Of a DNA stretch of 64,000 nucleotides, positions 1-64,000 are shown piece after piece; the stretch's first letter is position 1; every line of letters starts with the position of its first letter. Origin of the DNA: an uncultured Acidobacteriota bacterium (GTDB lineage: Bacteria > Acidobacteriota > Thermoanaerobaculia > Gp7-AA8); contig CAWGHO010000003.1 of the NCBI GenBank assembly GCA_963822445.1, forward strand, positions 608,001-672,000. The letters are read 5' to 3'. The position numbers and the translations under genes are program-made. Below the pieces are notes generated by a model. The model was not told where the DNA came from, made no database searches, and saw only the letters and a program-made list of their open reading frames with translations.

Positions 1-1107
1 ACGTAATCGCGCACGAGGTCCTTGCCGAGGTTGTAGTTGATGACGTAGCTGCGGTACTGCTCGATGAACTTCACCCGCTGCCGCGCTCGGGCCGGGGCCA
101 TCAGCGCGTAATTCGTCAGCCATTCCGCGGCCTGCTCCGCGTCGATGGCGCCATCGAGATAACGGCGCGCGGCCTCGTTGCCCGCGTATCCCGTCCGGGA
201 AACGAGCTCGTAGACGCGGTAGTAATGCTCGGCGCGCGACGGATCGAGTCCGGCGATCGGAAAGAGCGTCCGCGCCTCCATCTCCACGCGCTCGTTCGCC
301 GGGAACGCGACCTCGATCCCGTAATTCGCACTTCCCTCGGCGATTAGCGACTGCGCGGAAAACAGCGCGTACACCGAGAACTCCACCCAGCCGCGATCGC
401 GGACCAGTGATTTTCTCGAGGAGCGAGTTGTAGACGTGATGGCCGGGATAGCCCTCGTGGCAGGCCAGGTCGATCGCGCGGTCGATGAAGATCGGCAAAT
501 CGGTGTTCACCTGAATCAGGCTGTTGAAATTGCCCTGATACCAGTTGTAGCCGCTCCAGGACTTGTTGTTCACGTACTCGACGGTGAACCTCTCGCCCGG
601 CGGGAGCGCCATCTGCTGCATCGTCTTCTCGCGGCAGACGTCGATGGCCGCGCTGAACACGGCGTCGAGCTTCTCGCGCGGAATGGCGAACTGCATGCGG
701 AACGCTTCCACGCGATCGATCAGCGCGCCGTCGCCCGGCAGCTCCCGCGCAATCTGCTCGTTCAACTCGCGGAAGTAATCCTCGGAAAGCGTCGGCGCGA
801 CCGCGTCGTACAAGCGCCTGCGATTCTTCGTCGAACGTGAAGCGGCGGCCCTGCAGCATTTCCGCTCGGGCGATCAGCGCGTCGGTCTGGCGGCGGAGAT
901 AGTCGAGCCGCAGCGACGGCATCGGCGATGCGATCGAGCTCGCGAGCGGAGCTCGACCGCATCAGCGTGAATCTGCGGGAGTGTGGGCTTCGCGGCGCGA
1001 ACCTCCTCGCGCCATTGCGGCGGGCCGTAGTAGGAGTCGACGTAATCGGCGTCGTGCTCGCCCATGGCCAGCACGAGTTTCACGTAGCGTTCAGCGGCGG
1101 CGTTCAT
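1..1107 (-). pseudogene. DUF885-like/M2-like metallo-protein, frameshifted, 3' end runs off the window
   Basis: A continuous protein can be stitched across frames (MNAAAERYVKLVL...LDYLRRQ...YDAVAP...DLACHEGYPGHHVYN...SLIAEGSANYG...YRSYVINYNLG). Frameshifts at about 945/925, 812 and 411, which may be sequencing errors. Confidence 0.7.
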
Positions 1108-1121
1108 CGCGCCGCATCGTA

Positions 1122-2555
1122 TTACTTCGTGACTTTGATCGTCTTGCCCTCGATGGTGATCTTCGTGCCGGTCATCTCCGCGACCTTCATCAGGGCTTCA
1201 TCCCAGGGCATCTGCGTGACATGGATCGAGACCTTTGCGTCGATGCCAGGTGCGACCTCGATCTCGAGGCCGGTGATCTCGCCGAAGGTCTGCATCAGTT
1301 CGCGGAAATCGGCTTCCTTGAGGTTCAGATCGATCTTGTCGCCGGAGAAGGGGATGTTCTGCGGCTCACGCTTGTAAACGTCCTTCTGCACGACCTGCCC
1401 GTTGCGGGTGACGGTGAGAATCGCCTCCACGGGAGCGTTCTCCTTCTTTCGGATCTGAATCTCGACAACGTCGCCGTTCTCTTCGACGTTGCTGATCGTG
1501 GCCCACATGCCGTTCATGACGGTGAGGCGCGAGTGACGCGTCTTCCGCGTGGCGAGCTCGATGACGTCAATCTCGAACCGCACCTGATTGGAAAACGGCT
1601 GATACGTGTATTCGAGCTTGTACAGCTCCTCATTCTTCGGCGGCGTGGCCGCGATAGCCGTTGCGGAGATGATGACGATCGCCGCCATGGCCACCACGGC
1701 GCGGTGCGACCAGGCCCGCTTCCTCAGTGATTCGTAGCGCATGAGATGCTCCATCCTTTCCTTCACGTTTGCTCCGGCCATGCACGACACGCCTGCGGTG
1801 CGCGGCGCGATCAGGGCCCGGCAGACTTTGGTCAATGCCTCGAGGTAGGACTCCACGTGCCCCATCGACTCGGAGACGCGCTCGTCGCAGGCCTGTTCGC
1901 GGGCACCGTCAATCTGGCGGAGGGCCAGCCAGACCAGCGGATGAAACCAGAGCAGTGCCGCGGCGAGCGCCATGAAGCTCGCGGTAAGGTTGTCGCGTCG
2001 CACGACGTGCGCGACTTCGTGCAGCAGCAGCGCGCGCAGCTCGTCGTCGGTCAGATCGTCGCAGCCACGCGCGGGAAGGAGCACGACGGGGCGCACGATG
2101 CGCAGGACCGCCGGCGCTTCGCAGATTGGCGAGCGGAGGATGTCGATCGCGCTGGTCACGCCGAGGCGCCGCTTTGCGTCGCCGAGGGCGTCGAGCTCGC
2201 GTTGCGAGGGTGGGGCGGGGGAGCGCAGCGCGGCCGCGACAGTTCGTGAACGAAGGAGCAGCCAGCGCGCGAAGACGATCGTGGCGATAGCCGCCCAGCC
2301 GATCAGCAACCAGTTCGTTGCCGGCGCCGCGGGAGGAGGGGCAACGTTCGCGGTGCCGTCGAAAACGCGCAGCGGCATCGGCGCCATCCGGATCACCTTC
2401 AGCCCGAACGTGTCGAGAAGCGCCGTCGGAATCGCGAACTTGGCCACGCAGCAGACCAGGACCGCGTGCCGCGTGCGTGCGGTGATCGGCAGAAGCCAGG
2501 CGGCGAGCATTCCCAGGCCGAGGATGGCTGTCGAGACGATGAGGTGCTCGATCAT
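1122..2555 (-). CDS. BlaR1/MecR1-type M56 metallopeptidase with C-terminal STN/secretin-N-like domain
   Basis: N-terminal TM helices, HEVAH zinc motif, REQACD motif. C-terminal 'FSGDKIDLNLKEADFRELM...PWDEAL' resembles STN/PilQ N-domain. Confidence 0.9.
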   Translation of the reverse strand: MIEHLIVSTAILGLGMLAAWLLPITARTRHAVLVCCVAKFAIPTALLDTFGLKVIRMAPMPLRVFDGTANVAPPPAAPATNWLLIGWAAIATIVFARWLLLRSRTVAAALRSPAPPSQRELDALGDAKRRLGVTSAIDILRSPICEAPAVLRIVRPVVLLPARGCDDLTDDELRALLLHEVAHVVRRDNLTASFMALAAALLWFHPLVWLALRQIDGAREQACDERVSESMGHVESYLEALTKVCRALIAPRTAGVSCMAGANVKERMEHLMRYESLRKRAWSHRAVVAMAAIVIISATAIAATPPKNEELYKLEYTYQPFSNQVRFEIDVIELATRKTRHSRLTVMNGMWATISNVEENGDVVEIQIRKKENAPVEAILTVTRNGQVVQKDVYKREPQNIPFSGDKIDLNLKEADFRELMQTFGEITGLEIEVAPGIDAKVSIHVTQMPWDEALMKVAEMTGTKITIEGKTIKVTK

Positions 2556-2929
2556 TTGCGTGCTCCTTTTTTCTTGCGGGCGCGCTCGTTCTCCTCGAGC
2601 GCCTTCAGATCCTCGAGCGTGAGCTTGCCGCTCTCCAGAAGGTGAGCGACGACGGGCTGCGCGGTACCGCCGAACAACGCCAGGAAATCCTCCACCACCC
2701 GGCGGTACGCGGACTTTTTGGTGACCGCCGGCGCGAACATGAGCGCGTTGCCGATCTTCCGCGTCCGCTTCACGGCCCCCTTCTGCTCGAGCCGCTGCAC
2801 GATGGTCTGGACGGTGGTGTAGGCCGGACGTTTTTTCTCGGAGAGCGCCTCGCGAAGCTCGCGGACCGAAGCTTCTTCGAGGCGCCAGAGGACGTCCATG
2901 ATCTCCAGTTCGAAGCGTGTCAGATTCAT
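2552..2929 (-). CDS. BlaI/MecI/CopY family transcriptional repressor
   Basis: MNLTRFELEIMDVLW...AYTTVQTIVQRLEQKG winged helix. ATGA overlap with the M56 gene. Start placed at 2929. Confidence 0.93.
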   Translation of the reverse strand: MNLTRFELEIMDVLWRLEEASVRELREALSEKKRPAYTTVQTIVQRLEQKGAVKRTRKIGNALMFAPAVTKKSAYRRVVEDFLALFGGTAQPVVAHLLESGKLTLEDLKALEENERARKKKGARK

Positions 2930-2945
2930 ACTATGTGTGTGGTTG

Positions 2946-2974
2946 ATGCTACGACACGCGTAGTAGGTTGTCAA
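2946..2974 (-). promoter_or_regulatory. sigma70 promoter of the blaI-blaR1-like operon with overlapping putative BlaI operator
   Basis: Minus strand TTGACA-17 bp-TAGCAT. Imperfect palindrome CTAC-N-GTAG (CTACTACGCGTGTCGTAG) covers the spacer and -10. Confidence 0.8.
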
Positions 2975-2984
2975 GGGGGTGTGG

Positions 2985-3053
2985 CGGGGTTCCGGGGTTA
3001 CGGGGTTCAACCAGAGAGACCCCGAAACCACGTAACCCCGTAACCCCGGAACC
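2985..3053. repeat. inverted octamer tandem arrays (CGGGGTTA)n ... (TAACCCCG)n
   Basis: cggggttc cggggtta cggggttc, short spacer, then accccgaa accacgta accccgta accccgga acc. Confidence 0.85.
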
Positions 3054-3087
3054 GAACGCGCCTCCCCAGAGCCGTGTTCTACCTGCC

Positions 3088-3561
3088 ATGAGCGATGTCC
3101 TGAAAGTCCTCCTTGCAGCGATGGATGAGGCCTACGAGAAGAACGGCTGGCACGGCACGACGCTGCGCAACGCCGTCCGCGGTCTGGATGACGAGGTCGT
3201 GTACTGGCGTCCCGCGCCGGGCCGGCACAACGTCTGGGAGCTGACCGTGCACGCCGCCTACTGGAAATATGTAGCCCGCCGCCGCCTCCTCGGCGGCATC
3301 AAGCGAGGCTCCTTTCCGCTGAAGGGCAGCAACTGGATCGGCTCGCCGGACGACGCGGATCTGCCGACGTGGCAGGAGGCGGTGGCGCTGCTCGAGGAGC
3401 AGCATCGCGCCTTGCGCGAAGTCGTGGCGTCACTCGATGCGAAGGCGCTCGCCGATCGCAAGAAAGTGCGGCTCGTTTACGGAGTCACCGCGCACGACCT
3501 CTATCACACGGGCCAGATTCAGCTGGTGAAGAAGCTGTTCGATGGTCAAAGCGGTTCGTAG
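3088..3561 (+). CDS. DinB family protein
   Basis: WHGTTLRNAV...RHNVWELTVHAAYW...HDLYHTGQI with typical DinB His ligands. Confidence 0.9.
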   Translation: MSDVLKVLLAAMDEAYEKNGWHGTTLRNAVRGLDDEVVYWRPAPGRHNVWELTVHAAYWKYVARRRLLGGIKRGSFPLKGSNWIGSPDDADLPTWQEAVALLEEQHRALREVVASLDAKALADRKKVRLVYGVTAHDLYHTGQIQLVKKLFDGQSGS

Positions 3562-4355
3562 CCGAGCCGCGCGAGCAATTCCCAATCGATGGAGTCGGTG
3601 ATGATCTGCCGATGCCTTTCGGGCAGCCGCGCCAGATACCGGCGCTCGGTGTAATAGCTGACGTCGAACGTCCTCAGCTCCACGTCGACCGGCGAGTAGT
3701 CCCAGTGCGCGGGCATCACACACCCGCGCGGCACGACCTGCACGTCCGTGGGCGGCAAGGCGAAGCGAGACTCGAGCTCGCGCAGGATGCGCAGCGGATT
3801 CACGACCAGGTCCTCGTGGCGCACGACCGCCCGCGGCGTCAACGCCAGCCAGGCCGCGTAGCGCTCATTGAACGAGTGACACGCGTCCGCGATGTCGTCG
3901 ATGCAGTGCGGGAGCAGCGTTCCGTCGCGATCGGACCAGCGGCGGTGAATGCGGGTCATGCTGACGATCCAGGCATACGGGTCCTTGATCGAGATCAGGA
4001 ATCCCAGCGATCCCCACGCATACGCATCCGCCACGGTGCGGGCGATGTGTCCGATGTACGGCAACTGCCGGTCATCGAGCTGCGTGGTCGTCGCCGAAGG
4101 CGCGGCGAAGGTTGCCTCTTTCACGAACTCGATCGCCGACTGGGACCGGTTCCAGATCAAGGCCAGGTCGAGTGGAAGGGAATGCTTGTCGCCGAGGATG
4201 TGCATCAGCACGCGGGTGGCGGGATGGTTCGTCATCAGCAGCGCGCGCAGCAGGTTCGTCCCGGTGCGCATCTGCCCGTACTGCTTGAAGACGACCGGCG
4301 GAGAGAACGGCGGGACCGCGGTGCTGTCCGCGGTCCCTTCCACGAGCTCCGTCAT
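3546..4355 (-). CDS. sulfotransferase-like protein
   Basis: PAPS-binding-like 'YGQMRTGTNLL', 'LGDKH', 'IKDPYAW', 'VRHEDLV'. ATG at 4355 overlaps the upstream stop (ATGA). Confidence 0.7.
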   Translation of the reverse strand: MTELVEGTADSTAVPPFSPPVVFKQYGQMRTGTNLLRALLMTNHPATRVLMHILGDKHSLPLDLALIWNRSQSAIEFVKEATFAAPSATTTQLDDRQLPYIGHIARTVADAYAWGSLGFLISIKDPYAWIVSMTRIHRRWSDRDGTLLPHCIDDIADACHSFNERYAAWLALTPRAVVRHEDLVVNPLRILRELESRFALPPTDVQVVPRGCVMPAHWDYSPVDVELRTFDVSYYTERRYLARLPERHRQIITDSIDWELLARLGYEPL

Positions 4356-5899
4356 TGTTTCTTCTTCACGGGTCCGGTCAGCGTCGTCGTCGGCGGACTC
4401 TGTGCGCGCGAGAAGAGAAACGAGTAATCCGACGCGTACGTCCCGGTCGACCCCGTGGCGGCGGTGCGCCGGACGCGGATCGCATTCGATGTGCCGACCG
4501 TCGCGATCGGCGCGCCGGAATGGCAATCGAGACAGGTCGCGGTCGACTGGAAGTACGTCTCCAGGGTCGTGTTCGCGACTTTTTCCTGCGACGGCGACGG
4601 CTGGGGATCGCCCTGGGTCAGCGGCGTTTGCGCGCCCGGAGGAATCATGGTGTTGTTGTTCGGCCAGAGCACGTTGACGAGCTGGTAGTTGAGGTAGACC
4701 GAATTCGGGTTCGACTTCGCGATCTGCCCCCAGACGTAGTAGTTCAGACCGGCGATGTTGTTGACCGCCGCGTTCGTGTCGATCGGGTTCTCGCGCACCA
4801 CCTGCACCGGTGCGTTGTACGGATCGCAAGTTCCCGAGCCGGTGCAGGGGGTTGGCTGGGCGTTCGCCACGCACTTGTAATGATCGGTGCTCGGGTTGCA
4901 GCCGGCGTTGTAGTACGTGTACCAGTCGAGAAGCGTGTTGTTGGCGATGTCGGCGGTGCTCGGCGCGTTGTTCACGTGCTCGAAGGTCGCCCAGATGAAC
5001 TGCTGGCCGTTCGGCGTCTTGTGGATGATGTGCAGGCCGACCAGTCCGACCGTGACGTACTGCGGCGAGTTCGGCGCCCACGGATACGTGACGTAAGCCT
5101 TCGAGGTCTTGTAGTACGGCCAGAGGGTCGAGTCATCGAGCTCGATCCAGGCCGCCTTGACCTCGATCGCTCCGACCGAACCGTACGACGTTTTGCCGCT
5201 CGGCAGACTGATGCCCGGGTTCTGCACGAAGGTCTGCTGGGTTTTGGCGTTGTACAGGCCGTTGATGTTGATGTAGTTGTATTCGTCCTGATTCAGCCGG
5301 ATCTCGTACATCGTGATGAAGCCGTTCTGCGCGGTCAGCCACGAATCGGTGAAAGCCTCGGTGAACTCGGAAAGATCGAGCTGCGCCGCGCCGCTGTCGA
5401 ACTTCGTCATCATCCCCAGCGACTTGGTGCGTGTGCTCTTCGTCTGCCCGGTGCCCTGACCCCACGCAATCGGTTTCAACGCATTCGCGCGAAAGACGTC
5501 GGATGGATCCATGTACGTCTCCCAGACCTTCGGCGTGGTGTCGTTCGGAGTGCCGAACTGCGACGCTGGGGTCGACGTATTCGGCTGCCCCGCGGTCGTG
5601 GTCGAGGCGGTCCAGTTCAGGGCGATGAACTCCTGCCAGGCGAAGCAGTTCATGTCCGCCTGATCGTTGCTCGCCGCGTCGAAAGGCAGTGTGTAGTTGA
5701 CCTTCGGAGGACTGAGACAACTGCTCGTGTCCGCGGGGACGACCGGCGGCGGATTCTGCGCCGGCGCCGCGAAGACCGTGCCGGTGCTCTTCTTCGTGGC
5801 CTTTTTCGCGGCGGGCTTGTCTCCGCCCGCCGGCCCTGCCGCGATCACGAATGCCGCGGCGATCATCAACAGCGGCGCGAGGAACGCCCGCGGTCTCAT
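4352..5899 (-). CDS. secreted c-type cytochrome-like protein (single CxxCH)
   Basis: Sec signal peptide. Motifs 'FAWQEFIALNW', 'VGLVGLHIIHKT', 'WATFEH', 'ANTTLETYFQ..TCLDCH', 'SDYSFL'. Confidence 0.75.
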   Translation of the reverse strand: MRPRAFLAPLLMIAAAFVIAAGPAGGDKPAAKKATKKSTGTVFAAPAQNPPPVVPADTSSCLSPPKVNYTLPFDAASNDQADMNCFAWQEFIALNWTASTTTAGQPNTSTPASQFGTPNDTTPKVWETYMDPSDVFRANALKPIAWGQGTGQTKSTRTKSLGMMTKFDSGAAQLDLSEFTEAFTDSWLTAQNGFITMYEIRLNQDEYNYININGLYNAKTQQTFVQNPGISLPSGKTSYGSVGAIEVKAAWIELDDSTLWPYYKTSKAYVTYPWAPNSPQYVTVGLVGLHIIHKTPNGQQFIWATFEHVNNAPSTADIANNTLLDWYTYYNAGCNPSTDHYKCVANAQPTPCTGSGTCDPYNAPVQVVRENPIDTNAAVNNIAGLNYYVWGQIAKSNPNSVYLNYQLVNVLWPNNNTMIPPGAQTPLTQGDPQPSPSQEKVANTTLETYFQSTATCLDCHSGAPIATVGTSNAIRVRRTAATGSTGTYASDYSFLFSRAQSPPTTTLTGPVKKKQ

Positions 5900-7791
5900 T
5901 CGGAAGCTCCGGTGAGTCCGGTGATTCCGCTGGCGCCGACGATATTGAGGAAGGCCGGTGCGGGCTGAATGGCTGAGGGGTTGTCACCGCGCTGCACGAT
6001 GATCACGCTCTGCAGTCCGGTCGGAGCGGTCGCTCCGACGTTCACGAAGAGATTCAGCAGTGTCGACGCGCTCGGGTACGAATTGCCGGGGACGGCGTAG
6101 AAGATGCCGGTCATGCCCAGGACGGTGGCGTTGACGCCGTTGGCCTGGAAGTAGACGTCGGGAAGACCGGTCGCGCCTTCGTTGCCGAGGGCCGCGGTCA
6201 GGGCCATGTGGCCGGACGCGCCCTGGGCGATGATCGGCGGAATGATGCTGGAGTTACTGGCCAGGTTCATCGTGAAGCCGGCCGGATTCGGTACGTTCGT
6301 GTCGTAGTACGCGTTCCACAGATCCTGATAGACGATCTGCAGCGGCTGCGAGACCGGTCCGGTTGCGCCGGTGACGCACGGATAAACCGGTGCGGTCGCG
6401 CCGGTGACGCCGGACGGCCCGTAGAACGTCGCGCCCTGATATCCGGGAGGGAACGCCCGCGCGAACAGACCGATGTTGAACTGCTCGGCGATCTGCGAGG
6501 CCCACTGAATCGGATAGAAGTTGCCGTCCGGTCCCTGCACCTGGATGTCGCCGACGGTGAACGAGACACCGGCCGCGATCCACGCCGCGGGAATCTGAAA
6601 TGCGACATGGAGAATGAAGTTGCCGGGATAGGGTTTCCCGGTCATCTCGTCGATGAGCGTTTCCTTGCCGCGGATGATCTGCCAGCAATCTTTCGCGGAC
6701 GCGCCGGCCGGCAGGTTCGGGTCTTTCGGCAAGCGGAAGTTCGCCTGGAACACCGAGTCGGTCGGCTGCTGGATGTAGAGGCCGGGAGGATCGGCGAGCG
6801 AGACCACGAGGTTGCCGGTCGCGAGTCCGACCACCTGGTTGACCGACTGCCCGATGTGCGGATCGCTGTGGCGGAAGTTCTGGCCGTACTGGCTGCAGCA
6901 GATGAGCGCCTGCGGATCGGAGTTCCCCATCTGCCGCTGCACCGTTGCCGCGCCGGCCAGACCGAGCTCGGTCTGCAACGTGTTCGGCGTGCTGGTCAGA
7001 TGCATGGCGCCGCCGGTGTCGCTCCCCGCGCCGGCCCACACGCGTTCCGACACCGGTCCGCTGTTCCAGCGGTTCAGCGGGTTGTACGCCGGTTTGCCTG
7101 TCGATGGATCGATGACCGGCTTACCGGTGGTGGGGTCGTAAAGCGTCAGATCGTCGACCGTCACGAGGATCGCCGGCGCGCTCGGCGGCAGTCCGGCGTT
7201 CAGCGTGTCGGTGTAGACCTGCGCCGCGGTTTCCGGATTGACGCGCCACAGCGTCTGCCAGTACTCGGGGTTCTCGCAGCAGAAGTCGACGCGGACGATC
7301 TTGTTGTCGCTCGACCGGCGCGTGACCGACCACTCGCAGTACTCGTCCAGCCAGCCGCGGGGACCGTATGGACCATAAGGCTGCAACGTTCCCTTCCAGT
7401 TCGGCTCGGGACAGCGCGTGGCCGGGATCTGCGGAAACGTTCCGTTGTTGTACGCCCCGGTGTCGGCCATCTGCCAGAGGGTCTGGAAGCCGAAGTTGTA
7501 CGGGTTCGGCGGCTGCTGCCCGGGGCCGTAGTAGACGTTGAGGCGGTTTGGGAACGCGTTCCAGGTGACCGCCTTGACGATGGCGTCGGTGGGCATGTTC
7601 GTGTCGAGCGGGTTGTAGTACCAGAGCTGGTTGGACTCGAACTGCATGTTCCATGGATCGCCGGTGATGCACTGCCGCGTGAACGCGTCGACGTTCGTGC
7701 TCCACAGGCTCTGCATCAGCTGCCAGAGCGTTGGATTGTTGGGGAAGTCGTTCTGCCGCGCCGGGGTCGAAAACTGCTTCAACATGGGCAT
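5896..7791 (-). CDS. conserved hypothetical protein (DEYCEW...CENPEYW family)
   Basis: Long ORF with GPRGWLDEYCEWSV, FCCENPEYW, YNPLNRWN, MHLTSTPNTL, RHSDPHIG. AGGAGG RBS 7 nt before ATG 7791. Confidence 0.8.
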   Translation of the reverse strand: MPMLKQFSTPARQNDFPNNPTLWQLMQSLWSTNVDAFTRQCITGDPWNMQFESNQLWYYNPLDTNMPTDAIVKAVTWNAFPNRLNVYYGPGQQPPNPYNFGFQTLWQMADTGAYNNGTFPQIPATRCPEPNWKGTLQPYGPYGPRGWLDEYCEWSVTRRSSDNKIVRVDFCCENPEYWQTLWRVNPETAAQVYTDTLNAGLPPSAPAILVTVDDLTLYDPTTGKPVIDPSTGKPAYNPLNRWNSGPVSERVWAGAGSDTGGAMHLTSTPNTLQTELGLAGAATVQRQMGNSDPQALICCSQYGQNFRHSDPHIGQSVNQVVGLATGNLVVSLADPPGLYIQQPTDSVFQANFRLPKDPNLPAGASAKDCWQIIRGKETLIDEMTGKPYPGNFILHVAFQIPAAWIAAGVSFTVGDIQVQGPDGNFYPIQWASQIAEQFNIGLFARAFPPGYQGATFYGPSGVTGATAPVYPCVTGATGPVSQPLQIVYQDLWNAYYDTNVPNPAGFTMNLASNSSIIPPIIAQGASGHMALTAALGNEGATGLPDVYFQANGVNATVLGMTGIFYAVPGNSYPSASTLLNLFVNVGATAPTGLQSVIIVQRGDNPSAIQPAPAFLNIVGASGITGLTGASE

Positions 7792-7816
7792 GAAGTGTCC
7801 TCCTGCTCTCAATCTC

Positions 7817-7846
7817 AGGAGTGTTGCGGTGAGAAATATCCCTACC
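7817..7846 (-). promoter_or_regulatory. shared upstream motif, copy 1
   Basis: GGTAGGGATATTTCTC-N6-ACACTCCT, near-identical to 11557-11587. Confidence 0.65.
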
Positions 7847-7948
7847 TATCCGTCATGAAATAGAGACGTAGGTACTACCTGACCGCCAGAAAAGGTCGAG
7901 CACCGAGGGCTGGAGCGTGGCGTCGTATTCGGTGTGGCCGGGTCATGA

Positions 7949-10414
7949 TCAGCCGATGTAGAAGCTCGGACCATCAGGCCCGGCAACGACGGCCGGACGC
8001 GCGATCTCGTAGTAGTCGAGCGCATCGCGGATCTGCGCGGCACGCTCTTCGAGAAACGCGCGCGGCGCGCCGCACTGGGCCATGCGGTAATGATGTTCTT
8101 TCGGGAAGGTGTTCCCGCCATGCCATTGATAGAGGTAGAGGTGGCCCATCCCGCTGAGCTCCGCGATGGGGATGCGCGCCGCGAGTTGCTCGAGCAGCAC
8201 GGAGTCCTCGCCGCGCTTCGCGTAGTCGCCCTCTTCCGGGTAGCGGAACTGCGGATCGCGGAACATCATCAGCGTCCCTGGCGCGAGGCGTTGCGTGCCC
8301 TGCATCTTTCCGCCGAGGGTCCAGTCGATCCAGAGGACGCAACGCTGATCGGTGAGGTGCTGGAGATGATCGGTCATGAAGCAGGCCCGCGCGCCGCTGC
8401 GCAGCATGAGACCCGCCTGCGTCGCCAGCCGCTGCGGGTGGCTGACGTCGTCGTCGTCGTACTGGCAGATGATCTCGCCGCGCGCGGAGTCGATGGAGAG
8501 ATTGCGCAGCGCGCCCAGGGGGAGATCGTCGCGGCCGGGGATGACGAAGCGGACACCGTCGATGCGCGACTCGCGCACCAGCGATTCGACCGCGGCGCGG
8601 AATCGCGGCGTGCCGTCGGTGACGATCACCAGTTCGCGATTGGTCCAGGTCTGGTCGGCGTACGAGTGAATGGCCCGTTTCACCAGTGAGAGGCGATCGC
8701 GGGTCACCAGCAGACAACTGATCATCGGATCGGGCTCGGTGACCTCGACGCGTGCGGCCCGCTCGCGCGCCGGTCGCTCGGAGGCGATGGTAAGCACGGC
8801 GTCGGTGAAGCGCGTGTTCGCGAATCCGGCCGCGGACCAGATACTCTCGCGCGTCGCCGATTCGCGTGCAAGACGCGCGCGGTAGGCCAGCAGGGATCGG
8901 CCCGTCGCCGCGAATCCGCTGTTGAACGCCTCCGCGGTCGCGTGAGGCCAGGCATTGCCGAGACGTCCGGTGGCCAGACGGAATTGTCCGTACAGCAAGG
9001 CGCAGGCTGGATCTTCGAAGGCCGCGCGGATCGTCGCGAGCGTGCTCGCGTCGGCGAAGCGATCGGACGGCGTGAGGCTGACGATCACATCCTCGGCGTC
9101 CCAGTCCGATGGGACGTCGTGACGGACGCTGAATCGCGGGTCATCGAGCGGCAGCCGCGAGCTCTGATCGCTGTGCGAGCCTTCGTCGATGAAGATGGCC
9201 TCGAAGTCACGCATCTCCTGCCGCAGCAGCGAGTCCACCAGATCGTCGAGCTCGTGGCCTGGATCGCGGAACGACACGACGATCTTCATCGTCACCGGCG
9301 CGGCGACGTTCGGCGTTCGCGGCGTCAGCGCCTCGAGACTGAAGCGCCGGTTGCGGGTCACGTGATCGATGAGCTGCGGGGGCAGCGCCGGCGACGCCAG
9401 CAACCGGTTGTTGACCGCGATCGCTTCGGCATGCCGCCCCGTGTAGAAGCAGGACACCCCGTACTCGACGGGAAGATGGATGTCGTACACGGCGCGCTCG
9501 ACGAAGAGCCGGTCGTGCGCCGGAAGAGGAATGCGCATGGCCGCGTCGAAGAAAAGGTACGAGGTCGCGAACTCTTTCTTGCGCTGGTAGTACGAGCCGA
9601 TGCGGAAAAGAGGACCGGCGCGGTCCGGCCGGAACTGATGCGCGGCGAGGTAGTGCTGCATCACTTCCGGCCAGGGCGTGCCGCGCCGCTCTTCGAGCTG
9701 GGCGATCTGGTACAGCGAGTACCAGACTTCCTCCGGCCACCCGCCCATGGCCGCGCGGCGCTTGTAATGGCGGATGGCCAGCTCGTCATCGCCGCAGTCG
9801 CGATAACTCTGGGCGAGATAGAAGACGTAACGGGCATTGTCGGGATTTTCGAGAAGCGCACGCTCGAGGACCAGGGCGTCGCGGCGATACGTCTGCGGAT
9901 CACGCGCACGAGCGCCATCCCGATGAGGGACGGTCACCAACCCATCGAGATACTCCTCGGTCTTCGCGTCGTCGCAGCGCAGGTACTCGTGCAGCACCCC
10001 TTCGTACCGCCACGGCAGCGCGTTGCGGACGAGCATCTTCCGCTGATACGAACATCCGCCGTAGAGCACGCGGCCGTTGTAGGAATCGGCGGTGAGCTCG
10101 GGCAGCACGAACCCGGGGTCGAGCTGCAGGATCTCGTCGGCGTCGATGATGACCACGTAATCTGCGCGGCCGCGCGCGAACTGCAGCGACTCGCTGCGGT
10201 TGTGGGCGAAGTCGACCCACGGCCGCTCGATCACTTCTCCCGGCAACGCGGCGAGATGTTCGCGGATGACCGCCTGCGTGCCGTCGATGGAGCCGGTGTC
10301 GACGATGACCCAGGTGTCGATGAGCGGACGGACGGAGTCGAGGCAGCGGCGGATGACCGGCGCCTCGTTCTTGACGATCATCGCCAGGCAGATCGTTTGT
10401 CCGTGGCGGTTCAT
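7949..10414 (-). CDS. multidomain glycosyltransferase (GT2 + TPR + degenerate GT2 + GT2)
   Basis: 'ICLAMIVKNE..IRRCLDSV', DTGS, DADE, GVLHE. TPR 'RYVFYLAQSY'. C-terminal GT2 'ISCLLVTRDR...QYDDDD'. Confidence 0.9.
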   Translation of the reverse strand: MNRHGQTICLAMIVKNEAPVIRRCLDSVRPLIDTWVIVDTGSIDGTQAVIREHLAALPGEVIERPWVDFAHNRSESLQFARGRADYVVIIDADEILQLDPGFVLPELTADSYNGRVLYGGCSYQRKMLVRNALPWRYEGVLHEYLRCDDAKTEEYLDGLVTVPHRDGARARDPQTYRRDALVLERALLENPDNARYVFYLAQSYRDCGDDELAIRHYKRRAAMGGWPEEVWYSLYQIAQLEERRGTPWPEVMQHYLAAHQFRPDRAGPLFRIGSYYQRKKEFATSYLFFDAAMRIPLPAHDRLFVERAVYDIHLPVEYGVSCFYTGRHAEAIAVNNRLLASPALPPQLIDHVTRNRRFSLEALTPRTPNVAAPVTMKIVVSFRDPGHELDDLVDSLLRQEMRDFEAIFIDEGSHSDQSSRLPLDDPRFSVRHDVPSDWDAEDVIVSLTPSDRFADASTLATIRAAFEDPACALLYGQFRLATGRLGNAWPHATAEAFNSGFAATGRSLLAYRARLARESATRESIWSAAGFANTRFTDAVLTIASERPARERAARVEVTEPDPMISCLLVTRDRLSLVKRAIHSYADQTWTNRELVIVTDGTPRFRAAVESLVRESRIDGVRFVIPGRDDLPLGALRNLSIDSARGEIICQYDDDDVSHPQRLATQAGLMLRSGARACFMTDHLQHLTDQRCVLWIDWTLGGKMQGTQRLAPGTLMMFRDPQFRYPEEGDYAKRGEDSVLLEQLAARIPIAELSGMGHLYLYQWHGGNTFPKEHHYRMAQCGAPRAFLEERAAQIRDALDYYEIARPAVVAGPDGPSFYIG

Positions 10415-11535
10415 ACGTCGCCCATGACCTCGAGAAGTTGCCGGGCGACACGCGGCCATGCGTACTCGCTCGCGAGGCGTGCGCCGGGCGCGTGTCCGGT
10501 CACGGTGTCATCGCCGTCGACGATGCGGCGGATCACATCCGCGGCCGCGTCTTCATCGGGATTCCACCAGGAAAGGCCGTCGAAGAAGACGCGGTCTTCG
10601 ATGCCGAGCTCTCCTTCGAACGTCGCCGGTGCGAGCGGCGCGGGGATGAACGCGGCCTCGTCCTCGCAAAGGTATTCGACATACGCGGTGTGCCGCGGCG
10701 CGACGAGCTTCAGTCCGGAGACGGCGGCTTCCATCATCACGAGATCCCAACCTTCGCCGTGGGACATGGAGATGTAGTGCGTGGCGGTGCGGTAGATGGA
10801 GCGGATCTGCTCGTCGGTGCACATGCCGCTCAGGAACAGCACCGGCGCGGCCTCGGCGAGACTCCGTCCTTCGCGCTGCTGCATGGTCAGGAGGTCGGCG
10901 TGGAATTGCTGCAGGACCCGCGGCTGAAACGCGGAGCCTTTGATGATCAGGATGGCGTCGTCATCGCGGCGCGTCGCGCGCATCCAGGCGCGAAGGAGGC
11001 CGAGGTGGTTTTTTCGGGGGCGGAGCTCGGCCATGTTCAGGAAGCGCGTGCGGAAGGACGTGACCGCGCGGCCGTCGGGCAGCGCTAACGACAGCGGCTC
11101 GGCGGGCTCGAGGAAGTAATCGCTCTTCACGCCGAGAGGGGAGATGCGCACCGCGGCCTCCGGGACGCCACTCGCGACCCACGCGTCGCGCGCGGCGCTC
11201 GTCGGAACGATGGTGCAGTCCTGGGTGCGCGCGACGGGAACCCAGGCGGGCGGAATGCGATCGGCTTCGAACATCGTGTAGTTGATGTTGCGCACGCCGG
11301 GGCGCGGCTGCGGGCACATCGTGAAGTGCAGCACGGTGTCGGCTTCGATGGGTGCGGTGAGGCTCTCGAACCAGCTCTCCCGCTGTTCCGCGGGGAGCTC
11401 GATCGACCAGCCGGTGAGGGGGATGAGTTGCACGGCGACGCCGGCGTTCGCGAATCCGCGCACGAACTCCCGCGTATGCCGGTCATACCCGCTCGTTCCT
11501 CGGAACGGCCCGACAACCTGCAGTCGCTCGAGCAT
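10411..11535 (-). CDS. GT4 (GT-B) glycosyltransferase
   Basis: 'GPFRGTSGY', 'YTMFEAD', 'RKNHLGL', 'SHGEGWDLVMMEA'. Start at 11535, ATGA coupled to the GT2 gene. Confidence 0.88.
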   Translation of the reverse strand: MLERLQVVGPFRGTSGYDRHTREFVRGFANAGVAVQLIPLTGWSIELPAEQRESWFESLTAPIEADTVLHFTMCPQPRPGVRNINYTMFEADRIPPAWVPVARTQDCTIVPTSAARDAWVASGVPEAAVRISPLGVKSDYFLEPAEPLSLALPDGRAVTSFRTRFLNMAELRPRKNHLGLLRAWMRATRRDDDAILIIKGSAFQPRVLQQFHADLLTMQQREGRSLAEAAPVLFLSGMCTDEQIRSIYRTATHYISMSHGEGWDLVMMEAAVSGLKLVAPRHTAYVEYLCEDEAAFIPAPLAPATFEGELGIEDRVFFDGLSWWNPDEDAAADVIRRIVDGDDTVTGHAPGARLASEYAWPRVARQLLEVMGDV

Positions 11536-11556
11536 GGATCTGGATGGTCCCCGGTG

Positions 11557-11587
11557 AGGAGTGTATGGAAGGGGATATTTCCCTACC
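11557..11587 (-). promoter_or_regulatory. shared upstream motif, copy 2 (includes TACACT -10-like)
   Basis: GGTAGGGAAATATCCC-N7-ACACTCCT. Confidence 0.65.
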
Positions 11588-11628
11588 CGAAGCTGTACCG
11601 CGGCACGTTTTTCGCGATTCAGAAAGGG

Positions 11629-12234
11629 ATGAATCACTGCGCGTACTGCGCTGCACCACTGCCGGCGGGCGCGGAGTTCTGCCCGCGATGCGGGAAGAAC
11701 CTCACCGTGCCGGTTGCGACCGCTCCTCCTCCCGTTCCACCCGCCCGGCGTGCGCCCTGGTGGATCGTGCCGCTGGTGATCGTGGGCCTCGTCCTCATCG
11801 CCTTTCTCGTCCTGATGGGACTGCCATTCGGCGGCCGCGAGCCCGAACGTCGCGCCAGCGCGCCCGTGGAGACGGAGACGATCGCCGAAGCGGAGCCGGT
11901 TCCTGCGGCTGCGCGGGTGCAGACCGGAACACTTGTGGAGGTAGGGGAGGAGCGAGCCACGGAGCCCACGCCGGCCCCCGTTCAACCTCCGCCGGCCGAG
12001 GAGATCGGCGTCTCCGAAGCCATCTCGACTCTGCGCGGCTTCGTCACCTCGCGCGATTACTACGGAGTGGGTGCGGACTGCATCGGCGTCTCGAGTCTCG
12101 GCTACCAGAACGCCGGTTACACGCTCGAGGTCCGCGACTCCTGCGGCTCCCGAACGCTGGGTCGATGGCGCGTGGATTCGAAGACGCGGGAGCTCTTCCG
12201 GCAGCTGGAAGACGGCCGGTATCTGCGACCGTGA
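11629..12234 (+). CDS. zinc-ribbon membrane protein
   Basis: CAYC...CPRC zinc ribbon, one TM helix, Pro-rich linker, small periplasmic domain with two Cys. Confidence 0.8.
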   Translation: MNHCAYCAAPLPAGAEFCPRCGKNLTVPVATAPPPVPPARRAPWWIVPLVIVGLVLIAFLVLMGLPFGGREPERRASAPVETETIAEAEPVPAAARVQTGTLVEVGEERATEPTPAPVQPPPAEEIGVSEAISTLRGFVTSRDYYGVGADCIGVSSLGYQNAGYTLEVRDSCGSRTLGRWRVDSKTRELFRQLEDGRYLRP

Positions 12235-12267
12235 ATCGGGCAATAAGTGGCGGGGGAGGAGCGTTGG

Positions 12268-12296
12268 TTGACAGGCTGGTGCCCCATCCGTATGGT
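12268..12296 (+). promoter_or_regulatory. sigma70 promoter of the tRNA operon
   Basis: TTGACA-17 bp-TATGGT followed by a GC-rich discriminator. Confidence 0.8.
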
Positions 12297-12343
12297 GCAC
12301 CCTCGCGCCGGGCCGCCAGCCCGCCGCAGTTCGTTGAAGTAGC

Positions 12344-12418
12344 GGGCCCGTAGCTCAGTGGTAGAGCACCTGGCTTTTAACCAGAGGGTCGTAGGTTCGA
12401 TCCCTACCGGGCTCACCA
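12344..12418 (+). tRNA. tRNA-Lys (TTT)
   Basis: GGGCCCG acceptor stem, TAGCTCAGTGGTAGAGC D-arm, CTTTTAA anticodon loop, GGTTCGATCCC T-arm, CCA end. Confidence 0.97.
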
Positions 12419-12442
12419 GGTTTGCCGCCGCTGACCGCGGCG

Positions 12443-12527
12443 GAATCGAAAATTGAAAATGCAGAATTGAAAACGGCGGGGTCTGGCCCGGCTCATTTTC
12501 AATTTTCAATTTCCCAATTTTCAATTT
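12443..12527. repeat. inverted heptamer arrays (GAAAATT)n ... (AATTTTC)n in the tRNA spacer
   Basis: gaatcgaaaattgaaaatgcagaattgaaaa ... cattttcaattttcaatttcccaattttcaattt. Confidence 0.9.
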
Positions 12528-12542
12528 CGGCAACGCCGATCA

Positions 12543-12618
12543 GTCCCCATCGTCTAGAGGCCTAGGACATCGCCCTTTCACGGCGACAACACGGGTTCGA
12601 ATCCCGTTGGGGACGCCA
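12543..12618 (+). tRNA. tRNA-Glu (TTC)
   Basis: GTCCCCA acceptor stem, CTTTCAC anticodon loop, GGTTCGAATCC T-arm, CCA end. Confidence 0.97.
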
Positions 12619-12623
12619 ATTCG

Positions 12624-15600
12624 CTACCTCGCGATCTCCACCTCCTTGGCAGCGGGGGTCGATCTCAGCACGACGAACCGCTGCGCCGCATCTTCCACGG
12701 CGTTGAGTGAACCGCCGCTCTCTTCCACGGCATAAGTTTCGGCGAGGATCCCTTCCTCCGCGCGGACGAACAGTCGCGTGCGTGACGCCGGCGTGCCGGT
12801 GAATCGTTGAAGAGAGTTGAGGATCGCCGCGCGCTGGGAGGCGTTCAGGGCGAGCTCCGGACCGTGCGAGTAGAACGTCGAAACGTGAATCGACAGCGTA
12901 TTCGTGGCCGGAACGAAAAAGTGGAATCGGTACCAGACGACATTCCTCGCGTCATTGTTGTCACGTCCCCACGGCGAGGCGATGGACAGGACGCCGGCAT
13001 CGGCCGACCAGCGTAGATCGTCGGGGTAGAACTGCAGCCAGTCCGTCTCCGCCGGTTCACTCGCCGCGGTATGGGCGAGCGCAGGGAATCGCTTGTCGTC
13101 ATATCCGTGCAGGTGAAGCTTGAAGAAAGGATTGCCCAGCTCCCCGGATGCCGCTTTGATCAACGGTCCCTGCGGCACGCGGCTGCTGGCGATGAAGACG
13201 CGGCCGCGGCGGTTTTCAGGTGCGGGCGTGCAGTCGCTTGGCGGTGCAACGATTCCGTCTCGACCAGCGCGTTGCGCCTGCAGTTGGTTCCAGTCCCTCA
13301 CCGGCGTGACGGCGACACGCACCGCCGGGAAGAGCTCGCCCCACTGCGCGGGCTCGTATGGCGCGCGCGAGCCGGCAACAATGACGTTCGGCTCGATGGC
13401 CAGCATCGGATCGTCGGCCGCTCGAGCGAAAAACAGCGTGACGTGATCGGTGTCGCGGCGTACGTTCTCATCCGAGAAGTAAATCGCCACGCTTCGATTC
13501 GTCTCCGCTGACTCCTGTTTCGCGAGCATCGGCAGGAAGTGCGCACTCTCAGGACGTGCGGCGATCCGCGAGTCCGGCACGCTCACCTTGAACGTCCACC
13601 AGGTCTGCTCGCGGAACGTCTGGCAGTCTTCGGGCACGGCGACGATCGTGTATTCGAATTCGTGGCGGTCGCGGTCGGTAATCGCGTCGACCCACGTGAA
13701 CTCCACGTGATCGAGATCGATGGTTTCGAGCACATCGTGTCCCGGGCGAGTGATCACAGCCAGCGGACGATTGCTTCCGGTACCGTCGACGCCCGGCCGG
13801 GTGTCGCGCCGGAAGAGCTTGAATTCGCGAACGGCCGAAAGCTCCAGCGGCCGGTCGATTCCGCTTCCTTCGAGAGGCACACGCCATCCGAGGCGTATCG
13901 TCCAGACGATGTCGGCATCGACCCATGGAAGCTTTCGCCGGACGGTCTCACCGATTGCGGTCACGGTGGCCGTCGCGGCGCTGCCACCGTTTGCGGGCGG
14001 CGCGATCGTGATGGCCGGCGCTTCTTCGTAGTCCCGGCCTCCATCCTCGATGGTGATGGCTGTAATCGCGCCGTTTTCGATCACAGCGTTCGCACGCGCG
14101 CCGGACCCTGGACGATTGTTGCCGGCGGTCAACGTGATCCCCGGTTCCTCGTCATTCGCGTAGCCGCTGCCGCCGCTCTCGACGCGAATTGCCGTGACGC
14201 CCGCCGCGCCGAACTCGCCGAATCTCACGACAGTCGACAACGCATCTCCCGCGGAGGGCAGCGGAATGGCCGTGTCGTAGGTCGCTGTGACCGGGAACGT
14301 GAAGACAGGCAGAACGAGCGAGTGCGCGCCGCGCTCGACGAGCTGCGGCTCGAGACAGAACGCCAGCTGGTTCGGATGCCGGTTGGAGTCATCGACCGAC
14401 GCGCCGAGCTGCTGTCCTACGAACCGGCGATAGATGTCGCGGTTCGTCCGGCAGGCGGCGGTTGCGGGCTGGGCAGCGCAGTCGCGATCGAAGAAGATCT
14501 TCCGCCACCGCACCGCCTCGGCATGCGCAGGAGTCACGCCCTTCACCGTGCAATCGTTCTGTGGAGGGGGAGGCGGCAGGGGCATCACCAGGTCGCGTTC
14601 TTTCTCCAGATCGAAGATCGCCGAATACGCCGCGTCGATGAACACCGACTGCGTGAGGAGAGCGTTGCCCGTACCCGCTTCGAACGTCAGTCCGCCGCTT
14701 CGAATGGTTCCGCCGATCGGGCGGCGTTCGCCATTGCCGGCGAAGACGTGGCGCGTCCACTTCAGGCGTCCTTCATCACCCGGATAGTGCCGCGGTGTAT
14801 CGTCCGCCCACGTGGCCGCGACCTCCGCATTGCAGTGAAATCCCGCGAGCACGCGCGGCTTCGCCAGCTCGGTCGCCTGTGAAGGAAGGGTGTTGTCGTC
14901 CAGCGAAACGACGAACCGGTCGTCGAAGCGGCCCGTTTCGATCAGGTCTTCACCCATGGTCACCAGCCTGGAGAATGACGCCCGGCTCACGTCATCGCGC
15001 CGGCGGGTCTCGCGACCGATCACGATGAAGCGGTCCTGGTCGCGCGTGAGCGAGAAGGGGAGCCATGCCCGGGTCGTCACTTGAACCGCGCCGCAGTGCG
15101 GGTCGGCCGCGCTGAGGTGTGCGGCGGGCTTCAGTGTTTCGGCATCCGGCATGCGGGCCTGACGGCGCCGCCAGTTTTCGCGCGACCGCGCGACGAACCG
15201 CGCGCACGCGCCTTCAAGGTCGGCGCAGTCGACCGTTTGCTCGTCGCGCGTGAGACCGCGGGCGTGCAGCGCAACCCGCCAGTGCGCGAGGGGGAGAGCG
15301 GTCTCGATCTCGATTCGGGCGTTGCGCGAAGTCGCCAGCAGCGCCGTGTCCGGAGTGACCTCGCCGTCCTGCGGTTTCACGGGGCGGCACTGGTCGTCCA
15401 TCGGCTGGAGATCGATGTAGTGCGGCCAGGCGGCGGGAGCATCCATCGGAACGCCGCGCTTGAACTCGACGGAAGCGCACGCGCCCTCACCCTCGTCTAT
15501 GAGCGCGCCGGGACCGGTCCCGGTGATGCCCACGCCGCGCACGCGAAACTCGTACGCCCGCCCGTAACGCGGATAGATCGACGTCGTTCCGATCTCGCGA

Positions 15601-17309
15601 AGGGAGATCAGCGAACCGTTGAAGCTCGGCGGTGCGAGTGCTTCGCCGAGCCGGTCGAAGGCCGCGGCCACGACGGTGCTGCCGCCTGCCCATTCGACGA
15701 AATCGGCCGGCATCGTCAGCACCGTTGGCTTTTCTTTCTTGTCCGCGGAGTGATTCTGGATGGGCTGCACGACGTAGCTTTCGCGAGGACGACGGGTGCG
15801 GAGCACGGCCTCTCCGCGCTCGTCGAAAAGTTCCCGCTCGACCGTGCAGAGCGATTTCCACTCCTCGCTCCCGGCCTCGCGGGCATCGATGCGGTATCCC
15901 TTGAATCCCGTGAAGTAGGGCGTTTCCGCCTGCGTTCCATTGACGATGGCTGAAGTGAGGGCCCGTTCCCAGGTGATGCCGACGGTGTCGTGGGGCGGGG
16001 CGTTGCGGCGCACGCTCTCCGCGGCGTCGGCGAGCTCGCGCTCCTTGTCCTTGATGAAGATGTACTCGCTCGCCTTGCCGGCCGGTTCGTGCGCCTGCGT
16101 ATGCACCGCGAACGCAAGGTCCGTGTCGGCGGTCGCGAGATGGTGGATCGGCGGGAGCGTTTGGCCGGTGGCTGCCATCCGGCGCAGTCTGCTCACCGCT
16201 TCGGCGGGGTTCCCACCAGTGTCCTGTGGATCATCGAGAAGCAAGGCCGGGGCGATCTGGCGAACGGTGACGTGTTCTGCGAAGTAGGTCGGAAGCTCGT
16301 CGCGCCGCAGCACGGTCACCACGCGCGGGCCGGTGTTCTTTGCGCGAGTCGGAACCGGCTCGAAGCCGGGCATCGCCGTGTCGCCGATGAACGGCCGTAC
16401 CCAGATGTCCAGATCGTCCCATGCGTCGGCGCCGTTCGGCAGCGAGAACCAGCGCAGGACGTGAAACATCGCGCCGACCACGGGTTCGTCGCGTGAGACG
16501 CGGCGGATGTCGGCACGCTGGTTTCGCTTCACCGACGTAGGATCGGTAGCGGTCATCGCGGCGATGAGATTCGGTTGCTGCTCGGTGCGAACACGCGAAT
16601 AAATCTGATCGCGCCGCAGCGCTTCGGCGTAGATGAGCTGTTCGGTGAGAGCGCGGTTGCGGATTGCTCCTTCGAGCGACAGAAGGGCCCGAGTGCCACC
16701 GGCGCCCGCCGCCGCTTCGACGGCTGACTGGAACGTTTCCGGACTGCGGACGACCGAATCCACACTGAAGGATTCCCGATCCTCATTGGATTTATCGGGA
16801 GGGGCCTGGTTCGCAGCCTCGACGACTGACGTCAGCGCCGAGAGCAGCTCGTTCGATGACTGGCTGAACATCCCCACGTTCGTTCCCGGAACGGGCTCGC
16901 GGGTCCAGCGGTCGAGATCGGCCAGGAAATTCGCCGAGCCGGCAAAGAGCGGCTTCCGGTCGGTGAATTCCGTCATGCTCAGCGCGCTCATCGCACCTGC
17001 GACAGCGAGGGAACCGCTGATCGTCTGAACCGTGCGCGACACGTAGTCCGGTGCGAGGCGAGCGGTTTCATTCACGCCGATCGCCACGAGCTGTTCGCTC
17101 ACTTCGTCGATGACGAGCGGGGCGAGAACAATCGGATACTCGGCAGGTGGAGCGGGCGTATTCGTCGCCGGGGTGTGCGCCAGTCTCCAGGTCGCGCCCT
17201 TGAACGGATCGTCAGCATGCCAGTCGTCGGTCCAATCGATCAGCACTTCCATTCGCCCGGGCTTGAAGAACTGGTTGATGAACGCGATGACCTTCACGTT
17301 CTCGCTCAT
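12624..17309 (-). CDS. giant hypothetical protein (~1561 aa), no signal peptide
   Basis: Uninterrupted ORF. Start MSENVK at 17309 overlaps the upstream stop (ATGA). Contains 'GYRIDAR', 'PRYGRAYEFRVRGV' and a GGSGY-type beta repeat. Confidence 0.85.
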   Translation of the reverse strand: MSENVKVIAFINQFFKPGRMEVLIDWTDDWHADDPFKGATWRLAHTPATNTPAPPAEYPIVLAPLVIDEVSEQLVAIGVNETARLAPDYVSRTVQTISGSLAVAGAMSALSMTEFTDRKPLFAGSANFLADLDRWTREPVPGTNVGMFSQSSNELLSALTSVVEAANQAPPDKSNEDRESFSVDSVVRSPETFQSAVEAAAGAGGTRALLSLEGAIRNRALTEQLIYAEALRRDQIYSRVRTEQQPNLIAAMTATDPTSVKRNQRADIRRVSRDEPVVGAMFHVLRWFSLPNGADAWDDLDIWVRPFIGDTAMPGFEPVPTRAKNTGPRVVTVLRRDELPTYFAEHVTVRQIAPALLLDDPQDTGGNPAEAVSRLRRMAATGQTLPPIHHLATADTDLAFAVHTQAHEPAGKASEYIFIKDKERELADAAESVRRNAPPHDTVGITWERALTSAIVNGTQAETPYFTGFKGYRIDAREAGSEEWKSLCTVERELFDERGEAVLRTRRPRESYVVQPIQNHSADKKEKPTVLTMPADFVEWAGGSTVVAAAFDRLGEALAPPSFNGSLISLREIGTTSIYPRYGRAYEFRVRGVGITGTGPGALIDEGEGACASVEFKRGVPMDAPAAWPHYIDLQPMDDQCRPVKPQDGEVTPDTALLATSRNARIEIETALPLAHWRVALHARGLTRDEQTVDCADLEGACARFVARSRENWRRRQARMPDAETLKPAAHLSAADPHCGAVQVTTRAWLPFSLTRDQDRFIVIGRETRRRDDVSRASFSRLVTMGEDLIETGRFDDRFVVSLDDNTLPSQATELAKPRVLAGFHCNAEVAATWADDTPRHYPGDEGRLKWTRHVFAGNGERRPIGGTIRSGGLTFEAGTGNALLTQSVFIDAAYSAIFDLEKERDLVMPLPPPPPQNDCTVKGVTPAHAEAVRWRKIFFDRDCAAQPATAACRTNRDIYRRFVGQQLGASVDDSNRHPNQLAFCLEPQLVERGAHSLVLPVFTFPVTATYDTAIPLPSAGDALSTVVRFGEFGAAGVTAIRVESGGSGYANDEEPGITLTAGNNRPGSGARANAVIENGAITAITIEDGGRDYEEAPAITIAPPANGGSAATATVTAIGETVRRKLPWVDADIVWTIRLGWRVPLEGSGIDRPLELSAVREFKLFRRDTRPGVDGTGSNRPLAVITRPGHDVLETIDLDHVEFTWVDAITDRDRHEFEYTIVAVPEDCQTFREQTWWTFKVSVPDSRIAARPESAHFLPMLAKQESAETNRSVAIYFSDENVRRDTDHVTLFFARAADDPMLAIEPNVIVAGSRAPYEPAQWGELFPAVRVAVTPVRDWNQLQAQRAGRDGIVAPPSDCTPAPENRRGRVFIASSRVPQGPLIKAASGELGNPFFKLHLHGYDDKRFPALAHTAASEPAETDWLQFYPDDLRWSADAGVLSIASPWGRDNNDARNVVWYRFHFFVPATNTLSIHVSTFYSHGPELALNASQRAAILNSLQRFTGTPASRTRLFVRAEEGILAETYAVEESGGSLNAVEDAAQRFVVLRSTPAAKEVEIAR

Positions 17310-20300
17310 GCCGCCACCTCCGTGTGAGTGAAGAAGTCCGCCAGGGCGACGTGCGCGAGCTCGTCCGGTGCAGGGAGGGCGCAGATCCTCTCCGGTCCGG
17401 TCTTCTCGCGCTTGCATGCATTCGGATCGATGCCGAGAAGCGGATCGAGATCGACGGTGAAGGAGACGTCAACGGTCACGAGGAACATCTCGATCGAGGC
17501 CGTGCCGCTGACTTCGAGGTGGGTGAGGATGCTCTCCTCGCAGGCGAGCTTGAGCTGTGCCATCGCCTGCACGCGCACGAAGATGTTGACGATGCCGAGA
17601 ACGGAGGCTTTGAGCTCGAGGCGCGCCACCAGCGCGATCTCATCGAATGAGAATGACTCGTCTCCGCGCACGCCGTCGGGACTGAAGTCGAAGAGGTACG
17701 TCGCGTGCGGGCACCAGACGATGCCCAGCGTGATCGACACCGTTCCGTTCGCAACGCCGATGTCGAACGCGATGGCCAATCCACCCTCGCCGCTGATGCA
17801 GGCCACCGCCTGGAAGCAGACGCGCCGGAATGGGTTGGGGATGTCCAGACCCCCGGTCCTCGGCGGCTTCACCCGCACGGCGATCACGGTCGAAAAACGA
17901 ACCGTGAACGGCGTGACCGTGAGAGTCGGCGGACGCAGGTCCTTGAAGATGGCCCGGCCGATGTCCGGCAAGTCGAGGTCGAGCCACTTCAATCCTCCGA
18001 AGCCCTTCTTCGGCCAGTCGCCGAGGATGAACGTGAACATCGAGCCGGTATTGATGCCGGAGCGGGAGATGTCGATCGAGAGTCCGAGCCGAAAATCGAA
18101 CGTGAGATTTTCCAGCGAGCCGATTCCGAAGGGGATGCGCGGCACCGGCAGGCGCAGGCTGATCATGAAACCCTTCAGACCATCGAGGAGATCGAATCGG
18201 AAAGGCGATTTGCTGCTCCCGCTGTTGCTGCCGCCGCCGTTTCCGCCTCCGAACCCGAGGAGGCCCTTCAGTTTTTCGAGGAGCAATTCGAAGACGATCT
18301 TGAGGAGCTCGCCGCATGGCTCGAGATCGCCCGGCTTGAACGACACTGACTCGCCGGGCTTCGATTGAATGCGGCAGTTCTTCAACACGAGCAGACCGGG
18401 TACGCCGACGTCGGCCATGAGCGTCACGTCGTAATCAGCGGGGTCCTCGAAGCTCTTTTTGAACGTCGCGTTGAACGAACGCGGCGCGATCTTGATGCGG
18501 AAGGCGAGCGTCCCCTCGCACACATCACTGACGCCCTTGGTGAGCTCCGGAAATTCCACGCTCGCATCGACTTCGACCTCGGTCTTCTGATCGCGTTTGA
18601 GGTCGGGCGAGTCAGGGGTGTGGACCTGCTTGTCGTGTATGCGGATCCGCTCGTGGATGGTGAGCGTTCCCTCGTTGTCGAGGAACTCGTCGCTCTCGCC
18701 TCCGAGGACGAGTTGCAGAAGGCCGACGTCGCGAAGCTTGATCTTCCTGCGGAACGTGTGCTCCGCCTTCGCGTTGAGCTCGAACGTGTCGTTGCGCCGC
18801 AAAGGCCGGTCGACGCGCACGACTCCGTCGCCGAGGGTGAGGGCGGTCGCGGCATACTCGGGGACCTCGTCACCGGTGGTCGCGCACCATTTCCCGTCGT
18901 TGGGATTCATCGTGTTGTCGTAGGTGACTGCGACCGCGCGCGAGTCGAGGGTCATGCCGGAGACATCCTCGAGCTCGCCGCGCGCAGTGACCTCGATCTT
19001 GGGCACGTTGGCGGTGCAGCCGGGGATCGGATCGCAAGGCTTCTCGGCGTTGCCCTTCGCCGTCGCGTGCCAGATGACCTGGTGCAGCCGCATCGGCGTG
19101 TCATGAAAGAGCGTGAGCGCCTGAGGCTCACGCAGCGGTACGGTCTGCGTGAGGAATCGCGCGAGCGAAGGGTCGGCGATCACCGTGATCAGACCGATGC
19201 CCTGCAGCGTCCGGTCGCGATCGACCCAGCGCTGATCTCCATTCTTGTAGTCGATGTCGGCCTTGAAGAGCAGCGGCTCGTTCGGGTTGAAATTGACGGA
19301 ATTGATCGGCCGCAGGTTGGCGACTGTGATGTTGCCTTTGTCGCCGTACGTCTTCGATGGCTCGTTGAACCACCATTTCGTGCAGTACCGAAGCTTCCCG
19401 TTTTCCTGACGCGAGGTGAGGGTTAGGACGTTGTAGACGATCCCGTACGGCAGCAGCAGGTCGGCGAAGATGGCGTAGTTCTTCTGGTAGCGGCCGAGAA
19501 AACCGTGCAGCACGAGCTCCTGCATTCCGATCTCACGAACCTCGTTTTGCCAGTCGAATCCGATCGTCCCGCCGATGGGCGAGAGCGCGATCTCGGTTCC
19601 CGGTCTGCGCAGGGCGCGTTGGATCGACGGATTCTTCGACGGAACGACCTGCTCGTCGAAGGCAGTCCTCACGCACGACCGCAACGCTTGTGGATCGAGA
19701 TCCACGACATCGAACGCGTCGTTCACGGGCCGCATCCTGTCGGCGGCGATGGCGCGATACGGCGCGAGCGTACCGGCGAGGCAGCGTTCGTCGGGAGCCC
19801 AGTCGCGGTCCCGCAGAGGCACCAGCGTGCCATCGATGCCGAAACCGGCGTAGATGGCGCGAGTCGTCGCCCCACCTTCCGCGCCCGCCAGGGCGCTGAA
19901 GAGCTCCGCGGGAGAATGGGCGTCGCCGGCCGCCTCGCCGCTCGTTCGCGGCTCCCACATGGTGAGCTCCTGAAAGGCCGGATTGGCATTGTCCTGCCAC
20001 CTTCCGAAATCGAAGTCGCGATGTTCACGGAGCGAGAACGGTGGCAGAGCGATCGTTTTCTGTACGCGTGGCAGTGTCGCCGGCACGGCGGCGCGGAATG
20101 CCTCCTGGGCCAGCGCTACGATCTCGTCGTTCGACGCCGTGACATCGTCGACGGGATCGAGAATGCGGTAACGATCGCGATCGATCTCCCACCGAATCGT
20201 GGCCGGTCTCGCGAGCGCGATCAGGTCGCCCCGGTAGTCGTCCGTCGCCGGTGGCGTGTTCGTTTTGGTCGCTTTGAGATGCACCCAGTCGCCCGCGGCC

Positions 20301-21850
20301 GAGGGCATGCTGCTCCGCCCGGCCCATGCGGCTTCGGCGGTCTCGAAAACCAGCGTGCTGGTGTCCGCGACGTACTTGGGGCCATCCACATGAAACAGGA
20401 TGTCGAGCTCGCGCGCCGCGCGGATCCGCGCGAAAAGATCGGCGACGAGCACGAGGTCGGACGTCGCCGCCGATTCTCCTGCTGTCAGGCGCCCGCGGCC
20501 ATCGAAAACGGCGTGCTGGATGACGTTTCCGCCGTTCGGAGTGATCGCGAGCCGCGGGGCGAGCTGTCCAGTGACCGAACGAAAGACGAGCGTCGCACTC
20601 GTGAATTCGTGCTCGGTCGAGCGCGAAATCACTGTGCCTTTCTCGCGCACACTCGTGGCGACTCGTGCACGGACGACATCGTTGGACCGGACCTCGAGCT
20701 CGATGCGTGATCCGCTGCGAGGCAGCGCGATTCCGTCGAGAAGCGGCCAGATCTCGCCACCGGTTGCCTCGAAACAAAACGCCGCCGATAGTTCGGCAGG
20801 CAGCGTGGTCGTTTCGGCGGGCATGTCTGAAACCCACGCGAACGCGAAGACGTTCGCGGTATGGAAGTGCGACTCGGCGAGTACGACGCTCCCGATGACC
20901 GCGCCGCCACGCCGCCGTTCCAGCGTCGCGCCGGCGGGAATGAGCAAATCGACGAAACCCGGCCGGACCCGGACGGTGACGGTCTGCTGCGCGACGCGCA
21001 CCACGCTCACGTCGCCGTCGGGATGGGCCATTACATCGACCTCGATGGCATGGGGCAGCGGGTACTCGACGAGCGTCCAGCGAAGCTCGCGAGCTGGTCC
21101 ACCGCAATCGCTCAGGTCTCCGCGCCCGGAGCGCAGCGCCGGCTCGCGGTGAAAGCGATAGGCCTGGGCGGTCGTCGCACCCGTCGGGCGGACGAGCAGA
21201 TCGAGCTGCGGCCATCGAGCGGCAACGGTGGGCAGGGTCGAGCGTTCGGGCGTCTGACAGACCTCTGGACGCACGCAGAAATCGAACTTCAGGAGCTGAT
21301 CGCGATCCGCTTCCCGCTCGATGCGCTTTTTCGGACGGGGTGCTCCTGACACGTCGACCGTCATCGGCACGGCTTCGCCGAGCGTCGGGAAGAGAAGCTG
21401 CGGTGTCACTTCCAGAGTGAAGTCGCCGCTCGGTGCCGCGCGCAGGACGTCACTGCGCGCGATGTCGTGTTCCCGGAAGATGCGGGTGCCGGCCTTTGCG
21501 TCGATGACGACCCATACGTCGTGCATCTCCACCTGATCCGAGTCGATTTCGTCCGGGCCGGTCCCATCGACCATCGTCGCCGCGACCGCCGGGAACTGAA
21601 TGCGATTTGCCCAGATCGGAATCGGGAAGCGGGTGATCTTGCTCGCGTCGTGTGTCGTATGCACGACGAAGTCGCCTGCGGTCGAGGGGAACACCCATCG
21701 GACGGGCTTTCGAAAGCCGCTCAGCAACGAGCGGCATGCGCCGAGGATCGCGGCGGAGAACCCTTGCACTAGCCCTCGCGCGATCGTTTGCGTCTGTGTT
21801 CCCGCGGTGAAGCCGAATTGAAGGAACCGCCGCCGCGTGACGCCTTTCAT
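17306..21850 (-). CDS. giant Tat-exported (possibly lipo)protein, 1514 aa, beta-rich C-terminus
   Basis: MKGVTRRRFLQFG twin-arginine motif, candidate lipobox ILGA-C. The C-terminal third is made of amphipathic beta-hairpins. Confidence 0.85.
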   Translation of the reverse strand: MKGVTRRRFLQFGFTAGTQTQTIARGLVQGFSAAILGACRSLLSGFRKPVRWVFPSTAGDFVVHTTHDASKITRFPIPIWANRIQFPAVAATMVDGTGPDEIDSDQVEMHDVWVVIDAKAGTRIFREHDIARSDVLRAAPSGDFTLEVTPQLLFPTLGEAVPMTVDVSGAPRPKKRIEREADRDQLLKFDFCVRPEVCQTPERSTLPTVAARWPQLDLLVRPTGATTAQAYRFHREPALRSGRGDLSDCGGPARELRWTLVEYPLPHAIEVDVMAHPDGDVSVVRVAQQTVTVRVRPGFVDLLIPAGATLERRRGGAVIGSVVLAESHFHTANVFAFAWVSDMPAETTTLPAELSAAFCFEATGGEIWPLLDGIALPRSGSRIELEVRSNDVVRARVATSVREKGTVISRSTEHEFTSATLVFRSVTGQLAPRLAITPNGGNVIQHAVFDGRGRLTAGESAATSDLVLVADLFARIRAARELDILFHVDGPKYVADTSTLVFETAEAAWAGRSSMPSAAGDWVHLKATKTNTPPATDDYRGDLIALARPATIRWEIDRDRYRILDPVDDVTASNDEIVALAQEAFRAAVPATLPRVQKTIALPPFSLREHRDFDFGRWQDNANPAFQELTMWEPRTSGEAAGDAHSPAELFSALAGAEGGATTRAIYAGFGIDGTLVPLRDRDWAPDERCLAGTLAPYRAIAADRMRPVNDAFDVVDLDPQALRSCVRTAFDEQVVPSKNPSIQRALRRPGTEIALSPIGGTIGFDWQNEVREIGMQELVLHGFLGRYQKNYAIFADLLLPYGIVYNVLTLTSRQENGKLRYCTKWWFNEPSKTYGDKGNITVANLRPINSVNFNPNEPLLFKADIDYKNGDQRWVDRDRTLQGIGLITVIADPSLARFLTQTVPLREPQALTLFHDTPMRLHQVIWHATAKGNAEKPCDPIPGCTANVPKIEVTARGELEDVSGMTLDSRAVAVTYDNTMNPNDGKWCATTGDEVPEYAATALTLGDGVVRVDRPLRRNDTFELNAKAEHTFRRKIKLRDVGLLQLVLGGESDEFLDNEGTLTIHERIRIHDKQVHTPDSPDLKRDQKTEVEVDASVEFPELTKGVSDVCEGTLAFRIKIAPRSFNATFKKSFEDPADYDVTLMADVGVPGLLVLKNCRIQSKPGESVSFKPGDLEPCGELLKIVFELLLEKLKGLLGFGGGNGGGSNSGSSKSPFRFDLLDGLKGFMISLRLPVPRIPFGIGSLENLTFDFRLGLSIDISRSGINTGSMFTFILGDWPKKGFGGLKWLDLDLPDIGRAIFKDLRPPTLTVTPFTVRFSTVIAVRVKPPRTGGLDIPNPFRRVCFQAVACISGEGGLAIAFDIGVANGTVSITLGIVWCPHATYLFDFSPDGVRGDESFSFDEIALVARLELKASVLGIVNIFVRVQAMAQLKLACEESILTHLEVSGTASIEMFLVTVDVSFTVDLDPLLGIDPNACKREKTGPERICALPAPDELAHVALADFFTHTEVAA

Positions 21851-22005
21851 GGACGATCGTCCTTCGCGTGCGAACCAATTCCTTCCCGGAAGTCCGCGAT
21901 CGTCTGGCCTAGCGCCCGCCCGAGCTTCGGCAGGCGCGCCGCGCCGAAAAGGAGGATAAGAATGAATACGACGAGGACGAGCTCCGGTGCTCCGAGACCG
22001 AACAT
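21847..22005 (-). CDS. tatA: twin-arginine translocase TatA/TatE subunit (52 aa, missing from the ORF track)
   Basis: Hand translation MFGLGAPELVLVVFILILLFGAARLPKLGRALGQTIADFREGIGSHAKDDRP*: TM helix, FG hinge, amphipathic helix. Its TGA overlaps the ATG of the 1514-aa gene. Confidence 0.92.
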   Translation of the reverse strand: MFGLGAPELVLVVFILILLFGAARLPKLGRALGQTIADFREGIGSHAKDDRP

Positions 22006-22092
22006 TTCATCACCCCGGAGGTGAGAAGGACGCGTTCGCGAGATTTCCCCTGCGGGCTGGGACCTCCAGCGTGTTTCTGGAGTTACCGCACC

Positions 22093-22314
22093 ATGCTCTC
22101 GGAGTCCCTTCGCCTCGCGCTGATGATCTCCGGCTGTGCTTTTCTCGGCTCGCTCGAATCGATCGTCCCGCTCTATCGGGCCGGGGAAGGGCGCGTTCGC
22201 CGCGCGCTGCCCAACGTCGGCCTGACCGTCTTGCTGCTCGTGACGAATCTCGCGCTGTACTTTGCTGCGGCTTGGGCCGGGTCACAGTGCGAGACGCAGA
22301 CACCGGCGTGGTAG
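22093..22314 (+). pseudogene. truncated sterol desaturase/fatty acid hydroxylase-like N-terminus
   Basis: MLSESLRLAL...LESIVPLY...RRALPNVGLTVLLLVTNL resembles the N-terminus of this family. It stops before any His boxes. Confidence 0.45.
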
Positions 22315-22740
22315 CACTTCGTGATCGCTTTCGCCGCGTCCACCACCCACTCCGATGAAGCGGTCGATGTCACCACCGCGTCCGGCAGCATCCCGGCGAG
22401 ACCGTCTGGCGCCGATCCCCCGGCCGGAAGCATTTCGCGATCGTGAGGCATTCGCGTTGTCTCTACCGCCGTGCCCGCTGTCGGTTCTCCGGGTGGGTAC
22501 ATCGGCCACCGCCGCTGCTGCTGTTCTCGCCATTCGGCGATTCCTACTCCGTACGCGAGAAAGAGGTCTTGGCGACGCTCAGGGACGCAGAGCTCCGCCG
22601 CCCGGAAAGAGTGAAATGCCCGGCGAATCCCGCGAAGTAGCTCCACCTGCCGCAGGAAGGCGACCAGTGCCATTGCTCGCGCGCTCGGTACGCCACCGGC
22701 GACGCGCCGCTGCGCTGGTTCCCATCCGAGGAAGTCATCG

Positions 22741-25700
22741 TCACGCGGCATCTTCGTCCTTCGTGCTCGTCACGATTTCGAGCAGCCTGACCACGTGGCT
22801 TTCGAATTCGGCGAGACTGCCCCGGCTCTTCGTCAGGAACTCAGTGGGGCCGAGCTGCAGGCGCGCCTGATCGGCATGTCCGACATCGATCGCCGAGTAA
22901 ACGAGCAGGGGGACGCGTCCGAGGCTCGCAGACTCCCGCAGGTCGTTGACGACCGCGAAGCCGTCCATGTCCGGGAGGGTGAGATCGAGAACGATCAAGC
23001 TCGGCTGGTGTTGCCGGCAGACCCGGATGGCCTCGCCGCCCGTGCCGGCATGAAGAGTCCGGAAACCGCGGCTCTGAAGTGCCGTGGCCATGACGCCCGC
23101 CAGGTCGAGATCATCTTCGACGACGAGAATCGGAGGGGCGCTGGAGTGGTCCTGGTCCTGATTCGCGGTTGCCGGCTGCGCCACGATCGGCGAATTCGCC
23201 AGAGGAATCGTGAACTCAAACCGGCTGCCCGCGGGCTCGTTCTTTTCCGCCCAGATCCGGCCGCCGTGCGCATTGACGATGCTCTGGCAGATGGCAAGAC
23301 CGAGTCCCGAGCCGCCTTTGTCCCGCGAGTCCGAAGCATCCACCTGGCTGAAGCGGTCGAAGATCGTCGCCAGCTTCTGGTCGGGGACGCCTCGACCCTG
23401 ATCGGCGACGCAGAACGCGAAGTCCGCCTCTCCCGCTGTCCCGGACAACGTGACGGTCGTATTCCGTGGCGAAAACTTGATGGCGTTGCCGAGCAGGTTG
23501 GTGAGCGTCTGGATGATCCTGTCGCTGTCGCCCCGGATCGTTTCGGTCGACGTGGTCATGACGAGGCTTACCCCCGCCTCGTCGGCCATGGACTGGACTC
23601 CTTCGATGGCCTGCACCATGACCGCGCCTGCATCGACGGGCGCGAGTGTCAGCTCGACCCTGCCGGACTCGATCCGTTCCAGATCGAGAATGTCATTGAT
23701 CAGCCGGACCAGGCGATCGGTATTGCTCAGGGCGATCTGCAGCATCCGCTGCCCCTTGTCGGCGACCGGGCCGAGCATCCCGCTGCTCAGGAGGCCGAGC
23801 GCGCCGCGGATCGACGTCAGCGGCGTGCGTAATTCGTGACTGACAGTCGAGACGAACTCGCCCTTGATACGCTCGATGGCTTTCTGTTCGGTGACGTCAC
23901 GGAAAGTGACAGCGACGCCCGTCACGCGTTCCCTGCTGTCCAGGATCGGAGCGGCGAGGTAGTCGACCGGAAACGACGTGCCGTCCTTTCGCCAGAACAC
24001 CTCATGGCTGACCTGTCGCACGGCGCCATCGGCGAGGGTACTGAGGATCGGACAGTCGCTTTCGGGATAGGGGCCGCGCAGCGTCGCGTGATGCATCGTC
24101 GCGTGAGCCGGCCGGCCTACCAGTTCCGTCGCCTCCCAGCCGAGCATTCTGGCTGCCGCCGGATTCGCCATCGTGATGGCTCCCGACGGATCGACTACAC
24201 AGACGCCGTCGGCGATCGAGTTGAGGATCAATTCGTTCTTCAGGCGGAGCAGCGTGTTGACCTCCGCCACAGCTTCCGCGGCGTCTTTGCCGGCGCTCAG
24301 CTCCGCGGTCTGTTCGGCGACACGGCTCACCAGACGCCGCTCGCTCTCCCGGAGCAGGCTGAGTCGCACCCTGAAGGCGGCCAGCACCGCGCCGAACAGA
24401 CAAACGCCGCATGCGATCCGGAACCACAACGTCTGATAGAACGCCGCCCGAAACTGAAACCGCACAGGATTGCCGGCGCCGGCCCAGACCCCGTCGTTGT
24501 TGCTGCCCATCACCTCGAACCTGTAGTTCCCGGGAGGCAGGTGGGTATAGAAGGCGGTGCGACGCGTGCCCGCTTCGACCCAGGCGTCGGAAAAGCCCCG
24601 CAGCCGGTAGCGGAACCGCACTTTGGCCGGCGAGAGGAAGCTCAGCGCCGTGTAGTGAATCTCGAGACTGTGCCGGCCGGGGCCCACGGCGAGCTGATTG
24701 CCGGAGACGTTCACCGCTTTTCCGTCGAGCAGGACTTCCTCGGTCCAGACCTGGGGAGCCATCGTATTGAACGCGATGTTGTTCGGATCGATGATGGCCA
24801 CGCCCTTCACCGTGGCGAAGTAGAGACGTCCATTCCTTCCCGCCCACGCTCCCGGAGACCCGCCGTTGCATTCTGCGGACTTCATCCCGTCAGTGGCATT
24901 GAAGGTGGTGGAGTGCACACGTTTGATCCGGCCATCGGCAAAATCATTCAGCTCGCGAAGACTGACCCGGAAGATCCCGCGATTGCAGGTCATCCAAAGG
25001 TAGCCGCTGCGGTCTTCCACGATGGCGAAGACGAGCTCATTGAACAGGCCGTCTTTGACCGTGATCGATGTAACGCGGCCGTCTTTGATTCGATTGAGGC
25101 CACCTCCGTAGGTGCCGATCCAGTGGCCGCCCTGCCGATCGTGATGAAGGGAGCGAACGAAATTGCTGGACAACCCGTGCTGCACGCCGTAATTCGTGAA
25201 GACGCCGTCCTTCAGGACACTCAGTCCGCCGTCGGTCCCGATCCAGAGGCTGCCGTCAGGTGCTTCGGCCAGGGACGAAATGACGTTCCCCGGAAGGCCA
25301 TTCTTCCTGTTGAATACCTTGAAGACTCCATCGCGGTAACGGGCCAGCCCACCTCCCCGCGTTCCTATCCAGATGTTTCCCTGACGGTCCTCGACCGTAA
25401 TGCGTGCCGTATTGTCAGGAAGCCCTTCGGAGGTCTGATAGACAGTCACCTTTCCGTGCTTGTAGAGATTGACCCCCGAATTCGTTCCCAGCCAGATCCC
25501 TCCGGTGCGGTCCTCCATCACCGACCGGACGGCGTCTGAAGACATTCCGTCGCGAACGGTCACGGTTGTCATCACGCCGTCTTTCCATCGTGAGAAACCG
25601 CCGCTCGTTCCGATGAGCAGCGAGCCATCCCGCGCCTCGCGAACGCTCCACACCTGGTCGGAGTTCAGTCCTTCCAGACGGCCGATGGTCGTGAACTTGG

Positions 25701-26694
25701 AGGGGCGGAGCTGACTGACTCCTTCTCCGGATGTTCCCACCCACAAACTACCCTCCCGGTCCTCCATCAACGACATGACCGTGGCCCGAGAGAGCCTGTG
25801 TTGCGTTCCGAAGGAGGTGAACCTTCCCCTGGAGTAGCGATTGAGACCGCCTTCCGTTCCGATCCAGAGATTCCCGTCGCGATCCTCTCGAATGGATCTC
25901 ACGTAACGGCCGGAGAACCCATCCGCCCCTGAAAAGGTCGTGATCTTCCCGTCACGGATCCTGTTCAATCCCACGGCCGTCCCGATCCAGAGATCGCCCC
26001 GGCGATCCTGATGGATGGCCACGACGACGTTGTCTGACAGGCCGTCGCTCGACGTAAAGGTCGTCACAGCTCCCCGATGGAGACGCTTCAATCCTCCGCC
26101 GTTCGTCCCCCACCACAACGCGCCGTCGCGTGTGACGTGAGTCGCGTTGATCCAGCTCGCCGCTGAGCCGTCGGTGACGTTGTATGTGCTGAATCGTCCA
26201 TGCCGATGGCGATTGAGTCCCGATCGCGTTCCCACCCAGATGGTGCCGTCAGGCGTCTCGGACATGGAGTACACGGCCCCCTCGCGCAAGCCGTCTCGCG
26301 TCGAGTAATGAGTCATCCGGTGGTTCTTGTATCGCGCCACGCCGCCGCCGACAGCGATCCACAGCGAGCCGTCACGGGACACGAGCAGGGCATGAATGTT
26401 CTGGCGATCGAGGAACGTCGTGTAGCGCACGCCGTCGAACCGGGCCAGGCCCTCCTCGGTCGCGAACCAGAGATATCCGTCCCTGGTCTGCGCGATCGCG
26501 GAGACCGTGTTCTGGGGCAATCCGTCATCGGACATCCAGAAGCTCAGACCGTACTGAGTGTTCAGCGTGGACGGATCGAGAGCCAGCAACTCTGTCGCGG
26601 AAAAAAGCAATGCGCCTGAGATGAAGACAGTGAGAAAAATGCCGCGCGCCGTCTTCGGACGCCGGATCTTCGGAGACTCACGCGGCATGGACAT
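22741..26694 (-). CDS. hybrid sensor histidine kinase (periplasmic beta-propellers + Y_Y_Y, TM, PAS, HisKA, HATPase, REC)
   Basis: Repeated 'GxLWIGTxxGL' units, 'YTHLPPGNYRFEV', H-box SHELRTPL, N/G boxes, C-terminal receiver. Start uncertain. Confidence 0.93.
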   Translation of the reverse strand: MSMPRESPKIRRPKTARGIFLTVFISGALLFSATELLALDPSTLNTQYGLSFWMSDDGLPQNTVSAIAQTRDGYLWFATEEGLARFDGVRYTTFLDRQNIHALLVSRDGSLWIAVGGGVARYKNHRMTHYSTRDGLREGAVYSMSETPDGTIWVGTRSGLNRHRHGRFSTYNVTDGSAASWINATHVTRDGALWWGTNGGGLKRLHRGAVTTFTSSDGLSDNVVVAIHQDRRGDLWIGTAVGLNRIRDGKITTFSGADGFSGRYVRSIREDRDGNLWIGTEGGLNRYSRGRFTSFGTQHRLSRATVMSLMEDREGSLWVGTSGEGVSQLRPSKFTTIGRLEGLNSDQVWSVREARDGSLLIGTSGGFSRWKDGVMTTVTVRDGMSSDAVRSVMEDRTGGIWLGTNSGVNLYKHGKVTVYQTSEGLPDNTARITVEDRQGNIWIGTRGGGLARYRDGVFKVFNRKNGLPGNVISSLAEAPDGSLWIGTDGGLSVLKDGVFTNYGVQHGLSSNFVRSLHHDRQGGHWIGTYGGGLNRIKDGRVTSITVKDGLFNELVFAIVEDRSGYLWMTCNRGIFRVSLRELNDFADGRIKRVHSTTFNATDGMKSAECNGGSPGAWAGRNGRLYFATVKGVAIIDPNNIAFNTMAPQVWTEEVLLDGKAVNVSGNQLAVGPGRHSLEIHYTALSFLSPAKVRFRYRLRGFSDAWVEAGTRRTAFYTHLPPGNYRFEVMGSNNDGVWAGAGNPVRFQFRAAFYQTLWFRIACGVCLFGAVLAAFRVRLSLLRESERRLVSRVAEQTAELSAGKDAAEAVAEVNTLLRLKNELILNSIADGVCVVDPSGAITMANPAAARMLGWEATELVGRPAHATMHHATLRGPYPESDCPILSTLADGAVRQVSHEVFWRKDGTSFPVDYLAAPILDSRERVTGVAVTFRDVTEQKAIERIKGEFVSTVSHELRTPLTSIRGALGLLSSGMLGPVADKGQRMLQIALSNTDRLVRLINDILDLERIESGRVELTLAPVDAGAVMVQAIEGVQSMADEAGVSLVMTTSTETIRGDSDRIIQTLTNLLGNAIKFSPRNTTVTLSGTAGEADFAFCVADQGRGVPDQKLATIFDRFSQVDASDSRDKGGSGLGLAICQSIVNAHGGRIWAEKNEPAGSRFEFTIPLANSPIVAQPATANQDQDHSSAPPILVVEDDLDLAGVMATALQSRGFRTLHAGTGGEAIRVCRQHQPSLIVLDLTLPDMDGFAVVNDLRESASLGRVPLLVYSAIDVGHADQARLQLGPTEFLTKSRGSLAEFESHVVRLLEIVTSTKDEDAA

Positions 26695-26761
26695 GAGTGC
26701 ACCTGGGTGCCCGGGAAAATACAGACGGACTTCCGGGGTCATCGTTTCATCGGCCGCTGTC

Positions 26762-29092
26762 TCACGCGGCGGCGTGCTTGGCCGGCCCGGTCTCGAGCAG
26801 ACGCACGACGTGTTCTTCGAAGTCGCCAAGACTCGATCTGCTCTTGGTCAGGAACTCCGTAGGCCCGAGACGAAGGCGGGTCCGATCGGTGGTTACGACA
26901 TCGAGTGACGAGTAGACGAGCAGGGGCGTTCCGGCGAGGTCCGCACTCTCTCGAAGCGCGGCGACGACAGCGAACCCGTCCATGTCCGGAAGCACGAGAT
27001 CCAGGACGATCAGGCTCGGCTGGTCGTGCCTGCAGCGCTGAACCGCATCACGTCCGCTGACGGCGTGAGTCGTCACGATGCCGCGGTTCTGCAGCGCCGC
27101 GCCCATGACCTTCGCCAGATCGACATCGTCTTCCACCAGCAGAACAGATGGCAAAGTGCGGCGGCCGGGAGCCGGCAACTCGCTCGTCACGCTGGGGACC
27201 GCGAGCGGGATCGTGAACTGAAAACAGCTGCCGGTCGGCTCGTTCGGTTCCACCCAGATCCGGCCCCCGTGGGCGTCCACGATGCTCTTGCAGATGGCCA
27301 GACCGAGTCCGGAACCGCCTTTGTCGCGCGAGTCCGAGCCGTCCACCTGGCTGAAACGCTCGAAGATCGTCTCGAGCTTCTCCTGCGGCACTCCCCGCCC
27401 GTGATCGGCGACGCGGAACACGAAATCGTCCTCGCGAACGACACCGCTCAGCGTCACGGTCGTCTCCGCCGCTGAGAACTTGATCGCGTTGCCCAGGAGG
27501 TTGGTCAACGTCTGAATGATCCGGTCGCTGTCGCCCCACAGCGTCGCGGCAGCCGGGACAACCGCCAGGCGCACGCCGGCCTCGTCGGCCACCGCCTGCA
27601 CACCATCCATTGCCTGATTCATCAGGGCGTTTGCATCGACGGGCCCACGTTGCAGTTCGACCATTCCGGACTCGATCCGTTCCAGATCGAGAATGTCGTT
27701 GATCAGACGAACCAGACGATCGGTGTTGCTGACTGCGATTTCCAGCATCCGTCGCCCTTTGTCTCCGACAGTGCCGAGCATGCCGCTGCCGAGCAGCCCC
27801 AGCGCTCCGCGGATTGAAGTGAGGGGAGTTCGCAATTCGTGACTGACAGTCGAAACGAACTCGCCCTTCAAGCGCTCGATGGCCCGGCGCTCGGTGACGT
27901 CGCGGAAAGTCACCACGGCTCCGAGGTGATTTCCGTCCTCGTCGAACATGGGGGTGGACGCGTACTCGACAGGAAAGCTCGAACCGTCCGGGCGCCAGAA
28001 GACGTCGTCGTAGTTCCCGACCGGCTCGCCCCTCCGCATGGCCACTGTCTTCGCACAATCCACCTCGGGCCACGGGGTGCCATCGGGGTACGAATGATGA
28101 ACAGCCTCGTGGACGGTCCGGCCACCGAAATCATCCAGCGTCATTCCCAGGATGCGTGCACCGGCCGGGTTGAGAAACGTCGGCCGGTTGTCGAGACCGA
28201 TCCCCATGATCCCGTCCCTGGCGGTGTTCAGGATCAGTGCGCTCTCCCGGGCCAGCCGCGCGTTGACCTCGGCGACTCTCTCGGCGGCGTTTTTTGCGGC
28301 CCGCAACTCGTCGGTGCGCAGGGAGACTGTCTCTTCGAGAAGCGTCTGCTGCATCAGCAGTTGACGGTCGCGCTGCTCGATCTCGGCGAGCATGCAGTTG
28401 AACCCTGTCACCAGCTCGCTGATCTCATCGCTCTGATTCGTGCTGTGATGATTGGCCCGCATGGTGTAGTCCTCACCCTGCCTGACCAGACCCACCACAC
28501 GCACGAGCTCGCGAATCGGCTCCGAAATGCTGCCCTGCAACCACCCGGAGAGAACGAACGCGATCAGCAGCGAAAGGAAACTGACACCCGCGGCGAACTT
28601 CGCGAATTGCTTCAGCCGTTCATTGCGCTCGCGACGGTCGGCGAGCATGTAAACAGTGCCGGCGCGCTGGCCATCGACGGTGATGGCGTAAAACAGCTCG
28701 AGGCCGTTGTCCTGGTCATGGAAGCCGTCCGGCAGCAGCGTCCGCGGGATGGAGATCGAGGCATTCGGTTCGTAGCGCTCGAAAGGCTCTCCCCGGGAGT
28801 CATAGATGCCGGCCGCGATGATCGACCGCTTTTGCCGAAGCGAGGTCAGGACCTCGTGGGCGACTCTTCGATCTCCGCGCTTCAACGCCTCAACGCTGTT
28901 GGAAGCGATCATCTTCGCGTTCGCCGAGAGGTCGGCGGTGATCCGCTTGCGATAGTTGTTGAGACCGGAGACGAAGTACGCGGAGCAGGTCAGCAGCACC
29001 GCGGTCGTGCTGGTCAGCATGATGATGCGAGTCAGGTTCCCGCGAATGGACTGCTTTCGTTTCGAGATCATCGTCGAAGGCGCTAGCTCCAT
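26762..29092 (-). CDS. hybrid sensor histidine kinase (CHASE8-like, HAMP, PAS, HisKA, HATPase, REC)
   Basis: Two TM helices, HAMP 'DEISELVTGFN', PAS, SHELRTPL, GSGLGL, receiver domain. Confidence 0.92.
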   Translation of the reverse strand: MELAPSTMISKRKQSIRGNLTRIIMLTSTTAVLLTCSAYFVSGLNNYRKRITADLSANAKMIASNSVEALKRGDRRVAHEVLTSLRQKRSIIAAGIYDSRGEPFERYEPNASISIPRTLLPDGFHDQDNGLELFYAITVDGQRAGTVYMLADRRERNERLKQFAKFAAGVSFLSLLIAFVLSGWLQGSISEPIRELVRVVGLVRQGEDYTMRANHHSTNQSDEISELVTGFNCMLAEIEQRDRQLLMQQTLLEETVSLRTDELRAAKNAAERVAEVNARLARESALILNTARDGIMGIGLDNRPTFLNPAGARILGMTLDDFGGRTVHEAVHHSYPDGTPWPEVDCAKTVAMRRGEPVGNYDDVFWRPDGSSFPVEYASTPMFDEDGNHLGAVVTFRDVTERRAIERLKGEFVSTVSHELRTPLTSIRGALGLLGSGMLGTVGDKGRRMLEIAVSNTDRLVRLINDILDLERIESGMVELQRGPVDANALMNQAMDGVQAVADEAGVRLAVVPAAATLWGDSDRIIQTLTNLLGNAIKFSAAETTVTLSGVVREDDFVFRVADHGRGVPQEKLETIFERFSQVDGSDSRDKGGSGLGLAICKSIVDAHGGRIWVEPNEPTGSCFQFTIPLAVPSVTSELPAPGRRTLPSVLLVEDDVDLAKVMGAALQNRGIVTTHAVSGRDAVQRCRHDQPSLIVLDLVLPDMDGFAVVAALRESADLAGTPLLVYSSLDVVTTDRTRLRLGPTEFLTKSRSSLGDFEEHVVRLLETGPAKHAAA

Positions 29093-29469
29093 CCGAGCAG
29101 AGCGTTGATCTCCTCTCCGAGCGTGACCGGGTCGAAGGGCTTGGCGATGATTCCGCGGACGCCGAGCTGCATGAAACTCTCGCGATCCGCAGCCTGAACC
29201 TTGGCTGTCAGAAAGATGACCGGAATCGCTCTGGTGGCTTCGTGTGACTGCAGGATGCGGAGTGTTCCGGGTCCGTCCATATCGGGCATCATCACGTCGA
29301 GCAGGATTGCATCGGGCGCACACGCCCCGGCCACGGCGATGCCCGCCGCGCCGCCGTTTGCGGTGGTGATCGTCCAACCCTGGGTCATTTCCAGGCTCAG
29401 GCCGGCCACCTCACGGATATCGTCTTCGTCGTCGATCAGGAGCAGGTGTCTGGGCTGCACGTAATCCAT
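29083..29469 (-). CDS. single-domain response regulator
   Basis: LLIDDEDD...LLDVMMPDMDG...FLTAK...KPF. Confidence 0.93.
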   Translation of the reverse strand: MDYVQPRHLLLIDDEDDIREVAGLSLEMTQGWTITTANGGAAGIAVAGACAPDAILLDVMMPDMDGPGTLRILQSHEATRAIPVIFLTAKVQAADRESFMQLGVRGIIAKPFDPVTLGEEINALLGWS

Positions 29470-29660
29470 TCCCCTCTTACCCGGTAGTGCTTCCAGACGG
29501 CCCGTTTGATACGAGCCAGCTTCAGAAATCGAAGGCGAATCAATCCGTCCGAACCGATCCCGTATTTAAAACGGACCGTCGGTGCACTTCTGCAATGGAG
29601 GCCGACAGATGCGGCCCCCGCCGATGAGGAAAGGAGCCCGTGAGAAGCGCCGCCATACCG

Positions 29661-31316
29661 ATGTTCGAAAAGCCACCCGGAGAGACCTCGACCCGTTTGC
29701 ACGAAGCCCAGCCTCATCGTCTGGAGGCGATCGAAGAGTCACCTGCCGCGGTCGCTGCCAGGGCCGCCGACCTGATCTGCACACACGACCTCGAAGAGGC
29801 GTTCCGGGCCGTACGCAACAGCGAAGAGCACTTCCGTTCCATCATCGAGAACGCCTCCGACGTCATCGCCATCGTCGAGCTGGACGGGCGCATCCGTTAC
29901 GAGAGCCCCTCGGTCGAACGGGTTCTGGGGTATCCGCCTGATGTCCTGGTCGGCACGCGGTTTCTCGATCTCGTCCACCCGGACGATGCAAAGGCGGCAG
30001 AGCACTTCCTGAGCCGCCAGATTGCCGATCCCGCCGCGACGTCGCGTATCGAATTGCGGGCCCGCCACTTTCGAGGCTCGTGGCGATCGTTCGAGATCGT
30101 GGCCAACACACTGGTCAAACGAGGAAACCCCTCGGCCGTCGTCGTCAACGCGCGCGACATCACCGAACGAAAGCTTCTCGAGGCGCAACTCTTACAGGCC
30201 AACCGTCTGGCCGGACTCGGACGTCTGGCGGCCACGGTCGCCCATGAGTTCAACAACGTGCTCATGGGCATGCAACCGTTCGCAGAGCTGATGCAGCGCC
30301 CGGATGCGACGCCCTTGATGATCTCCAAAGGCGCGGGGCACATCGCCACCTCGATCCAACGCGGCAAGCGCATCGTGATGGACATCCTCCGCTTCACCCA
30401 GCCCCACGTCCCTTCGACGGCCTCCGTCGATCTCGCCGAATGGTGGGAGACGTTTGGTCCGGAAGCCACGGTCGTCCTCGGAAACATGATCTCCGTGATT
30501 GCCTCGATCCCCCCCGGCTTGTGCATCACTGCCGATCGGGGGCAACTCTCCCAGGTACTTGCAAACCTGGTCGCCAATTCGCGCGACGCCATGCCCGCGG
30601 GCGGAACGCTCATCGTCGAAGCCAACGAGCTCGCCGCAGACGCGACCTTCACGTTCGGCGTCGTGCCTCAGCCCGATCGCTTCGTGCAGATCTCAATCAC
30701 GGACACGGGGTGCGGAATGACCCCCGACGTCATGGAGCGCGTGTTCGAGCCGCTCTACACGACCAGAGAGAGCGGGGGAACCGGTCTGGGCCTTGCCGTT
30801 GCGCATCAGGTAGTCACCCAGCATGGAGGCTACATCTTCCTGGAGAGCGAGCCCGGCGTGGGAACGACCTTCCATCTCTTCCTCCCGAAGGCGGCGACGC
30901 GGTGTGGCCTCGACGCGGAGTCGGAGAAGCCCGGTCCTGCACCGGCGGCGCGAAAACTGTTGATGATCGAGGACGAACGAACGATCGTCGACGGCCTGTC
31001 GATCCTGCTGGAAGGCGACGGAATCGAGGTCGAAGGCATCGAAAGCGGGCTGGAGGCGGCCGAGGCCATCGCTCGATTTCATCCCGATGTCGTGCTCCTC
31101 GACTACGGGCTGCCCGGGATGGACGGAAGCGAGGTTTACGCGCTCATCCGCACGCTGGACCCATCGCTCCCGATCATCTTTGCTACCGGGCACGGCGACC
31201 GGCGGACCCTCCACGACAGCCTCGACGATCCCCGGACGAGATTTCTTCAGAAGCCGTTCGAAGTCTCCGAGCTCCTCGCCCTGATCGTGGAGCTCGAGAC
31301 CGGAGATGCACCGTGA
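29661..31316 (+). CDS. cytoplasmic hybrid kinase PAS-HisKA-HATPase-REC (CckA-like)
   Basis: PAS, AHEFNN H-box, GTGLGL, C-terminal receiver. Confidence 0.92.
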   Translation: MFEKPPGETSTRLHEAQPHRLEAIEESPAAVAARAADLICTHDLEEAFRAVRNSEEHFRSIIENASDVIAIVELDGRIRYESPSVERVLGYPPDVLVGTRFLDLVHPDDAKAAEHFLSRQIADPAATSRIELRARHFRGSWRSFEIVANTLVKRGNPSAVVVNARDITERKLLEAQLLQANRLAGLGRLAATVAHEFNNVLMGMQPFAELMQRPDATPLMISKGAGHIATSIQRGKRIVMDILRFTQPHVPSTASVDLAEWWETFGPEATVVLGNMISVIASIPPGLCITADRGQLSQVLANLVANSRDAMPAGGTLIVEANELAADATFTFGVVPQPDRFVQISITDTGCGMTPDVMERVFEPLYTTRESGGTGLGLAVAHQVVTQHGGYIFLESEPGVGTTFHLFLPKAATRCGLDAESEKPGPAPAARKLLMIEDERTIVDGLSILLEGDGIEVEGIESGLEAAEAIARFHPDVVLLDYGLPGMDGSEVYALIRTLDPSLPIIFATGHGDRRTLHDSLDDPRTRFLQKPFEVSELLALIVELETGDAP

Positions 31317-31690
31317 CTGCGGCCGCCGTCATCAAACGCGCGCTGGTCATCGACGACGACGCTCACGTCCGGGAGTTGCTGCAGATTCTCCTCGAAACGG
31401 CGGGGTTCGAGGTGGACACGCTCAAGGACGGGATCGACGCAGTCGAACTGAAGCACGACTACCACGTCATCGTCCTCGACATGCTCATGCCGATCTTCAG
31501 CGGGGCTCAACTGGCCGATTACTGGAAGATGACCACTCCGGAGGTTCTGCGCCGGGTCATTTTCCTGACCGGCTACTCGCGTCTGTCGGCGGACCGGGTT
31601 CATGGGACGTTCGCCACACTCGCCAAGCCGTTCGATTACCGCGAGATGCTCAGGATCGTGGAGGACTGCTTACAGCAAACGCCGGCGTGA
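31313..31690 (+). CDS. single-domain response regulator
   Basis: GTG start overlapping the upstream stop. ALVIDDD...VLDMLMP...FLTG...KPF. Confidence 0.88.
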   Translation: MTAAAVIKRALVIDDDAHVRELLQILLETAGFEVDTLKDGIDAVELKHDYHVIVLDMLMPIFSGAQLADYWKMTTPEVLRRVIFLTGYSRLSADRVHGTFATLAKPFDYREMLRIVEDCLQQTPA

Positions 31691-31841
31691 CCAAGTGTCC
31701 AGTTTCGCAACACCCGTCTGCGTAACGAACGCAGTGGGAGTGGCGTGCTCATGAGGTAAACACCTACGAATACACGGCTTATCGTCGTTCGCCTCCTGGC
31801 TTTGGTCCTGCTCTATCGGCCCATCGAGGGGTCATAGAGAG

Positions 31842-32699
31842 ATGAACGAACGGGTGTTGGTAGTCGATGACGAACAAGCAATCGTGGCCGGACTGCTCTG
31901 CTTGCTTGAATCGGAACGGATCGAAAGCGCGGGCGCCTTCGACCGTCAAACCGCGGAGACGCTCATGACGGAGACGTTTTTCCCGGTGATCGTCGCCGAC
32001 CTCCGCCTTCACACGGAAAACGAGGGGTTGGCGTTGCTCGATGCCATCCGGCGCATCAGCCCGCGCTCCCGCGTCGTCACGCTGACCGGGTTCAGCACGT
32101 CGGAGCTCGACGAGGAAGTGCTCCGTCGCGGCGCGGTGATGGTGATTCGCAAGCCAGCCGAAGGTTTCCAGATTGTCGAAGCCATCCGCCGGTTGCTCGA
32201 GGAAGTCGAGCGACTCGCGATGAGCCAGGAGACGCTCGACTTCGAGGCGCTGTACCTCGGCCTCAGAAAGCTGCTGCACTCGATTCCGCGCAAGCGGTAC
32301 GGGCTGACCAACGAAGAGGCGGAGGAAGTCGTCCAGCAGGCGTGGCTGCTCTTTCTCGAGAACCGCGAGGTGATTCGAATGGCCCGGCCGTGGCTCATGG
32401 GAACCGTCGCGAACCTCTGCAAGCATCGGATCGGACTGGCTTATCGCCGCCGCGAGACGTTTGTGGGAGAGGAGGAGCTGGCCGAGATCCCATGCACTCG
32501 CGTGCAGAACGACAGCGAGATCGCCCTGGCCCAGGCGATGGCAGTGCTGGACGGCCAATCGCGGGACCTCTGCCACCTCATCGCCATCGAAGGCTACGCG
32601 TACGACGAGGTGAGCGCGAAATTGAACCTTCCTCTCGGCTCGATCGGCCCGATGTACATCCGAGCCAAATCGAAAATGCGCATGAAGATGGCGGCATGA
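31842..32699 (+). CDS. receiver domain fused to ECF-type sigma-70 factor
   Basis: N-terminal REC (VLVVDDE, ADLRL, LTG, RKP). C-terminal sigma region 2 (EAEEVVQQAWL...WLMGTVANLC) and region 4 (EGYAYDEVSAKLNLPLGSIGP). Confidence 0.85.
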   Translation: MNERVLVVDDEQAIVAGLLCLLESERIESAGAFDRQTAETLMTETFFPVIVADLRLHTENEGLALLDAIRRISPRSRVVTLTGFSTSELDEEVLRRGAVMVIRKPAEGFQIVEAIRRLLEEVERLAMSQETLDFEALYLGLRKLLHSIPRKRYGLTNEEAEEVVQQAWLLFLENREVIRMARPWLMGTVANLCKHRIGLAYRRRETFVGEEELAEIPCTRVQNDSEIALAQAMAVLDGQSRDLCHLIAIEGYAYDEVSAKLNLPLGSIGPMYIRAKSKMRMKMAA

Positions 32700-32711
32700 G
32701 ACACCGTTCCA

Positions 32712-32836
32712 GCGGCGGAATTGAAAATTGAAAATGCAGAATTGAAAACGGACGCGGTTTTCACTCATTTTCAGTTTTCAGTTTTCAGTTTCCCAAGTTT
32801 CAATTTCGGCATCGCCGATCCGTCCCCATCGTCTAG
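32712..32836 (+). repeat. duplicate of the tRNA spacer (heptamer arrays) plus 5' 15 nt of tRNA-Glu
   Basis: Colinear match to 12437-12557. GTCCCCATCGTCTAG at 32822-32836. Confidence 0.9.
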
Positions 32837-32851
32837 GACTGGTGACGACCA

Positions 32852-35053
32852 TCACCTCACCGCCCGCCGTCGCACCGGAGCGGCCTGCCGTACGAACAGT
32901 CGCGAGATCCCGCCGACCCCCGGCGCGTCGTCGACCTGCGTGTGCATGACCACCGGAGTCGTGCCGACGGCCGTCGCGGCGATACTCACATCGTGATCGG
33001 CGACCGGGAATGGTGGGGTCGTGTAAACGTCGCCCTGCGACTCCAGCGCCGGGGAAAGGCGCTCGTGCCGGATCGTCGCCGTCTGATAGTCCCCCTTCCA
33101 CCAGTAGACGTCTACCTCGCCGTTCGCCAGCGGGGCGATGTCGCCGAGTGCGCCGCGGACCAGCGGAGCGGAGGGAGCGAGCGGTCCCGCGCCGGTGTAG
33201 CGCGCGAGGCGAGTCTCGATCGCGAGGTCGAACCGGGCCTGGGTCCAGGCCAGGATCACGCCCTGCGGTGAGGCCTCGGCTTTCAGATCGCGGCTGGAAT
33301 TGTCCGTGACATGGAGCTCGACCGGGGAGGCCTCGACCGGCTCCCCGGCGGAGGTCACATGGAGCGCGCGGATCGGGGCGGGAACCGCCATCGGAGGATC
33401 GATCATCTCGAAGACGTTGTAGCGCCAGGCCACGAAGAACCGTTCACCATCCCACACCGCCACGGCCGAGTCTTCGCTCCCCTCGGTTTCCCCGGAGATG
33501 GCCAGCTCGCGCATCGTGCCGTCAGCGCGAAGGACGGTGGCCAGGAGATCCCCGTCGTAGCGATCGCGCGGCGCCGTGCTCCAGACCACGGCCAGTGCGC
33601 CATCTCCCGCGGCACCGGCGACCGCGCGCGAAGCACCCGCGGGCGGATCGAATGTGAGCGGCTCGGCCTCGATCGGTATCAGAGCCCCGGTGTAGCGGCG
33701 CACGCCGAGTTTTCCGTTGCCTGCCCAGACCACCCACAGCGTGCTGCCGTCGTACGCGAGATCCAGCCACTGCGCATCCGTGTTCGGCGCGACCAGCAAC
33801 GGCGCCGCCCCCGGGCGCGCGAGCCGGACATCGCTGGTCCCGATCGAACGGTCGAGCCACGCCGTGACCGCCTGGCCGTCCACGCGCTCCACCGCGGGCA
33901 GCAACTGTTCGTGGGCGCCGCTGGCCGCGTCGATGATCGTGTGGAATGGAGTGGCAGTGTCGATCGACGCACTGCCGAAGAGGCCCACACGTACCGACCA
34001 CTTCTCATCGAGCCAGGCCGCGGCGCCGCTGCCGTCGCTCTTCACGGCGATGTTCGGCCAGTCGGGGCGAATGTTCTTCGCCACCAGCGTCGGCGTCCCC
34101 ATCTGCGCACCGGTCGGGTCGAGTCGCGCGAGGAACAACTCCCGCGGCAGGTCATAACCGCCGCGCATGTACATCATCACGTAACCGCCGCCGCGCCAGG
34201 CGACCGCCGGTGAGTAGAGCGCGCGATCAGGGTGGGGAAGACCGGCGTCCGCGGTGCCGACGGTGCGCGGCTCGCCGGAGCTTTCGTCCTGCGCGATCAC
34301 GCGGCCGACGATGTTGCTCCGCTCGCGCCACACCGCCAGGGATTCATTGCCGTTCGCGGCGATGTCGATGCTGTCCGCCCCCAGCGAGCCGGTCACCGTC
34401 TTCGCGGCCTGCAGGGTTTGCGCGGCGTCGACAGTCTGCGTCACCACCGGGTACGGAAGCTCGCGCGAGGCCACGGCGATCCGATAGGCGTCACCGATCG
34501 CGGTGACAGCCAGTCCGCCGACGGTCCACATCCTCGTGGCGAGTTGCATCTGCTTCAGGACGCGGAGCTCACGGTCGAGCAGGAAGAGGTCGCGCCCGCA
34601 CGTCGCCACCAGAATCGTGTTGCCGTTGCTGGCGATCTTCGCGCCGCCGCATTCGGAATTCAGCGGGGCGATGCGCTTGATCCGCAGTCGCTCGTCCGCG
34701 TACGTCGCGGCGTAGTAACCGTCGTATGCGTGCCACGCCAGCGCGTAGCCGTGGCCTGTCGCGACGACGGTGGGATCGTTGCCGAGGCCGAACGGAATGC
34801 CGGCCGGATCGAGAACGTGTCCGTCCGCGGAAAGGCGCGTGCCATAGATGTGGTCCACGACCGACCGGCGCCGGTCGCCCCAGACCACAAAGTACGAATC
34901 GCCGTCCGTGGCGATGCGGGACATCCTCTTCTCCGAGAGCGTCGGTCCGTATTCAGGAACAGAGACCGGAACCGCAGGTCCGAGACGGGGAGTGGCGGCA
35001 AGGGCGGATGTCGTGAGGGCCCCGCAAAGGATCGTGACGATGGCGAGACGCAT
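32852..35053 (-). CDS. secreted beta-propeller-like repeat protein with C-terminal RRRAVR tail
   Basis: Sec signal. Repeated 'xxGxxYxVxW' units. Ends APVRRRAVR. Confidence 0.85.
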   Translation of the reverse strand: MRLAIVTILCGALTTSALAATPRLGPAVPVSVPEYGPTLSEKRMSRIATDGDSYFVVWGDRRRSVVDHIYGTRLSADGHVLDPAGIPFGLGNDPTVVATGHGYALAWHAYDGYYAATYADERLRIKRIAPLNSECGGAKIASNGNTILVATCGRDLFLLDRELRVLKQMQLATRMWTVGGLAVTAIGDAYRIAVASRELPYPVVTQTVDAAQTLQAAKTVTGSLGADSIDIAANGNESLAVWRERSNIVGRVIAQDESSGEPRTVGTADAGLPHPDRALYSPAVAWRGGGYVMMYMRGGYDLPRELFLARLDPTGAQMGTPTLVAKNIRPDWPNIAVKSDGSGAAAWLDEKWSVRVGLFGSASIDTATPFHTIIDAASGAHEQLLPAVERVDGQAVTAWLDRSIGTSDVRLARPGAAPLLVAPNTDAQWLDLAYDGSTLWVVWAGNGKLGVRRYTGALIPIEAEPLTFDPPAGASRAVAGAAGDGALAVVWSTAPRDRYDGDLLATVLRADGTMRELAISGETEGSEDSAVAVWDGERFFVAWRYNVFEMIDPPMAVPAPIRALHVTSAGEPVEASPVELHVTDNSSRDLKAEASPQGVILAWTQARFDLAIETRLARYTGAGPLAPSAPLVRGALGDIAPLANGEVDVYWWKGDYQTATIRHERLSPALESQGDVYTTPPFPVADHDVSIAATAVGTTPVVMHTQVDDAPGVGGISRLFVRQAAPVRRRAVR

Positions 35054-35196
35054 GTGGTTTCTCCAGAGAACAATATGCTACAAAAGCATAAGGAAAGCGA
35101 GGGTCGGGCCCCGCTCGAAATGGGGCACGCGGCGACCGTCGGCTACCGCATCGATGACGAATCACGGCAGCAGTTCGGATCGTCGGGCCCACGGGT

Positions 35197-35225
35197 CACG
35201 GGTTCGAATCCCGTTGAGGACGCCA
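35197..35225 (+). repeat. tRNA-Glu 3' fragment (attR-like)
   Basis: CACGGGTTCGAATCCCGTTGAGGACGCCA, 28/29 identical to 12590-12618. Confidence 0.92.
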
Positions 35226-35354
35226 CTGGCGCCGACCCCCTCGACCTACCTTACCCCGCAGGAACCCTGCGGTAACTCCGGGCGGGCGTGGCCCACCCAT
35301 TATTATTTGCAACACGAATTCGTCCGCGTACACTGTCGCGTGGTCCGTTTGCTT

Positions 35355-38068
35355 ATGCGCTTCCGACAGCTGCTCCTTGCCGGGGTTCTCCTTCTCGCGG
35401 CCGCTCCGATGGACGCCGCGGTGCAGGTGAGCATCACCAAACCACAGCCGTCGGAGCTTAGCGGCGATCTGCTGACAGTCAACGCATCGGTGACGTCGAC
35501 GTATCAGTTGCAGAGCGTCACGGCGACCGTGGCCGACCGCTCCACGAGCCTCACCTTCGACTCGTCGTTCGGTCGCTGGACCTGCACGCTCGATCTGACC
35601 GGATTGCCGCGAGGGCCGCTCCAGCTCACCGTCGCCGCGCAGGACGTCTTCGGTAGCACCGACTCGGAACAGGTGACGTTCATCCATGATCGCAAGCCGG
35701 TCATCACGATCGTCGCACCTCTGTCCGAGACCGTGGCCAGGCCGCTCATCCGCATCACCGCCTCCTGTTCGGACGACGATGCCGCCGGCTGTTCCTCGAT
35801 CCGCGTCCGTCCTGGCGCCAACGATGCCGTCACCCTGGCTTCGGGCGTCTCCTCGATCGATCAGGACGTATCGCTGGACGCGTTCGAGGGCCAGACCCTC
35901 GCCCTCGTGTTCGTCGCGACCGACTCTGCACAGCAGGTCACGACTGCCCTACGCTTCGTCCACGTCGACTCCAGCGCGCGCCTGCATGAGTTTCAGGAAG
36001 TGACCGGCCGCATCGTCGATGCGCAGCCGGACCGGATTCTCTTCCTCGATCAGTCCGGAACGTTTCTCAAGATCCGCGACATCGCCACCGCCGCTGACAC
36101 GGATCTCCCCGCCACCCCCGGGAAGAAGCCGGGGAAGAGCTTTCTGACGCCGCGTGGCGCGATCTTCTCCGCGTTCGGCGCGACTGTGGTCGATTCGACC
36201 GTCTATGAGTGGCAGGACGGGAACCTGCTGACGCACACGCATCCAGACTCCGAGTCTTCCCTGGAGGTGACGGGCGCCTACGCGATCTGGACCGGCCCGC
36301 GCGAAACGGACCGGACCGGCCCCACCTACCTTTTCCGCCGCGACATCCTGGCCGGCACGACCACGGAAGTGCCGTTCGTTGAAGTCGGCAACAACTCGAA
36401 CGACGTCGACGAGGACGGTACGGTGGCGTTCTGGAGCAGCAATCCGTACAACATCCACCGGTACAACGGCGGACTGCAGCAGGTGACGAATTCGAACGGG
36501 TCGCTGTGGTACACCTACCCGCTTCTGGACGGCTCGAGCACGCTCTATCGCAAGCACTCGCCGTGCTGCGGCGGCCAGATGTGGGCGATCGCGCATCACG
36601 ATGGCACCAGCGAGACCGAGATCTCACCGTTCAGTTCAACGGAGGTGGCGCAGGACGCCGACTACCAGATCCGCAATGGCTGGATCGCCGTCACTCGCCC
36701 GGGGACGGCCGGCGAACGGCAGGTCTGGCGGCTGGCACCCGACGATTCTTCTCCACCTCGAGCAGGATCGACCTTCTCGGTTCCAACGGCGAGCTGACAT
36801 TCATCAATTACTACCCGAACCGGCAGCGATTCCTCAGCACGCTTTCGGACACGAGCGCCGTCAATTCAGTCCTCGGTAGCGCGTATCACCTCGACGGCGA
36901 GTGGTACGTCGCCATCGGCCGCACGCTCTTCTCCATCGGCGACGCCGGGACGGCCACCACGACGACCGTGACCTCGTCTCCGAATCCGTCCGTGGCCGGT
37001 GAGCCGGTGACGCTCACGGCGACGGTCTCCGGCACCGGTGCCACCGGCATGGTGGCATTCAAGGACTGGCACACCACGATCGGAGCGGCGCCGCTTTCCG
37101 GCGGAACGGCTACGTTCTCCACCTCGTCCCTCTCCCTCGGCTGGCACACGATCTACGCGGTGTACGCCGGCGACGCGAACTTTGCGCCGAGCACTTCTCC
37201 CTCGCACGCGCATCAGGTGAGAACGGCCAGTACCACCACCCTCACCTCCGCGCCCAATCCATCCGACATCGGAACCAGCGTCACTCTGACCGCCACGGTG
37301 ACGGGAAGCGGTGCAACCGGCGAGGTGACGTTCTACGACGGCGCGACCACGCTCGGCACGGCCGCTCTGTCGGGCGGCACGGCCAGCATCTCGCGCACGT
37401 TCCTCGACGTGGGCTTCCACGAGCTCACCGCCACATACAGCGGCGACGCGACGTACGGCGCCAGCACGTCGCCCGTGCACATGCACTCCGTGCGGCCACC
37501 GTTCGGGACACCGTCAGGCCTCACGGCAACGCCGACCGCCCCGAATGAGGTGACCGTGACCTGGAACGGAGTCTCCGGAGCAACTGAATACGAGGTCGCA
37601 CGCGGAACGAATACCACCAATTTCGAGACCATCGGGTCCGTCACCGGCACGTCGTTCAACGACACGACCGTCTCGAGCAACACCACCTACCTCTACATTG
37701 TCCGCGCGATCGGATCCTCCGGCGCCTCGGACTACAGCAGTCTCGACGCGGCGACGACGGTCGTGTTCACGAACGATCCGCTGACGCCGGGCGTCCCCGT
37801 TTTTGCAGTGCACGTGACCCAGCTGCGTGTGGCTGTGAGTGCGATGCGCAGCGCCGCCGGCCTGCCGCCCGCGGCCTTCACCGACCACGTGCTTCCGGCC
37901 GGCAGCCCCATCAAAGCCCTGCACATCCAGCAGCTGCGCGATGCCCTCTCGGCGGCGCGTTCGGCGCTGGGCCTGCCGCCGCTCGCGCTGACCGATCCGA
38001 CGCTGACGCCCGGCGCGACGCCCCTCAAAGCCGCGCACTTGCAGGAGCTGCGCGACGGCTGCAAGTGA
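35355..38068 (+). pseudogene. secreted modular protein (Ig-like, propeller, 2x Big_3-like, FN3, triple-His CTD) with one frameshift
   Basis: Signal peptide MRFRQLLLAG. Frame changes at ~36745 (...WRLAPD / FFSTSSRIDLLGSNGE...). Two Ig repeats 'TTTTVTSSPNPS'. Confidence 0.8.
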
Positions 38069-38165
38069 TAGCTCGCCGTTCGCAGCTCTCTACGGATTAC
38101 GATTCGACTTTCGGGGGGGACGCTAGCGACGACCGCGGCTGTGATGGTTGGCCCAGCGCCCGCGT

Positions 38166-40547
38166 TCAACGCACCCCGTCGCGAAGCTCGTTGATCTCCA
38201 CCCCCCGCACCGGCGAGACGCTTGGCTGCAACACGGGATGCGCGGGCACGATCGCGGACAGGCCGAGCGAGGCGCGAGCGGCAGCGAGCGCAGAGCGAAG
38301 CTCCGTGATGTGCACGGCGCGGATCGGGACGCCAACGAGCGCTGGGTCAGACCACGTCGCGGCCGAAAGGCCGGCGAGAGTGCGCACGGCGTTCACCGCG
38401 TTGCGGAGTTCACTCACGTGGACCGCTTGAACGACGGTGGCCATGGACACGATCGGGTCGTTCGTGAACGTCATCGCGGTCATCAGGTCAGCGGCGCTCC
38501 ATGCCGAGGGGAGCGTGCCGCTCCGTGTGGCTCGGGCGCGATAGGTGTATGCCGATCCGGGCGTGACTGATGCGTCGGTCGTGGCCAGTGACGGCGTCGA
38601 GATCGTGACGCCGTCGTTGCGGGTCACTTCGTAGCCGGTAGCTCCCGGGACGGCGTTCCAGGCGATTGCGGCCGCGGATCCGTTGTAGTGAGCAGTGACG
38701 TTCGCGGGGGCGGCCAACGGTTCGTAGTACGGATTCACGCCGAGTTGCGCGAAGACGTTCCACGACGTGGCCCCGGTATGCAGTCTTCCGAAGTACTCGA
38801 AGCCGAACCCGGTCGAGAGGCCATCGTGACTCGCGGCGACGATCCCTTCGCCGTCGCCGTTCGTCGCCGTCTGTTGTGCGGAGCGGAGAGTCTGACGGTA
38901 CGTATCGGCTTTTACCGCGTCGCCGGCCACGGCATAGGCGACGGTCATCTGCGCCGTCCCTTCAAACCAGACCCCGTCGCGGTCTTCATTGAAGTCGAAC
39001 CCGCTGAATCCATCGGCGGTCGTCGCGTGGTTCGCTTCGGCGCAGCCGAGGATCGTTGGATGGGCCGCGAGCGCGTTCGGCAGCGAGAGCACCGCCCACG
39101 CCTGCGCGTCGAGCGGAAGCATCCCGGACGCGGTGTTGCGCGTCTCCGGGTCGTTCGTTCCGGTCAGATAACAGCCGCCGTTCCACATGGCCTCGACGAA
39201 GTCGCGCGCGTGTGCGGCGCCGGTCTGCCAGCGCGTCTCGCCCGTAACCGCGTACAGGCGCGAGAACACGGCATTCACGTCGAGATTGTGCTCCGTGCTG
39301 GCGAACGCCCGCGTGATCGTCGATCCGCCGGGATATTCGAGACCGCCGAGGAAGCCGCGATAGGTGCCGGAGTCATTGCGGAACGCGTCAATGAGGTTGC
39401 CGAGCTTGCACGCGGCGTCGAGATACTTCGTCTCGAGCGTCCGCTGGTGCAGCGCGAGCAGCGCGAGTGCGGCCCAGGCGTTGTTCCCGACGTCCACAGT
39501 CTGCGCGCCGGCAAGGGGCACGGTGCCGGAGCGGCCGTGCGGCGTCCAACCCGGCGGCAGTGCGATGTCCCCCGACGCGTACGAACTGCGAAGACGCGCG
39601 CCATCGACGGTCTGCGGGTCGATCGCGACAGCACACGATCGGTTGTCATTGAAGACCACGTCGTGCTCCATGGCCTCGATGAACGCGTCACCGATCAGCT
39701 TCGCCCGCCTCACGCTGTCGCTCGAGCCGTCAGCGAGAAACGCCAGGGCCACCAGGGCGTTGTCGTAAGTGAAGGAGATCCTGCGCAGCGCGAGATCGAC
39801 GCCGCTGTTCAGCGCGAGCGTCGTGTAACTGCGGAGAAACCGCGGCTCGTTGAGCCGCGCTTCGGTCTGTGCCGGACCGAGCGTGTATTCGATGTCGTCG
39901 AGGTAGAACGTCGCTCCGCCCGGATTGTGCAACGTCTCGGCGAGCCAGCCGAACCCGCCGATCACATACGAGAGATTCATTCCGGTGAGATCGATCGAGT
40001 ACTGCTGCCAGGCATTGGTGAGCGTCGTTCGCGTTCCCGCTGCCGGCCGCCGCGATGCCGAGTCGCCGTAAGGTCCGCCGACACCGGCGAGGAAAAATTC
40101 GACTTGTTCGCCGCCGCTCTCGCCGCGTGCCCAGAACGTCAGCGTCGTCGCTCCGGCGAGCGCTGTGATTCCTGCGTTGGGGACCGTTCCCCAGTTCGGT
40201 GCCGGCGTGGTGTCGGTTCCGGTGAGCGTGCCGTTCAGGAAATACCACCCGGCCCATCCAGATGCCGAGGCCGCGTCGTAATGGCAACGGATCGCAGTCG
40301 CTCCCGTGTGCCGGGTCGCGGTCCACGAAGCGTCGAGTGAGGTCACTCCATCCGCCGGCATTTTGTCGTAGGCCACGAAGTGATTGCCCGGCGATTCGTC
40401 GTCGTCATAGACGAAGAAGCGGCTGTGGTCATGGTCCATGACCTTCTTCAGATACTCGATGCTGGCCGACACGGATTGCTGCGCCGGTTGCGCGAAGGCC
40501 GGCGTTCCCGCCAGCAGCAGAACGAGGCAGAACCGGCCAGATCGCAT
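38166..40547 (-). CDS. secreted CBM-like + (alpha/alpha)6 glycoside hydrolase-like protein with FN3 and triple-His CTD
   Basis: Signal peptide. 'LTFWARGESGGE...WQQYSIDL...FYLDDI' CBM-like domain. 'TYDNALV', 'STEHNLD', 'VWFEGTAQ'. Confidence 0.8.
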   Translation of the reverse strand: MRSGRFCLVLLLAGTPAFAQPAQQSVSASIEYLKKVMDHDHSRFFVYDDDESPGNHFVAYDKMPADGVTSLDASWTATRHTGATAIRCHYDAASASGWAGWYFLNGTLTGTDTTPAPNWGTVPNAGITALAGATTLTFWARGESGGEQVEFFLAGVGGPYGDSASRRPAAGTRTTLTNAWQQYSIDLTGMNLSYVIGGFGWLAETLHNPGGATFYLDDIEYTLGPAQTEARLNEPRFLRSYTTLALNSGVDLALRRISFTYDNALVALAFLADGSSDSVRRAKLIGDAFIEAMEHDVVFNDNRSCAVAIDPQTVDGARLRSSYASGDIALPPGWTPHGRSGTVPLAGAQTVDVGNNAWAALALLALHQRTLETKYLDAACKLGNLIDAFRNDSGTYRGFLGGLEYPGGSTITRAFASTEHNLDVNAVFSRLYAVTGETRWQTGAAHARDFVEAMWNGGCYLTGTNDPETRNTASGMLPLDAQAWAVLSLPNALAAHPTILGCAEANHATTADGFSGFDFNEDRDGVWFEGTAQMTVAYAVAGDAVKADTYRQTLRSAQQTATNGDGEGIVAASHDGLSTGFGFEYFGRLHTGATSWNVFAQLGVNPYYEPLAAPANVTAHYNGSAAAIAWNAVPGATGYEVTRNDGVTISTPSLATTDASVTPGSAYTYRARATRSGTLPSAWSAADLMTAMTFTNDPIVSMATVVQAVHVSELRNAVNAVRTLAGLSAATWSDPALVGVPIRAVHITELRSALAAARASLGLSAIVPAHPVLQPSVSPVRGVEINELRDGVR

Positions 40548-40588
40548 GCAACGGCCAACGAGCGGTGATGAGGTTTCCTTCCGAAAAC

Positions 40589-40673
40589 GTTGTCGGGTTG
40601 TCGAGTTGTCAGGTTGTCAGGTGAAGCCGTAGCGAGGGCGCTTGCCAACCTGACAACCCGACAACCTGACAAC
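40589..40673. repeat. inverted octamer arrays (GTTGTCAG)n ... (CTGACAAC)n
   Basis: gttgtcgg gttgtcga gttgtcag gttgtcag ... caacctga caacccga caacctga caac. Confidence 0.9.
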
Positions 40674-40715
40674 AAGAACGTTGCCCGTCGATACACGCTC
40701 GACCATACTTCAGCG

Positions 40716-41531
40716 ATGCCTTCAACTTCGCAGCGCGCGGCCCGGGGTGAGCTCTATCCGTTCTTCCTGCTGGCCGCGATGGTCCTCGTGCTTTCGGTGG
40801 ACGTCATCGGTCTCCTCGGTGTCGGGGATCCGAAAGTCTCGGCGATCCACGTGGCATCCGCCAGGGCCAATGCGTGGAAGGAGCTCGATGCCGAGGGGCG
40901 GCAACTGCTCGAGAAGGAGTATGAGAAGGTCGTGTCCGAGATCAGCATGCGGATCGAGCAGGAGCATCAGCTCTTTTCGCTGAAGTTCGGCCTGGTCGGC
41001 GCGATCCTGTGGGCCTTTCTGCAGACGCCCTCCAAGACGGGCGCGCGGGTCGACACCACACCATTCGCGGCCCTGGCCGCATGGGCGGCGGTCATCGCGG
41101 CGGCGATCGTGGACCTGCGGGTGATGACGAATCAGAGCTTTCTGATCACGCTGGGCGGTTGGACGCGCCAGTACGAGGAGCTCGCGCTTGGTGCAACCGG
41201 TGCGGCGCTGGGGTGGGAAGCGTTCCTGGCGGATAACCTTCTGAGCGCAACGTATTACCCCGCTCTTCGCGTGAGCGGCCAGATTCTGACGGCGCTGCTC
41301 TTCTGCGTCACGACGGTGCTCTTTCTGATCCGGCCCGCGGAAACGAGCGACCCCAGAATGGCGCGGATCAGTGGCGCGGGGGCGATCGTTTCCATCTTCA
41401 TCATGACGTTGGCGGCGATCAGCATGAGGCATGACCACTACGCCATTCTTCTCTACACCGTGACCGGCCTCGTGGCCGCTGGAATGGCGGCGTTCCTGGT
41501 GCGCAGGTCCCGTGAAAGCAATGGCGGCTAA
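40716..41531 (+). CDS. multi-pass membrane protein of unknown function
   Basis: About 6 hydrophobic segments. 'EYEKVVSEISMRIEQE' precedes a TM pair. Confidence 0.7.
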   Translation: MPSTSQRAARGELYPFFLLAAMVLVLSVDVIGLLGVGDPKVSAIHVASARANAWKELDAEGRQLLEKEYEKVVSEISMRIEQEHQLFSLKFGLVGAILWAFLQTPSKTGARVDTTPFAALAAWAAVIAAAIVDLRVMTNQSFLITLGGWTRQYEELALGATGAALGWEAFLADNLLSATYYPALRVSGQILTALLFCVTTVLFLIRPAETSDPRMARISGAGAIVSIFIMTLAAISMRHDHYAILLYTVTGLVAAGMAAFLVRRSRESNGG

Positions 41532-41537
41532 CCTTCC

Positions 41538-42179
41538 TCAGCGCAACCACTTCATCGAAACCCCCGCCTCCCCCCGAATCGCCACGGCGCCGCGGTAACC
41601 GCCGTCGAGCTCGAACGCGTGAACGCTGAGGCCCTGCAGCAACGCGAGCTCGGATTGGACGGGCACGAACCGGCCGACTTCCGGACGGACGACGAACGAG
41701 TCGAGGGCGTGCGCGAGTCCACGGCCGGTGGCTTTGATGACCGCTTCCTTCGCCGTCCAGATGGCGAGGAAGGTGGCCGGCACATCCTCCGCGATCTCCA
41801 CCGTGCGCCGTTCCTCGGGAGCGAAGAAGCGGTGGGCGAGCTCGCGCGCGTCCGAAACGGCTCGCGGGCCTTCGATGTCGACGCCGACCGGTTGCTGCGA
41901 AACGGCGAGCACGACGAGTTGGCCGGAGTGGCTGATGTTGAACTCCAGACCGCCGCCGGCGAGCGCGGGTTTCCCTTCGTCAGCGCGCGTGAAGCGCAGG
42001 TCACGCGGATCGTGCGATGAGTACTTCGCCAGCACTACCCGGCGGAGGTAACGGCTCATGGCCGCGCGTTTGCGGTCGTCCTCGAAGCGATAACGCGCCA
42101 CTTCCGCCGCTTCCTCGTCGTCGAGGAGCGAACCGTCGATGCGTGTGCCGATGTCGGCGAGCCAGAGATCGAGCATCAT
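41538..42179 (-). CDS. Sfp-type 4'-phosphopantetheinyl transferase
   Basis: GKP, FNISHS, VGVDIE, WTAKEAVIKATGRG. Confidence 0.93.
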   Translation of the reverse strand: MMLDLWLADIGTRIDGSLLDDEEAAEVARYRFEDDRKRAAMSRYLRRVVLAKYSSHDPRDLRFTRADEGKPALAGGGLEFNISHSGQLVVLAVSQQPVGVDIEGPRAVSDARELAHRFFAPEERRTVEIAEDVPATFLAIWTAKEAVIKATGRGLAHALDSFVVRPEVGRFVPVQSELALLQGLSVHAFELDGGYRGAVAIRGEAGVSMKWLR

Positions 42180-42186
42180 TGCCAGT

Positions 42187-43266
42187 ATGAAACAAGCGCT
42201 GATCCTCCTGGTGCTCGTGGCCCTGGCGGTCTGGGTCGCGTCGTGGTTCTGGGCGGGGGACCAGGTCGACGCCGCGGCCGCACGGCCGTGGCCTCATGGA
42301 CTGGGAACGCTCGCCCGGGTTCCCGATCGGTATCCGCCGCAGCAAGAGAATGAAGCTGCGCGGAAGCTCACGAGTCTCACCGGCTCAATCGCCGAAAACG
42401 ACGCCGTCACCACGTACGTGCGAAAGGAGATCGCGAGCGGCGAGCTGACCATCGCCGAGCCGCCGGCGATCCCCGACCTCTCCGCGATCCGCGACCTGCT
42501 GCTGCGCGAGCCGATCGTCTGGAAGCGGCAGATCTCCGTCCAGCACGGCGGTCTTCTGGTGCGAGTCCCGATGTTCCTTTCGCTGACGCGAGCTCTGATC
42601 GCAAACGCGCTGGGCCGCGCGCGCCAGAACGACATCGCCGCGTGGGACGACCTGCACGCGGCGTGGAATCTGACGAAGTCGCTCGACGGACATCCGCATA
42701 TCGTGCTGCGCGTCGTCGCGATGGCGATGACCCGCACGATCAACGCCGTGGCGTGGAAGATGCCCCTTCCTGCGCCGGCGTGGTTCGCCGAGTTGCAGGA
42801 GCGCGAGCTCGTGCGGCCGCTGTTGGAGACGCTGCAGTTCGAGAACTGGCGGCAGTGGAAACATCATGTGTTCGCGCTGAAGCCGTTCGCGGAGCGGATC
42901 GAGCGCGAGCGCGCGCTCACCGCCGAGTTGGGGCGGATGACTGAATGCGAGTTCAAGCGCGTGACCGAGACCGGCGATCGCGGTGATCCTCTCTCCAGGC
43001 TCGACATCGGGTGGCGGCGATCCTTTCGCTACCGCGCCGAACGCGAGGCCACGGCGAACGCACTGCGCGCACGTGCCGGGCAGCCGATCGAAGCAGGCTC
43101 GCGCTGCAGCGACGGCACCTGGAGCTTCGACGGAAAGACGCTCCGGTTCGCGAAGCCGATCGCGTTACCGGAGAAGATCGACACGTCGATGCCGCTGACG
43201 TTGCAGGTGGGAGACGCCGTTCAGCGCGCCGTTCCTCCAACTGCGCGACTCCCGAAGCGGAGATAG
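42187..43266 (+). CDS. exported hypothetical protein
   Basis: N-terminal TM/signal MKQALILLVLVALAVW. Helical body. 3' end overlaps the RND gene convergently. Confidence 0.7.
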   Translation: MKQALILLVLVALAVWVASWFWAGDQVDAAAARPWPHGLGTLARVPDRYPPQQENEAARKLTSLTGSIAENDAVTTYVRKEIASGELTIAEPPAIPDLSAIRDLLLREPIVWKRQISVQHGGLLVRVPMFLSLTRALIANALGRARQNDIAAWDDLHAAWNLTKSLDGHPHIVLRVVAMAMTRTINAVAWKMPLPAPAWFAELQERELVRPLLETLQFENWRQWKHHVFALKPFAERIERERALTAELGRMTECEFKRVTETGDRGDPLSRLDIGWRRSFRYRAEREATANALRARAGQPIEAGSRCSDGTWSFDGKTLRFAKPIALPEKIDTSMPLTLQVGDAVQRAVPPTARLPKRR

Positions 43267-46200
43267 AGCGCCGGCACGACGAACATGTTCAGGGCCGTCG
43301 AGGTCAACAGGCCGCAGAGGATGACGATGGCCATCGGCGTCTGAATCTCGCTGCCCGGCTTGCCGATCGCCAGCGCCAGCGGGATCAGTGCAAGTCCGGC
43401 CGAGAGCGCCGTCATCAGGATCGGCGAGAGCCGCTCCATAGCGCCCCGCTGCACTGCCTCGCGCACGTCCGTCACGCCTTCGTGGGTCATGAGGTGATGC
43501 GTGTGCGAGATGAGCATCAGGCCGTTGCGCGTGGCGATGCCGAAGAGGGTGATGAAGCCGATGATCGACGCGACGGAGAGCGTTCCTCCCGCGACGTAGA
43601 CGCCGGCGACGCCGCCGATCAGCGCGAGCGGCAGGTTGACCATGACCAGCGCCGCATCGCGCAGCGAGTCGAGCGCGATGTAGAGCAGCAGCAGGATTCC
43701 GGCGATGACGACGATGCCGAGGAGCACGAGACGGCGCGACGCTTCCGCTGCGCTCTCGAACTGGCCGCCGTATTCGATGTGATAGCCGGCCGGCAGCTTC
43801 ACCGTCGCCGCGACCTGATCGCGGATGTCCTCGACGACGCTGGAGAGATCGCGGCCGGCGACGTTCGACATGACGACCGCCTTCCGCTCGACGTTCTCGC
43901 GGCTGATCGTGTTCGGTCCCCGATCCTTCCGAACCTCGGCCAGCGCGGAAAGCGGAATCTGTGCGCCGCCTGGCGTGGCGATGCGCGTGGCGCGGATCGT
44001 CTCGAGATCGCCGGTCGCCGCCGCTTCGTAGCGCACGACGAGATCGAATGCGGCGCGTCCTTCGAGGATGCGCGAGACCTCGTGCCCGGCGAAGGCCGTC
44101 TCGATCGCTTCGGCAACGTCGGTGATCTGCAACCCGTACCGGGCGATGGCCGCGCGATCGAACTTCACGGTGAGGAAGGGGATGTCCGGCTGCTGTTCGA
44201 GCGACACGTCGGCCGCGCCTTCGACCGCCGTCACGACGTTCTTCACCTGCTCGCCGAGCTTGCGCAGCGTCGCCAGATCGTCGCCGAAGATCTTCACGGC
44301 GATGTTCGCGCGCGTGCCGGAGAGCATGTGGTCGATGCGATGCGAGATCGGCTGGCCGATGGTGATGTTCGTTCCCGGCACGGCCGACAGCTTGCGCCGC
44401 AGATCGGCCAGAAATTCGTCCTTGCCGCGATCCTTCATCTTCAGGCTGACCTCCATTTCGGAGGCGTTGACGTCCTGCGCGTGCTCGTCGAGCTCCGCAC
44501 GGCCGGTGCGCCGGGCCGTGGCCACGACTTCCGGCTCGCCGAGGAGGATTTCCTCGGTCATTCGTCCGAGGCGGTCTGAGGTTTCGAGCGACGTTCCGGG
44601 AAGGGTGACGAGGTTGATGGTGAGCGTGCCTTCGTTGAAGTCGGGGAGGAACGCGCGGCCCGCGAACGCGAGCGCGACGCCGGCGATCGCGAGCGCGGAG
44701 ACGGAGACAGCCGTGATCAGCTTCCAGCGATGCAGCACGCGGCCGAGCAGCGGCGCGTAGCGCGATTTCAGCCAGTGCACGACACGGCTTTCCTCCGGCA
44801 GCGCGCGCGGCAGGAGAAGCGAGCAGAGCGCCGGCGTGACCGTCAGCGCGACGACGAGCGACGCGGCGAGCGACACGATGTAGGCGAAGCCGAGCGGCCG
44901 AAGCAGGCGGCCTTCGATGCCGGTGAGGAAAAACAGGGGCAGGAAGACGAGCACGATGATGACCGTCGCAAAGACGATCGACCCCCGCACTTCGCGGCTC
45001 GCTTCAAACACGACCTCGAGAACATTTCTGCTTTCTGCCTTCTGCTTTCTGCTTTCGCGCAGCCGGCGCACGACGTTCTCGACGTCGATGATCGCGTCGT
45101 CCACGAGCGCGCCGACGGCGATGGCCATGCCGCCGAGGGTCATCGTGTTGATGGTGATGCCGAACAGCTTCATGGCCAGGATGGCCGTCACCAGCGACAG
45201 CGGGATGGCGAGCACGGTGATCCCGGTCGCGCGCGCGCTCATGAGGAAGATGAAGACGATGGCAATGACGAGGATCGCGCCGTCGCGCAGTGCGGCGACG
45301 ACGTTCCGTACGGCGATCTCGATGAAGTCCGACTGCCGGAAGATGTGGCTGTTGATCTTCATGCCGGCCGGCAACGACTTCTGGATGTCGGCCATCACCA
45401 CGTCGAGCTGCCGCGTGAGCTGGAGCGTGTTCGCGGCCGGTTGCTTCTGGATGCCGAGAATGACCGCGGGCTTGGCGTTGTGCGAACCCTCGCCTCGTTT
45501 CAGAGCAGCGCCGATCTGCACGGTTGCCACATCGCGGACGAGGATCGGCTGGCCGCCGCGCTCGACGATGACGGTCGCGCCGATGTCGTCGGGAGTGGTG
45601 ATGCGGCCCACGCCATGAATCAGATACTCCTGACCGCCTTCGCGGTAGAAGCCTGCCGATGTGTTCTCGTTGCTCTCGCGAAGCGCGCGGATCACGTCAT
45701 CCACGCCGAGCGTGAATGCGGCCAGACGGTCGGGCCGCACGATCACCTGGTACTGCTTCGTCTCGCCGCCGGTGGGGATGACCTGAGACACGCCCGGCAC
45801 CGCGAGCAGGCGGCGACGCACGGTCCAGTCGGCGACCGTTTTCAGCTCCATCGGCGTGTGCTGGTTCGAGGTGAGGGCGATGAACATGATCTCGCCCATG
45901 ATCGAAGAGACCGGCGCGAGCACGGGCGGCGGCATGTCCGGCGGCAGCGTCGATTGCGCGAGCTGGAGTTTCTCGCTCACGACCTGGCGGGCCTGGTAGA
46001 TGTCCGTGCCCCATTCGAACTCGACCCAGATCACGGCGATGCCGACGCCCGTGGACGAGCGCACGCGCCGGACGCCCGATGCCCCATTCAGCGCCGTCTC
46101 GACGGGAAAGGTGATCTGCGTCTCGACTTCCTGCGGCGCCATGCCATGCGCTTCGGCGACGACGGTCACCGTTGGCGCGGTGAGATCGGGGAACACGTCC

Positions 46201-46307
46201 ACCGGCATCTTCACCGCTTCGTACGTACCCCACGCCAGGAGCAGCGCCGCCGTGACGATCACGATGAGACGGTTGTTGAGAGACCACTGGATGATGTTGT
46301 CGATCAT
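43221..46307 (-). CDS. heavy-metal RND efflux permease (CusA/CzcA family)
   Basis: PVDVFPDL, GALVDDAIIDVENV, RLSPILMT, GSEIQTPMA. Confidence 0.95.
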   Translation of the reverse strand: MIDNIIQWSLNNRLIVIVTAALLLAWGTYEAVKMPVDVFPDLTAPTVTVVAEAHGMAPQEVETQITFPVETALNGASGVRRVRSSTGVGIAVIWVEFEWGTDIYQARQVVSEKLQLAQSTLPPDMPPPVLAPVSSIMGEIMFIALTSNQHTPMELKTVADWTVRRRLLAVPGVSQVIPTGGETKQYQVIVRPDRLAAFTLGVDDVIRALRESNENTSAGFYREGGQEYLIHGVGRITTPDDIGATVIVERGGQPILVRDVATVQIGAALKRGEGSHNAKPAVILGIQKQPAANTLQLTRQLDVVMADIQKSLPAGMKINSHIFRQSDFIEIAVRNVVAALRDGAILVIAIVFIFLMSARATGITVLAIPLSLVTAILAMKLFGITINTMTLGGMAIAVGALVDDAIIDVENVVRRLRESRKQKAESRNVLEVVFEASREVRGSIVFATVIIVLVFLPLFFLTGIEGRLLRPLGFAYIVSLAASLVVALTVTPALCSLLLPRALPEESRVVHWLKSRYAPLLGRVLHRWKLITAVSVSALAIAGVALAFAGRAFLPDFNEGTLTINLVTLPGTSLETSDRLGRMTEEILLGEPEVVATARRTGRAELDEHAQDVNASEMEVSLKMKDRGKDEFLADLRRKLSAVPGTNITIGQPISHRIDHMLSGTRANIAVKIFGDDLATLRKLGEQVKNVVTAVEGAADVSLEQQPDIPFLTVKFDRAAIARYGLQITDVAEAIETAFAGHEVSRILEGRAAFDLVVRYEAAATGDLETIRATRIATPGGAQIPLSALAEVRKDRGPNTISRENVERKAVVMSNVAGRDLSSVVEDIRDQVAATVKLPAGYHIEYGGQFESAAEASRRLVLLGIVVIAGILLLLYIALDSLRDAALVMVNLPLALIGGVAGVYVAGGTLSVASIIGFITLFGIATRNGLMLISHTHHLMTHEGVTDVREAVQRGAMERLSPILMTALSAGLALIPLALAIGKPGSEIQTPMAIVILCGLLTSTALNMFVVPALYLRFGSRAVGGTAR
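45025..45056. repeat. heptamer array inside the RND coding sequence
   Basis: atttctgctttctgccttctgctttctgcttt, translated as ESRKQKAESRN in the cytoplasmic loop after TM4. Confidence 0.85.
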
Positions 46308-46309
46308 TT

Positions 46310-46340
46310 GAAGGCAGAAAGCAGAAGGCAGAAGGCAGAA
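46310..46340. repeat. left heptamer arm (GCAGAAG)n
   Basis: gaaggcagaaagcagaaggcagaaggcagaa. Confidence 0.92.
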
Positions 46341-46358
46341 GTGCCTTTTGCCAGACGG

Positions 46359-46703
46359 CTACTGCCTCCTCCATTTCTTGATGAGTGTTACGAAGATCGC
46401 AATCAGCTCTTCGGTCTCGCGCATCAGCGGCTCGATGCGGTCGGTCGGGAAAACGTCAGCCCCAATGAGCAACTCCAGCCAATAGAGCGTCTCCTCGAGT
46501 TCCATCAGGCCGCTGTTGAGTTTCGCGACGTACTCCGCTTTCGAGCGGGCACGCAGCGCCTCGCGAAAATGCGCGCCGGGTGATGTTCCAGATCGGAGCA
46601 ACTGCTTACCGATGACCGCCGCGACCTGGTCGCGCGGCAGTGCCGAGTACAGCCTGATGATCCGCAGCGAATACTCCCGAGTCCGATCCACAAGCGTGCT
46701 CAT
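46359..46703 (-). CDS. four-helix-bundle protein (23S rRNA IVP / TIGR02436-like)
   Basis: QLLRSGTSPGAHFREA.RARSKAEY..KL....ELEET.YWLELL. Confidence 0.92.
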   Translation of the reverse strand: MSTLVDRTREYSLRIIRLYSALPRDQVAAVIGKQLLRSGTSPGAHFREALRARSKAEYVAKLNSGLMELEETLYWLELLIGADVFPTDRIEPLMRETEELIAIFVTLIKKWRRQ

Positions 46704-46704
46704 A

Positions 46705-46742
46705 TTTCTGCCTTCTGCCTTCTGCTTTCTGCCTTCTGCCTT
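46705..46742. repeat. right heptamer arm (CTTCTGC)n
   Basis: tttctgccttctgccttctgctttctgccttctgcctt, the reverse complement of the left arm. Confidence 0.92.
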
Positions 46743-48325
46743 TAATGCGCGTGTCCATGCGCAGGCACAGCCCCCGATGCCGCCTGCAGACGGATGTTGT
46801 AGGCGCCGCGCGTCACGACGCGATCGCCAGGTTTGAGTCCTTCGACGATCTGCACGCGATCGCCCTGGCGCGTGCCGAGCTTCAGCGGGCGGCGCTCGAA
46901 CAGCTCGCCTTCCAGCTCGACGTAGGCGACCGGTTGGCCGTCCTCATCGACGACCGCGGACAGGGGAATGACGATGCCGCGGACCGTCGTCGCGGTGAAG
47001 ACCTGCGCGCGCACGAACATGCCCGACTTGAGCTGCCGCGACGCATTCAGCACTTCGAAAATGAGCGCGACCGTGCGGGTCTGCGGGTTCACCACGCCGC
47101 CTGTTCCGATGACGCGGCCGCCGCCGCGCGGGCTCACTTCAAACGGAGTGGGGAAGCCTTCCGGCTGGAACCAGACGCTGTCGGAGCTCTGCACCTGACC
47201 GATCTGTCCTTCCGGGATCTGCAGCTCGAGCCAGAGGCGCGAGAGATCGACGACATGGAACAGCTCGCGCCCTTCCTCGATGAACTCGCCCGGAGCAACG
47301 GTCACGGCCACGATCGTTCCGGCGACCGGCGAGCGCACCTCGAACCGTCCGGCCGATTGGCCGCCGGTCGCGCTCTGCGTGCCGCGGTACTGAGCGAGCC
47401 GGCTCTGCGCGGCCCGCAGGTCCGCGCGCGCCGCTTCCTCCTGCCGCCGCGCATCGAGGACGCGACGCTCCGGCACCGCTTCCTGCGCGAAGAGTCCTTC
47501 GAGCCGCTTTCGCTCCGCTTCTGCCTGCCGGACGGCGATCTCCGCGCGCTGCGCGTCGAGGTTGAGCGATGCCGGATCGACGTCGCTGGGAACGCGCGGC
47601 GCGATCACGCCGAGGACCTGATTGCGTGCGACGTTCATCCCGACCTGTGGATACGTGCCGCGGGCGAGGAACCGGCCGCCCGCGGGCGCTCCCACGCGCG
47701 CCTCGCCATCCGGCCGCGGACGAAGCACGCCATTCGCCGCGACGGAGCCGCGCACTTCGCCTTCCACGACGGGCGCGGTGGCGAACTCCGTCTTCCACTG
47801 TTGTTCTTTGAGGTAGACGATCCCGCCGGATTCCTCTTCCGATTTCGGCGCCGCTGCGATCGCCGCCTGCTCGGACTCGAAGACGGTCACCAGGCCGAGG
47901 TCGTGGCGCGAGACCGCGCCGTCGAAAGCGATCTCGAAGACGAGCCGCCGCTGCCCCGCATGCTGCGGTTTCGCGATCGGCCGGAAGATGCCGGGAACGC
48001 TCGGCGCGTTCGCGCTGAATCGTTCCTCGGCCGCGCCGCCTTCGCTGAGGATCGCCGTCACCGTTCCCGTTGCGAGCGGCTTGAAGTCGGACAGGCGCGT
48101 GACGTGCGCGGCGAACGGCGACTCCGCACCCTTCGCCAAGGCGTCAAACTCCACGAACAGCTCCGTTTTGTCCGTGAAGTGCGTGTAGGTGAGGGCCTCG
48201 CGTTCGGGGGCTTCGGCGCGTTCTTCGTGGCGGCACGCCGCGGAAAGCAGAAGGCAACACGAAAGCAGAAGGCAGAAGGCAGAAAGCAGAAGTGCTCCGC
48301 CGGCTGCACGCTTAGTTCGTTTCAT
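46742..48325 (-). CDS. RND periplasmic adaptor (CusB/CzcB family), lipoprotein
   Basis: Lipobox LSAAC, RSPVAGTI, KSGMFV, GDRVVTRG. His tail HGHAH. Confidence 0.92.
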   Translation of the reverse strand: MKRTKRAAGGALLLSAFCLLLSCCLLLSAACRHEERAEAPEREALTYTHFTDKTELFVEFDALAKGAESPFAAHVTRLSDFKPLATGTVTAILSEGGAAEERFSANAPSVPGIFRPIAKPQHAGQRRLVFEIAFDGAVSRHDLGLVTVFESEQAAIAAAPKSEEESGGIVYLKEQQWKTEFATAPVVEGEVRGSVAANGVLRPRPDGEARVGAPAGGRFLARGTYPQVGMNVARNQVLGVIAPRVPSDVDPASLNLDAQRAEIAVRQAEAERKRLEGLFAQEAVPERRVLDARRQEEAARADLRAAQSRLAQYRGTQSATGGQSAGRFEVRSPVAGTIVAVTVAPGEFIEEGRELFHVVDLSRLWLELQIPEGQIGQVQSSDSVWFQPEGFPTPFEVSPRGGGRVIGTGGVVNPQTRTVALIFEVLNASRQLKSGMFVRAQVFTATTVRGIVIPLSAVVDEDGQPVAYVELEGELFERRPLKLGTRQGDRVQIVEGLKPGDRVVTRGAYNIRLQAASGAVPAHGHAH

Positions 48326-48371
48326 GATCCGGTCCCCCATTTCTGCTTTCTGCCTTCTGCATTCTGATTTC
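48242..48371. repeat. empty inverted heptamer cassette spanning the TolC/adaptor junction
   Basis: (GCAGAAR)n at 48242-48290, ~48 bp spacer, then (TTCTGCY)n at 48340-48371. Confidence 0.88.
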
Positions 48372-49565
48372 CGGCGCGGCCAACGCACGGAATAGCTCGA
48401 TTTCGGCAGCGCGCGCGCGGCCTTCGAGATCGGCGGCTTCAAGCTCCGCATCCAGCGCCGTCCGGTGGGCGTCGAGCAGTTCGAGGATGCCGACCTCGCC
48501 CGCGCGATAGGCCGCTTCGGCAGTGCCAGTCAGACGTTCAGAGGTGGGCAGGGCCTGCTCGCGGAAGAGGCGCGCGGCATGGCGCAACTCGCGCGCTTCC
48601 GCCGCGAGGGCGCCGGCTTCGGCGCGTGCACGCGTGACGAGGAGCGTGCGTTGCGCGGTCAGGATCGCCAGCTCCGCGTTCGCGCGCAGCAGCTCGTCCT
48701 GATTGCGATTGAAGATCGGCAGACTGAGGCTCGCGCCGAGAATCGCGCCGCTTGCCGCATCGGTGTTCTTCATGCCGGCCGTCAGATCGAAGAGCGGCAC
48801 GCGCCAGCGCTGGGCGGCCTGCTGGTCGAGCGTCGCCGCTTCGATCCGTTTGGCGATGGCCGCGACGTCGGGGCGCTGTTCGATGCGCGCGGTCAGCTCC
48901 GCGTCCGTCGGAATCTCCGGTGCGTCCGGTCGCTGCAACGTCACACCTTCCAGCCGTTCGATGCCGAGAAGTCCGGCGAGTCTTCGTTGGGCCGCGACGA
49001 GCGCGCCGCGCTCCGCCGCAAGGCGCGCTTCCGCACCGATGCGCTCGCGTTCGAGACGGCGGCGGTCGTATCCCGAGACCTCGCCGCCGGCTTGCAGACG
49101 CGCCACAGTTTCCGCCGCTGCGCCGATCTTGGTCGACCATTCCGTCAGCGCGCGCACCAGTTCCTGTTGATTCGCCGCGCGGCTGAATTCCGATCGGACG
49201 ACGTGTGCCAGGTCGAGTTGTTGCCCGGCGACCTCCTGCTGCACTGCCTCGACGCGCAGCTCGGCTGCGCGTCGCCGCAACGCCCGGCGGCCGGAGACGT
49301 CGAACGACTGCGAGAGCGTCAGAAACTGTTCGGTCTCGCCGGCGCTTTCGCGCGTGTAGTCGAGCGTCGGATTCGGCCAGCGGCGTTCGCGCCCCACGTC
49401 ACTGCGCGCGAGATCGAGCTGCGCCGTGCTGAGTGCAACGACGCTCTGCGCGCCGCTGGCAATGCGCACGGCATCGTCTTCGGTGAGTACGTTCGGGATC
49501 GTCTGCGCGCGTGCTGCCGTCGCGGAAACCAGCAGGCCGATGATGAGGAATCGTTGAAAACGCAA
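48312..49565 (-). CDS. TolC/CzcC family outer membrane efflux protein
   Basis: Signal peptide, PNPTL, LPIFNRNQ, AYRAGEVGILELLDA. Confidence 0.92.
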   Translation of the reverse strand: MRFQRFLIIGLLVSATAARAQTIPNVLTEDDAVRIASGAQSVVALSTAQLDLARSDVGRERRWPNPTLDYTRESAGETEQFLTLSQSFDVSGRRALRRRAAELRVEAVQQEVAGQQLDLAHVVRSEFSRAANQQELVRALTEWSTKIGAAAETVARLQAGGEVSGYDRRRLERERIGAEARLAAERGALVAAQRRLAGLLGIERLEGVTLQRPDAPEIPTDAELTARIEQRPDVAAIAKRIEAATLDQQAAQRWRVPLFDLTAGMKNTDAASGAILGASLSLPIFNRNQDELLRANAELAILTAQRTLLVTRARAEAGALAAEARELRHAARLFREQALPTSERLTGTAEAAYRAGEVGILELLDAHRTALDAELEAADLEGRARAAEIELFRALAAPEIRMQKAESRNGGPDHETN

Positions 49566-49619
49566 AGTCCACTCCTGTCGCGGAAACGCGGATCGTGAGA
49601 ACGCGTTGCGAGGAGCGGC

Positions 49620-49970
49620 TTAGATCAAGAAGGTCGCGAGAAGAGGTTGCAGGCCGACGTCGTCATCGATGCGAAGCGCGCCGTGCGCGAGGACGTTGCG
49701 CTCGCCGGCCACGATCGCCGGCGAGATGGTTGCCTGCGGTGCCGTCGCCGCGACGACCGGAAGAGCCGCGCGCACGACTCGCAGTGCAGCAGGCGAGGAG
49801 GCACCGACGATCGGGTGCTCGTGATCGGCGTGCTCGCTCTCGACCATCGCAATGTCGGCGTGATTGTCGTGATGACCGTGCAGGTCGTGCAGAACGACGT
49901 GCATCGCCACCGGCGCGCCCAGGAGGGCCAGGACGATGACGGCGAAGAAGCGTGTGGTCGAGCGAGGCAT
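49620..49970 (-). CDS. small His-rich exported protein upstream of the czc-type operon
   Basis: Signal/TM followed by HDLHGHHDNH...EHADHEH. Confidence 0.6.
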   Translation of the reverse strand: MPRSTTRFFAVIVLALLGAPVAMHVVLHDLHGHHDNHADIAMVESEHADHEHPIVGASSPAALRVVRAALPVVAATAPQATISPAIVAGERNVLAHGALRIDDDVGLQPLLATFLI

Positions 49971-50005
49971 CGAAAGCGGTCGGCCGTGGGAGTATATCCG
50001 GCGCC

Positions 50006-51700
50006 ATGCGAACGCTCGCCATCCTCCTCTTCACCGCCCTCAGCGCGGCCGCTGCCAAGCCGCTCACCGACTTCACGGCCAGCAGTGGCGCGCCGCGAAC
50101 CGCCGAGCAGATGGCCATGGTCTTCGAGCTGGCCGACCTCCAGCTTCGCGTCGACCCGCGGCGGCGAGCGATCGAGGGAGATGCGGCGCTCACGTTTCGC
50201 GCGACATCGTCGTTGAATCGTCTGGCCGTCGAGCTCGATCGGAACCTGAACATCCGCTCGATCGAGGTCGACGGCGTTGCCCTCGCTTCGGGAACCTGGA
50301 GCAACCCCGACGGCCGGTTGTTCATCCCGCTCCCGAAACCGCTTGCCGCCGGTGAGACGACGACAGTCCGCATCCGCTACCGAGGAAAACCTCACGTCGC
50401 GAAACGCGCTCCTTGGGATGGCGGGTTCGTCTGGGCGAAGACTCCCGACAAACAGCCGTGGATCGCAACCGCGGTTCAGGGCGAAGGATGCGATCTCTTC
50501 TGGCCCTGCATCGATCATCCTCTCGCGGAGCCGAAACAGGTCGATCTGCACATCACCGTGCCGGCGCCGCTCGTCGCGGCATCGAACGGCGTCCCGATGG
50601 GAATGGAGGAGAAGGGCGGCTGGCGCACGTACCACTGGCGCGCGCGCAGCCCGAATACGTACGCGATCGCGCTCAACATCGCGCCGTACGGCCTGATCTC
50701 GGCTGAATACAAGAGCCGTTTCGGCAACACGATCCCGCTCCGCTTCTATCACCTGAAAGGAAACGAGGCAAAAGCGCGGGAGCTGTTCGCCGAGCTCACG
50801 CCGATGCTCGATTTTTTCGAGAGCATGGTCGGGCCTTACCCGTTCGCCGACGAAAAGCTCGGCATCGCCGAGACCCCCCATCTCGGCATGGAGCACCAGA
50901 CCATCAACGCCTACGGCAACAAGTTCGCGAAGGCGGCCGAGGGATACGACTGGCTGCTGCATCACGAGCTGTCGCATGAATGGTTCGGCAACCAGATGAG
51001 CAACGCCGACTGGGACGACATGTGGCTGCACGAGGGATTCGGCAGCTACATGCAGCCGCTCTACGGGCAGTACCTGTACGGCGATGGTCAGTACCTGGCG
51101 ACGCTGTATCGCAGCCGTCCCGGCATCCGCAATTCCGCGCCGCTGGTCTCAGGAAAAACGCGAACTGAAGGCGATGTCTATCGCTCGGATCGCGGTGGCC
51201 CCGGCGGAGACATCTACACCAAAGGTGCGCACCTCCTGCACTCGCTGCGCAGCCTCATCGGCGACCGCGCCTTTTTCGAATCGGTGCGCCGGCTGGTGTA
51301 TGGCACCTCCGATCCGCGTCCCGGCAATTTCGCGCCGCGCTACAGCTCCAGTCGCGAATTCATGCAGATCGTCAACGAGGTCACCGGCCGCGATTACGGA
51401 TGGTTTTTCGACGTCTATCTGTACACCGCGGCGTTGCCGGAACTGCAAACCACGCGAGACGCCACCGGCTTGACACTTGTCTGGAAGACCGCGAATGACA
51501 AGCCGTTTCCGATGCCCGTGGATGTTCGAGTCGGCGATCGCGTGGAGACGCTGCCGATGACCGACGGCCGCGGACACATCGCCTTGCCTGAAGGCGCGTC
51601 GTTCACGATCGATCCCGGTGCGAAGATCCTCCGGCGCCTTCCGCACATCGAGGCATTCCAGAAATACGAGGCGGAGCAGAGGAGGGCGGCGAGGAGGTAG
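50006..51700 (+). CDS. M1 family metallo-aminopeptidase, secreted
   Basis: GMEHQ, HELSHE-x18-E (WLHEGF), IYTKGA. Confidence 0.95.
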   Translation: MRTLAILLFTALSAAAAKPLTDFTASSGAPRTAEQMAMVFELADLQLRVDPRRRAIEGDAALTFRATSSLNRLAVELDRNLNIRSIEVDGVALASGTWSNPDGRLFIPLPKPLAAGETTTVRIRYRGKPHVAKRAPWDGGFVWAKTPDKQPWIATAVQGEGCDLFWPCIDHPLAEPKQVDLHITVPAPLVAASNGVPMGMEEKGGWRTYHWRARSPNTYAIALNIAPYGLISAEYKSRFGNTIPLRFYHLKGNEAKARELFAELTPMLDFFESMVGPYPFADEKLGIAETPHLGMEHQTINAYGNKFAKAAEGYDWLLHHELSHEWFGNQMSNADWDDMWLHEGFGSYMQPLYGQYLYGDGQYLATLYRSRPGIRNSAPLVSGKTRTEGDVYRSDRGGPGGDIYTKGAHLLHSLRSLIGDRAFFESVRRLVYGTSDPRPGNFAPRYSSSREFMQIVNEVTGRDYGWFFDVYLYTAALPELQTTRDATGLTLVWKTANDKPFPMPVDVRVGDRVETLPMTDGRGHIALPEGASFTIDPGAKILRRLPHIEAFQKYEAEQRRAARR

Positions 51701-51743
51701 GCGTTTCCTGTGGCAGAGTAGTCGTCGAAAGGTCCCCACACAC

Positions 51744-52634
51744 ATGCGACGACTCTTCCTCGTGCTTGCCGTCTGCCTCGGCTCCGCCTCATCCGTGTTC
51801 GCCGGGTTTACCGCCACCGATCTGATCGTGCCCGCGGCGGGCCGTGTCGAAGGCGCCGGCGGTTCGCAGTTCTACACGACGCTGTACATCTCGAATCCCG
51901 GCGAACAGGCGGCGGATGTCGTGATTCAACTGTTGCTGGCGGGGCAGAGCAACGCGGCGCCGGCGCGGTTCAACGACACGATTCCAGCCGGCGCGACGAA
52001 GGTTTACGAAAATCCCGTCGAACGGCTGTTCGCGATGAAAAGCGCGCTCGGAGCGTTGCGCGTCGTCTGATCGAAACCGGTTCTCGTGTCGGCGCGGGTC
52101 TTCAACCAGCAGCAATCATCTGGCGGCGCGCAGGGTCTTGCGGTCACGGGTGTCCCGCCGGCGTTCGGCATCGGCAAGGACGAGTCGGCGCTGCTGCAGG
52201 GCGTACGGCAGAACGCGGATTTCCGCTACAACATCTTCCTCGTCGAAACGACCGGGAAGCCTGTGGCTCTCGAGTTGACGGTCAGCGACGGGAGCGTCGA
52301 GGTCGCCCGCGCTTCGTACATTCTTCAGGCGTACGAGCATCAACTGTTGTCGGTGGGCTCGCTCGCGCCAGGGGCGACGATCGCGGACGGGGTCGTGCGG
52401 TTACGCGCGACGACGGGCGAGGGCAAGGCCGTCGCCCTCGGATCGCTGATCGCCGCCTCGAGCCAGGACAGCACGAGGTTCGAGATGTCCTTCAGCGCCA
52501 CGGTTGCTTACGCTTCGCAGAAAGAAACGAACGGCGTCTGTCAATCGTTCACCCCGGTCACGGCGACGCTTTACGCCGTCGAGGGAAGCGAGCCATTGCG
52601 CGCGTTCACGCCGCCGTTCCGGCTTGCGGAGTAA
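51744..52634 (+). pseudogene. secreted beta-sandwich protein interrupted by an in-frame TGA
   Basis: Signal peptide MRRLFLVLAV. Same frame continues after TGA 52068-52070 (ALRVV*SKPVLVSARVFN...NADFRYNI). Confidence 0.75.
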
Positions 52635-52639
52635 GTCGC

Positions 52640-55213
52640 CTACTCCAACCGCGTCCTCAGCTCCTGCACGTGCACGGCCTTGACGGCGAGGCCTTGCGGT
52701 GCGGCATCGGTATAGCCGCCGGTCGAAAGGGCCAGCGCGGAGCGCGCGGCGTCGAGCGCCGAGCGGAGTTCGGTCAGGTGCAGTGCTTTGATCAGCGTGC
52801 CCGCAGCCGCGGTGTCGGTGAAGGTCGTGGCCGTGAGTGCCGCCAGCAGGCGGACGGCATTGACCGCCGAGCGGAGCTGAGTGATGTGCGCCGATTGCAC
52901 GATCACTCCTGACGCGAGCGGGTGATTCGTGAAGACGACGGTCGTCGCGAGATCGACATTGCTGTTGCCCGACGTTCCCGATCCGTTCACCGCGCGGACA
53001 CGGTAGAGGTGCGCGGTTGCAGCGGCCAGTCCGTCATCGGAGTACGCGTTGCCGATCGAGGTGTCGATCTGCACGTAATCGCCGCCGGCGGACTTGCGGT
53101 CGATCTGGTACGAATCGGCGCCGGCGACGGCGGTCCAGGTGAGATCGATCGTCGACGAGTTCGCGGCCGTGGCCACGAGTCCCGTCGGCGCCGACGGTGC
53201 GCCGCCCGCGGCGGCGATGATCTCGAGGCGATTCGTGGCGCCGGTCAGATCGCGGTTCAGCGTGATCCACAGCTCGCTCGCGGCCGCGCGCAGCGACGGG
53301 TAGTAGTCCGTGTCGGAAACGAGGGTCGCGCCGGCGAGCTTCACCGTCGGATACGAGCCGCTGGTGAAGCCGCGGATGACGATCAGAGGCTTCTTCAGCG
53401 TTCCCGCACCGACGGCGATGTTCGCGTCGACGGCGTTGCTGCTCGCGGAGAAGGTGAGCGCGCCGTAGACGTGGTCGTAACCGGCGGGCGTGTACGTCGC
53501 CGTGTCGGAGCGTCCCGCGCCGGCGGGGCCGCTCGTGGCGACGCTTCCGATCGTCGTGCTGAGCGTGAGCGTCTGCATCGTCTCGATCTGCGTCACCTGC
53601 GCTTCGACCGGCGTCGTGGTGTGCTTGCCGAAGACGATGTGCGTCGAATAGCTCTTGCGCGGCCAGCCCGGCGCGGTCGCGTTCGCGAGCGGACCGCCGT
53701 AGTAGTTGCTGCCGTGCACGAAGTACTCGTTCTGGCCGAGGAAGCCGAAGTTCGTGCCCCAGGCCAGGCGGGTGTTGCGCGTCTGGCCGCCGTAGATCGA
53801 GTACTGAATCGACTGGTAAGGCCAGTTGTAGTCGCACGGCATCATGTGGCCGGCACAGCCCTGGTTCGCAGGTCCGCTCACCGTGCCCCAGTCGGCGGTG
53901 CCGTAGTAGCCGCCGGCATCCTGCTGCGTGATCGGCTGGGTCTGCACGGTGCCCATCGTCGCGTCGACGGCGGTGGTCCAGAGTTTCACGTACGGGATCG
54001 TGTTCGCGACGTTCCAGGTCCAGTCGCTGGCGTACGTCACCGGATTGGTCGTCGAGGCGAATTTGTAGCGGTCGCCCCAGCCCACGCCGGCGATGTGGCT
54101 GTGCGTGCCTTCGCTCGCGGCGCCGTCGAAGAGCAGCTCGCCGTACGGCCCGCGGGCGTCGTCGAGGAGCGTGTTCACGTCGATGTCGTTCATGTCCCAG
54201 GTCACAGCCCAGAGCGGATGGTCGTGGCCGGTGGCGAACATCCAGTCGATGGTGACAGGGAGGTTGATCGGTGCGCCGGGAGCGACGCCGCCGGTCTGGC
54301 AGTAGCGCGGATACGACTGGGTGAAGCGGAAGATGGCGTGATGGCGTCCTTCGAAGACGCGCGTGAAGGTGCCGGTCCAGAAATGGCCGAGGGAGGAGCT
54401 GTCGTAGAGGTTGGGGTCCATGCAGGCGGTGTCGTCATGCGCGTGCGCCACGACGTAGCCGAAGCCCGCGGCGCCCGCTGACGATGCGGCGACTGTGCGC
54501 GTGGCGTTGTCGACCTGATAGCGGAACTCGCGGAGCTCGCCGCCGCGCGTTCCGCCGGGGCCGACCTGACCGGTGTTGTGGGCCAGCACCGCCACCCGCG
54601 GCTGGTTGTTGCTGTCCTGCCAGGTGAAGCGGTCGCTGACCATCGCCCCGACGGTGACGTCGCGCTCGATCTGCATCGTTCCCGCCGGCTGCGACACCGG
54701 AGCCTGCAAGACGATGTCGTCGATGTAGAACGTCGCCTGCACGCCGGCGCTGTCGCTGCCGATGTGGATGCGATCGAACGAGCCGGCGTAGGGAAGCTGG
54801 GCGAGGGGGACGGTCACCTCGCGCCACGCGTTCGCGACGAGCGCACCGCCGCTGATGAACGCGTCGAGCTCCGCGCTCGCCACGTCGACGTTGTTCAGCT
54901 CCAGTCCGAAGTACACCTGCTGGCCGCCGGTGGTGCCGCCGTGAATCCAGAAATGAATCGTCGGATAGCCCGCCGCGGTGTAGTCGATCGTCGGATGCCG
55001 CAGAGAAATGGCGTTGTAGTTGTTGCCGGTGAGGGCGAACGACTTCGTGCCGGTGTATGCCTGGGCCGTGCTGGCCGGATCCGATCCGCCGCCGTACGAC
55101 GCGTCGAGAAATCCGTTCTGCAGCGCGTCGTCGTAAACCGTGACGTCCTGCGCGGCAAGGGGGATGGCGAGAAAACATGGGGCGAGCAGCAGCGCGGGCA
55201 ACAGGTTTTTCAA
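52640..55213 (-). CDS. secreted protein: CBM-like domain, unknown catalytic-like domain, FN3, triple-His CTD
   Basis: Signal peptide. 'VYDDALQNG...IHFWIHGG...FYIDDI' CBM-like domain. C-terminal FN3 + CTD. Confidence 0.85.
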   Translation of the reverse strand: MKNLLPALLLAPCFLAIPLAAQDVTVYDDALQNGFLDASYGGGSDPASTAQAYTGTKSFALTGNNYNAISLRHPTIDYTAAGYPTIHFWIHGGTTGGQQVYFGLELNNVDVASAELDAFISGGALVANAWREVTVPLAQLPYAGSFDRIHIGSDSAGVQATFYIDDIVLQAPVSQPAGTMQIERDVTVGAMVSDRFTWQDSNNQPRVAVLAHNTGQVGPGGTRGGELREFRYQVDNATRTVAASSAGAAGFGYVVAHAHDDTACMDPNLYDSSSLGHFWTGTFTRVFEGRHHAIFRFTQSYPRYCQTGGVAPGAPINLPVTIDWMFATGHDHPLWAVTWDMNDIDVNTLLDDARGPYGELLFDGAASEGTHSHIAGVGWGDRYKFASTTNPVTYASDWTWNVANTIPYVKLWTTAVDATMGTVQTQPITQQDAGGYYGTADWGTVSGPANQGCAGHMMPCDYNWPYQSIQYSIYGGQTRNTRLAWGTNFGFLGQNEYFVHGSNYYGGPLANATAPGWPRKSYSTHIVFGKHTTTPVEAQVTQIETMQTLTLSTTIGSVATSGPAGAGRSDTATYTPAGYDHVYGALTFSASSNAVDANIAVGAGTLKKPLIVIRGFTSGSYPTVKLAGATLVSDTDYYPSLRAAASELWITLNRDLTGATNRLEIIAAAGGAPSAPTGLVATAANSSTIDLTWTAVAGADSYQIDRKSAGGDYVQIDTSIGNAYSDDGLAAATAHLYRVRAVNGSGTSGNSNVDLATTVVFTNHPLASGVIVQSAHITQLRSAVNAVRLLAALTATTFTDTAAAGTLIKALHLTELRSALDAARSALALSTGGYTDAAPQGLAVKAVHVQELRTRLE

Positions 55214-55350
55214 GGTGTCGCGATCTTAACCCCTGCGTTGACACCGAGGCTCTGCGGTTGGTAAAAGCCTACCGGCAATCCAACCTCACAACACGCAGAT
55301 CAATGGACGGCGCAGCCCAACGGCTGCGCCGTTTCGTTTTGGGAGAGAGA

Positions 55351-55815
55351 ATGAAACTCTGGCTCGCAGTGGCTGTAATTCTCGTTGCACCGGCCGCCCT
55401 CGCACAGTGTCCAGTCGTGTTGGTGACCGAGCCGGTGGCACCTTCCGCGGAACGGCCGACGATCATCCGGCTGCAGGACTGGCGGCAGCATCCCACCGGT
55501 TCCACGCCGATCGTCGTCTCGATGGGCACAGGCAGCATCACCGTGGAACAGGCGGTCAACAACATCGCCCCTCCTCCCGCCCTCCCGAACATGCCCTGCG
55601 GCGTTTCCCCGGCTGTGAATCTCGGCCAGCTCGCTCCCGGTCGCTATGACGTCGTCTGGCGGTACCGCGACCCGAACACAACCGCGGTGTTCGAGACCTT
55701 TGCGCGTTCCTTCCACGTCAACGAGCCGACGATCCCCACGCTCAGTCAACCTTTGCTGATGATGCTGATGGCACTCGTTGCGGTCGCCGGTATGCTCATG
55801 CTTCGAACGCGATGA
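55351..55815 (+). CDS. IPTL-CTERM sorting-signal protein
   Basis: Signal peptide. C-terminus 'IPTLSQPLLMMLMALVAVAGMLMLRTR' = IPTL motif + TM helix + basic tail. Confidence 0.8.
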   Translation: MKLWLAVAVILVAPAALAQCPVVLVTEPVAPSAERPTIIRLQDWRQHPTGSTPIVVSMGTGSITVEQAVNNIAPPPALPNMPCGVSPAVNLGQLAPGRYDVVWRYRDPNTTAVFETFARSFHVNEPTIPTLSQPLLMMLMALVAVAGMLMLRTR

Positions 55816-56735
55816 GATGCGCGATTCTGCTGTTGACGCTTGCGGCGGCGTGTCATCGGGACCAGCCGAAACTTCCGGAACAGGCGTTCCTGCAGCCCTA
55901 TCCCGGAAGTAACGCAACGCTCTCCCCGCAACGCGAGGAGGCGGCGGGGATCGAATACGAGATCTCCGTTCCTTATCCCGCTGAGCCGGTGCTCCGGTTC
56001 ATCAGCTCTCGGATTCCGCCCGAGTTCAAGCCGCGCGAGGAAGACTTCATGAATCCCGGCATTCCCACCGCGCATAAACGGGGCTGGACCGACTACGGTG
56101 ACTCGACCACTCGGCCGCCCACCTGGGTCCATCACTGGGGCGGTGAGTGGGAGGATGCGGCGGGCAACATCATCACCTACGACCTGTTGTATCGCTCTCC
56201 GGCCGCGAACCGCGTTCCGCAACCGACTTCCACGCTGTTGCGCGTGGTCGGGCAGTACCTGGCGCGCGAGCTCGTCGACGAAATGAAAGCGTCCATCCCG
56301 CCGCAGGAAAAACCTGTTCCTTCCACTGCTCCGGCAGTCGCGGCTCCCAATCCGCAATACCTGGTCGTGAGACCGATGAGCGCGGAGCGATTTCCCGGCG
56401 CACGCGAAGCGGTGGCGTATGACCGTCCGCTGTATTTCTCCGAGACCGAAGTCATCGTCGATCTGTCGGACATGCAGTTCCAGACCGCCGAAGCGTCGGA
56501 AGGCTCCGGAGGGACGCACGTCATCTTCGTGAACACCAACGCTGCCGGCGACGAGAAACTGAGAACCTGGACCACGGCGAACGTCGGCAAAACCCTCGGC
56601 ATCTTCCTGGATGGCCGCCTGATCTCGGCTCCGACGATCGAGACGCCGATCTCCGGCACGATCATCCTCGAGGGCGGATTTTCGGCAGAGCAGGCCAGGC
56701 AGGTCGTGGAACGGATCCGGCGCGGCGGCACCTGA
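55812..56735 (+). CDS. lipoprotein with C-terminal SecDF P1-head-like domain
   Basis: Lipobox LAAAC. 'WTTANVGKTLGIFLDGRLISAPTI..PI.G...LEGGFS'. Confidence 0.75.
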   Translation: MRCAILLLTLAAACHRDQPKLPEQAFLQPYPGSNATLSPQREEAAGIEYEISVPYPAEPVLRFISSRIPPEFKPREEDFMNPGIPTAHKRGWTDYGDSTTRPPTWVHHWGGEWEDAAGNIITYDLLYRSPAANRVPQPTSTLLRVVGQYLARELVDEMKASIPPQEKPVPSTAPAVAAPNPQYLVVRPMSAERFPGAREAVAYDRPLYFSETEVIVDLSDMQFQTAEASEGSGGTHVIFVNTNAAGDEKLRTWTTANVGKTLGIFLDGRLISAPTIETPISGTIILEGGFSAEQARQVVERIRRGGT

Positions 56736-56767
56736 TGGCATGACCTTCGCCATTCTGCTCGGCGTTC

Positions 56768-57901
56768 ATGGCCCCTCGCTCCCTGCTCCCCCTCATCGGC
56801 TTGCTCCTGCTCCCGGCCTGCGCATCCGCGCCGCCGCCCCCGACCGCCGCACCGGCGCGCGAGTATCGAATCGTCGGCTACGTCACCGACCGCGCGAAGT
56901 TCGAGAGCATCGACGTCACGAAAGTCACCCATCTGAACTACGCCTTCGCCAAGGTTCGCGGGGATGACGTCGTCTACTTCGAGGACTCCGGCGCGCGCGA
57001 GGACCTGGCGCGGCTGCGAGCGCTCAAATCCGTCAATCCGCGGCTGAAGATCATCCTCTCCATCGGCGGCTGGGGAGCAGAGTGGTTTTCAGACGCGGCG
57101 CTGACCGCGGACTCGCGATGCCGCTTCGCGTCGAGCGCCATCGATCTGGTGAAGACCCACGACCTCGACGGTCTCGATGTCGATTGGGAGTATCCCGGGC
57201 AGCGCGGCGCGGGGAACCGGTTTCGTGCCGAGGACAGGCAGAACTTCACGGAGCTCATCGCGCTCCTGCGGCACGAGCTCGATCTCCTTCGTAAGATAAA
57301 TGACGAACATCACACGCTGACCATCGCCTCGAGTGCCAACCGCTATTTCGAAACGACGGAAATGGATCGCCTTCATCCGCTGGTCGACTGGTTCAACGTC
57401 ATGACCTACGACATGGCCGGCGGGTGGAGCGGGACGACCGCGCATCACGCGCCGCTGCGGCATCCGTCAGCTAAGGCCAGCTCCACGGCGTCGTTCGTGC
57501 GGCAGTATCTCGACGCAGGGGTGCCGCCGGAAAAGATCGTGATCGGCGTGCCGTTTTACGCGCGGGAGTGGAAGTGGGTGGTGAACCGCAAGAGCCCGAG
57601 CGGTCTCGGCGAGCCGTTCGATTTCTTCGCCGGCGACGTTGCCGCCTACAAACTGCGCCGCGATTACATCGCCGCGGGCGGCTTCTCGCGCGGCTGGGAC
57701 AACACCGCGCGCGCGCCGTATCTCTGGAATCCGGAGATCGGCACGTTCATCTCGTATGAGGACGAGCAATCGCTCATCGAGAAGGCCCGTTTCGTCCGCG
57801 ATCAATCCCTCGGCGGGATCATGTACTGGGAGCACAGCCACGATCCCGAGCAGACCCTGCTCGCGACGATCGCCTCCGAGCTTCGGCGCCCGTCGCGCTG
57901 A
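56768..57901 (+). CDS. GH18 chitinase-like lipoprotein
   Basis: THLNYAF, SIGGW, DGLDVDWEYP catalytic motif, MTYD, GGIMYW. Confidence 0.95.
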   Translation: MAPRSLLPLIGLLLLPACASAPPPPTAAPAREYRIVGYVTDRAKFESIDVTKVTHLNYAFAKVRGDDVVYFEDSGAREDLARLRALKSVNPRLKIILSIGGWGAEWFSDAALTADSRCRFASSAIDLVKTHDLDGLDVDWEYPGQRGAGNRFRAEDRQNFTELIALLRHELDLLRKINDEHHTLTIASSANRYFETTEMDRLHPLVDWFNVMTYDMAGGWSGTTAHHAPLRHPSAKASSTASFVRQYLDAGVPPEKIVIGVPFYAREWKWVVNRKSPSGLGEPFDFFAGDVAAYKLRRDYIAAGGFSRGWDNTARAPYLWNPEIGTFISYEDEQSLIEKARFVRDQSLGGIMYWEHSHDPEQTLLATIASELRRPSR

Positions 57902-57919
57902 GGCTATTCTTCGCGGCAG

Positions 57920-58744
57920 ATGCGCCGCCGGGTCCGCTGGATCGTCCTGCTCGTGGCCCTGGTCACGGTGCTCCCTTTTCTCCTCGCACGATTCCGCACG
58001 CCGTCGAACGAGCGCGATTGGACTCCGTCGCACCGCCTTGCTCCGCGGGTCACGATTCGTGGTGATCTCGTGGAGATCCGCAACGTCCGCGAGTTCGTGT
58101 ATCGGACCGAGAACGACTTCGACGCGCAGTACGCGACGCGGGTCTATGACCTCCGCAAGCTCGACTCGGTCTGGTACGCGGTCAGCCGTTTCAGCGCGGT
58201 GCCGGGGATGGCCCACGCGTTCCTCACCTTCGGTTTCGGCGACGAGTACGTGGCCATCTCCGTCGAGGCGCGGCGCGAGAAGAACGAGAGTTACGGTCCG
58301 ATTCGCGGGATGCTCCGCGAATACGAGCTGCTGTACGTGATCGGCGCGGAGAGCGATGTGATCGGACTGCGCACGAACATCTGGAAGGAGGGCGTGAGCC
58401 TTTATCCGATCCGCACGACGCCGGAGAAGATGCGCAAGGCTTTCCTTGAAATGGCAATGCGCGCCGAGGGGCTGGCCAGGCGGCCGGAGTTCTACAACAC
58501 GCTCACGAATTCGTGCATCAGCAACATCGTCAGCCACGTGAACGCCGTCGCACCTGATCGGGTCCCGTTCGGCGTTGGCAACGTCCTGCCGGGCTTCTCC
58601 GATCGGCTGGCCTACGAGCAGGGGCTGATCGACACCGATCTGCCGTTCGACCAGGTCGAGAAAGCCTTCCGCATCGATGCCGCCGCACAGCGCCACGGAC
58701 TCCGGCCGGGATTCTCGAAAGCGATCCGCGAGCCGCTGCCGTAA
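57920..58744 (+). CDS. DUF4105 (Lnb N-terminal-like) protein
   Basis: AHAFLTFGF, SVEARRE, YNTLTNSC. Confidence 0.85.
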   Translation: MRRRVRWIVLLVALVTVLPFLLARFRTPSNERDWTPSHRLAPRVTIRGDLVEIRNVREFVYRTENDFDAQYATRVYDLRKLDSVWYAVSRFSAVPGMAHAFLTFGFGDEYVAISVEARREKNESYGPIRGMLREYELLYVIGAESDVIGLRTNIWKEGVSLYPIRTTPEKMRKAFLEMAMRAEGLARRPEFYNTLTNSCISNIVSHVNAVAPDRVPFGVGNVLPGFSDRLAYEQGLIDTDLPFDQVEKAFRIDAAAQRHGLRPGFSKAIREPLP

Positions 58745-58748
58745 CGGA

Positions 58749-58860
58749 GGCGCAGGCGCGGGACGCCTGCGCACCAGCCGGCGCGGACGCCGGCGCTCCA
58801 ACGACGCGTGCTAATGGAGCGCCGCCGGCTCGGCGGCTGGCCCGCCGGCGTCCCGCCGGC
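58749..58860. repeat. REP-like GC-rich palindrome cluster / bidirectional terminator between convergent genes
   Basis: gcgcaggcgcgggacgcctgcgc, gccggcgcggacgccggcgctcca...tggagcgccg, gccggcgtcccgccggc. Confidence 0.65.
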
Positions 58861-61800
58861 CTACTCGACGCGCGTCCGCAGTTCCTGTAGATGCACGGCT
58901 TTGACCGGCACGCCCGTAGGAGCCGCATCGGTGTAGCCGCCCGCCGCGAAGCCGAGTGTCGAGCGCGCCGCATCGAGCGCGCCCCGGAGCTCGGTCAGAT
59001 GCACGGCGTTGATGATCGTTCCCGGCAGGGCCGTGCCGGTGAACACGAACGCGTTTTGTCCTGCGAGCGCGCGAACGGCGTTCACGGCCGTGCGGAGCTG
59101 GGTGACGTGGACAGACTTGATCGCGATTCCGGCGACGAGCGGGCTGTCGGTGAAGATCGTCGTCGTGGCCAGATCGGAGACGCTGTTGCCCGAGGCGATG
59201 GCGAGGTTTGCGGCGCGGACGCGGTAGAGGAATGAGGTGTTCACCGGACGGCTCGTATCGGAGAACGCGGTCGAGGATGGCGTGGCGATGTGCGTGAATC
59301 CGCCATTCGCTTCCATGCGATCGACCTGATACGACGTCGCGCCGCTGACCGCGTTCCAGGTGAGATCGACCTGCGACGGAGTCACGGCGCGGGCGTTCAA
59401 TCCTGCCGGCGCCGCGAGCGCAACAACCGTGTAGGTGTAGCCGCTCGTCGACGTCCCGCTGCCGCCGGCCGTGGTGACGACGACGTCGACCGCTCCCGCC
59501 GCGTGTGCCGGAGTGATGACGACGATGGACGTGGCCGTATTCGCTGTCATCGGTGCGGGCAACCCGCCGAAGGTCACGGAGGTCGCGTTCGACAGATTCG
59601 TGCCGGTGATGGTGACGCTCTGGCCGCCGGCCGTCGTGCCGGACGAAGCGAGGATCGAGGTGATCACCGGCGCGCTGATGTAGCGATACGCGCCGGTGAG
59701 GGTGAGGCTGCCCGCAGAGGTCGTAACCACGACGTTGACCGTTCCCGCGGCCGCCGCGGGCGTCATGACCGTAATCGCCGTCGCGGTGTTCGAGCTAATG
59801 GTTCCCGCCGAACCGCCGAACGTGACCGACGTCGCACCGGCGAGATCGGTTCCGCTGACGATCACGCTCTGCCCGCCGGCCGCCGGTCCCGCGCTCGCGG
59901 AAAGCGAGGAGACGGTCAGCGCATTCTTCGAGGTCAGCTTGAAGCCGGTCAGGCTCGTGTGGTGGCCGCTGAACTGCGCGCCGAACGCGTAGATGCGGAA
60001 GGTGACGGTCGCGTTGATGGAAGCGAAACTCGCCGGCAGGATGACCACGTGCTCGTTCTCGTCGAAGTTGTCCTTCGATACGAGGTCGCTCGTGTAAATC
60101 GCCGAGGCGAACCCGTCGAGGCTCGAAAACAGCGCGTAGCCGCGCGGCGAGTGGTAGTCGATGCGGCGCGTCGAGAAGCGCACTTCACCGCCGTTGAGAT
60201 TGAGCGGCGGCGTCGCGGGCGTGACCGTGGCGGTGAGGAGCTCGTTGTCGGTGATGGCGCCGGCGAGCGTCGAGTCCTGCGCTTCCGACCCATCGCCGGA
60301 GGGGCCCGCGACGCTGAACACGAAGGCGTCGTTCACCGTTTGCGGCGACACGCCCGCGCCGATGTTCCATCCGCCCCAGGTCACCTTCGAGGTGTCGAGG
60401 ACGAAGGTCTGCGTGAACGGCCGGTTCTGCGCGGGCGCGGTGCCGGTGAAGTTGCTCTGAATCAGCGTGCCCGGTCCGCCGAAGGTCTGCAGGGTGAACG
60501 TGCGCCAGGCCGGGTCGCCATCCGCATCCTGCACGCGCGCGAGGATGTAGTTCTTCCGGCTGGTGATCGGCGTACCGCTGATCTCCAGCGTGTCCGCGGA
60601 CGGATTGCTGATCGACAACCCGGCGTCGAGGTGTGAGCCGACGACCACCAGCGAGCGCGATCCCGTTCCGCCGGTCGTGGTGATGGTGGTGGTGTAGCTC
60701 TGCCCGGCGATGCCCGCGGGAAGGGTCGCGCTGGTGGCGAACGAAGGCACGCCGCCGGCGGCCGCATCGATGTGGCGGAGAGTCGAGTAGAGCGTGAAGT
60801 GCTCGAGCATCAGCGCGTACTTCGGCGACTCGGCCGGCTCCTGCTCGAGCAGCTCGAGATGGCCCCACTGCCCGAAGCGGGTCCACTGGCTTGTGTCGGT
60901 GTAGGGGTTGTGCGTCCACAAGCCTTTGCTCTTCGCCAGGTCGAGATGGATGCGGTAGACCTCGGCGATGCGCGGATCGCGATTCATCGCCTCCATGAAG
61001 ATCGTGACGCCGTCATCGGTCGTCGTTCCACCGGAGTCGAGCGAATCGGTGAAGATCGACGGACCGCCCTCGTACGCGATCAGTGGCAGGCAGGGCGGCG
61101 CGTCGGCTGCCTGCGAGCAGTACGTGGTCAGCGTCTCTCTGGCGAGATCGCGAAGGCTGGCGTCGAAGCCGCCGCTGGTTCCCGTCGCATCCGGTCCGCT
61201 GCCCGCCACCGAATCGCCGGCGAGAATCCGCCGCTTCCATTCCTCGAAGGCGAGGTGCATGTGCGTGTCGAAGAGATCGCTCTGCCAGTAGGGATCGTTG
61301 AACGGCTTCCCGGTGGTGAAGTCCTGGTCGTCGACGAAGCCCTGAATGTCGTTGCCGAAGTACGTCGTCAGCGCGAGCACGTCAGGGCGAACCTGCGGAC
61401 TGAGCGACTGTCCGTACGTGCCGATCTCGGTCAGGAAGGGACGCGAGTACGCATCGAGCGCGGTGAAGATTGCCGCCACCCGCACCAGCCGTGAGGTGTC
61501 GCCGCTGAAGATAGTCTGGAAGATCTTCCAGCTGTCGCAGAACTTCCGCGCCGTGAATTTCGCCTTCGCCGCGGTGTCCGACCCCAGCCCGGCGATCGCG
61601 GCCTGTTCCTGCGCCCAGTTGCCCTGAGGAAAAGCGAAGCCGCTGGACCAGATCTCGTTCGAGAACTCGACGTACACCTTGAGATGGGAGTTGAGCGGAG
61701 CGAAGACCGGACTGGGATTCGTGCTCGTGTACGGATTCACCCCATCGCTGCCGAAGCGGATCAGTTGCGCGAGCCTGGTGATGTAGTCGGCCGTGGCCAG

Positions 61801-62700
61801 GTGGGGGATGTTGATCCAGAGGTCTTTGCTGGTCTGGTTGCTCAGCGCCACCATGTGCTCCCAGGCCACGCCGGTCTCGCGATTGCCGTCCGACGTCGCC
61901 GACGGCGCGCGCGCGTTGAGGATGCCCGCCTGAAACACGTGATTGGGGACGCGCCGGTCCACCCAGTCCTGCTGCGGGCTGGCGTTGGTCTTTCCCCAGT
62001 CCATGAAACGGATGAAGCTCCAGTTCGCATCGGCGATCCGCTCGAGAAACAGCGGATGGAAGAGCTCGCCCTCCAGCGAATCGGTGAAGGCCTCGTTCAC
62101 CGCGGGCGTGGCCGGATCGTCGACCGCCGGCAGCCACACCTTGATGTCGGTGATGGGCGTGGCCATCCCGCGGATCTCGAGCGATTCGGGGATGGTGTTG
62201 CCGATGTACACGCGCCGGCCGTTGAGCAGATTGCCGGTCGCGGCGCCGGACGACTCGCCCGCCTGGAACGTGCCGGTCTTGAGGCGGATGTCGGCATTGC
62301 CCTGCCAGGTGAGGACGTACTTCCCTTTGGCCAGAGTGTCGCGCGCCGGCCAGCCGGCAGGCCGGACATGGGTGTTGTTGATATTCAACCCGAAGAGCAG
62401 CGCGCGAAGATTCGGGCCACGCGGCGACAGCGACTGCGGATACCCGTTCACGAACTGCGCGGCGTTCGCAGGGGCGCTGAAATCGACCCTCGTTCCGAAC
62501 TGGAAATCGCTGAACTCGTACCACTCGCCGCCCAGAGCCATGGAGTTGGCGAGGTAGGGAGTGTTGAAGTAGGCGACGTCGCTGGGGTGATATCCGACCG
62601 GGCGGAGGATCGACGGGTCGATCTGCGCCGCGAGAGGCAAAGCGAGGCAAACCAGGCTCGCGGCGATCCAGATGCGTGAGTTGTGAGCGTTGTCCGACAT
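58861..62700 (-). CDS. secreted GH-A-like glycoside hydrolase with 2 IPT/TIG domains, FN3 and triple-His CTD
   Basis: 'IRFMDW', 'LWINIPH', 'YVEFSNEIW', 'LIAYEGG'. Two IPT repeats 'GGQSVxxxGTxLxxATSVTFGG'. Confidence 0.85.
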   Translation of the reverse strand: MSDNAHNSRIWIAASLVCLALPLAAQIDPSILRPVGYHPSDVAYFNTPYLANSMALGGEWYEFSDFQFGTRVDFSAPANAAQFVNGYPQSLSPRGPNLRALLFGLNINNTHVRPAGWPARDTLAKGKYVLTWQGNADIRLKTGTFQAGESSGAATGNLLNGRRVYIGNTIPESLEIRGMATPITDIKVWLPAVDDPATPAVNEAFTDSLEGELFHPLFLERIADANWSFIRFMDWGKTNASPQQDWVDRRVPNHVFQAGILNARAPSATSDGNRETGVAWEHMVALSNQTSKDLWINIPHLATADYITRLAQLIRFGSDGVNPYTSTNPSPVFAPLNSHLKVYVEFSNEIWSSGFAFPQGNWAQEQAAIAGLGSDTAAKAKFTARKFCDSWKIFQTIFSGDTSRLVRVAAIFTALDAYSRPFLTEIGTYGQSLSPQVRPDVLALTTYFGNDIQGFVDDQDFTTGKPFNDPYWQSDLFDTHMHLAFEEWKRRILAGDSVAGSGPDATGTSGGFDASLRDLARETLTTYCSQAADAPPCLPLIAYEGGPSIFTDSLDSGGTTTDDGVTIFMEAMNRDPRIAEVYRIHLDLAKSKGLWTHNPYTDTSQWTRFGQWGHLELLEQEPAESPKYALMLEHFTLYSTLRHIDAAAGGVPSFATSATLPAGIAGQSYTTTITTTGGTGSRSLVVVGSHLDAGLSISNPSADTLEISGTPITSRKNYILARVQDADGDPAWRTFTLQTFGGPGTLIQSNFTGTAPAQNRPFTQTFVLDTSKVTWGGWNIGAGVSPQTVNDAFVFSVAGPSGDGSEAQDSTLAGAITDNELLTATVTPATPPLNLNGGEVRFSTRRIDYHSPRGYALFSSLDGFASAIYTSDLVSKDNFDENEHVVILPASFASINATVTFRIYAFGAQFSGHHTSLTGFKLTSKNALTVSSLSASAGPAAGGQSVIVSGTDLAGATSVTFGGSAGTISSNTATAITVMTPAAAAGTVNVVVTTSAGSLTLTGAYRYISAPVITSILASSGTTAGGQSVTITGTNLSNATSVTFGGLPAPMTANTATSIVVITPAHAAGAVDVVVTTAGGSGTSTSGYTYTVVALAAPAGLNARAVTPSQVDLTWNAVSGATSYQVDRMEANGGFTHIATPSSTAFSDTSRPVNTSFLYRVRAANLAIASGNSVSDLATTTIFTDSPLVAGIAIKSVHVTQLRTAVNAVRALAGQNAFVFTGTALPGTIINAVHLTELRGALDAARSTLGFAAGGYTDAAPTGVPVKAVHLQELRTRVE

Positions 62701-62722
62701 CGATCGCGTTATTCTGCTCGCA

Positions 62723-63775
62723 GTGTTTCGTGCGATTTCACTGGTTCCGGCGTGCCTTTTTTTCGCCTTCGCAATCCATGCGCAAACAATTCAGTGGAGC
62801 GGGTTTGCGCTGCTGCGGGGCGACGTGGCCAGTGAATCGAATGCGCACGATGAATTGTCCTCGCAAGTGCAGGTCGGAGTCGACTTCCAGGCCTCGCCGA
62901 TGCTCGGCGCGCACGTGCACCTGCTCGCCCGCACCGGCAACGAAGGCAGGCGCGACGCGTTCGGAATCCCCGAGGCTTACCTCGAGCTGAATCTGCATCC
63001 GGGCAATGACCGCCTGCGCATCCGCGGCGGCGCGTTTTTTCTGCCGACGTCGCGCGAGAACGTCGACGCCCTCTGGGAGAACCCATACGCGATCACCTCC
63101 TCCGCGCTGAACAGCTGGCTCGGCGAGGAGCTCCGCCCGATCGGAATCGACGCGTCGTACTTTCGCCCGCGATTCTTTGCCGGCGCGACGATCTTCCGCG
63201 GAAACGACACGCTCGGCTCGCTCCCCGTCGCCCGCGGCTGGACGCTCGACGATCACTGGACGCTCCTCGGCGAATGGGTTCCCGTCGACGACGAATACTT
63301 CACCTCCGTTTCCGCCGAGAACGACGGCCGCTTGGGATGGTCGGGCAGGGGAGGGTGGCGCGGCGATCATCTCTTCGTGCAGCTCACCCACCTCGACAAC
63401 CGCGCCGACGGCCTTGAGTACGGGCGGCTCTTCAACTGGGGAACGCGCTTCGACATCGCCAGCGCCGAGTACACCGTGAATGACTGGACGTTTGCGGCCG
63501 AGGCGGGGTGGGGGCCGACGTTTCTGGTGGTGGAGGGGATGACGTTCACCAACAAGCTCGATGCCGGCTACATCATGGCATCGCGGCGGTGGGGACGCTC
63601 GCGCGGGACGATTCGCGTCGATGCCTTCCGCGTCGACGATGAGCGCGACCGCGCCGTCACGCTGGCCTGGTTCTGGACGGGCATCCCCCGATTGCGCCTC
63701 GGCGCCGAGGTCTCGACATCCGCCGGTAACGAGCGCGTCCTCGTCGACGTCCGGTATCACTTCTCCGGAAGGTAA
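62723..63775 (+). CDS. outer-membrane beta-barrel protein
   Basis: Signal peptide, amphipathic strands, near-terminal 'VRYHF'. GTG start chosen to avoid head-to-head overlap. Confidence 0.7.
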   Translation: MFRAISLVPACLFFAFAIHAQTIQWSGFALLRGDVASESNAHDELSSQVQVGVDFQASPMLGAHVHLLARTGNEGRRDAFGIPEAYLELNLHPGNDRLRIRGGAFFLPTSRENVDALWENPYAITSSALNSWLGEELRPIGIDASYFRPRFFAGATIFRGNDTLGSLPVARGWTLDDHWTLLGEWVPVDDEYFTSVSAENDGRLGWSGRGGWRGDHLFVQLTHLDNRADGLEYGRLFNWGTRFDIASAEYTVNDWTFAAEAGWGPTFLVVEGMTFTNKLDAGYIMASRRWGRSRGTIRVDAFRVDDERDRAVTLAWFWTGIPRLRLGAEVSTSAGNERVLVDVRYHFSGR

Positions 63776-63820
63776 CAACCCCGCGACGTTCCGCGCGTAT
63801 TATTTGCTGCGGGTTACGCG

Positions 63821-64000
63821 GTGCTTCGAACCTTTCTCCTGATCCTGATTGTCTGTGCTTCGTCTCTCGTGGCGAGCGCGGCCACGCTCACCGTCGACGT
63901 GCGCAATGCGCGCGGCGCCACGCTCGAGCACGCCGTGGTGTACGCGACGCGCGAAGGCACGAACTACCCGCCGGCGAGGCGGACCGCGGTCATGGACCAG
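63821..64000 (+). CDS. exported cupredoxin-like ('methylamine utilization protein'-type), partial
   Basis: Hand translation VLRTFLLILIVCASSLVASAATLTVDVRNARGATLEHAVVYA...TAVMDQ, running off the window. Confidence 0.65.
   Translation, partial: MLRTFLLILIVCASSLVASAATLTVDVRNARGATLEHAVVYATREGTNYPPARRTAVMDQ

Follow-up and report, generated by a model that had tools for sequence, protein, structure and literature searches.

A shared domain ends four genes of the window

Why do four genes encoding unrelated proteins end in coding sequence for a shared domain? The question arises from four open reading frames in a 64,000-nt stretch of DNA from an uncultured Acidobacteriota bacterium (hereafter, the window), which end at 38068 (+), 38166 (−), 52640 (−) and 58861 (−) (Table 1). 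An earlier note on this DNA had proposed that their products share a C-terminal domain of three pseudo-repeats, which anchors or routes secreted cargo at the cell surface.

We found that the last ~102 residues of the four proteins align at 47–53% identity to the first sequence with 27 invariant columns, including H, L and R in H-x-x-[EQ]-L-R motifs 1 and 2, and E, L and R in motif 3. The gene 2 protein carries Glu in place of the third His ('GVEINELR'), exactly as the note had read it. Within the domain, three copies of [FYW]-T-D...K-A-x-H-x-x-E-L-R follow one another with a repeat length of ~36 residues, and the copies are mutually similar (median cross-repeat HMM scores are 26–39.5 bits versus about −1 for shuffled sequences; hhalign probabilities between repeats are 98–99%). 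Both the shared domain and its three-fold pseudo-repeat are thus confirmed. Each repeat keeps one conserved aromatic and polar set: F/W/Y, T, D, K, H, E and R. The span 37760–38475 holds the convergent, domain-coding ends of genes 1 and 2, separated by 97 bp, and gene 1 is divided between two frames with an overlap at 36383–36797.

Table 1. Genes, triple-repeat domains and FN3-like spacers in the window (domain coordinates include the stop codon).
Feature	Coordinates	Strand	Description
Gene 1	35355..38068	+	Signal-peptide-like start at 35355, unknown N-terminal part, two Big_3_5, FN3-like, triple-repeat domain
Gene 2	38166..40547	−	Signal-peptide-like start, cargo without Pfam family, FN3-like, triple-repeat domain
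Gene 3	52640..55213	−	Signal-peptide-like start, cargo without Pfam family, FN3, triple-repeat domain
Gene 4	58861..62700	−	Signal-peptide-like start, large cargo without Pfam family, two IPT/TIG, FN3-like, triple-repeat domain
Triple-repeat domain, copy 1	37760..38068	+	End of gene 1; HMM domain E 8.7e-38
Triple-repeat domain, copy 2	38166..38480	−	End of gene 2; third His replaced by Glu
Triple-repeat domain, copy 3	52640..52948	−	End of gene 3; sequence modelled with AlphaFold2
Triple-repeat domain, copy 4	58861..59169	−	End of gene 4
FN3-like domain before copy 1	37508..37738	+	Pfam fn3 E 0.0095, below cut-off; 33-protein alignment
FN3-like region before copy 2	38481..38753	−	33-protein alignment alone; no Pfam match
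FN3 domain before copy 3	52958..53194	−	Pfam fn3 E 4.3e-06, residues 674–752
FN3-like domain before copy 4	59170..59412	−	Pfam fn3 E 0.084, weak; 33-protein alignment

A match to a characterized family, which the note had held against its own proposal, was absent from Pfam, NCBIfam, PHROGs and the PDB sequences. The ~100-residue triple-repeat unit is a previously uncatalogued, new family, and it comprises 7078 clusters at 50% identity.

Placement, spacers and cargo

We built an HMM from the four window copies, iterated it and searched it against the genome's six-frame open reading frames. It recovered 30 copies, whose domain E-values after iteration run from 2.3e-39 to 1.1e-24, a similarity far beyond chance. 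Twenty-nine of them stop 1–3 residues short of the stop codon, and 27 of the 30 domain-bearing proteins have a signal-peptide-like start according to a crude hydrophobicity heuristic, not SignalP. These proteins are otherwise unrelated. The sole N-terminal copy lies in L006, where the order is signal peptide, FN3, triple-repeat domain, two cadherin-like domains and an HExxH protease.

Among copies from other genomes, 70 of 87 are C-terminal and 10 are truly internal, seven of these in RHS-repeat proteins. Frequent internal occurrence, the note's second reservation, was thus partly observed, and outside this genome only. In RHS proteins, the domain may be N-terminal, inserted ahead of the RHS core or C-terminal. 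Among the best 150 representatives, 141 have the domain within 5 residues of the C-terminus. Tandem copies occur occasionally, and some small proteins carry little beyond the domain itself. Its spread is patchy (12 of the 301 genomes in a sample of the phylum). No processing or transport gene was found to recur among the neighbours of domain genes, either in this genome or across 78 loci of other species.

The domain often follows an FN3 spacer, with an FN3 profile (PF00041, E <= 0.001) matching 16 of the genome's 30 domain-bearing proteins. The FN3 domains assigned by the note to all four window genes are supported by Pfam for gene 3, stay below the cut-off for genes 1 and 4, and have no Pfam match in gene 2 (Table 1); nevertheless, a 33-protein alignment covers the ~90 residues upstream of the domain and shows near-invariant columns of P, A, Y, R, Y and D. 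An Ig-like or LRR region sometimes serves as the spacer in Vicinamibacterales-type loci.

The cargo is extracellular in character and highly mixed. Pfam recognizes the Big_3_5 and TIG pairs of genes 1 and 4, while the note's 'propeller', '(a/a)6 GH-like' and 'GH-A-like' assignments have no Pfam support. Across this genome, S8, M12, M10/M57, GH44, FG-GAP, CAP, Calx-beta and DMFA2_C accompany the domain, and 68 representative proteins cover the same range with the addition of Amidase_2, CBM6 and RHS. Proteases and FG-GAP proteins dominate, not one glycosidase class.

Predicted fold and the analogy to SLH triplets

The AlphaFold2 model of copy 3 (pLDDT 84.5, pTM 0.78) has helices at residues 19–35, 55–71 and 91–101 with long extended linkers between them. 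According to this model, the ~100-residue unit would be an independently folding domain, in which each repeat contributes an extended [FYW]-T-D segment and then a K-A-x-H-x-x-E-L-R helix, and the three repeats are predicted to pack as a single-chain, pseudo-threefold three-helix bundle.

Structure comparison of the model gave no convincing fold match. The best natural neighbours are the BARA domain of Vps30/Atg6 and the Beclin 1 ECD (PDB 3vp7 and 4ddp), which align with 101 residues, the whole model, at Z scores of 6.7 and 6.0 and rmsd values of 3.3 and 3.2 Å. The likeness consists of three beta/extended-alpha repeats arranged with pseudo-threefold symmetry. However, the BARA domain is about twice as large, eukaryotic and intracellular, its identity to the triple-repeat domain is 10–11% with no sequence match between the two, and these model-based Z scores fall within the tool's 'common arrangement' range, which shows neither homology nor shared function.

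SLH triplets (PF00395) offer an analogy in organization. Each SLH repeat adds a helix to a pseudo-threefold bundle, and the triplets sit at the termini of unrelated secreted proteins, holding them non-covalently at the surface by binding a pyruvylated secondary cell-wall polymer in a CsaB-dependent manner. The triple-repeat domain likewise has three homologous repeats, a predicted pseudo-threefold three-helix bundle and a place at the terminus of varied secreted-like proteins. In contrast, its units are ~36 residues long, compared to ~55 in SLH, and the sequences do not match: no hit to the SLH profile was obtained with the 30 copies (E <= 10) or with the four full window proteins (E <= 0.1), and the genome has one weak match elsewhere. 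The SpaA-SLH structure 6cwc aligns with our model at a Z score of 3.6. By this analogy, the anchoring half of the earlier claim probably remains the best general reading.

Fibre genes beside many domain genes

A family of fibre genes neighbours many of the domain genes. Its members have a signal-peptide-like start, a beta-helix shaft of the G-N-V-G-I-G-T type and a conserved C-terminal part that, judging by its sequence, looks like an auto-chaperone (Peptidase_G2 IMC match at 1.9e-07). MAT fibres in Bdellovibrio are trimeric, and the family matches their structures 8ond (E 1.5e-13), 8oml, 8ol4, 8ojn and 8on4, over a range from 1.5e-13 to 1.3e-03. MAT (mosaic adhesive trimeric) fibres of Bdellovibrio bacteriovorus are described as surface adhesins with a conserved ~130-residue N-terminal domain and an unidentified anchor partner of their own (PMC10769870). 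The likeness, which concerns the neighbouring gene and not the domain, extends to the homologous shaft, the signal-peptide-like start and the auto-chaperone-like end. However, the conserved part of the present family is C-terminal and the ~130-residue N-terminal MAT domain is lacking (NCBIfam NF053851, Bdello_MAT_N: the highest score, from one of three fibres scanned, is 22.7 bits, the cut-off being 60), the chaperone match is of the G2 type rather than S74, and the phylum is different. The model of the fibre monomer is poor (pLDDT 50.9).

Of 78 loci from other species, 9 have a fibre gene no more than 3 kb away from the domain-bearing gene. In the regions examined the two genes directly adjoin, and a gap of 3 nt separates their open frames in L112 and L113. 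The adjoining domain genes carry S8, propeller/BACON or RHS cargo (five RHS cases) or encode small, near-domain-only proteins, and their domains are dispersed across the domain tree. Within the phylum sample, 19 of 27 strong fibre matches have a domain match at a distance of at most 10 kb, and a strong fibre subfamily (E <= 8.6e-57; the best match in any domain-negative genome is 7.8e-31) is present in 9 of 12 domain-positive genomes versus 0 of 289 domain-negative ones. Of 14 other distinct domain-positive genomes, 10 have the subfamily as well, among them three that are labelled Rokubacteria or Methylomirabilia and one (G308) that is flagged as unpublished, for a total of 19 of 26 domain-positive genomes and seven without it. 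The genome studied here has two fibre genes, and 3 of its 30 domain-bearing genes are near one.

Such co-occurrence could reflect joint inheritance or transfer as an island, not physical contact. Moreover, no fibre was matched in either of two complete genomes of Vicinamibacterales type, which have at least 16 and at least 11 domain copies, and consequently the fibre is ruled out as a universal partner.

A proposed docking module and its alternatives

We infer that the domain acts as an autonomous binding or docking module on secreted proteins, with the fibre as leading candidate partner, a reading whose chances we regard as evenly poised. The domain, which sits on proteins that are probably Sec-exported and usually has an FN3 or Ig-like spacer before it, would be a non-covalent docking or anchoring module and not a cleaved secretion signal. 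It would tether subtilases, M12/M10 metalloproteases, GH44, FG-GAP proteins and RHS toxins to an extracellular partner, which may be the adjoining MAT-related fibre with its auto-chaperone-like C-terminal domain. The domain's independence of position, seen in the N-terminal L006 copy and the varied RHS placements, counts in favour of docking. Against this reading, linker-helix salt bridges rather than contacts with a ligand may account for why the polar residues are conserved.

The proposed arrangement resembles the dockerin-cohesin system, in that a small, repeated and mostly C-terminal module occurs on many enzymes while the presumed scaffold genes are few (2 fibre genes versus 30 domain-bearing genes). 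It differs in having three repeats instead of two, in showing no EF-hand-like calcium loops in the domain sequence, and in having a beta-helix fibre, not a cohesin, as its candidate partner; at E <= 10, the Pfam matches of the 30 copies do not include dockerin (PF00404). A bolder form of the docking reading, in which the domain is a single-chain, pseudo-threefold plug that docks onto homotrimeric MAT-like fibres as a display system of soil Acidobacteriota and of genomes labelled Rokubacteria or Methylomirabilia, is speculative and rather unlikely as it stands. If it were true, an adhesive fibre would carry RHS toxins as well as proteases and glycosidases, delivering them when it touched a substrate or a rival cell. 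The arrangement would recall a cellulosome or a phage tail, made of components that bear no relation to cohesin and dockerin.

Alternatively, the domain could be a lectin-like or substrate-binding module for a target, such as a polysaccharide, peptidoglycan or another cell, that concentrates hydrolases or toxins in the manner of the three-fold beta-trefoil CBM13. The same aromatic and polar set in all three repeats would suit this role, as would the domain's free position, a cargo that includes proteases, GH44, Amidase_2, CBM6-containing proteins and RHS toxins, and the relation of the linked fibres to those of Bdellovibrio, which are described as recognizing prey (PMC10769870). However, no similarity to a CBM or lectin family was found in Pfam, the cargo is mostly proteases and FG-GAP proteins, and binding to the cell's own surface fits the present data equally. 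In addition, small helical folds are unusual for carbohydrate binding. Target binding is an unlikely explanation, if one with some force.

The other half of the earlier claim was a C-terminal sorting signal, possibly removed afterwards, for a dedicated export or attachment machine comparable to those of T9SS CTD or PEP-CTERM/exosortase proteins. The domain shares with these signals its large paralogous sets, signal-peptide-like starts, mixed cargo and mostly extreme C-terminal position, as well as a patchy distribution, and its terminal placement in this genome and among the best representatives is equally expected of a terminal sorting signal. However, the obligate extreme C-terminal position of T9SS CTDs is broken by L006 and by the internal copies elsewhere, and tandem copies, small near-domain-only proteins and the lack of a recurrent processing or transport neighbour also argue against it. 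The T9SS CTD fold is a beta-sandwich, in contrast to the helical triple-repeat model. No T9SS C-terminal domain (e.g. PF18962) was matched by Pfam in the 30 copies or the four full proteins, and whole-genome searches with PF18962 and PF07589 were without matches, but are uninformative because control searches were silent too. Unlike PEP-CTERM/exosortase signals, the proteins finish in ...E-L-R-x-x-V-x, with no hydrophobic stretch, transmembrane helix or basic tail. A T9SS-CTD-like signal is not supported by these observations, and we consider sorting in any form quite improbable.

Finally, the domain could be a metal-dependent module for stability or oligomerization that needs no specific partner, its His3 or His/His/Asp site either holding the bundle together or linking one molecule to another. 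The conservation of His in repeats 1/2/3 (98/97/92%, with Asp the main substitute in repeat 3 and Glu in one window copy) would suit such a module. It is very unlikely, however, because the His appears from the sequence pattern to occupy a flanking heptad 'g' position outside the core (a/d pattern L, L, V, V at i, i+3, i+7, i+10), a place that lends no support to a tri-His site, and because a stability role alone leaves the linkage to fibre genes unexplained. The weak structural neighbours of the model do include designed zinc-induced helical assemblies (Z scores of 3.7–4.1, not meaningful alone).

A triple-repeat domain at the ends of secreted-type proteins

Translation places a ~102-residue triple-repeat domain at the end of four open reading frames of the window (Table), and the span first flagged in the earlier note consists of the domain-coding ends of two convergent genes. 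Over their final ~102 residues, the four copies share 27 invariant alignment columns and are 47-53% identical to the first sequence. Each copy contains three repeats of [FYW]-T-D, 8-9 residues and [VI]-K-A-x-H-x-x-[EQ]-L-R. Repeats 1 and 2 are extended after L-R by x-A-[VL]-x-A-x-R-x-x-x-G-L, and the protein ends 3-4 residues beyond the L-R of repeat 3. Both the translation and the alignment contain the replacement of the third His by Glu that had been reported for the protein ending at 38166. The proposed three-fold repeat is likewise borne out by mutual homology of the repeats (cross-repeat HMM medians are 26-39.5 bits versus about -1 in shuffled sequences; hhalign probabilities between repeats are 98-99%).

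Other details of the earlier note fared less evenly. An FN3 domain was said to precede all four copies; Pfam finds it at 4.3e-06 in the gene ending at 52640 and weakly in two others, but not in the remaining gene. Approximately 90 residues upstream of the domain are alignable in 33 proteins. The cargo matches in Pfam are Big_3_5 in gene 1 (the ORF ending at 38068) and IPT/TIG in gene 4 (ending at 58861), and the glycoside-hydrolase and propeller labels found no Pfam confirmation.

Gene 1 is spread over two overlapping frames. In the upstream one, which is open until 36797, a signal-peptide-like start lies at 35355; the domain-carrying frame is open from 36383, and the plausible protein sequence changes frame around 36750-36797, pointing to a frameshift in the gene or to a fault in the assembly.

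We trained an HMM on the four copies, searched all six-frame ORFs of the window's genome (G000; 6.0 Mb in three contigs, the window lying at C3:608001-672000) and counted 30 domains; two more iterations added none. The expectation that the domain is always C-terminal, and always on signal-peptide proteins, holds for most copies but not all. The domain ends 1-3 residues before the stop in 29 of 30 copies, the exception being locus L006, and a simple hydrophobicity rule assigns signal-peptide-like starts to 27 of the 30 proteins, with two of the other three explained by split reading frames. The L006 protein is ordered as a signal peptide, FN3, the domain, two cadherin-like domains and a C-terminal region with the HExxH motif of a protease. 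Across the genome, the cargo includes subtilases, M12 and M10/M57 metalloproteases, GH44, FG-GAP proteins, CAP, Calx-beta, a DMFA2_C-like enzyme and Big_3_5/TIG arrays.

Coordinates of the domain-bearing genes, fibre genes and neighbouring features
Feature	Location	Strand	Remark
Gene 1	window, ORF end at 38068	+	ends with triple-repeat domain (translation)
Domain-bearing gene	window, ORF end at 38166	-	ends with triple-repeat domain (translation)
Domain-bearing gene	window, ORF end at 52640	-	ends with triple-repeat domain (translation)
Gene 4	window, ORF end at 58861	-	ends with triple-repeat domain (translation)
Gene 1, both frames	window 35355-38068	+	frames overlap at 36383-36797
L006	G000 C3:1812562-1815429	-	only non-C-terminal copy in G000
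Fibre gene, one of two in G000	G000 C1:855520-856491		divergent, beside three consecutive domain-bearing metalloprotease genes
526-residue protein	L105 (G000 C1:848000-866000), 8707-10287	+	between fibre gene and the three metalloprotease genes
Small protein, 284 residues	L115, 2797-3648	-	adjoins fibre gene
Small protein, 293 residues	L033, 2428-3306	+	adjoins fibre gene
RHS toxin gene	L107 (G064 C27)		directly downstream of fibre gene
RHS toxin gene	L108 (G034 C16)		directly downstream of fibre gene
Three-member family	window 42139-43266	+	
Three-member family	G000 C2:1570889-1571944		
Three-member family	G000 C2:211559-212719		
Large genes and glycosyltransferases	window 4352-21850	-	
RND efflux operon	window 43221-49565	-	

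Family searches, conservation and predicted fold

The suggestion of a new domain withstood a search for characterized families: no Pfam family covers it in the full proteins, in the domain alone at E <= 10, or in 68 representative homologues. NCBIfam yields no match over the domain, PHROGs yields no named family (one of 30 copies matches a single unnamed family at 5.6e-04) and the ESM Atlas returns unnamed clusters only. The top match among PDB sequences, xylose isomerase at E 0.063, was judged spurious. Source annotations of 84 homologues read 'hypothetical', 'fibronectin type III domain-containing' or the name of the cargo, such as 'S8 family', and a limited full-text search found no description of the domain.

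A profile of the 30 copies, compared with 1.84 billion representatives of clusters at 50% identity, identified 7078 proteins at E <= 0.001, 5320 at <= 1e-10 and 265 at <= 1e-30. Among the best 150 representatives, the domain lies at most 5 residues from the C-terminus in 141, and three carry two copies in one chain (P0005, P0006 and P0007, one with an RHS-associated tail). Across repeats 1 to 3 of 148 full-length domain instances, the His is conserved at 98, 97 and 92% and the Arg of L-R at 98, 98 and 100%; the aromatic residue of [FYW]-T-D is conserved at 93-97% and the Lys at 72-77%. A Pfam scan of the 68 representatives shows the same extracellular cargo spectrum, with FG-GAP, Reprolysin and S8 families the commonest and DUF11, PKD, NHL/Kelch, CBM6, Amidase_2 and RHS rarer.

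The AlphaFold2 model of the domain, calculated from a 30-sequence alignment (pLDDT 84.5, pTM 0.78), has helices at residues 19-35, 55-71 and 91-101, joined by ~19-residue non-helical stretches, and the hydrophobic pattern of the helix sequences fits what would be a coiled-coil-like a/d core. Foldseek identified no match in either the PDB (best E-value 2.2) or the viral BFVD (best 0.26). With VIA-align, the top Z score is 6.9 for a designed filament, followed along the whole model by the BARA domains of Vps30 and Beclin 1 (6.7 and 6.0), which have three beta-alpha repeats with pseudo-threefold symmetry, and an SLH domain scores 3.6; all of these values are in a range where the tool warns that a common arrangement may be responsible.

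Searching one-genome-per-species collections with a four-sequence profile, we found the domain mainly in records titled Thermoanaerobaculia, Vicinamibacterales, Pyrinomonadaceae/Blastocatellia and other Acidobacteriota, with a few titled Rokubacteria/Methylomirabilia or Chloroflexota. Within the phylum it is patchily distributed, with 12 positives among 301 sampled genomes: it is present in four of five relatives from the window's own family and in none of the genomes sampled from other families of the same class.

Genomic coupling to a MAT-like fibre family

When the flanking genes of 78 loci in other species were clustered, one protein family recurred, here called the fibre, with a signal-peptide-like start, G-N-V-G-I-G-T-x-x-P-type repeats and a highly conserved C-terminal ~140 residues. 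Its shaft matches solved structures of the mosaic adhesive trimeric (MAT) fibres of Bdellovibrio bacteriovorus (8ond at E 1.5e-13; also 8oml, 8ol4, 8ojn and 8on4), its C-terminal part has a weak match to the Peptidase_G2 intramolecular-chaperone domain (1.9e-07), and its monomer model is poor (pLDDT 50.9). According to PMC10769870, MAT proteins are trimeric adhesins on the surface of the predator Bdellovibrio, with variable tips that recognize prey and an attachment partner of their own that is unknown.

A fibre gene lies <3 kb from a domain-bearing gene in nine of the 78 loci, mostly directly downstream, and the two genes are immediately adjoining in nine regions of seven other genomes; at L112 and L113, their open frames are separated by 3 nt. 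The cargo of the nine regions comprises a subtilase, a propeller/BACON protein, five RHS proteins and small proteins that have little apart from the domain. In the domain tree, the copies encoded beside fibre genes are not a single clade.

We then considered whole genomes. All 27 strong fibre matches in the 301-genome sample (E <= 8.6e-57) fall in nine genomes, and all nine are domain-positive; the 289 domain-negative genomes have no strong match, their best being 7.8e-31. With 16 domain candidates scored per genome, at least 19 of the 27 are <10 kb from a domain match. Another 15 domain-positive entries were chosen blind to fibre status, one of which duplicates G056. Among the 14 distinct genomes that remain, the strong fibre family is present in 10, three of these being labelled Rokubacteria or Methylomirabilia (9 of 13 when the unpublished G308 is omitted). 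Related genomes are non-independent, and by family the phylum sample has both features in three and the domain alone in two. The relation is asymmetric: the fibre never occurs without the domain in the genomes examined, whereas the domain occurs without the fibre. Two complete Vicinamibacterales-type genomes lack the fibre and have at least 16 and at least 11 domain copies, and loci of this type have clustered domain-bearing genes with neither a fibre nor another obvious partner.

Two small proteins adjoining fibre genes, in L115 and L033, have a basic N-terminus, one hydrophobic segment and the common motif SKEYIYAGG[KR]L[IV]ATE, followed by FN3 and the domain, and carry no further cargo; they may serve as adaptors anchored in the membrane. 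The 526-residue protein in L105 has a hydrophobic segment close to either terminus, with a long helical stretch between them, and, by eye, looks like a polysaccharide co-polymerase; it has no domain copy, paralogue, Pfam match or NCBIfam match.

Position of the domain and its proposed role

Gene calls in the other genomes were stop-to-stop frames filtered by GC3, and by these the 78 loci contain 87 ORFs with the domain, which is C-terminal in 70, followed by 6-20 residues in seven and internal in 10. RHS-repeat proteins account for seven of the 10 internal cases. The unit of FN3-like spacer and domain is N-terminal in the RHS protein of L114, C-terminal in those of L109 and L110, and inserted immediately ahead of the conserved core and the toxin tail in L107 and L108. 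The latter two genes encode ~1940-1976 residues, with the domain preceding the core (DPxGL) and then a variable tail. The internal and N-terminal copies in RHS proteins, together with L006, argue that the unit is an autonomous domain and not a signal needing a free C-terminus.

Two conclusions have good support. One is that this triple-repeat domain is new and widespread and folds independently; the other is that it occurs on Sec-exported-looking proteins, independently of position and in genomic coupling with MAT-like fibre genes. From these we infer a binding module, which would tether its cargo to an extracellular partner. The domain could instead be a lectin-like module that binds a target or substrate, which the present data do not distinguish from self-anchoring, or a metal-dependent module conferring stability. 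As a true sorting signal it would fit the strong C-terminal bias, but the internal copies and the lack of linked machinery among the neighbours count against this reading. Among candidate partners for a tethering module the fibre ranks first, although it cannot be the only one; docking of a single-chain pseudo-threefold domain onto a homotrimer would be geometrically attractive.

The domain marks 30 secreted-type proteins in G000 and belongs to a large family without a match in the Pfam, NCBIfam and PHROGs copies searched. Naming and modelling it would improve secretome annotation in Thermoanaerobaculia, Vicinamibacterales and Pyrinomonadaceae, and in genomes labelled Rokubacteria or Methylomirabilia, all of them groups that are abundant in soil and have few cultured members. 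Its close genomic association with MAT-like fibres and with RHS toxins offers a testable idea of how degradative enzymes and toxins are held at the surface, and the domain may bear on what trimeric adhesive fibres attach to, a point left open in PMC10769870.

Other neighbours

Besides the fibre, the search for recurrent neighbours returned only response regulators and kinases, a membrane-anchored family of three members, and frames that were antisense or split. In whole-genome T9SS CTD and PEP-CTERM searches, the controls were silent. Members of the three-member family are helical proteins of ~350-390 residues with an N-terminal membrane anchor and no Pfam family; all three copies are <6 kb from a domain-bearing gene, one being directly upstream of L007. 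The same neighbour is found in the related loci L057 and L085, possibly due to synteny.

Elsewhere in the window, large genes without a Pfam family (515, 638, 1597 and 1514 residues) are interleaved with GT2 and GT1 glycosyltransferase genes, in what may be a surface-polymer locus. The RND efflux operon encodes an AcrB-like pump, an HlyD-like adaptor and an outer-membrane factor, and a 23S-rRNA-intervening-sequence-protein gene sits between its pump and adaptor genes.

Follow-up and report, generated by a model that had tools for sequence, protein, structure and literature searches.

What occupies the gap between the adaptor and permease genes of a czc-type RND operon for metal efflux in the genome studied here (G000; other G and L numbers denote genomes and loci of relatives), and how is it accommodated there? 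In the window, which is the whole stretch of 64,000 nt that was analysed, this gap contains a small gene between two arrays of tandem heptamers. Tandem heptamers are an old and unexplained excess in bacterial genomes. The gene belongs to PF05635/TIGR02436, a large family with two solved structures, whose function is, to our knowledge, known only in diversity-generating retroelements (DGRs). A link between the two gives a testable context to both this common, uncharacterised family and the heptamer excess. Our joint reading, which we consider reasonably probable, is that of an inserted, arm-enclosed PF05635 cassette that belongs to a class of hairpin elements, would be transcribed with the operon, would form a stem likely to be cut by RNase III or opened by ribosomes, and encodes a protein that most likely tends the arms.

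The cassette between the adaptor and permease genes

All genes at the locus are on the minus strand. The features are as follows:

43221..46307, minus strand: CusA/CzcA-family RND permease, 1028 aa (TIGR00914, 865 bits, cut-off 701)
46310..46340, minus strand: mRNA 3′ arm, a pyrimidine-rich array of TTCTGCC units
46341..46358, minus strand: inner spacer of 18 nt after the bundle-gene stop, ending in GCAC
46359..46703, minus strand: four-helix-bundle gene, 114 aa, PF05635/TIGR02436 (profiles, 2rld_A match, fold, dN/dS)
46706..46741, minus strand: mRNA 5′ arm, a purine-rich array of five GCAGAAG/A heptamers, with its perfect 31-nt part at 46706-46736
46742..48325, minus strand: RND periplasmic adaptor (CzcB/NccB-like), 527 aa from the ATG at 48325 (profile matches)
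48312..49565, minus strand: outer-membrane efflux protein, its final codons coming from the purine arm and loop of a second hairpin (hairpin 2, below)

The adaptor stop TAA (46744-46742) is followed by one A and then by the heptamers (46740-46706), which read GGCAGAA, GGCAGAA, AGCAGAA, GGCAGAA, and GGCAGAA in order. After a further AT comes the ATG of the bundle gene (46703-46701), 2 nt from the array end, and this gene, the sole ORF within the cassette, ends with TAG at 46361-46359. The 18-nt spacer, the pyrimidine arm (46340-46310), and AA then lead to the permease ATG (46307-46305). The arms, which are 4.4 and 5 units long, are 100% complementary over 31 nt each (46310-46340 and 46706-46736), and pairing extends imperfectly to 34 nt at 91%, the adaptor stop codon included. 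This stop is separated from the array by 1 nt and from the perfect stem by 5 nt, and the permease AUG is 2 nt past the stem. On direct reading, no Shine-Dalgarno (SD) motif was found in the 10 nt upstream of the permease ATG (CUGCCUUCAA). The preliminary description, in which a cassette with complementary arms of ~30 bp was said to fill the whole gap in front of an SD-less permease, was borne out in these respects.

With ≤1 mismatch allowed, we counted 14 double heptamers in the window, where 0.02 would be expected, and none of 100 shuffles had as many. In the predicted fold of a 471-nt RNA the arms are paired, as had been proposed, with −209.6 kcal/mol compared with −170.3 ± 5.4 kcal/mol for shuffles (z = −7.2); each arm is predicted to be unstructured when folded alone. 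No promoter-like or terminator-like site was found within 46200-46900, and because the cassette has no such site of its own, it is probably transcribed as part of the mRNA of the czc-type operon. Our Rfam search gave no RNA family for the cassette, only two microRNA models matching it below threshold.

The bundle protein matched PF05635 with 53.7 bits (cut-off 33.8) and TIGR02436 with 74.3 bits (cut-off 24), and its sequence matched 2rld_A with E = 2.4e-22. Its AF2 model (pLDDT 96.2) had a TM score of 0.88 to 2rld and 0.83-0.85 to 2gsc, and the modelled fold is that of a four-helix bundle like these two structures. In the accessible part of PMC4990558, which cites Lin et al. 2006, 2gsc is given as a pentamer. 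The model also resembled Avd (4dwl), with a TM score of 0.79 at 19% identity; the earlier assignment to the Avd-like family of ORFs known from 23S rRNA intervening sequences agrees with all these matches. The dN/dS ratio was 0.12-0.16 between this gene and its copies in G008 and G024, and 0.07-0.23 across the bundle-gene comparisons (dS 0.85-2.0). Judging from these substitution patterns, the predicted protein is under purifying selection.

Packaging of the family and gene-less hairpins

Inverted heptamer-type arms were found around all six PF05635 genes of G000, none of which is flanked by rRNA, and at 28 of 30 loci of the relatives (score >26), both misses being at contig ends. Among 80 loci from many phyla, found by a search with a 7-row alignment, 72 scored above the maximum of 400 shuffles; the control was shuffled flanks, since many loci share units and the flanks of other loci are unsuitable. 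All the 72 armed loci had a period of 7, with a median arm of 30 nt. The census shows that PF05635 genes, in the assemblies searched, are almost always packaged in complementary arms of tandem heptamers, contrary to one refuting condition of the preliminary description (other family members without flanking inverted arrays), and that the present cassette is one member of a class. This class of hairpin elements is widespread and barely described, and is built like the rRNA intervening sequences. The only published heptamers that we found for it are those of the Coxiella rRNA intervening sequence (PMC4990558, accessible text).

Relatives of the bundle gene with 50-72% identity were found across phyla, and copies with 76%, 72%, and 71% identity lie in other contexts (beside DUF3108, beside a response regulator). 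In orthologous cassettes of the AATTGAA type the four-unit arms are identical despite dS >1, and in G020 all units of both arms have changed to AATTGAG. The arms evidently remain paired while synonymous sites saturate. The unit type tracks the protein tree with 17 changes, compared with 23.9 in shuffles, and a value as low was reached in 0 of 200.

Our whole-genome scan of G000 (relatives were covered at two sites and with three patterns) found ~195 gene-less hairpins with short loops, compared with six gene-bearing ones. The G-rich arm came first in 170 hairpins and the C-rich arm in none, and 278 of 390 arms rounded to 4 units. The present cassette fits this tandem-unit hairpin type, having about 4 tandem units of 7-8 nt per arm with the G-rich arm first. 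It is the form of these hairpins that carries a gene, and it has the strict polarity in common with them. Hairpin polarity is independent of gene orientation, because an inverted repeat reads alike on both strands. The purine arm does precede the bundle gene, as described before, but this order is not a property of gene orientation, being the same in the hairpins without a gene.

At two orthologous sites, 6 of 9 hairpins best matched the cassette arm of their own genome when 8 cassettes were compared, and the other 3 best matched another cassette. Hairpin arms agreed with the complex arm of the resident cassette at 42/50 nt in G005 and 25/26 nt in G033. In nucleotide sequence, such hairpin arms are whole copies of a resident cassette's arm module. 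Two more small genes, one for an ABM-domain protein of 95 aa and one a 121-aa ORF without family, are further cargo in hairpin loops of G000. Within 5 kb of the present cassette there are 5 arrays of its unit, against 0.09 expected, and the other five cassettes have their two arms only; the idea that a cassette seeds arrays beside itself was rejected, as it is true for only one of the six G000 cassettes. G030 has 42 GCAGAAG arrays, and the protein query found no intact GCAGAAG-type cassette there.

Empty and filled sites, and arm modules in coding regions

The adaptor-permease site is empty in 7 of 9 orthologous operons. Six of the 9 orthologues have an 11-nt spacer with an SD motif, which reads stop + CGGGAGCC(A/C)CG (or CGGAGACCCG) + ATG. 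The G030 site reads TAG AGATCTCAA ATG, and this 9-nt spacer looks like a collapsed palindrome; in G034, the site is occupied by a palindromic insert that differs from the cassette and is ~110 nt long. The cassette end of G000 is also present in G035, in the same orientation, and the G035 contig stops inside the cassette. There, the 31 nt of the 3′ arm and the AA before the permease ATG (33 nt) are identical to those of G000, with differences at 0 of 33 positions compared with 4 of 43 in the adjoining stretch. The split of G000, G030, and G035 from the seven others in the tree had a support of 100/100. Comparison of the filled with the empty site revealed no target-site duplication, the 11-nt spacer having been replaced. 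The operon thereby offers a natural experiment, with filled, empty, and apparently collapsed sites among sister genomes.

As far as the sequences compared can tell, the region is an inserted cassette in which a PF05635 gene is enclosed by two complementary 31-nt tandem-heptamer arms, and in the lineage of G000, G030, and G035 it took the place of the ancestral 11-nt spacer with its SD motif. The ancestral SD was lost, yet the 1028-aa permease frame is intact. We did not find the gene conserved at this site without arms. The empty sites, together with the close relatives in other contexts, uphold the earlier view of a discrete inserted cassette without a transposase. A related cassette is present in a CusBA-type operon (G035:C114, L080, L085, L092), whose orthologue is absent from G000.

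The arm module of the cassette was also found inside two coding regions of the same operon:

48341..48360, minus strand: hairpin 2, 5′ arm (GCAGAAGGCAGAAAGCAGAA), encoding the outer-membrane protein tail MQKAESRN
48292..48340, minus strand: hairpin 2 loop, 49 nt, containing the adaptor ATG (48325-48323) and the outer-membrane protein stop (48314-48312)
48242..48291, minus strand: hairpin 2, 3′ arm, perfect over 20 nt (48272-48291) and continued by a decayed array run
45024..45056, minus strand: solo array, in frame within the permease (ESRKQKAESRN)

The 3′ arm region of hairpin 2 encodes the hydrophobic core of the adaptor signal peptide (LLLSAFCLLLSCCLLLS), and at the position of the solo array 7 of 9 permease orthologues read ENRNLPPEQQRGM or a near variant. 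When hairpin 2 was aligned with the empty sites, its 5′ arm fell inside the ancestral GGAGGA, between GGAG and GA, and its loop kept the native-looking GGA..CCCGAT..ATGAAACG. Within one operon, the same repeat module has become the tail of one protein, the core of a signal peptide, and a loop of the pump. For annotation, it matters that such cassettes split operons, lengthen ORFs, and break short-read assemblies.

Possible mechanism, rival explanations, and known systems

Pairing of the arms on the mRNA would give a stem of 31 bp, with the adaptor stop and the permease start brought together at its foot. The analogy with the homologous intervening sequences of 23S rRNA makes this stem a likely substrate of RNase III. 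Alternatively, a ribosome finishing the adaptor would open the stem; the purine arm would then be free to lead into the bundle gene, and the pyrimidine arm would serve the permease as an unstructured leader. In relatives of the same genus, the RNase III gene was intact in 12 of 12; in the present assembly of G000 it reads in two or three frames, perhaps through an indel error or perhaps because the gene is really defective. The conserved Avd-like protein is, we infer, most likely a nucleic-acid-binding factor that keeps or spreads arm modules, and if it does maintain them, bacteria would have a new way to homogenise or move sequences. The preliminary description, confirmed in its observation, is partly supported in its interpretation, namely in the family background and in the discrete cassette without a transposase; the arm pairing that it invoked may restore coupling or give an RNase III-type substrate.

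It is rather unlikely that the uncut stem serves as a device of translational coupling or shunting, which would hold the adaptor stop and the permease AUG together; a ribosome terminating there would melt the foot of the stem and re-initiate at the SD-less start of the permease. Both codons are close to the stem (5 nt and 2 nt), and the permease frame is intact despite the loss of its ancestral SD. By a simple rule with ORFs ≥90 aa, the upstream stop was ≤22 nt from the 5′ arm in 28 of 33 loci, and in 26 of 33 a downstream start was at −2 to +23 nt relative to the 3′ arm. At hairpin 2 the outer-membrane protein stop is 10 nt past the adaptor ATG, within the loop, and coupling would therefore be kept there too. 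However, these distances are no evidence of function, because any insert in a short operon spacer gives such geometry. Moreover, there was no abutting co-directional neighbour in 5 and 7 of the 33 loci, and our tallies of neighbour orientation placed gene-less hairpins also between divergent and convergent genes.

The arms might come from a DNA-level process making tandem-unit palindromes genome-wide, with the bundle gene as a common passenger or mere bystander of unrelated function. The excess of gene-less hairpins, the other small genes in hairpin loops, the hairpins of different units at orthologous sites in different genomes, and the arrays that enter coding regions alone are all consistent with it. 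We nevertheless judge it improbable, as 6 of 6 PF05635 genes lie in hairpin loops, compared with two further small genes across all 6 Mb of the genome. The same packaging recurs at 72 of the 80 loci sampled over many phyla, and an authentic rRNA intervening sequence has it as well (PMC4990558). The unit type follows the protein tree, and hairpin arms copy the complex arm of the resident cassette in G005 and G033, which also argues against a bystander. An invertible switch, in which recombination between the arms flips the bundle gene and alters operon expression, is scarcely credible: inverted repeats of 31 bp are able to support inversion, but at most loci the gene points the same way as its neighbours, no invertase was found nearby, and the orientation is the same in G000 and G035.

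Under our preferred reading of an inserted, arm-enclosed cassette, known ways of moving do not fit, because there is no target duplication, no recombinase within the cassette, and no match to the reverse transcriptase RVT_1 anywhere in G000 (94.7% complete). The absence of RVT_1 rules against a retro-element mechanism, and a DNA transposon or MITE was rejected for the lack of a target-site duplication and because the only ORF is the bundle gene, not a transposase. A quite doubtful idea is that the cassette acts as master copy for an element of a new kind, without transposase or reverse transcriptase, whose Avd-like protein, with the cassette's own arms as template, writes or overwrites a genome-specific module of ~31 nt as inverted pairs at many sites, creating the gene-less hairpins and keeping them in step. 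The invariable polarity may then be a footprint of the writing. On either side, the G-rich strand has its 3′ end facing the centre, as if two telomere-like arrays had been fused head to head. This polarity would fit a process in which repeats are added to both 3′ ends at a break or at staggered nicks and the ends are then joined.

Rickettsia palindromic elements are hairpin repeats that lie in frame within protein-coding genes and are read as peptide. The peptide-coding inserts in the outer-membrane protein tail, the adaptor signal peptide, and the permease loop are like them in this respect, but the present elements differ in having arms of tandem 7-8-nt units, loops unrelated among copies, and a gene-bearing form. 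REP/REPIN systems with a RAYT transposase consist of many short intergenic palindromes and a single-copy gene flanked by the same repeats. Here, in contrast, there is no HUH transposase, the flanked gene encodes a helical bundle of 114 aa, and the arms differ between cassettes. Avd of the DGRs (4dwl; DGR RNP 8ub7) shares the fold (TM 0.79), but G000 lacks RVT_1, the neighbours are efflux genes, and no pair of template and variable repeats was seen.

A close likeness is also seen to the ORF-bearing 23S rRNA intervening sequences of Coxiella burnetii and Leptospira. As described in the accessible part of PMC4990558 (Warrier et al. 2016), RNase III cuts the 28-bp stem of the Coxiella sequence, in which heptameric repeats (GACAGAT) precede the S23p start. 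To judge from that part, the common features are S23p/PF05635 in the loop, terminal inverted repeats, a stem of ~28-31 bp, tandem heptamers just before the ORF, the lack of a transposase, and an insert tolerated within the transcript. Yet the Coxiella sequence lies in helix 45, whereas the present cassette is located between protein genes of an mRNA operon and outside any 23S rRNA gene, where helices 9, 25, and 45 are the sites of such sequences. Both of its arms consist wholly of heptamers, unlike the Coxiella sequence as described there, and RNase III cutting, demonstrated in Coxiella, is proposed here by analogy. The analogy is also incomplete because selection argues that the present protein is made, while the Coxiella authors state in the same part that S23p is probably not (PMC4990558).

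Xanthomonas genomes contain dispersed tandem arrays of the heptamer GGGAATC, with 70-75 convergent (G-first) pairs per genome that could form stem-loops (Rehm et al. 2015, PMC4692102), and these are similar in both respects. They are treated as G-quadruplex motifs, without a link to PF05635 genes in the main text available, in which the terms ‘intervening’, ‘four helix’, and ‘S23’ do not occur (PMC4692102). New here are the module in two coding regions, the ~195 strictly polar gene-less hairpins, and the tendency of hairpins to carry the cassette module of their own genome (6/9).

The inner spacer ends with GCAC in 5 of the 13 GCAGAAG-type cassettes listed and with CAC in 4 more. Against a native origin of the hairpin 2 loop, its ends resemble the inner ends of related cassettes as well, with GCAGAAATGG as in G024 and GGCGGAGCAC as in G035:C114.

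The RND operon and its cassette

Profile matches identified an RND operon of the heavy-metal type, composed of four genes all on the minus strand.

Genes of the RND operon (positions in the window)
49565..48312, minus strand, outer-membrane factor (PF02321)
48325..46742, minus strand, periplasmic adaptor (HlyD_D23; TIGR01730; TIGR00999 CzcB/NccB below its cut-off)
46703..46359, minus strand, bundle gene, 114-aa ORF (PF05635, 53.7 bits; TIGR02436, 74.3 bits)
46307..43221, minus strand, permease (ACR_tran; TIGR00914 CusA/CzcA, 865 bits, cut-off 701)

A 375-aa ORF on the plus strand (42139-43266) shares its last 46 nt with the end of the convergent permease gene.

In mRNA order, the adaptor stop codon TAA is followed by one A, five heptamers (GGCAGAA twice, AGCAGAA, GGCAGAA twice), AT and the bundle-gene ATG. 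The bundle-gene stop codon TAG is followed by an 18-nt spacer, the units TTCTGCC, TTCTGCC, TTCTGCT, TTCTGCC and TTC, then AA and the permease ATG. The two arms (46706-46736 and 46310-46340) are 31 nt each and perfectly complementary; the preliminary description was right that a cassette with complementary arms of about 30 bp fills the gap. It was also right that the permease has no Shine-Dalgarno (SD) motif, none being present in the 10 nt preceding its ATG. The window contains the double heptamer 14 times, where 0.02 occurrences would be expected. In the predicted fold of the 471-nt cassette RNA, which had been proposed as a check, the arms are paired (-209.6 kcal/mol, z = -7.2); for either arm alone, no structure was predicted. 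No promoter-like or terminator-like sites were found within 46200-46900, and an Rfam search of the cassette RNA matched no family.

The bundle protein matched the solved BT_0352 structure 2rld (E = 2.4e-22), and a profile of 14 of its relatives also matched XCC0516, 2gsc. Its AlphaFold model (pLDDT 96.2) superposed on 2rld with TM 0.88, on 2gsc with 0.83-0.85 and on the DGR protein Avd (4dwl) with 0.79. Because of these family matches and superpositions, the background given earlier for the gene, its family and Avd-like fold, holds.

Insertion and mobility of the cassette

Here G000 is the source genome, other G numbers are genomes of relatives, C after a colon is a contig and L numbers are fetched loci. 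Our comparison with nine orthologous operons (permease N-terminus 90-93% identical to G000), the empty-site check proposed earlier, showed that the cassette at the adaptor-permease junction is an insertion. Six of the nine (G023, G032, G013, G033, G001, and G028) have a short spacer instead, consisting of the stop codon, CGGGAGCC(A/C)CG or CGGAGACCCG, and ATG, with GGGAG or GGAG 5 nt ahead of the start. G035, labelled as another genus, has the same cassette end: its contig stops within the cassette, 76 nt ahead of the permease ATG, and covers the final bundle-gene codons, the spacer and the arm. G000 and G035 agree at all 33 positions of the arm and the AA that precedes the ATG, and the adjoining 43 nt have 4 differences; the permease genes differ by about 13%. 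No target duplication was seen on comparing filled and empty junctions, the ancestral spacer being gone. G034 (L014) contains a palindromic insert of another kind, about 110 nt long and located about 135 nt before the permease start, with arms of about 30 nt that are not tandem units, and retains the SD and a TTG start behind it. The junction seems to attract hairpin inserts.

The junction of G030 reads TAG AGATCTCAA ATG. We infer that this spacer is a collapsed cassette, because G030 shares the operon's other two arrays with G000, its spacer has no SD, the TCAA-ATG junction is the same, and the spacer opens with the palindrome AGA/TCT, in which the outermost three bases of a purine unit meet their complement. 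Alternatively, the cassette was never present in G030. In the permease tree, G000, G030, and G035 are split from the remaining seven with 100/100 support, and the order within the trio is left open.

The bundle gene's closest relatives were found in several contexts.

Contexts of related copies (protein identity)
G008: 76%, beside a DUF3108 gene
L077 and L078: 72% and 71%, beside a response regulator
G024: 63%, after an Ig-domain protein
L080, L085, L092, and a frameshifted copy in G035:C114: 60-68%, between adaptor and permease in another operon, of CusBA type

The permease of the CusBA-type operon is 35% identical to that of the window and 78-85% identical among its own copies; this operon is absent from G000. 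Since relatives sit at its adaptor-permease junction too, one cassette lineage has come to occupy equivalent junctions in two pump operons that are paralogous. This recurrence may reflect either target preference or chance. In the frameshifted copy (L053, 1389-1716), the bundle gene is matched by two pieces in different frames and the arms are still complementary.

Packaging and selection in the PF05635 family

The preliminary description called for a census of bundle genes and their flanking arrays. In G000, all six PF05635 genes are flanked by inverted tandem arrays, and the unit differs from gene to gene (GTTAGTC, GGACGAG, GGTT(G/A)CGG, GCAGAAT, GCAGAAG/A, and AATTGAA). A homologue was present in 32 of 61 relatives' genomes, and complementary period-7 arms scoring above 26 were found at 28 of 30 fetched loci, the two misses being at contig ends. 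Among 80 loci kept from the species collection, which came from Acidobacteriota, Cyanobacteria, Planctomycetota, Verrucomicrobiota, Chloroflexota, Proteobacteria, Nitrospirota, Bacteroidota, and others and were 50-72% identical to the query, the arms exceeded the maximum of 400 shuffled controls at 72. All 72 had period 7, with a median arm of 30 nt; the 8 misses were two cut flanks, three cyanobacterial loci and three borderline cases. This shows that packaging in inverted arrays is the rule for the family. Of 33 loci, 28 have a co-directional ORF that ends no more than 22 nt from the 5' arm, and 26 have one whose start lies between -2 and +23 nt of the 3' arm; these counts are rough, since a simple rule was used for calling ORFs in GC-rich DNA. 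The unpublished genomes G002 and G025 are included, and no conclusion rests on either alone.

The bundle protein was shown by dN/dS (0.07-0.23 in seven pairs, dS 0.85-2.0) to be under purifying selection, and conserved pairing was shown for the compared arms. An AATTGAA cassette stands ahead of the same downstream gene in G000, G015, G028, G004, and G006, with identical four-unit arms though dS exceeds 1. In G020 (also unpublished G002), every unit of both arms is AATTGAG, a concerted, pair-preserving change. Unit type tracks the protein tree (17 changes; shuffled mean 23.9, as low in 0 of 200); it also jumps, GCAGAA-type units being present in two separate protein clades.

Genome hairpins, shared arm modules and putative working

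G000 contains 759 tandem arrays with periods of 7-10 (342 with period 7, 333 with period 8), which form 210 inverted pairs, 195 of them with a loop of 3-95 nt. Of the 390 arms of these hairpins, 278 have a length that rounds to four units. In the 29 GCAGAAT hairpins, the 31-nt arms are almost the same from copy to copy, and the loops and outer flanks are unrelated. Across 38 unit families, 170 of the 195 hairpins are G-first, none C-first and 25 neutral (134 to 2 by purine content); solo arrays are balanced between strands (121 to 134). In all 72 of the cassettes from other phyla, the purine arm comes first. The cassette is the gene-bearing form of these hairpins. The purine arm does precede the bundle-gene ATG, as described earlier; however, an inverted repeat reads alike on both strands, and this polarity is therefore a property of the hairpin and not of gene direction. 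Two other small genes lie in hairpin loops (G000:C2:654246-654687, a 121-aa ORF without Pfam family; G000:C3:1661433-1661785, a 95-aa ABM-domain protein, PF03992, 24.9 bits). A Ku gene (G000:C1:381009-382397) is flanked by inverted 8-mer arrays 1.3 kb apart, and several other ordinary genes (a GspE-type ATPase, an acyl-CoA ligase with a TetR regulator) have similar arrays around them at 1-2 kb.

Two G000 hairpins were compared with orthologous sites in the genus. Site 1, the start of a secreted protein's gene (G000:C1:348077-348174; orthologues L164-L175), has a GCAGAAT hairpin in G000. A plain signal peptide was found in 2 of 12 genomes and arrays or hairpins of at least five different units, in frame, in 10; the purine arm is translated as the charged n-region and the pyrimidine arm as the hydrophobic core. 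At site 2, between co-directional genes, the 10 usable genomes comprised 2 empty sites, 1 unrelated sequence and 7 hairpins with different units. When three perfect units were counted in 35 genomes of the genus, 13 had any match, each dominated by one variant.

Counts of unit variants (GCAGAAT, GCAGAAC, GCAGAAG)
G000: 37, 0, 2
G012: 38, 12, 0
G011: 3, 0, 65
G024: 4, 31, 173
G027: 3, 4, 286
G030: 0, 0, 42

In the clade of the cassette at G000:C3:1244131, the unit matches the genome's dominant variant in G000, G012, G011, G024, and G027; the arms are complex in G005, G018, and G033. When nine hairpins were scored against eight cassette arms, the cassette of the same genome was best for six (31/31 nt twice in G000, 42/50 in G005, 25/26 in G033, 29/37 in G018, and 35/40 in G024). 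Two of the three misses were among genomes sharing the GCAGAAG unit, and site 1 of G012 has other units. In this small sample of related, non-independent genomes, whole arm modules, beyond units, are shared inside each genome, and at a given site they are replaced from one genome to the next.

The cassette's arm module has also entered two coding regions of the operon. Where the outer-membrane protein gene meets the adaptor gene, seven of the eight relatives examined overlap stop and start in the classic ATGA, preceded by GGAGGA, and continue into a normal lipoprotein signal peptide. A second hairpin stands there in G000 and G030, with a 20-bp perfect stem in G000. Its 5' arm is translated as the tail of the outer-membrane protein (ending MQKAESRNGGPDHETN), its 49-nt loop contains the adaptor ATG, with the outer-membrane protein stop 10 nt past it, and its 3' arm is translated as the hydrophobic core of the adaptor signal peptide (beginning ALLLSAFCLLLS). 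A cytoplasmic loop of the permease is ENRNLPPEQQRGM or a close variant in seven orthologues, ESRKQKAESRN encoded by four heptamers in G000, and encoded by decayed versions of this array in G030 and G035. The operon's three purine arrays all end in GCAGAAAT, with an ATG within 2 nt. When one mismatch is tolerated in each double unit, five arrays of the cassette's unit lie within 5 kb of the bundle gene against 0.09 expected; by the same rule, the other five G000 cassettes have two arms each and no further arrays nearby. By the strict pattern, 5 of the 11 G000 arrays of this unit fall in this operon.

The cassette would be co-transcribed with the operon and the 31-bp stem would form in the transcript, where it may be cut by RNase III, as in the homologous Coxiella intervening sequence, or opened by the terminating ribosome. 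Because of the packaging, selection, mobility, hairpin link and module sharing, the likeliest reading is that the bundle protein keeps or spreads arm modules. No reverse transcriptase was found in the G000 genome and no recombinase in the cassette.

In Coxiella, the rRNA intervening sequence has a 28-bp stem cut by RNase III, and heptamers are present (PMC4990558); there both features are in one rRNA intervening sequence, whereas here the cassette is outside rRNA. The Xanthomonas paper describes convergent heptamer pairs, like the G-first hairpins here, and does not name the gene (PMC4692102). PF05635 resembles Avd, as stated in a DGR paper (PMC10053308). Full-text searching of the openly available literature found no account of such cassettes outside rRNA. 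The window adds the series of filled, empty and apparently collapsed sites, the coding take-over, the polarity rule and the finding that cassette and hairpins have matching arm modules.

The G000 RNase III gene (G000:C3:961366-961748; L075, L076) is split into two or three frames in the three-contig assembly. This may be a real defect, but it is probably an indel error; the gene is intact in all 12 same-genus relatives.
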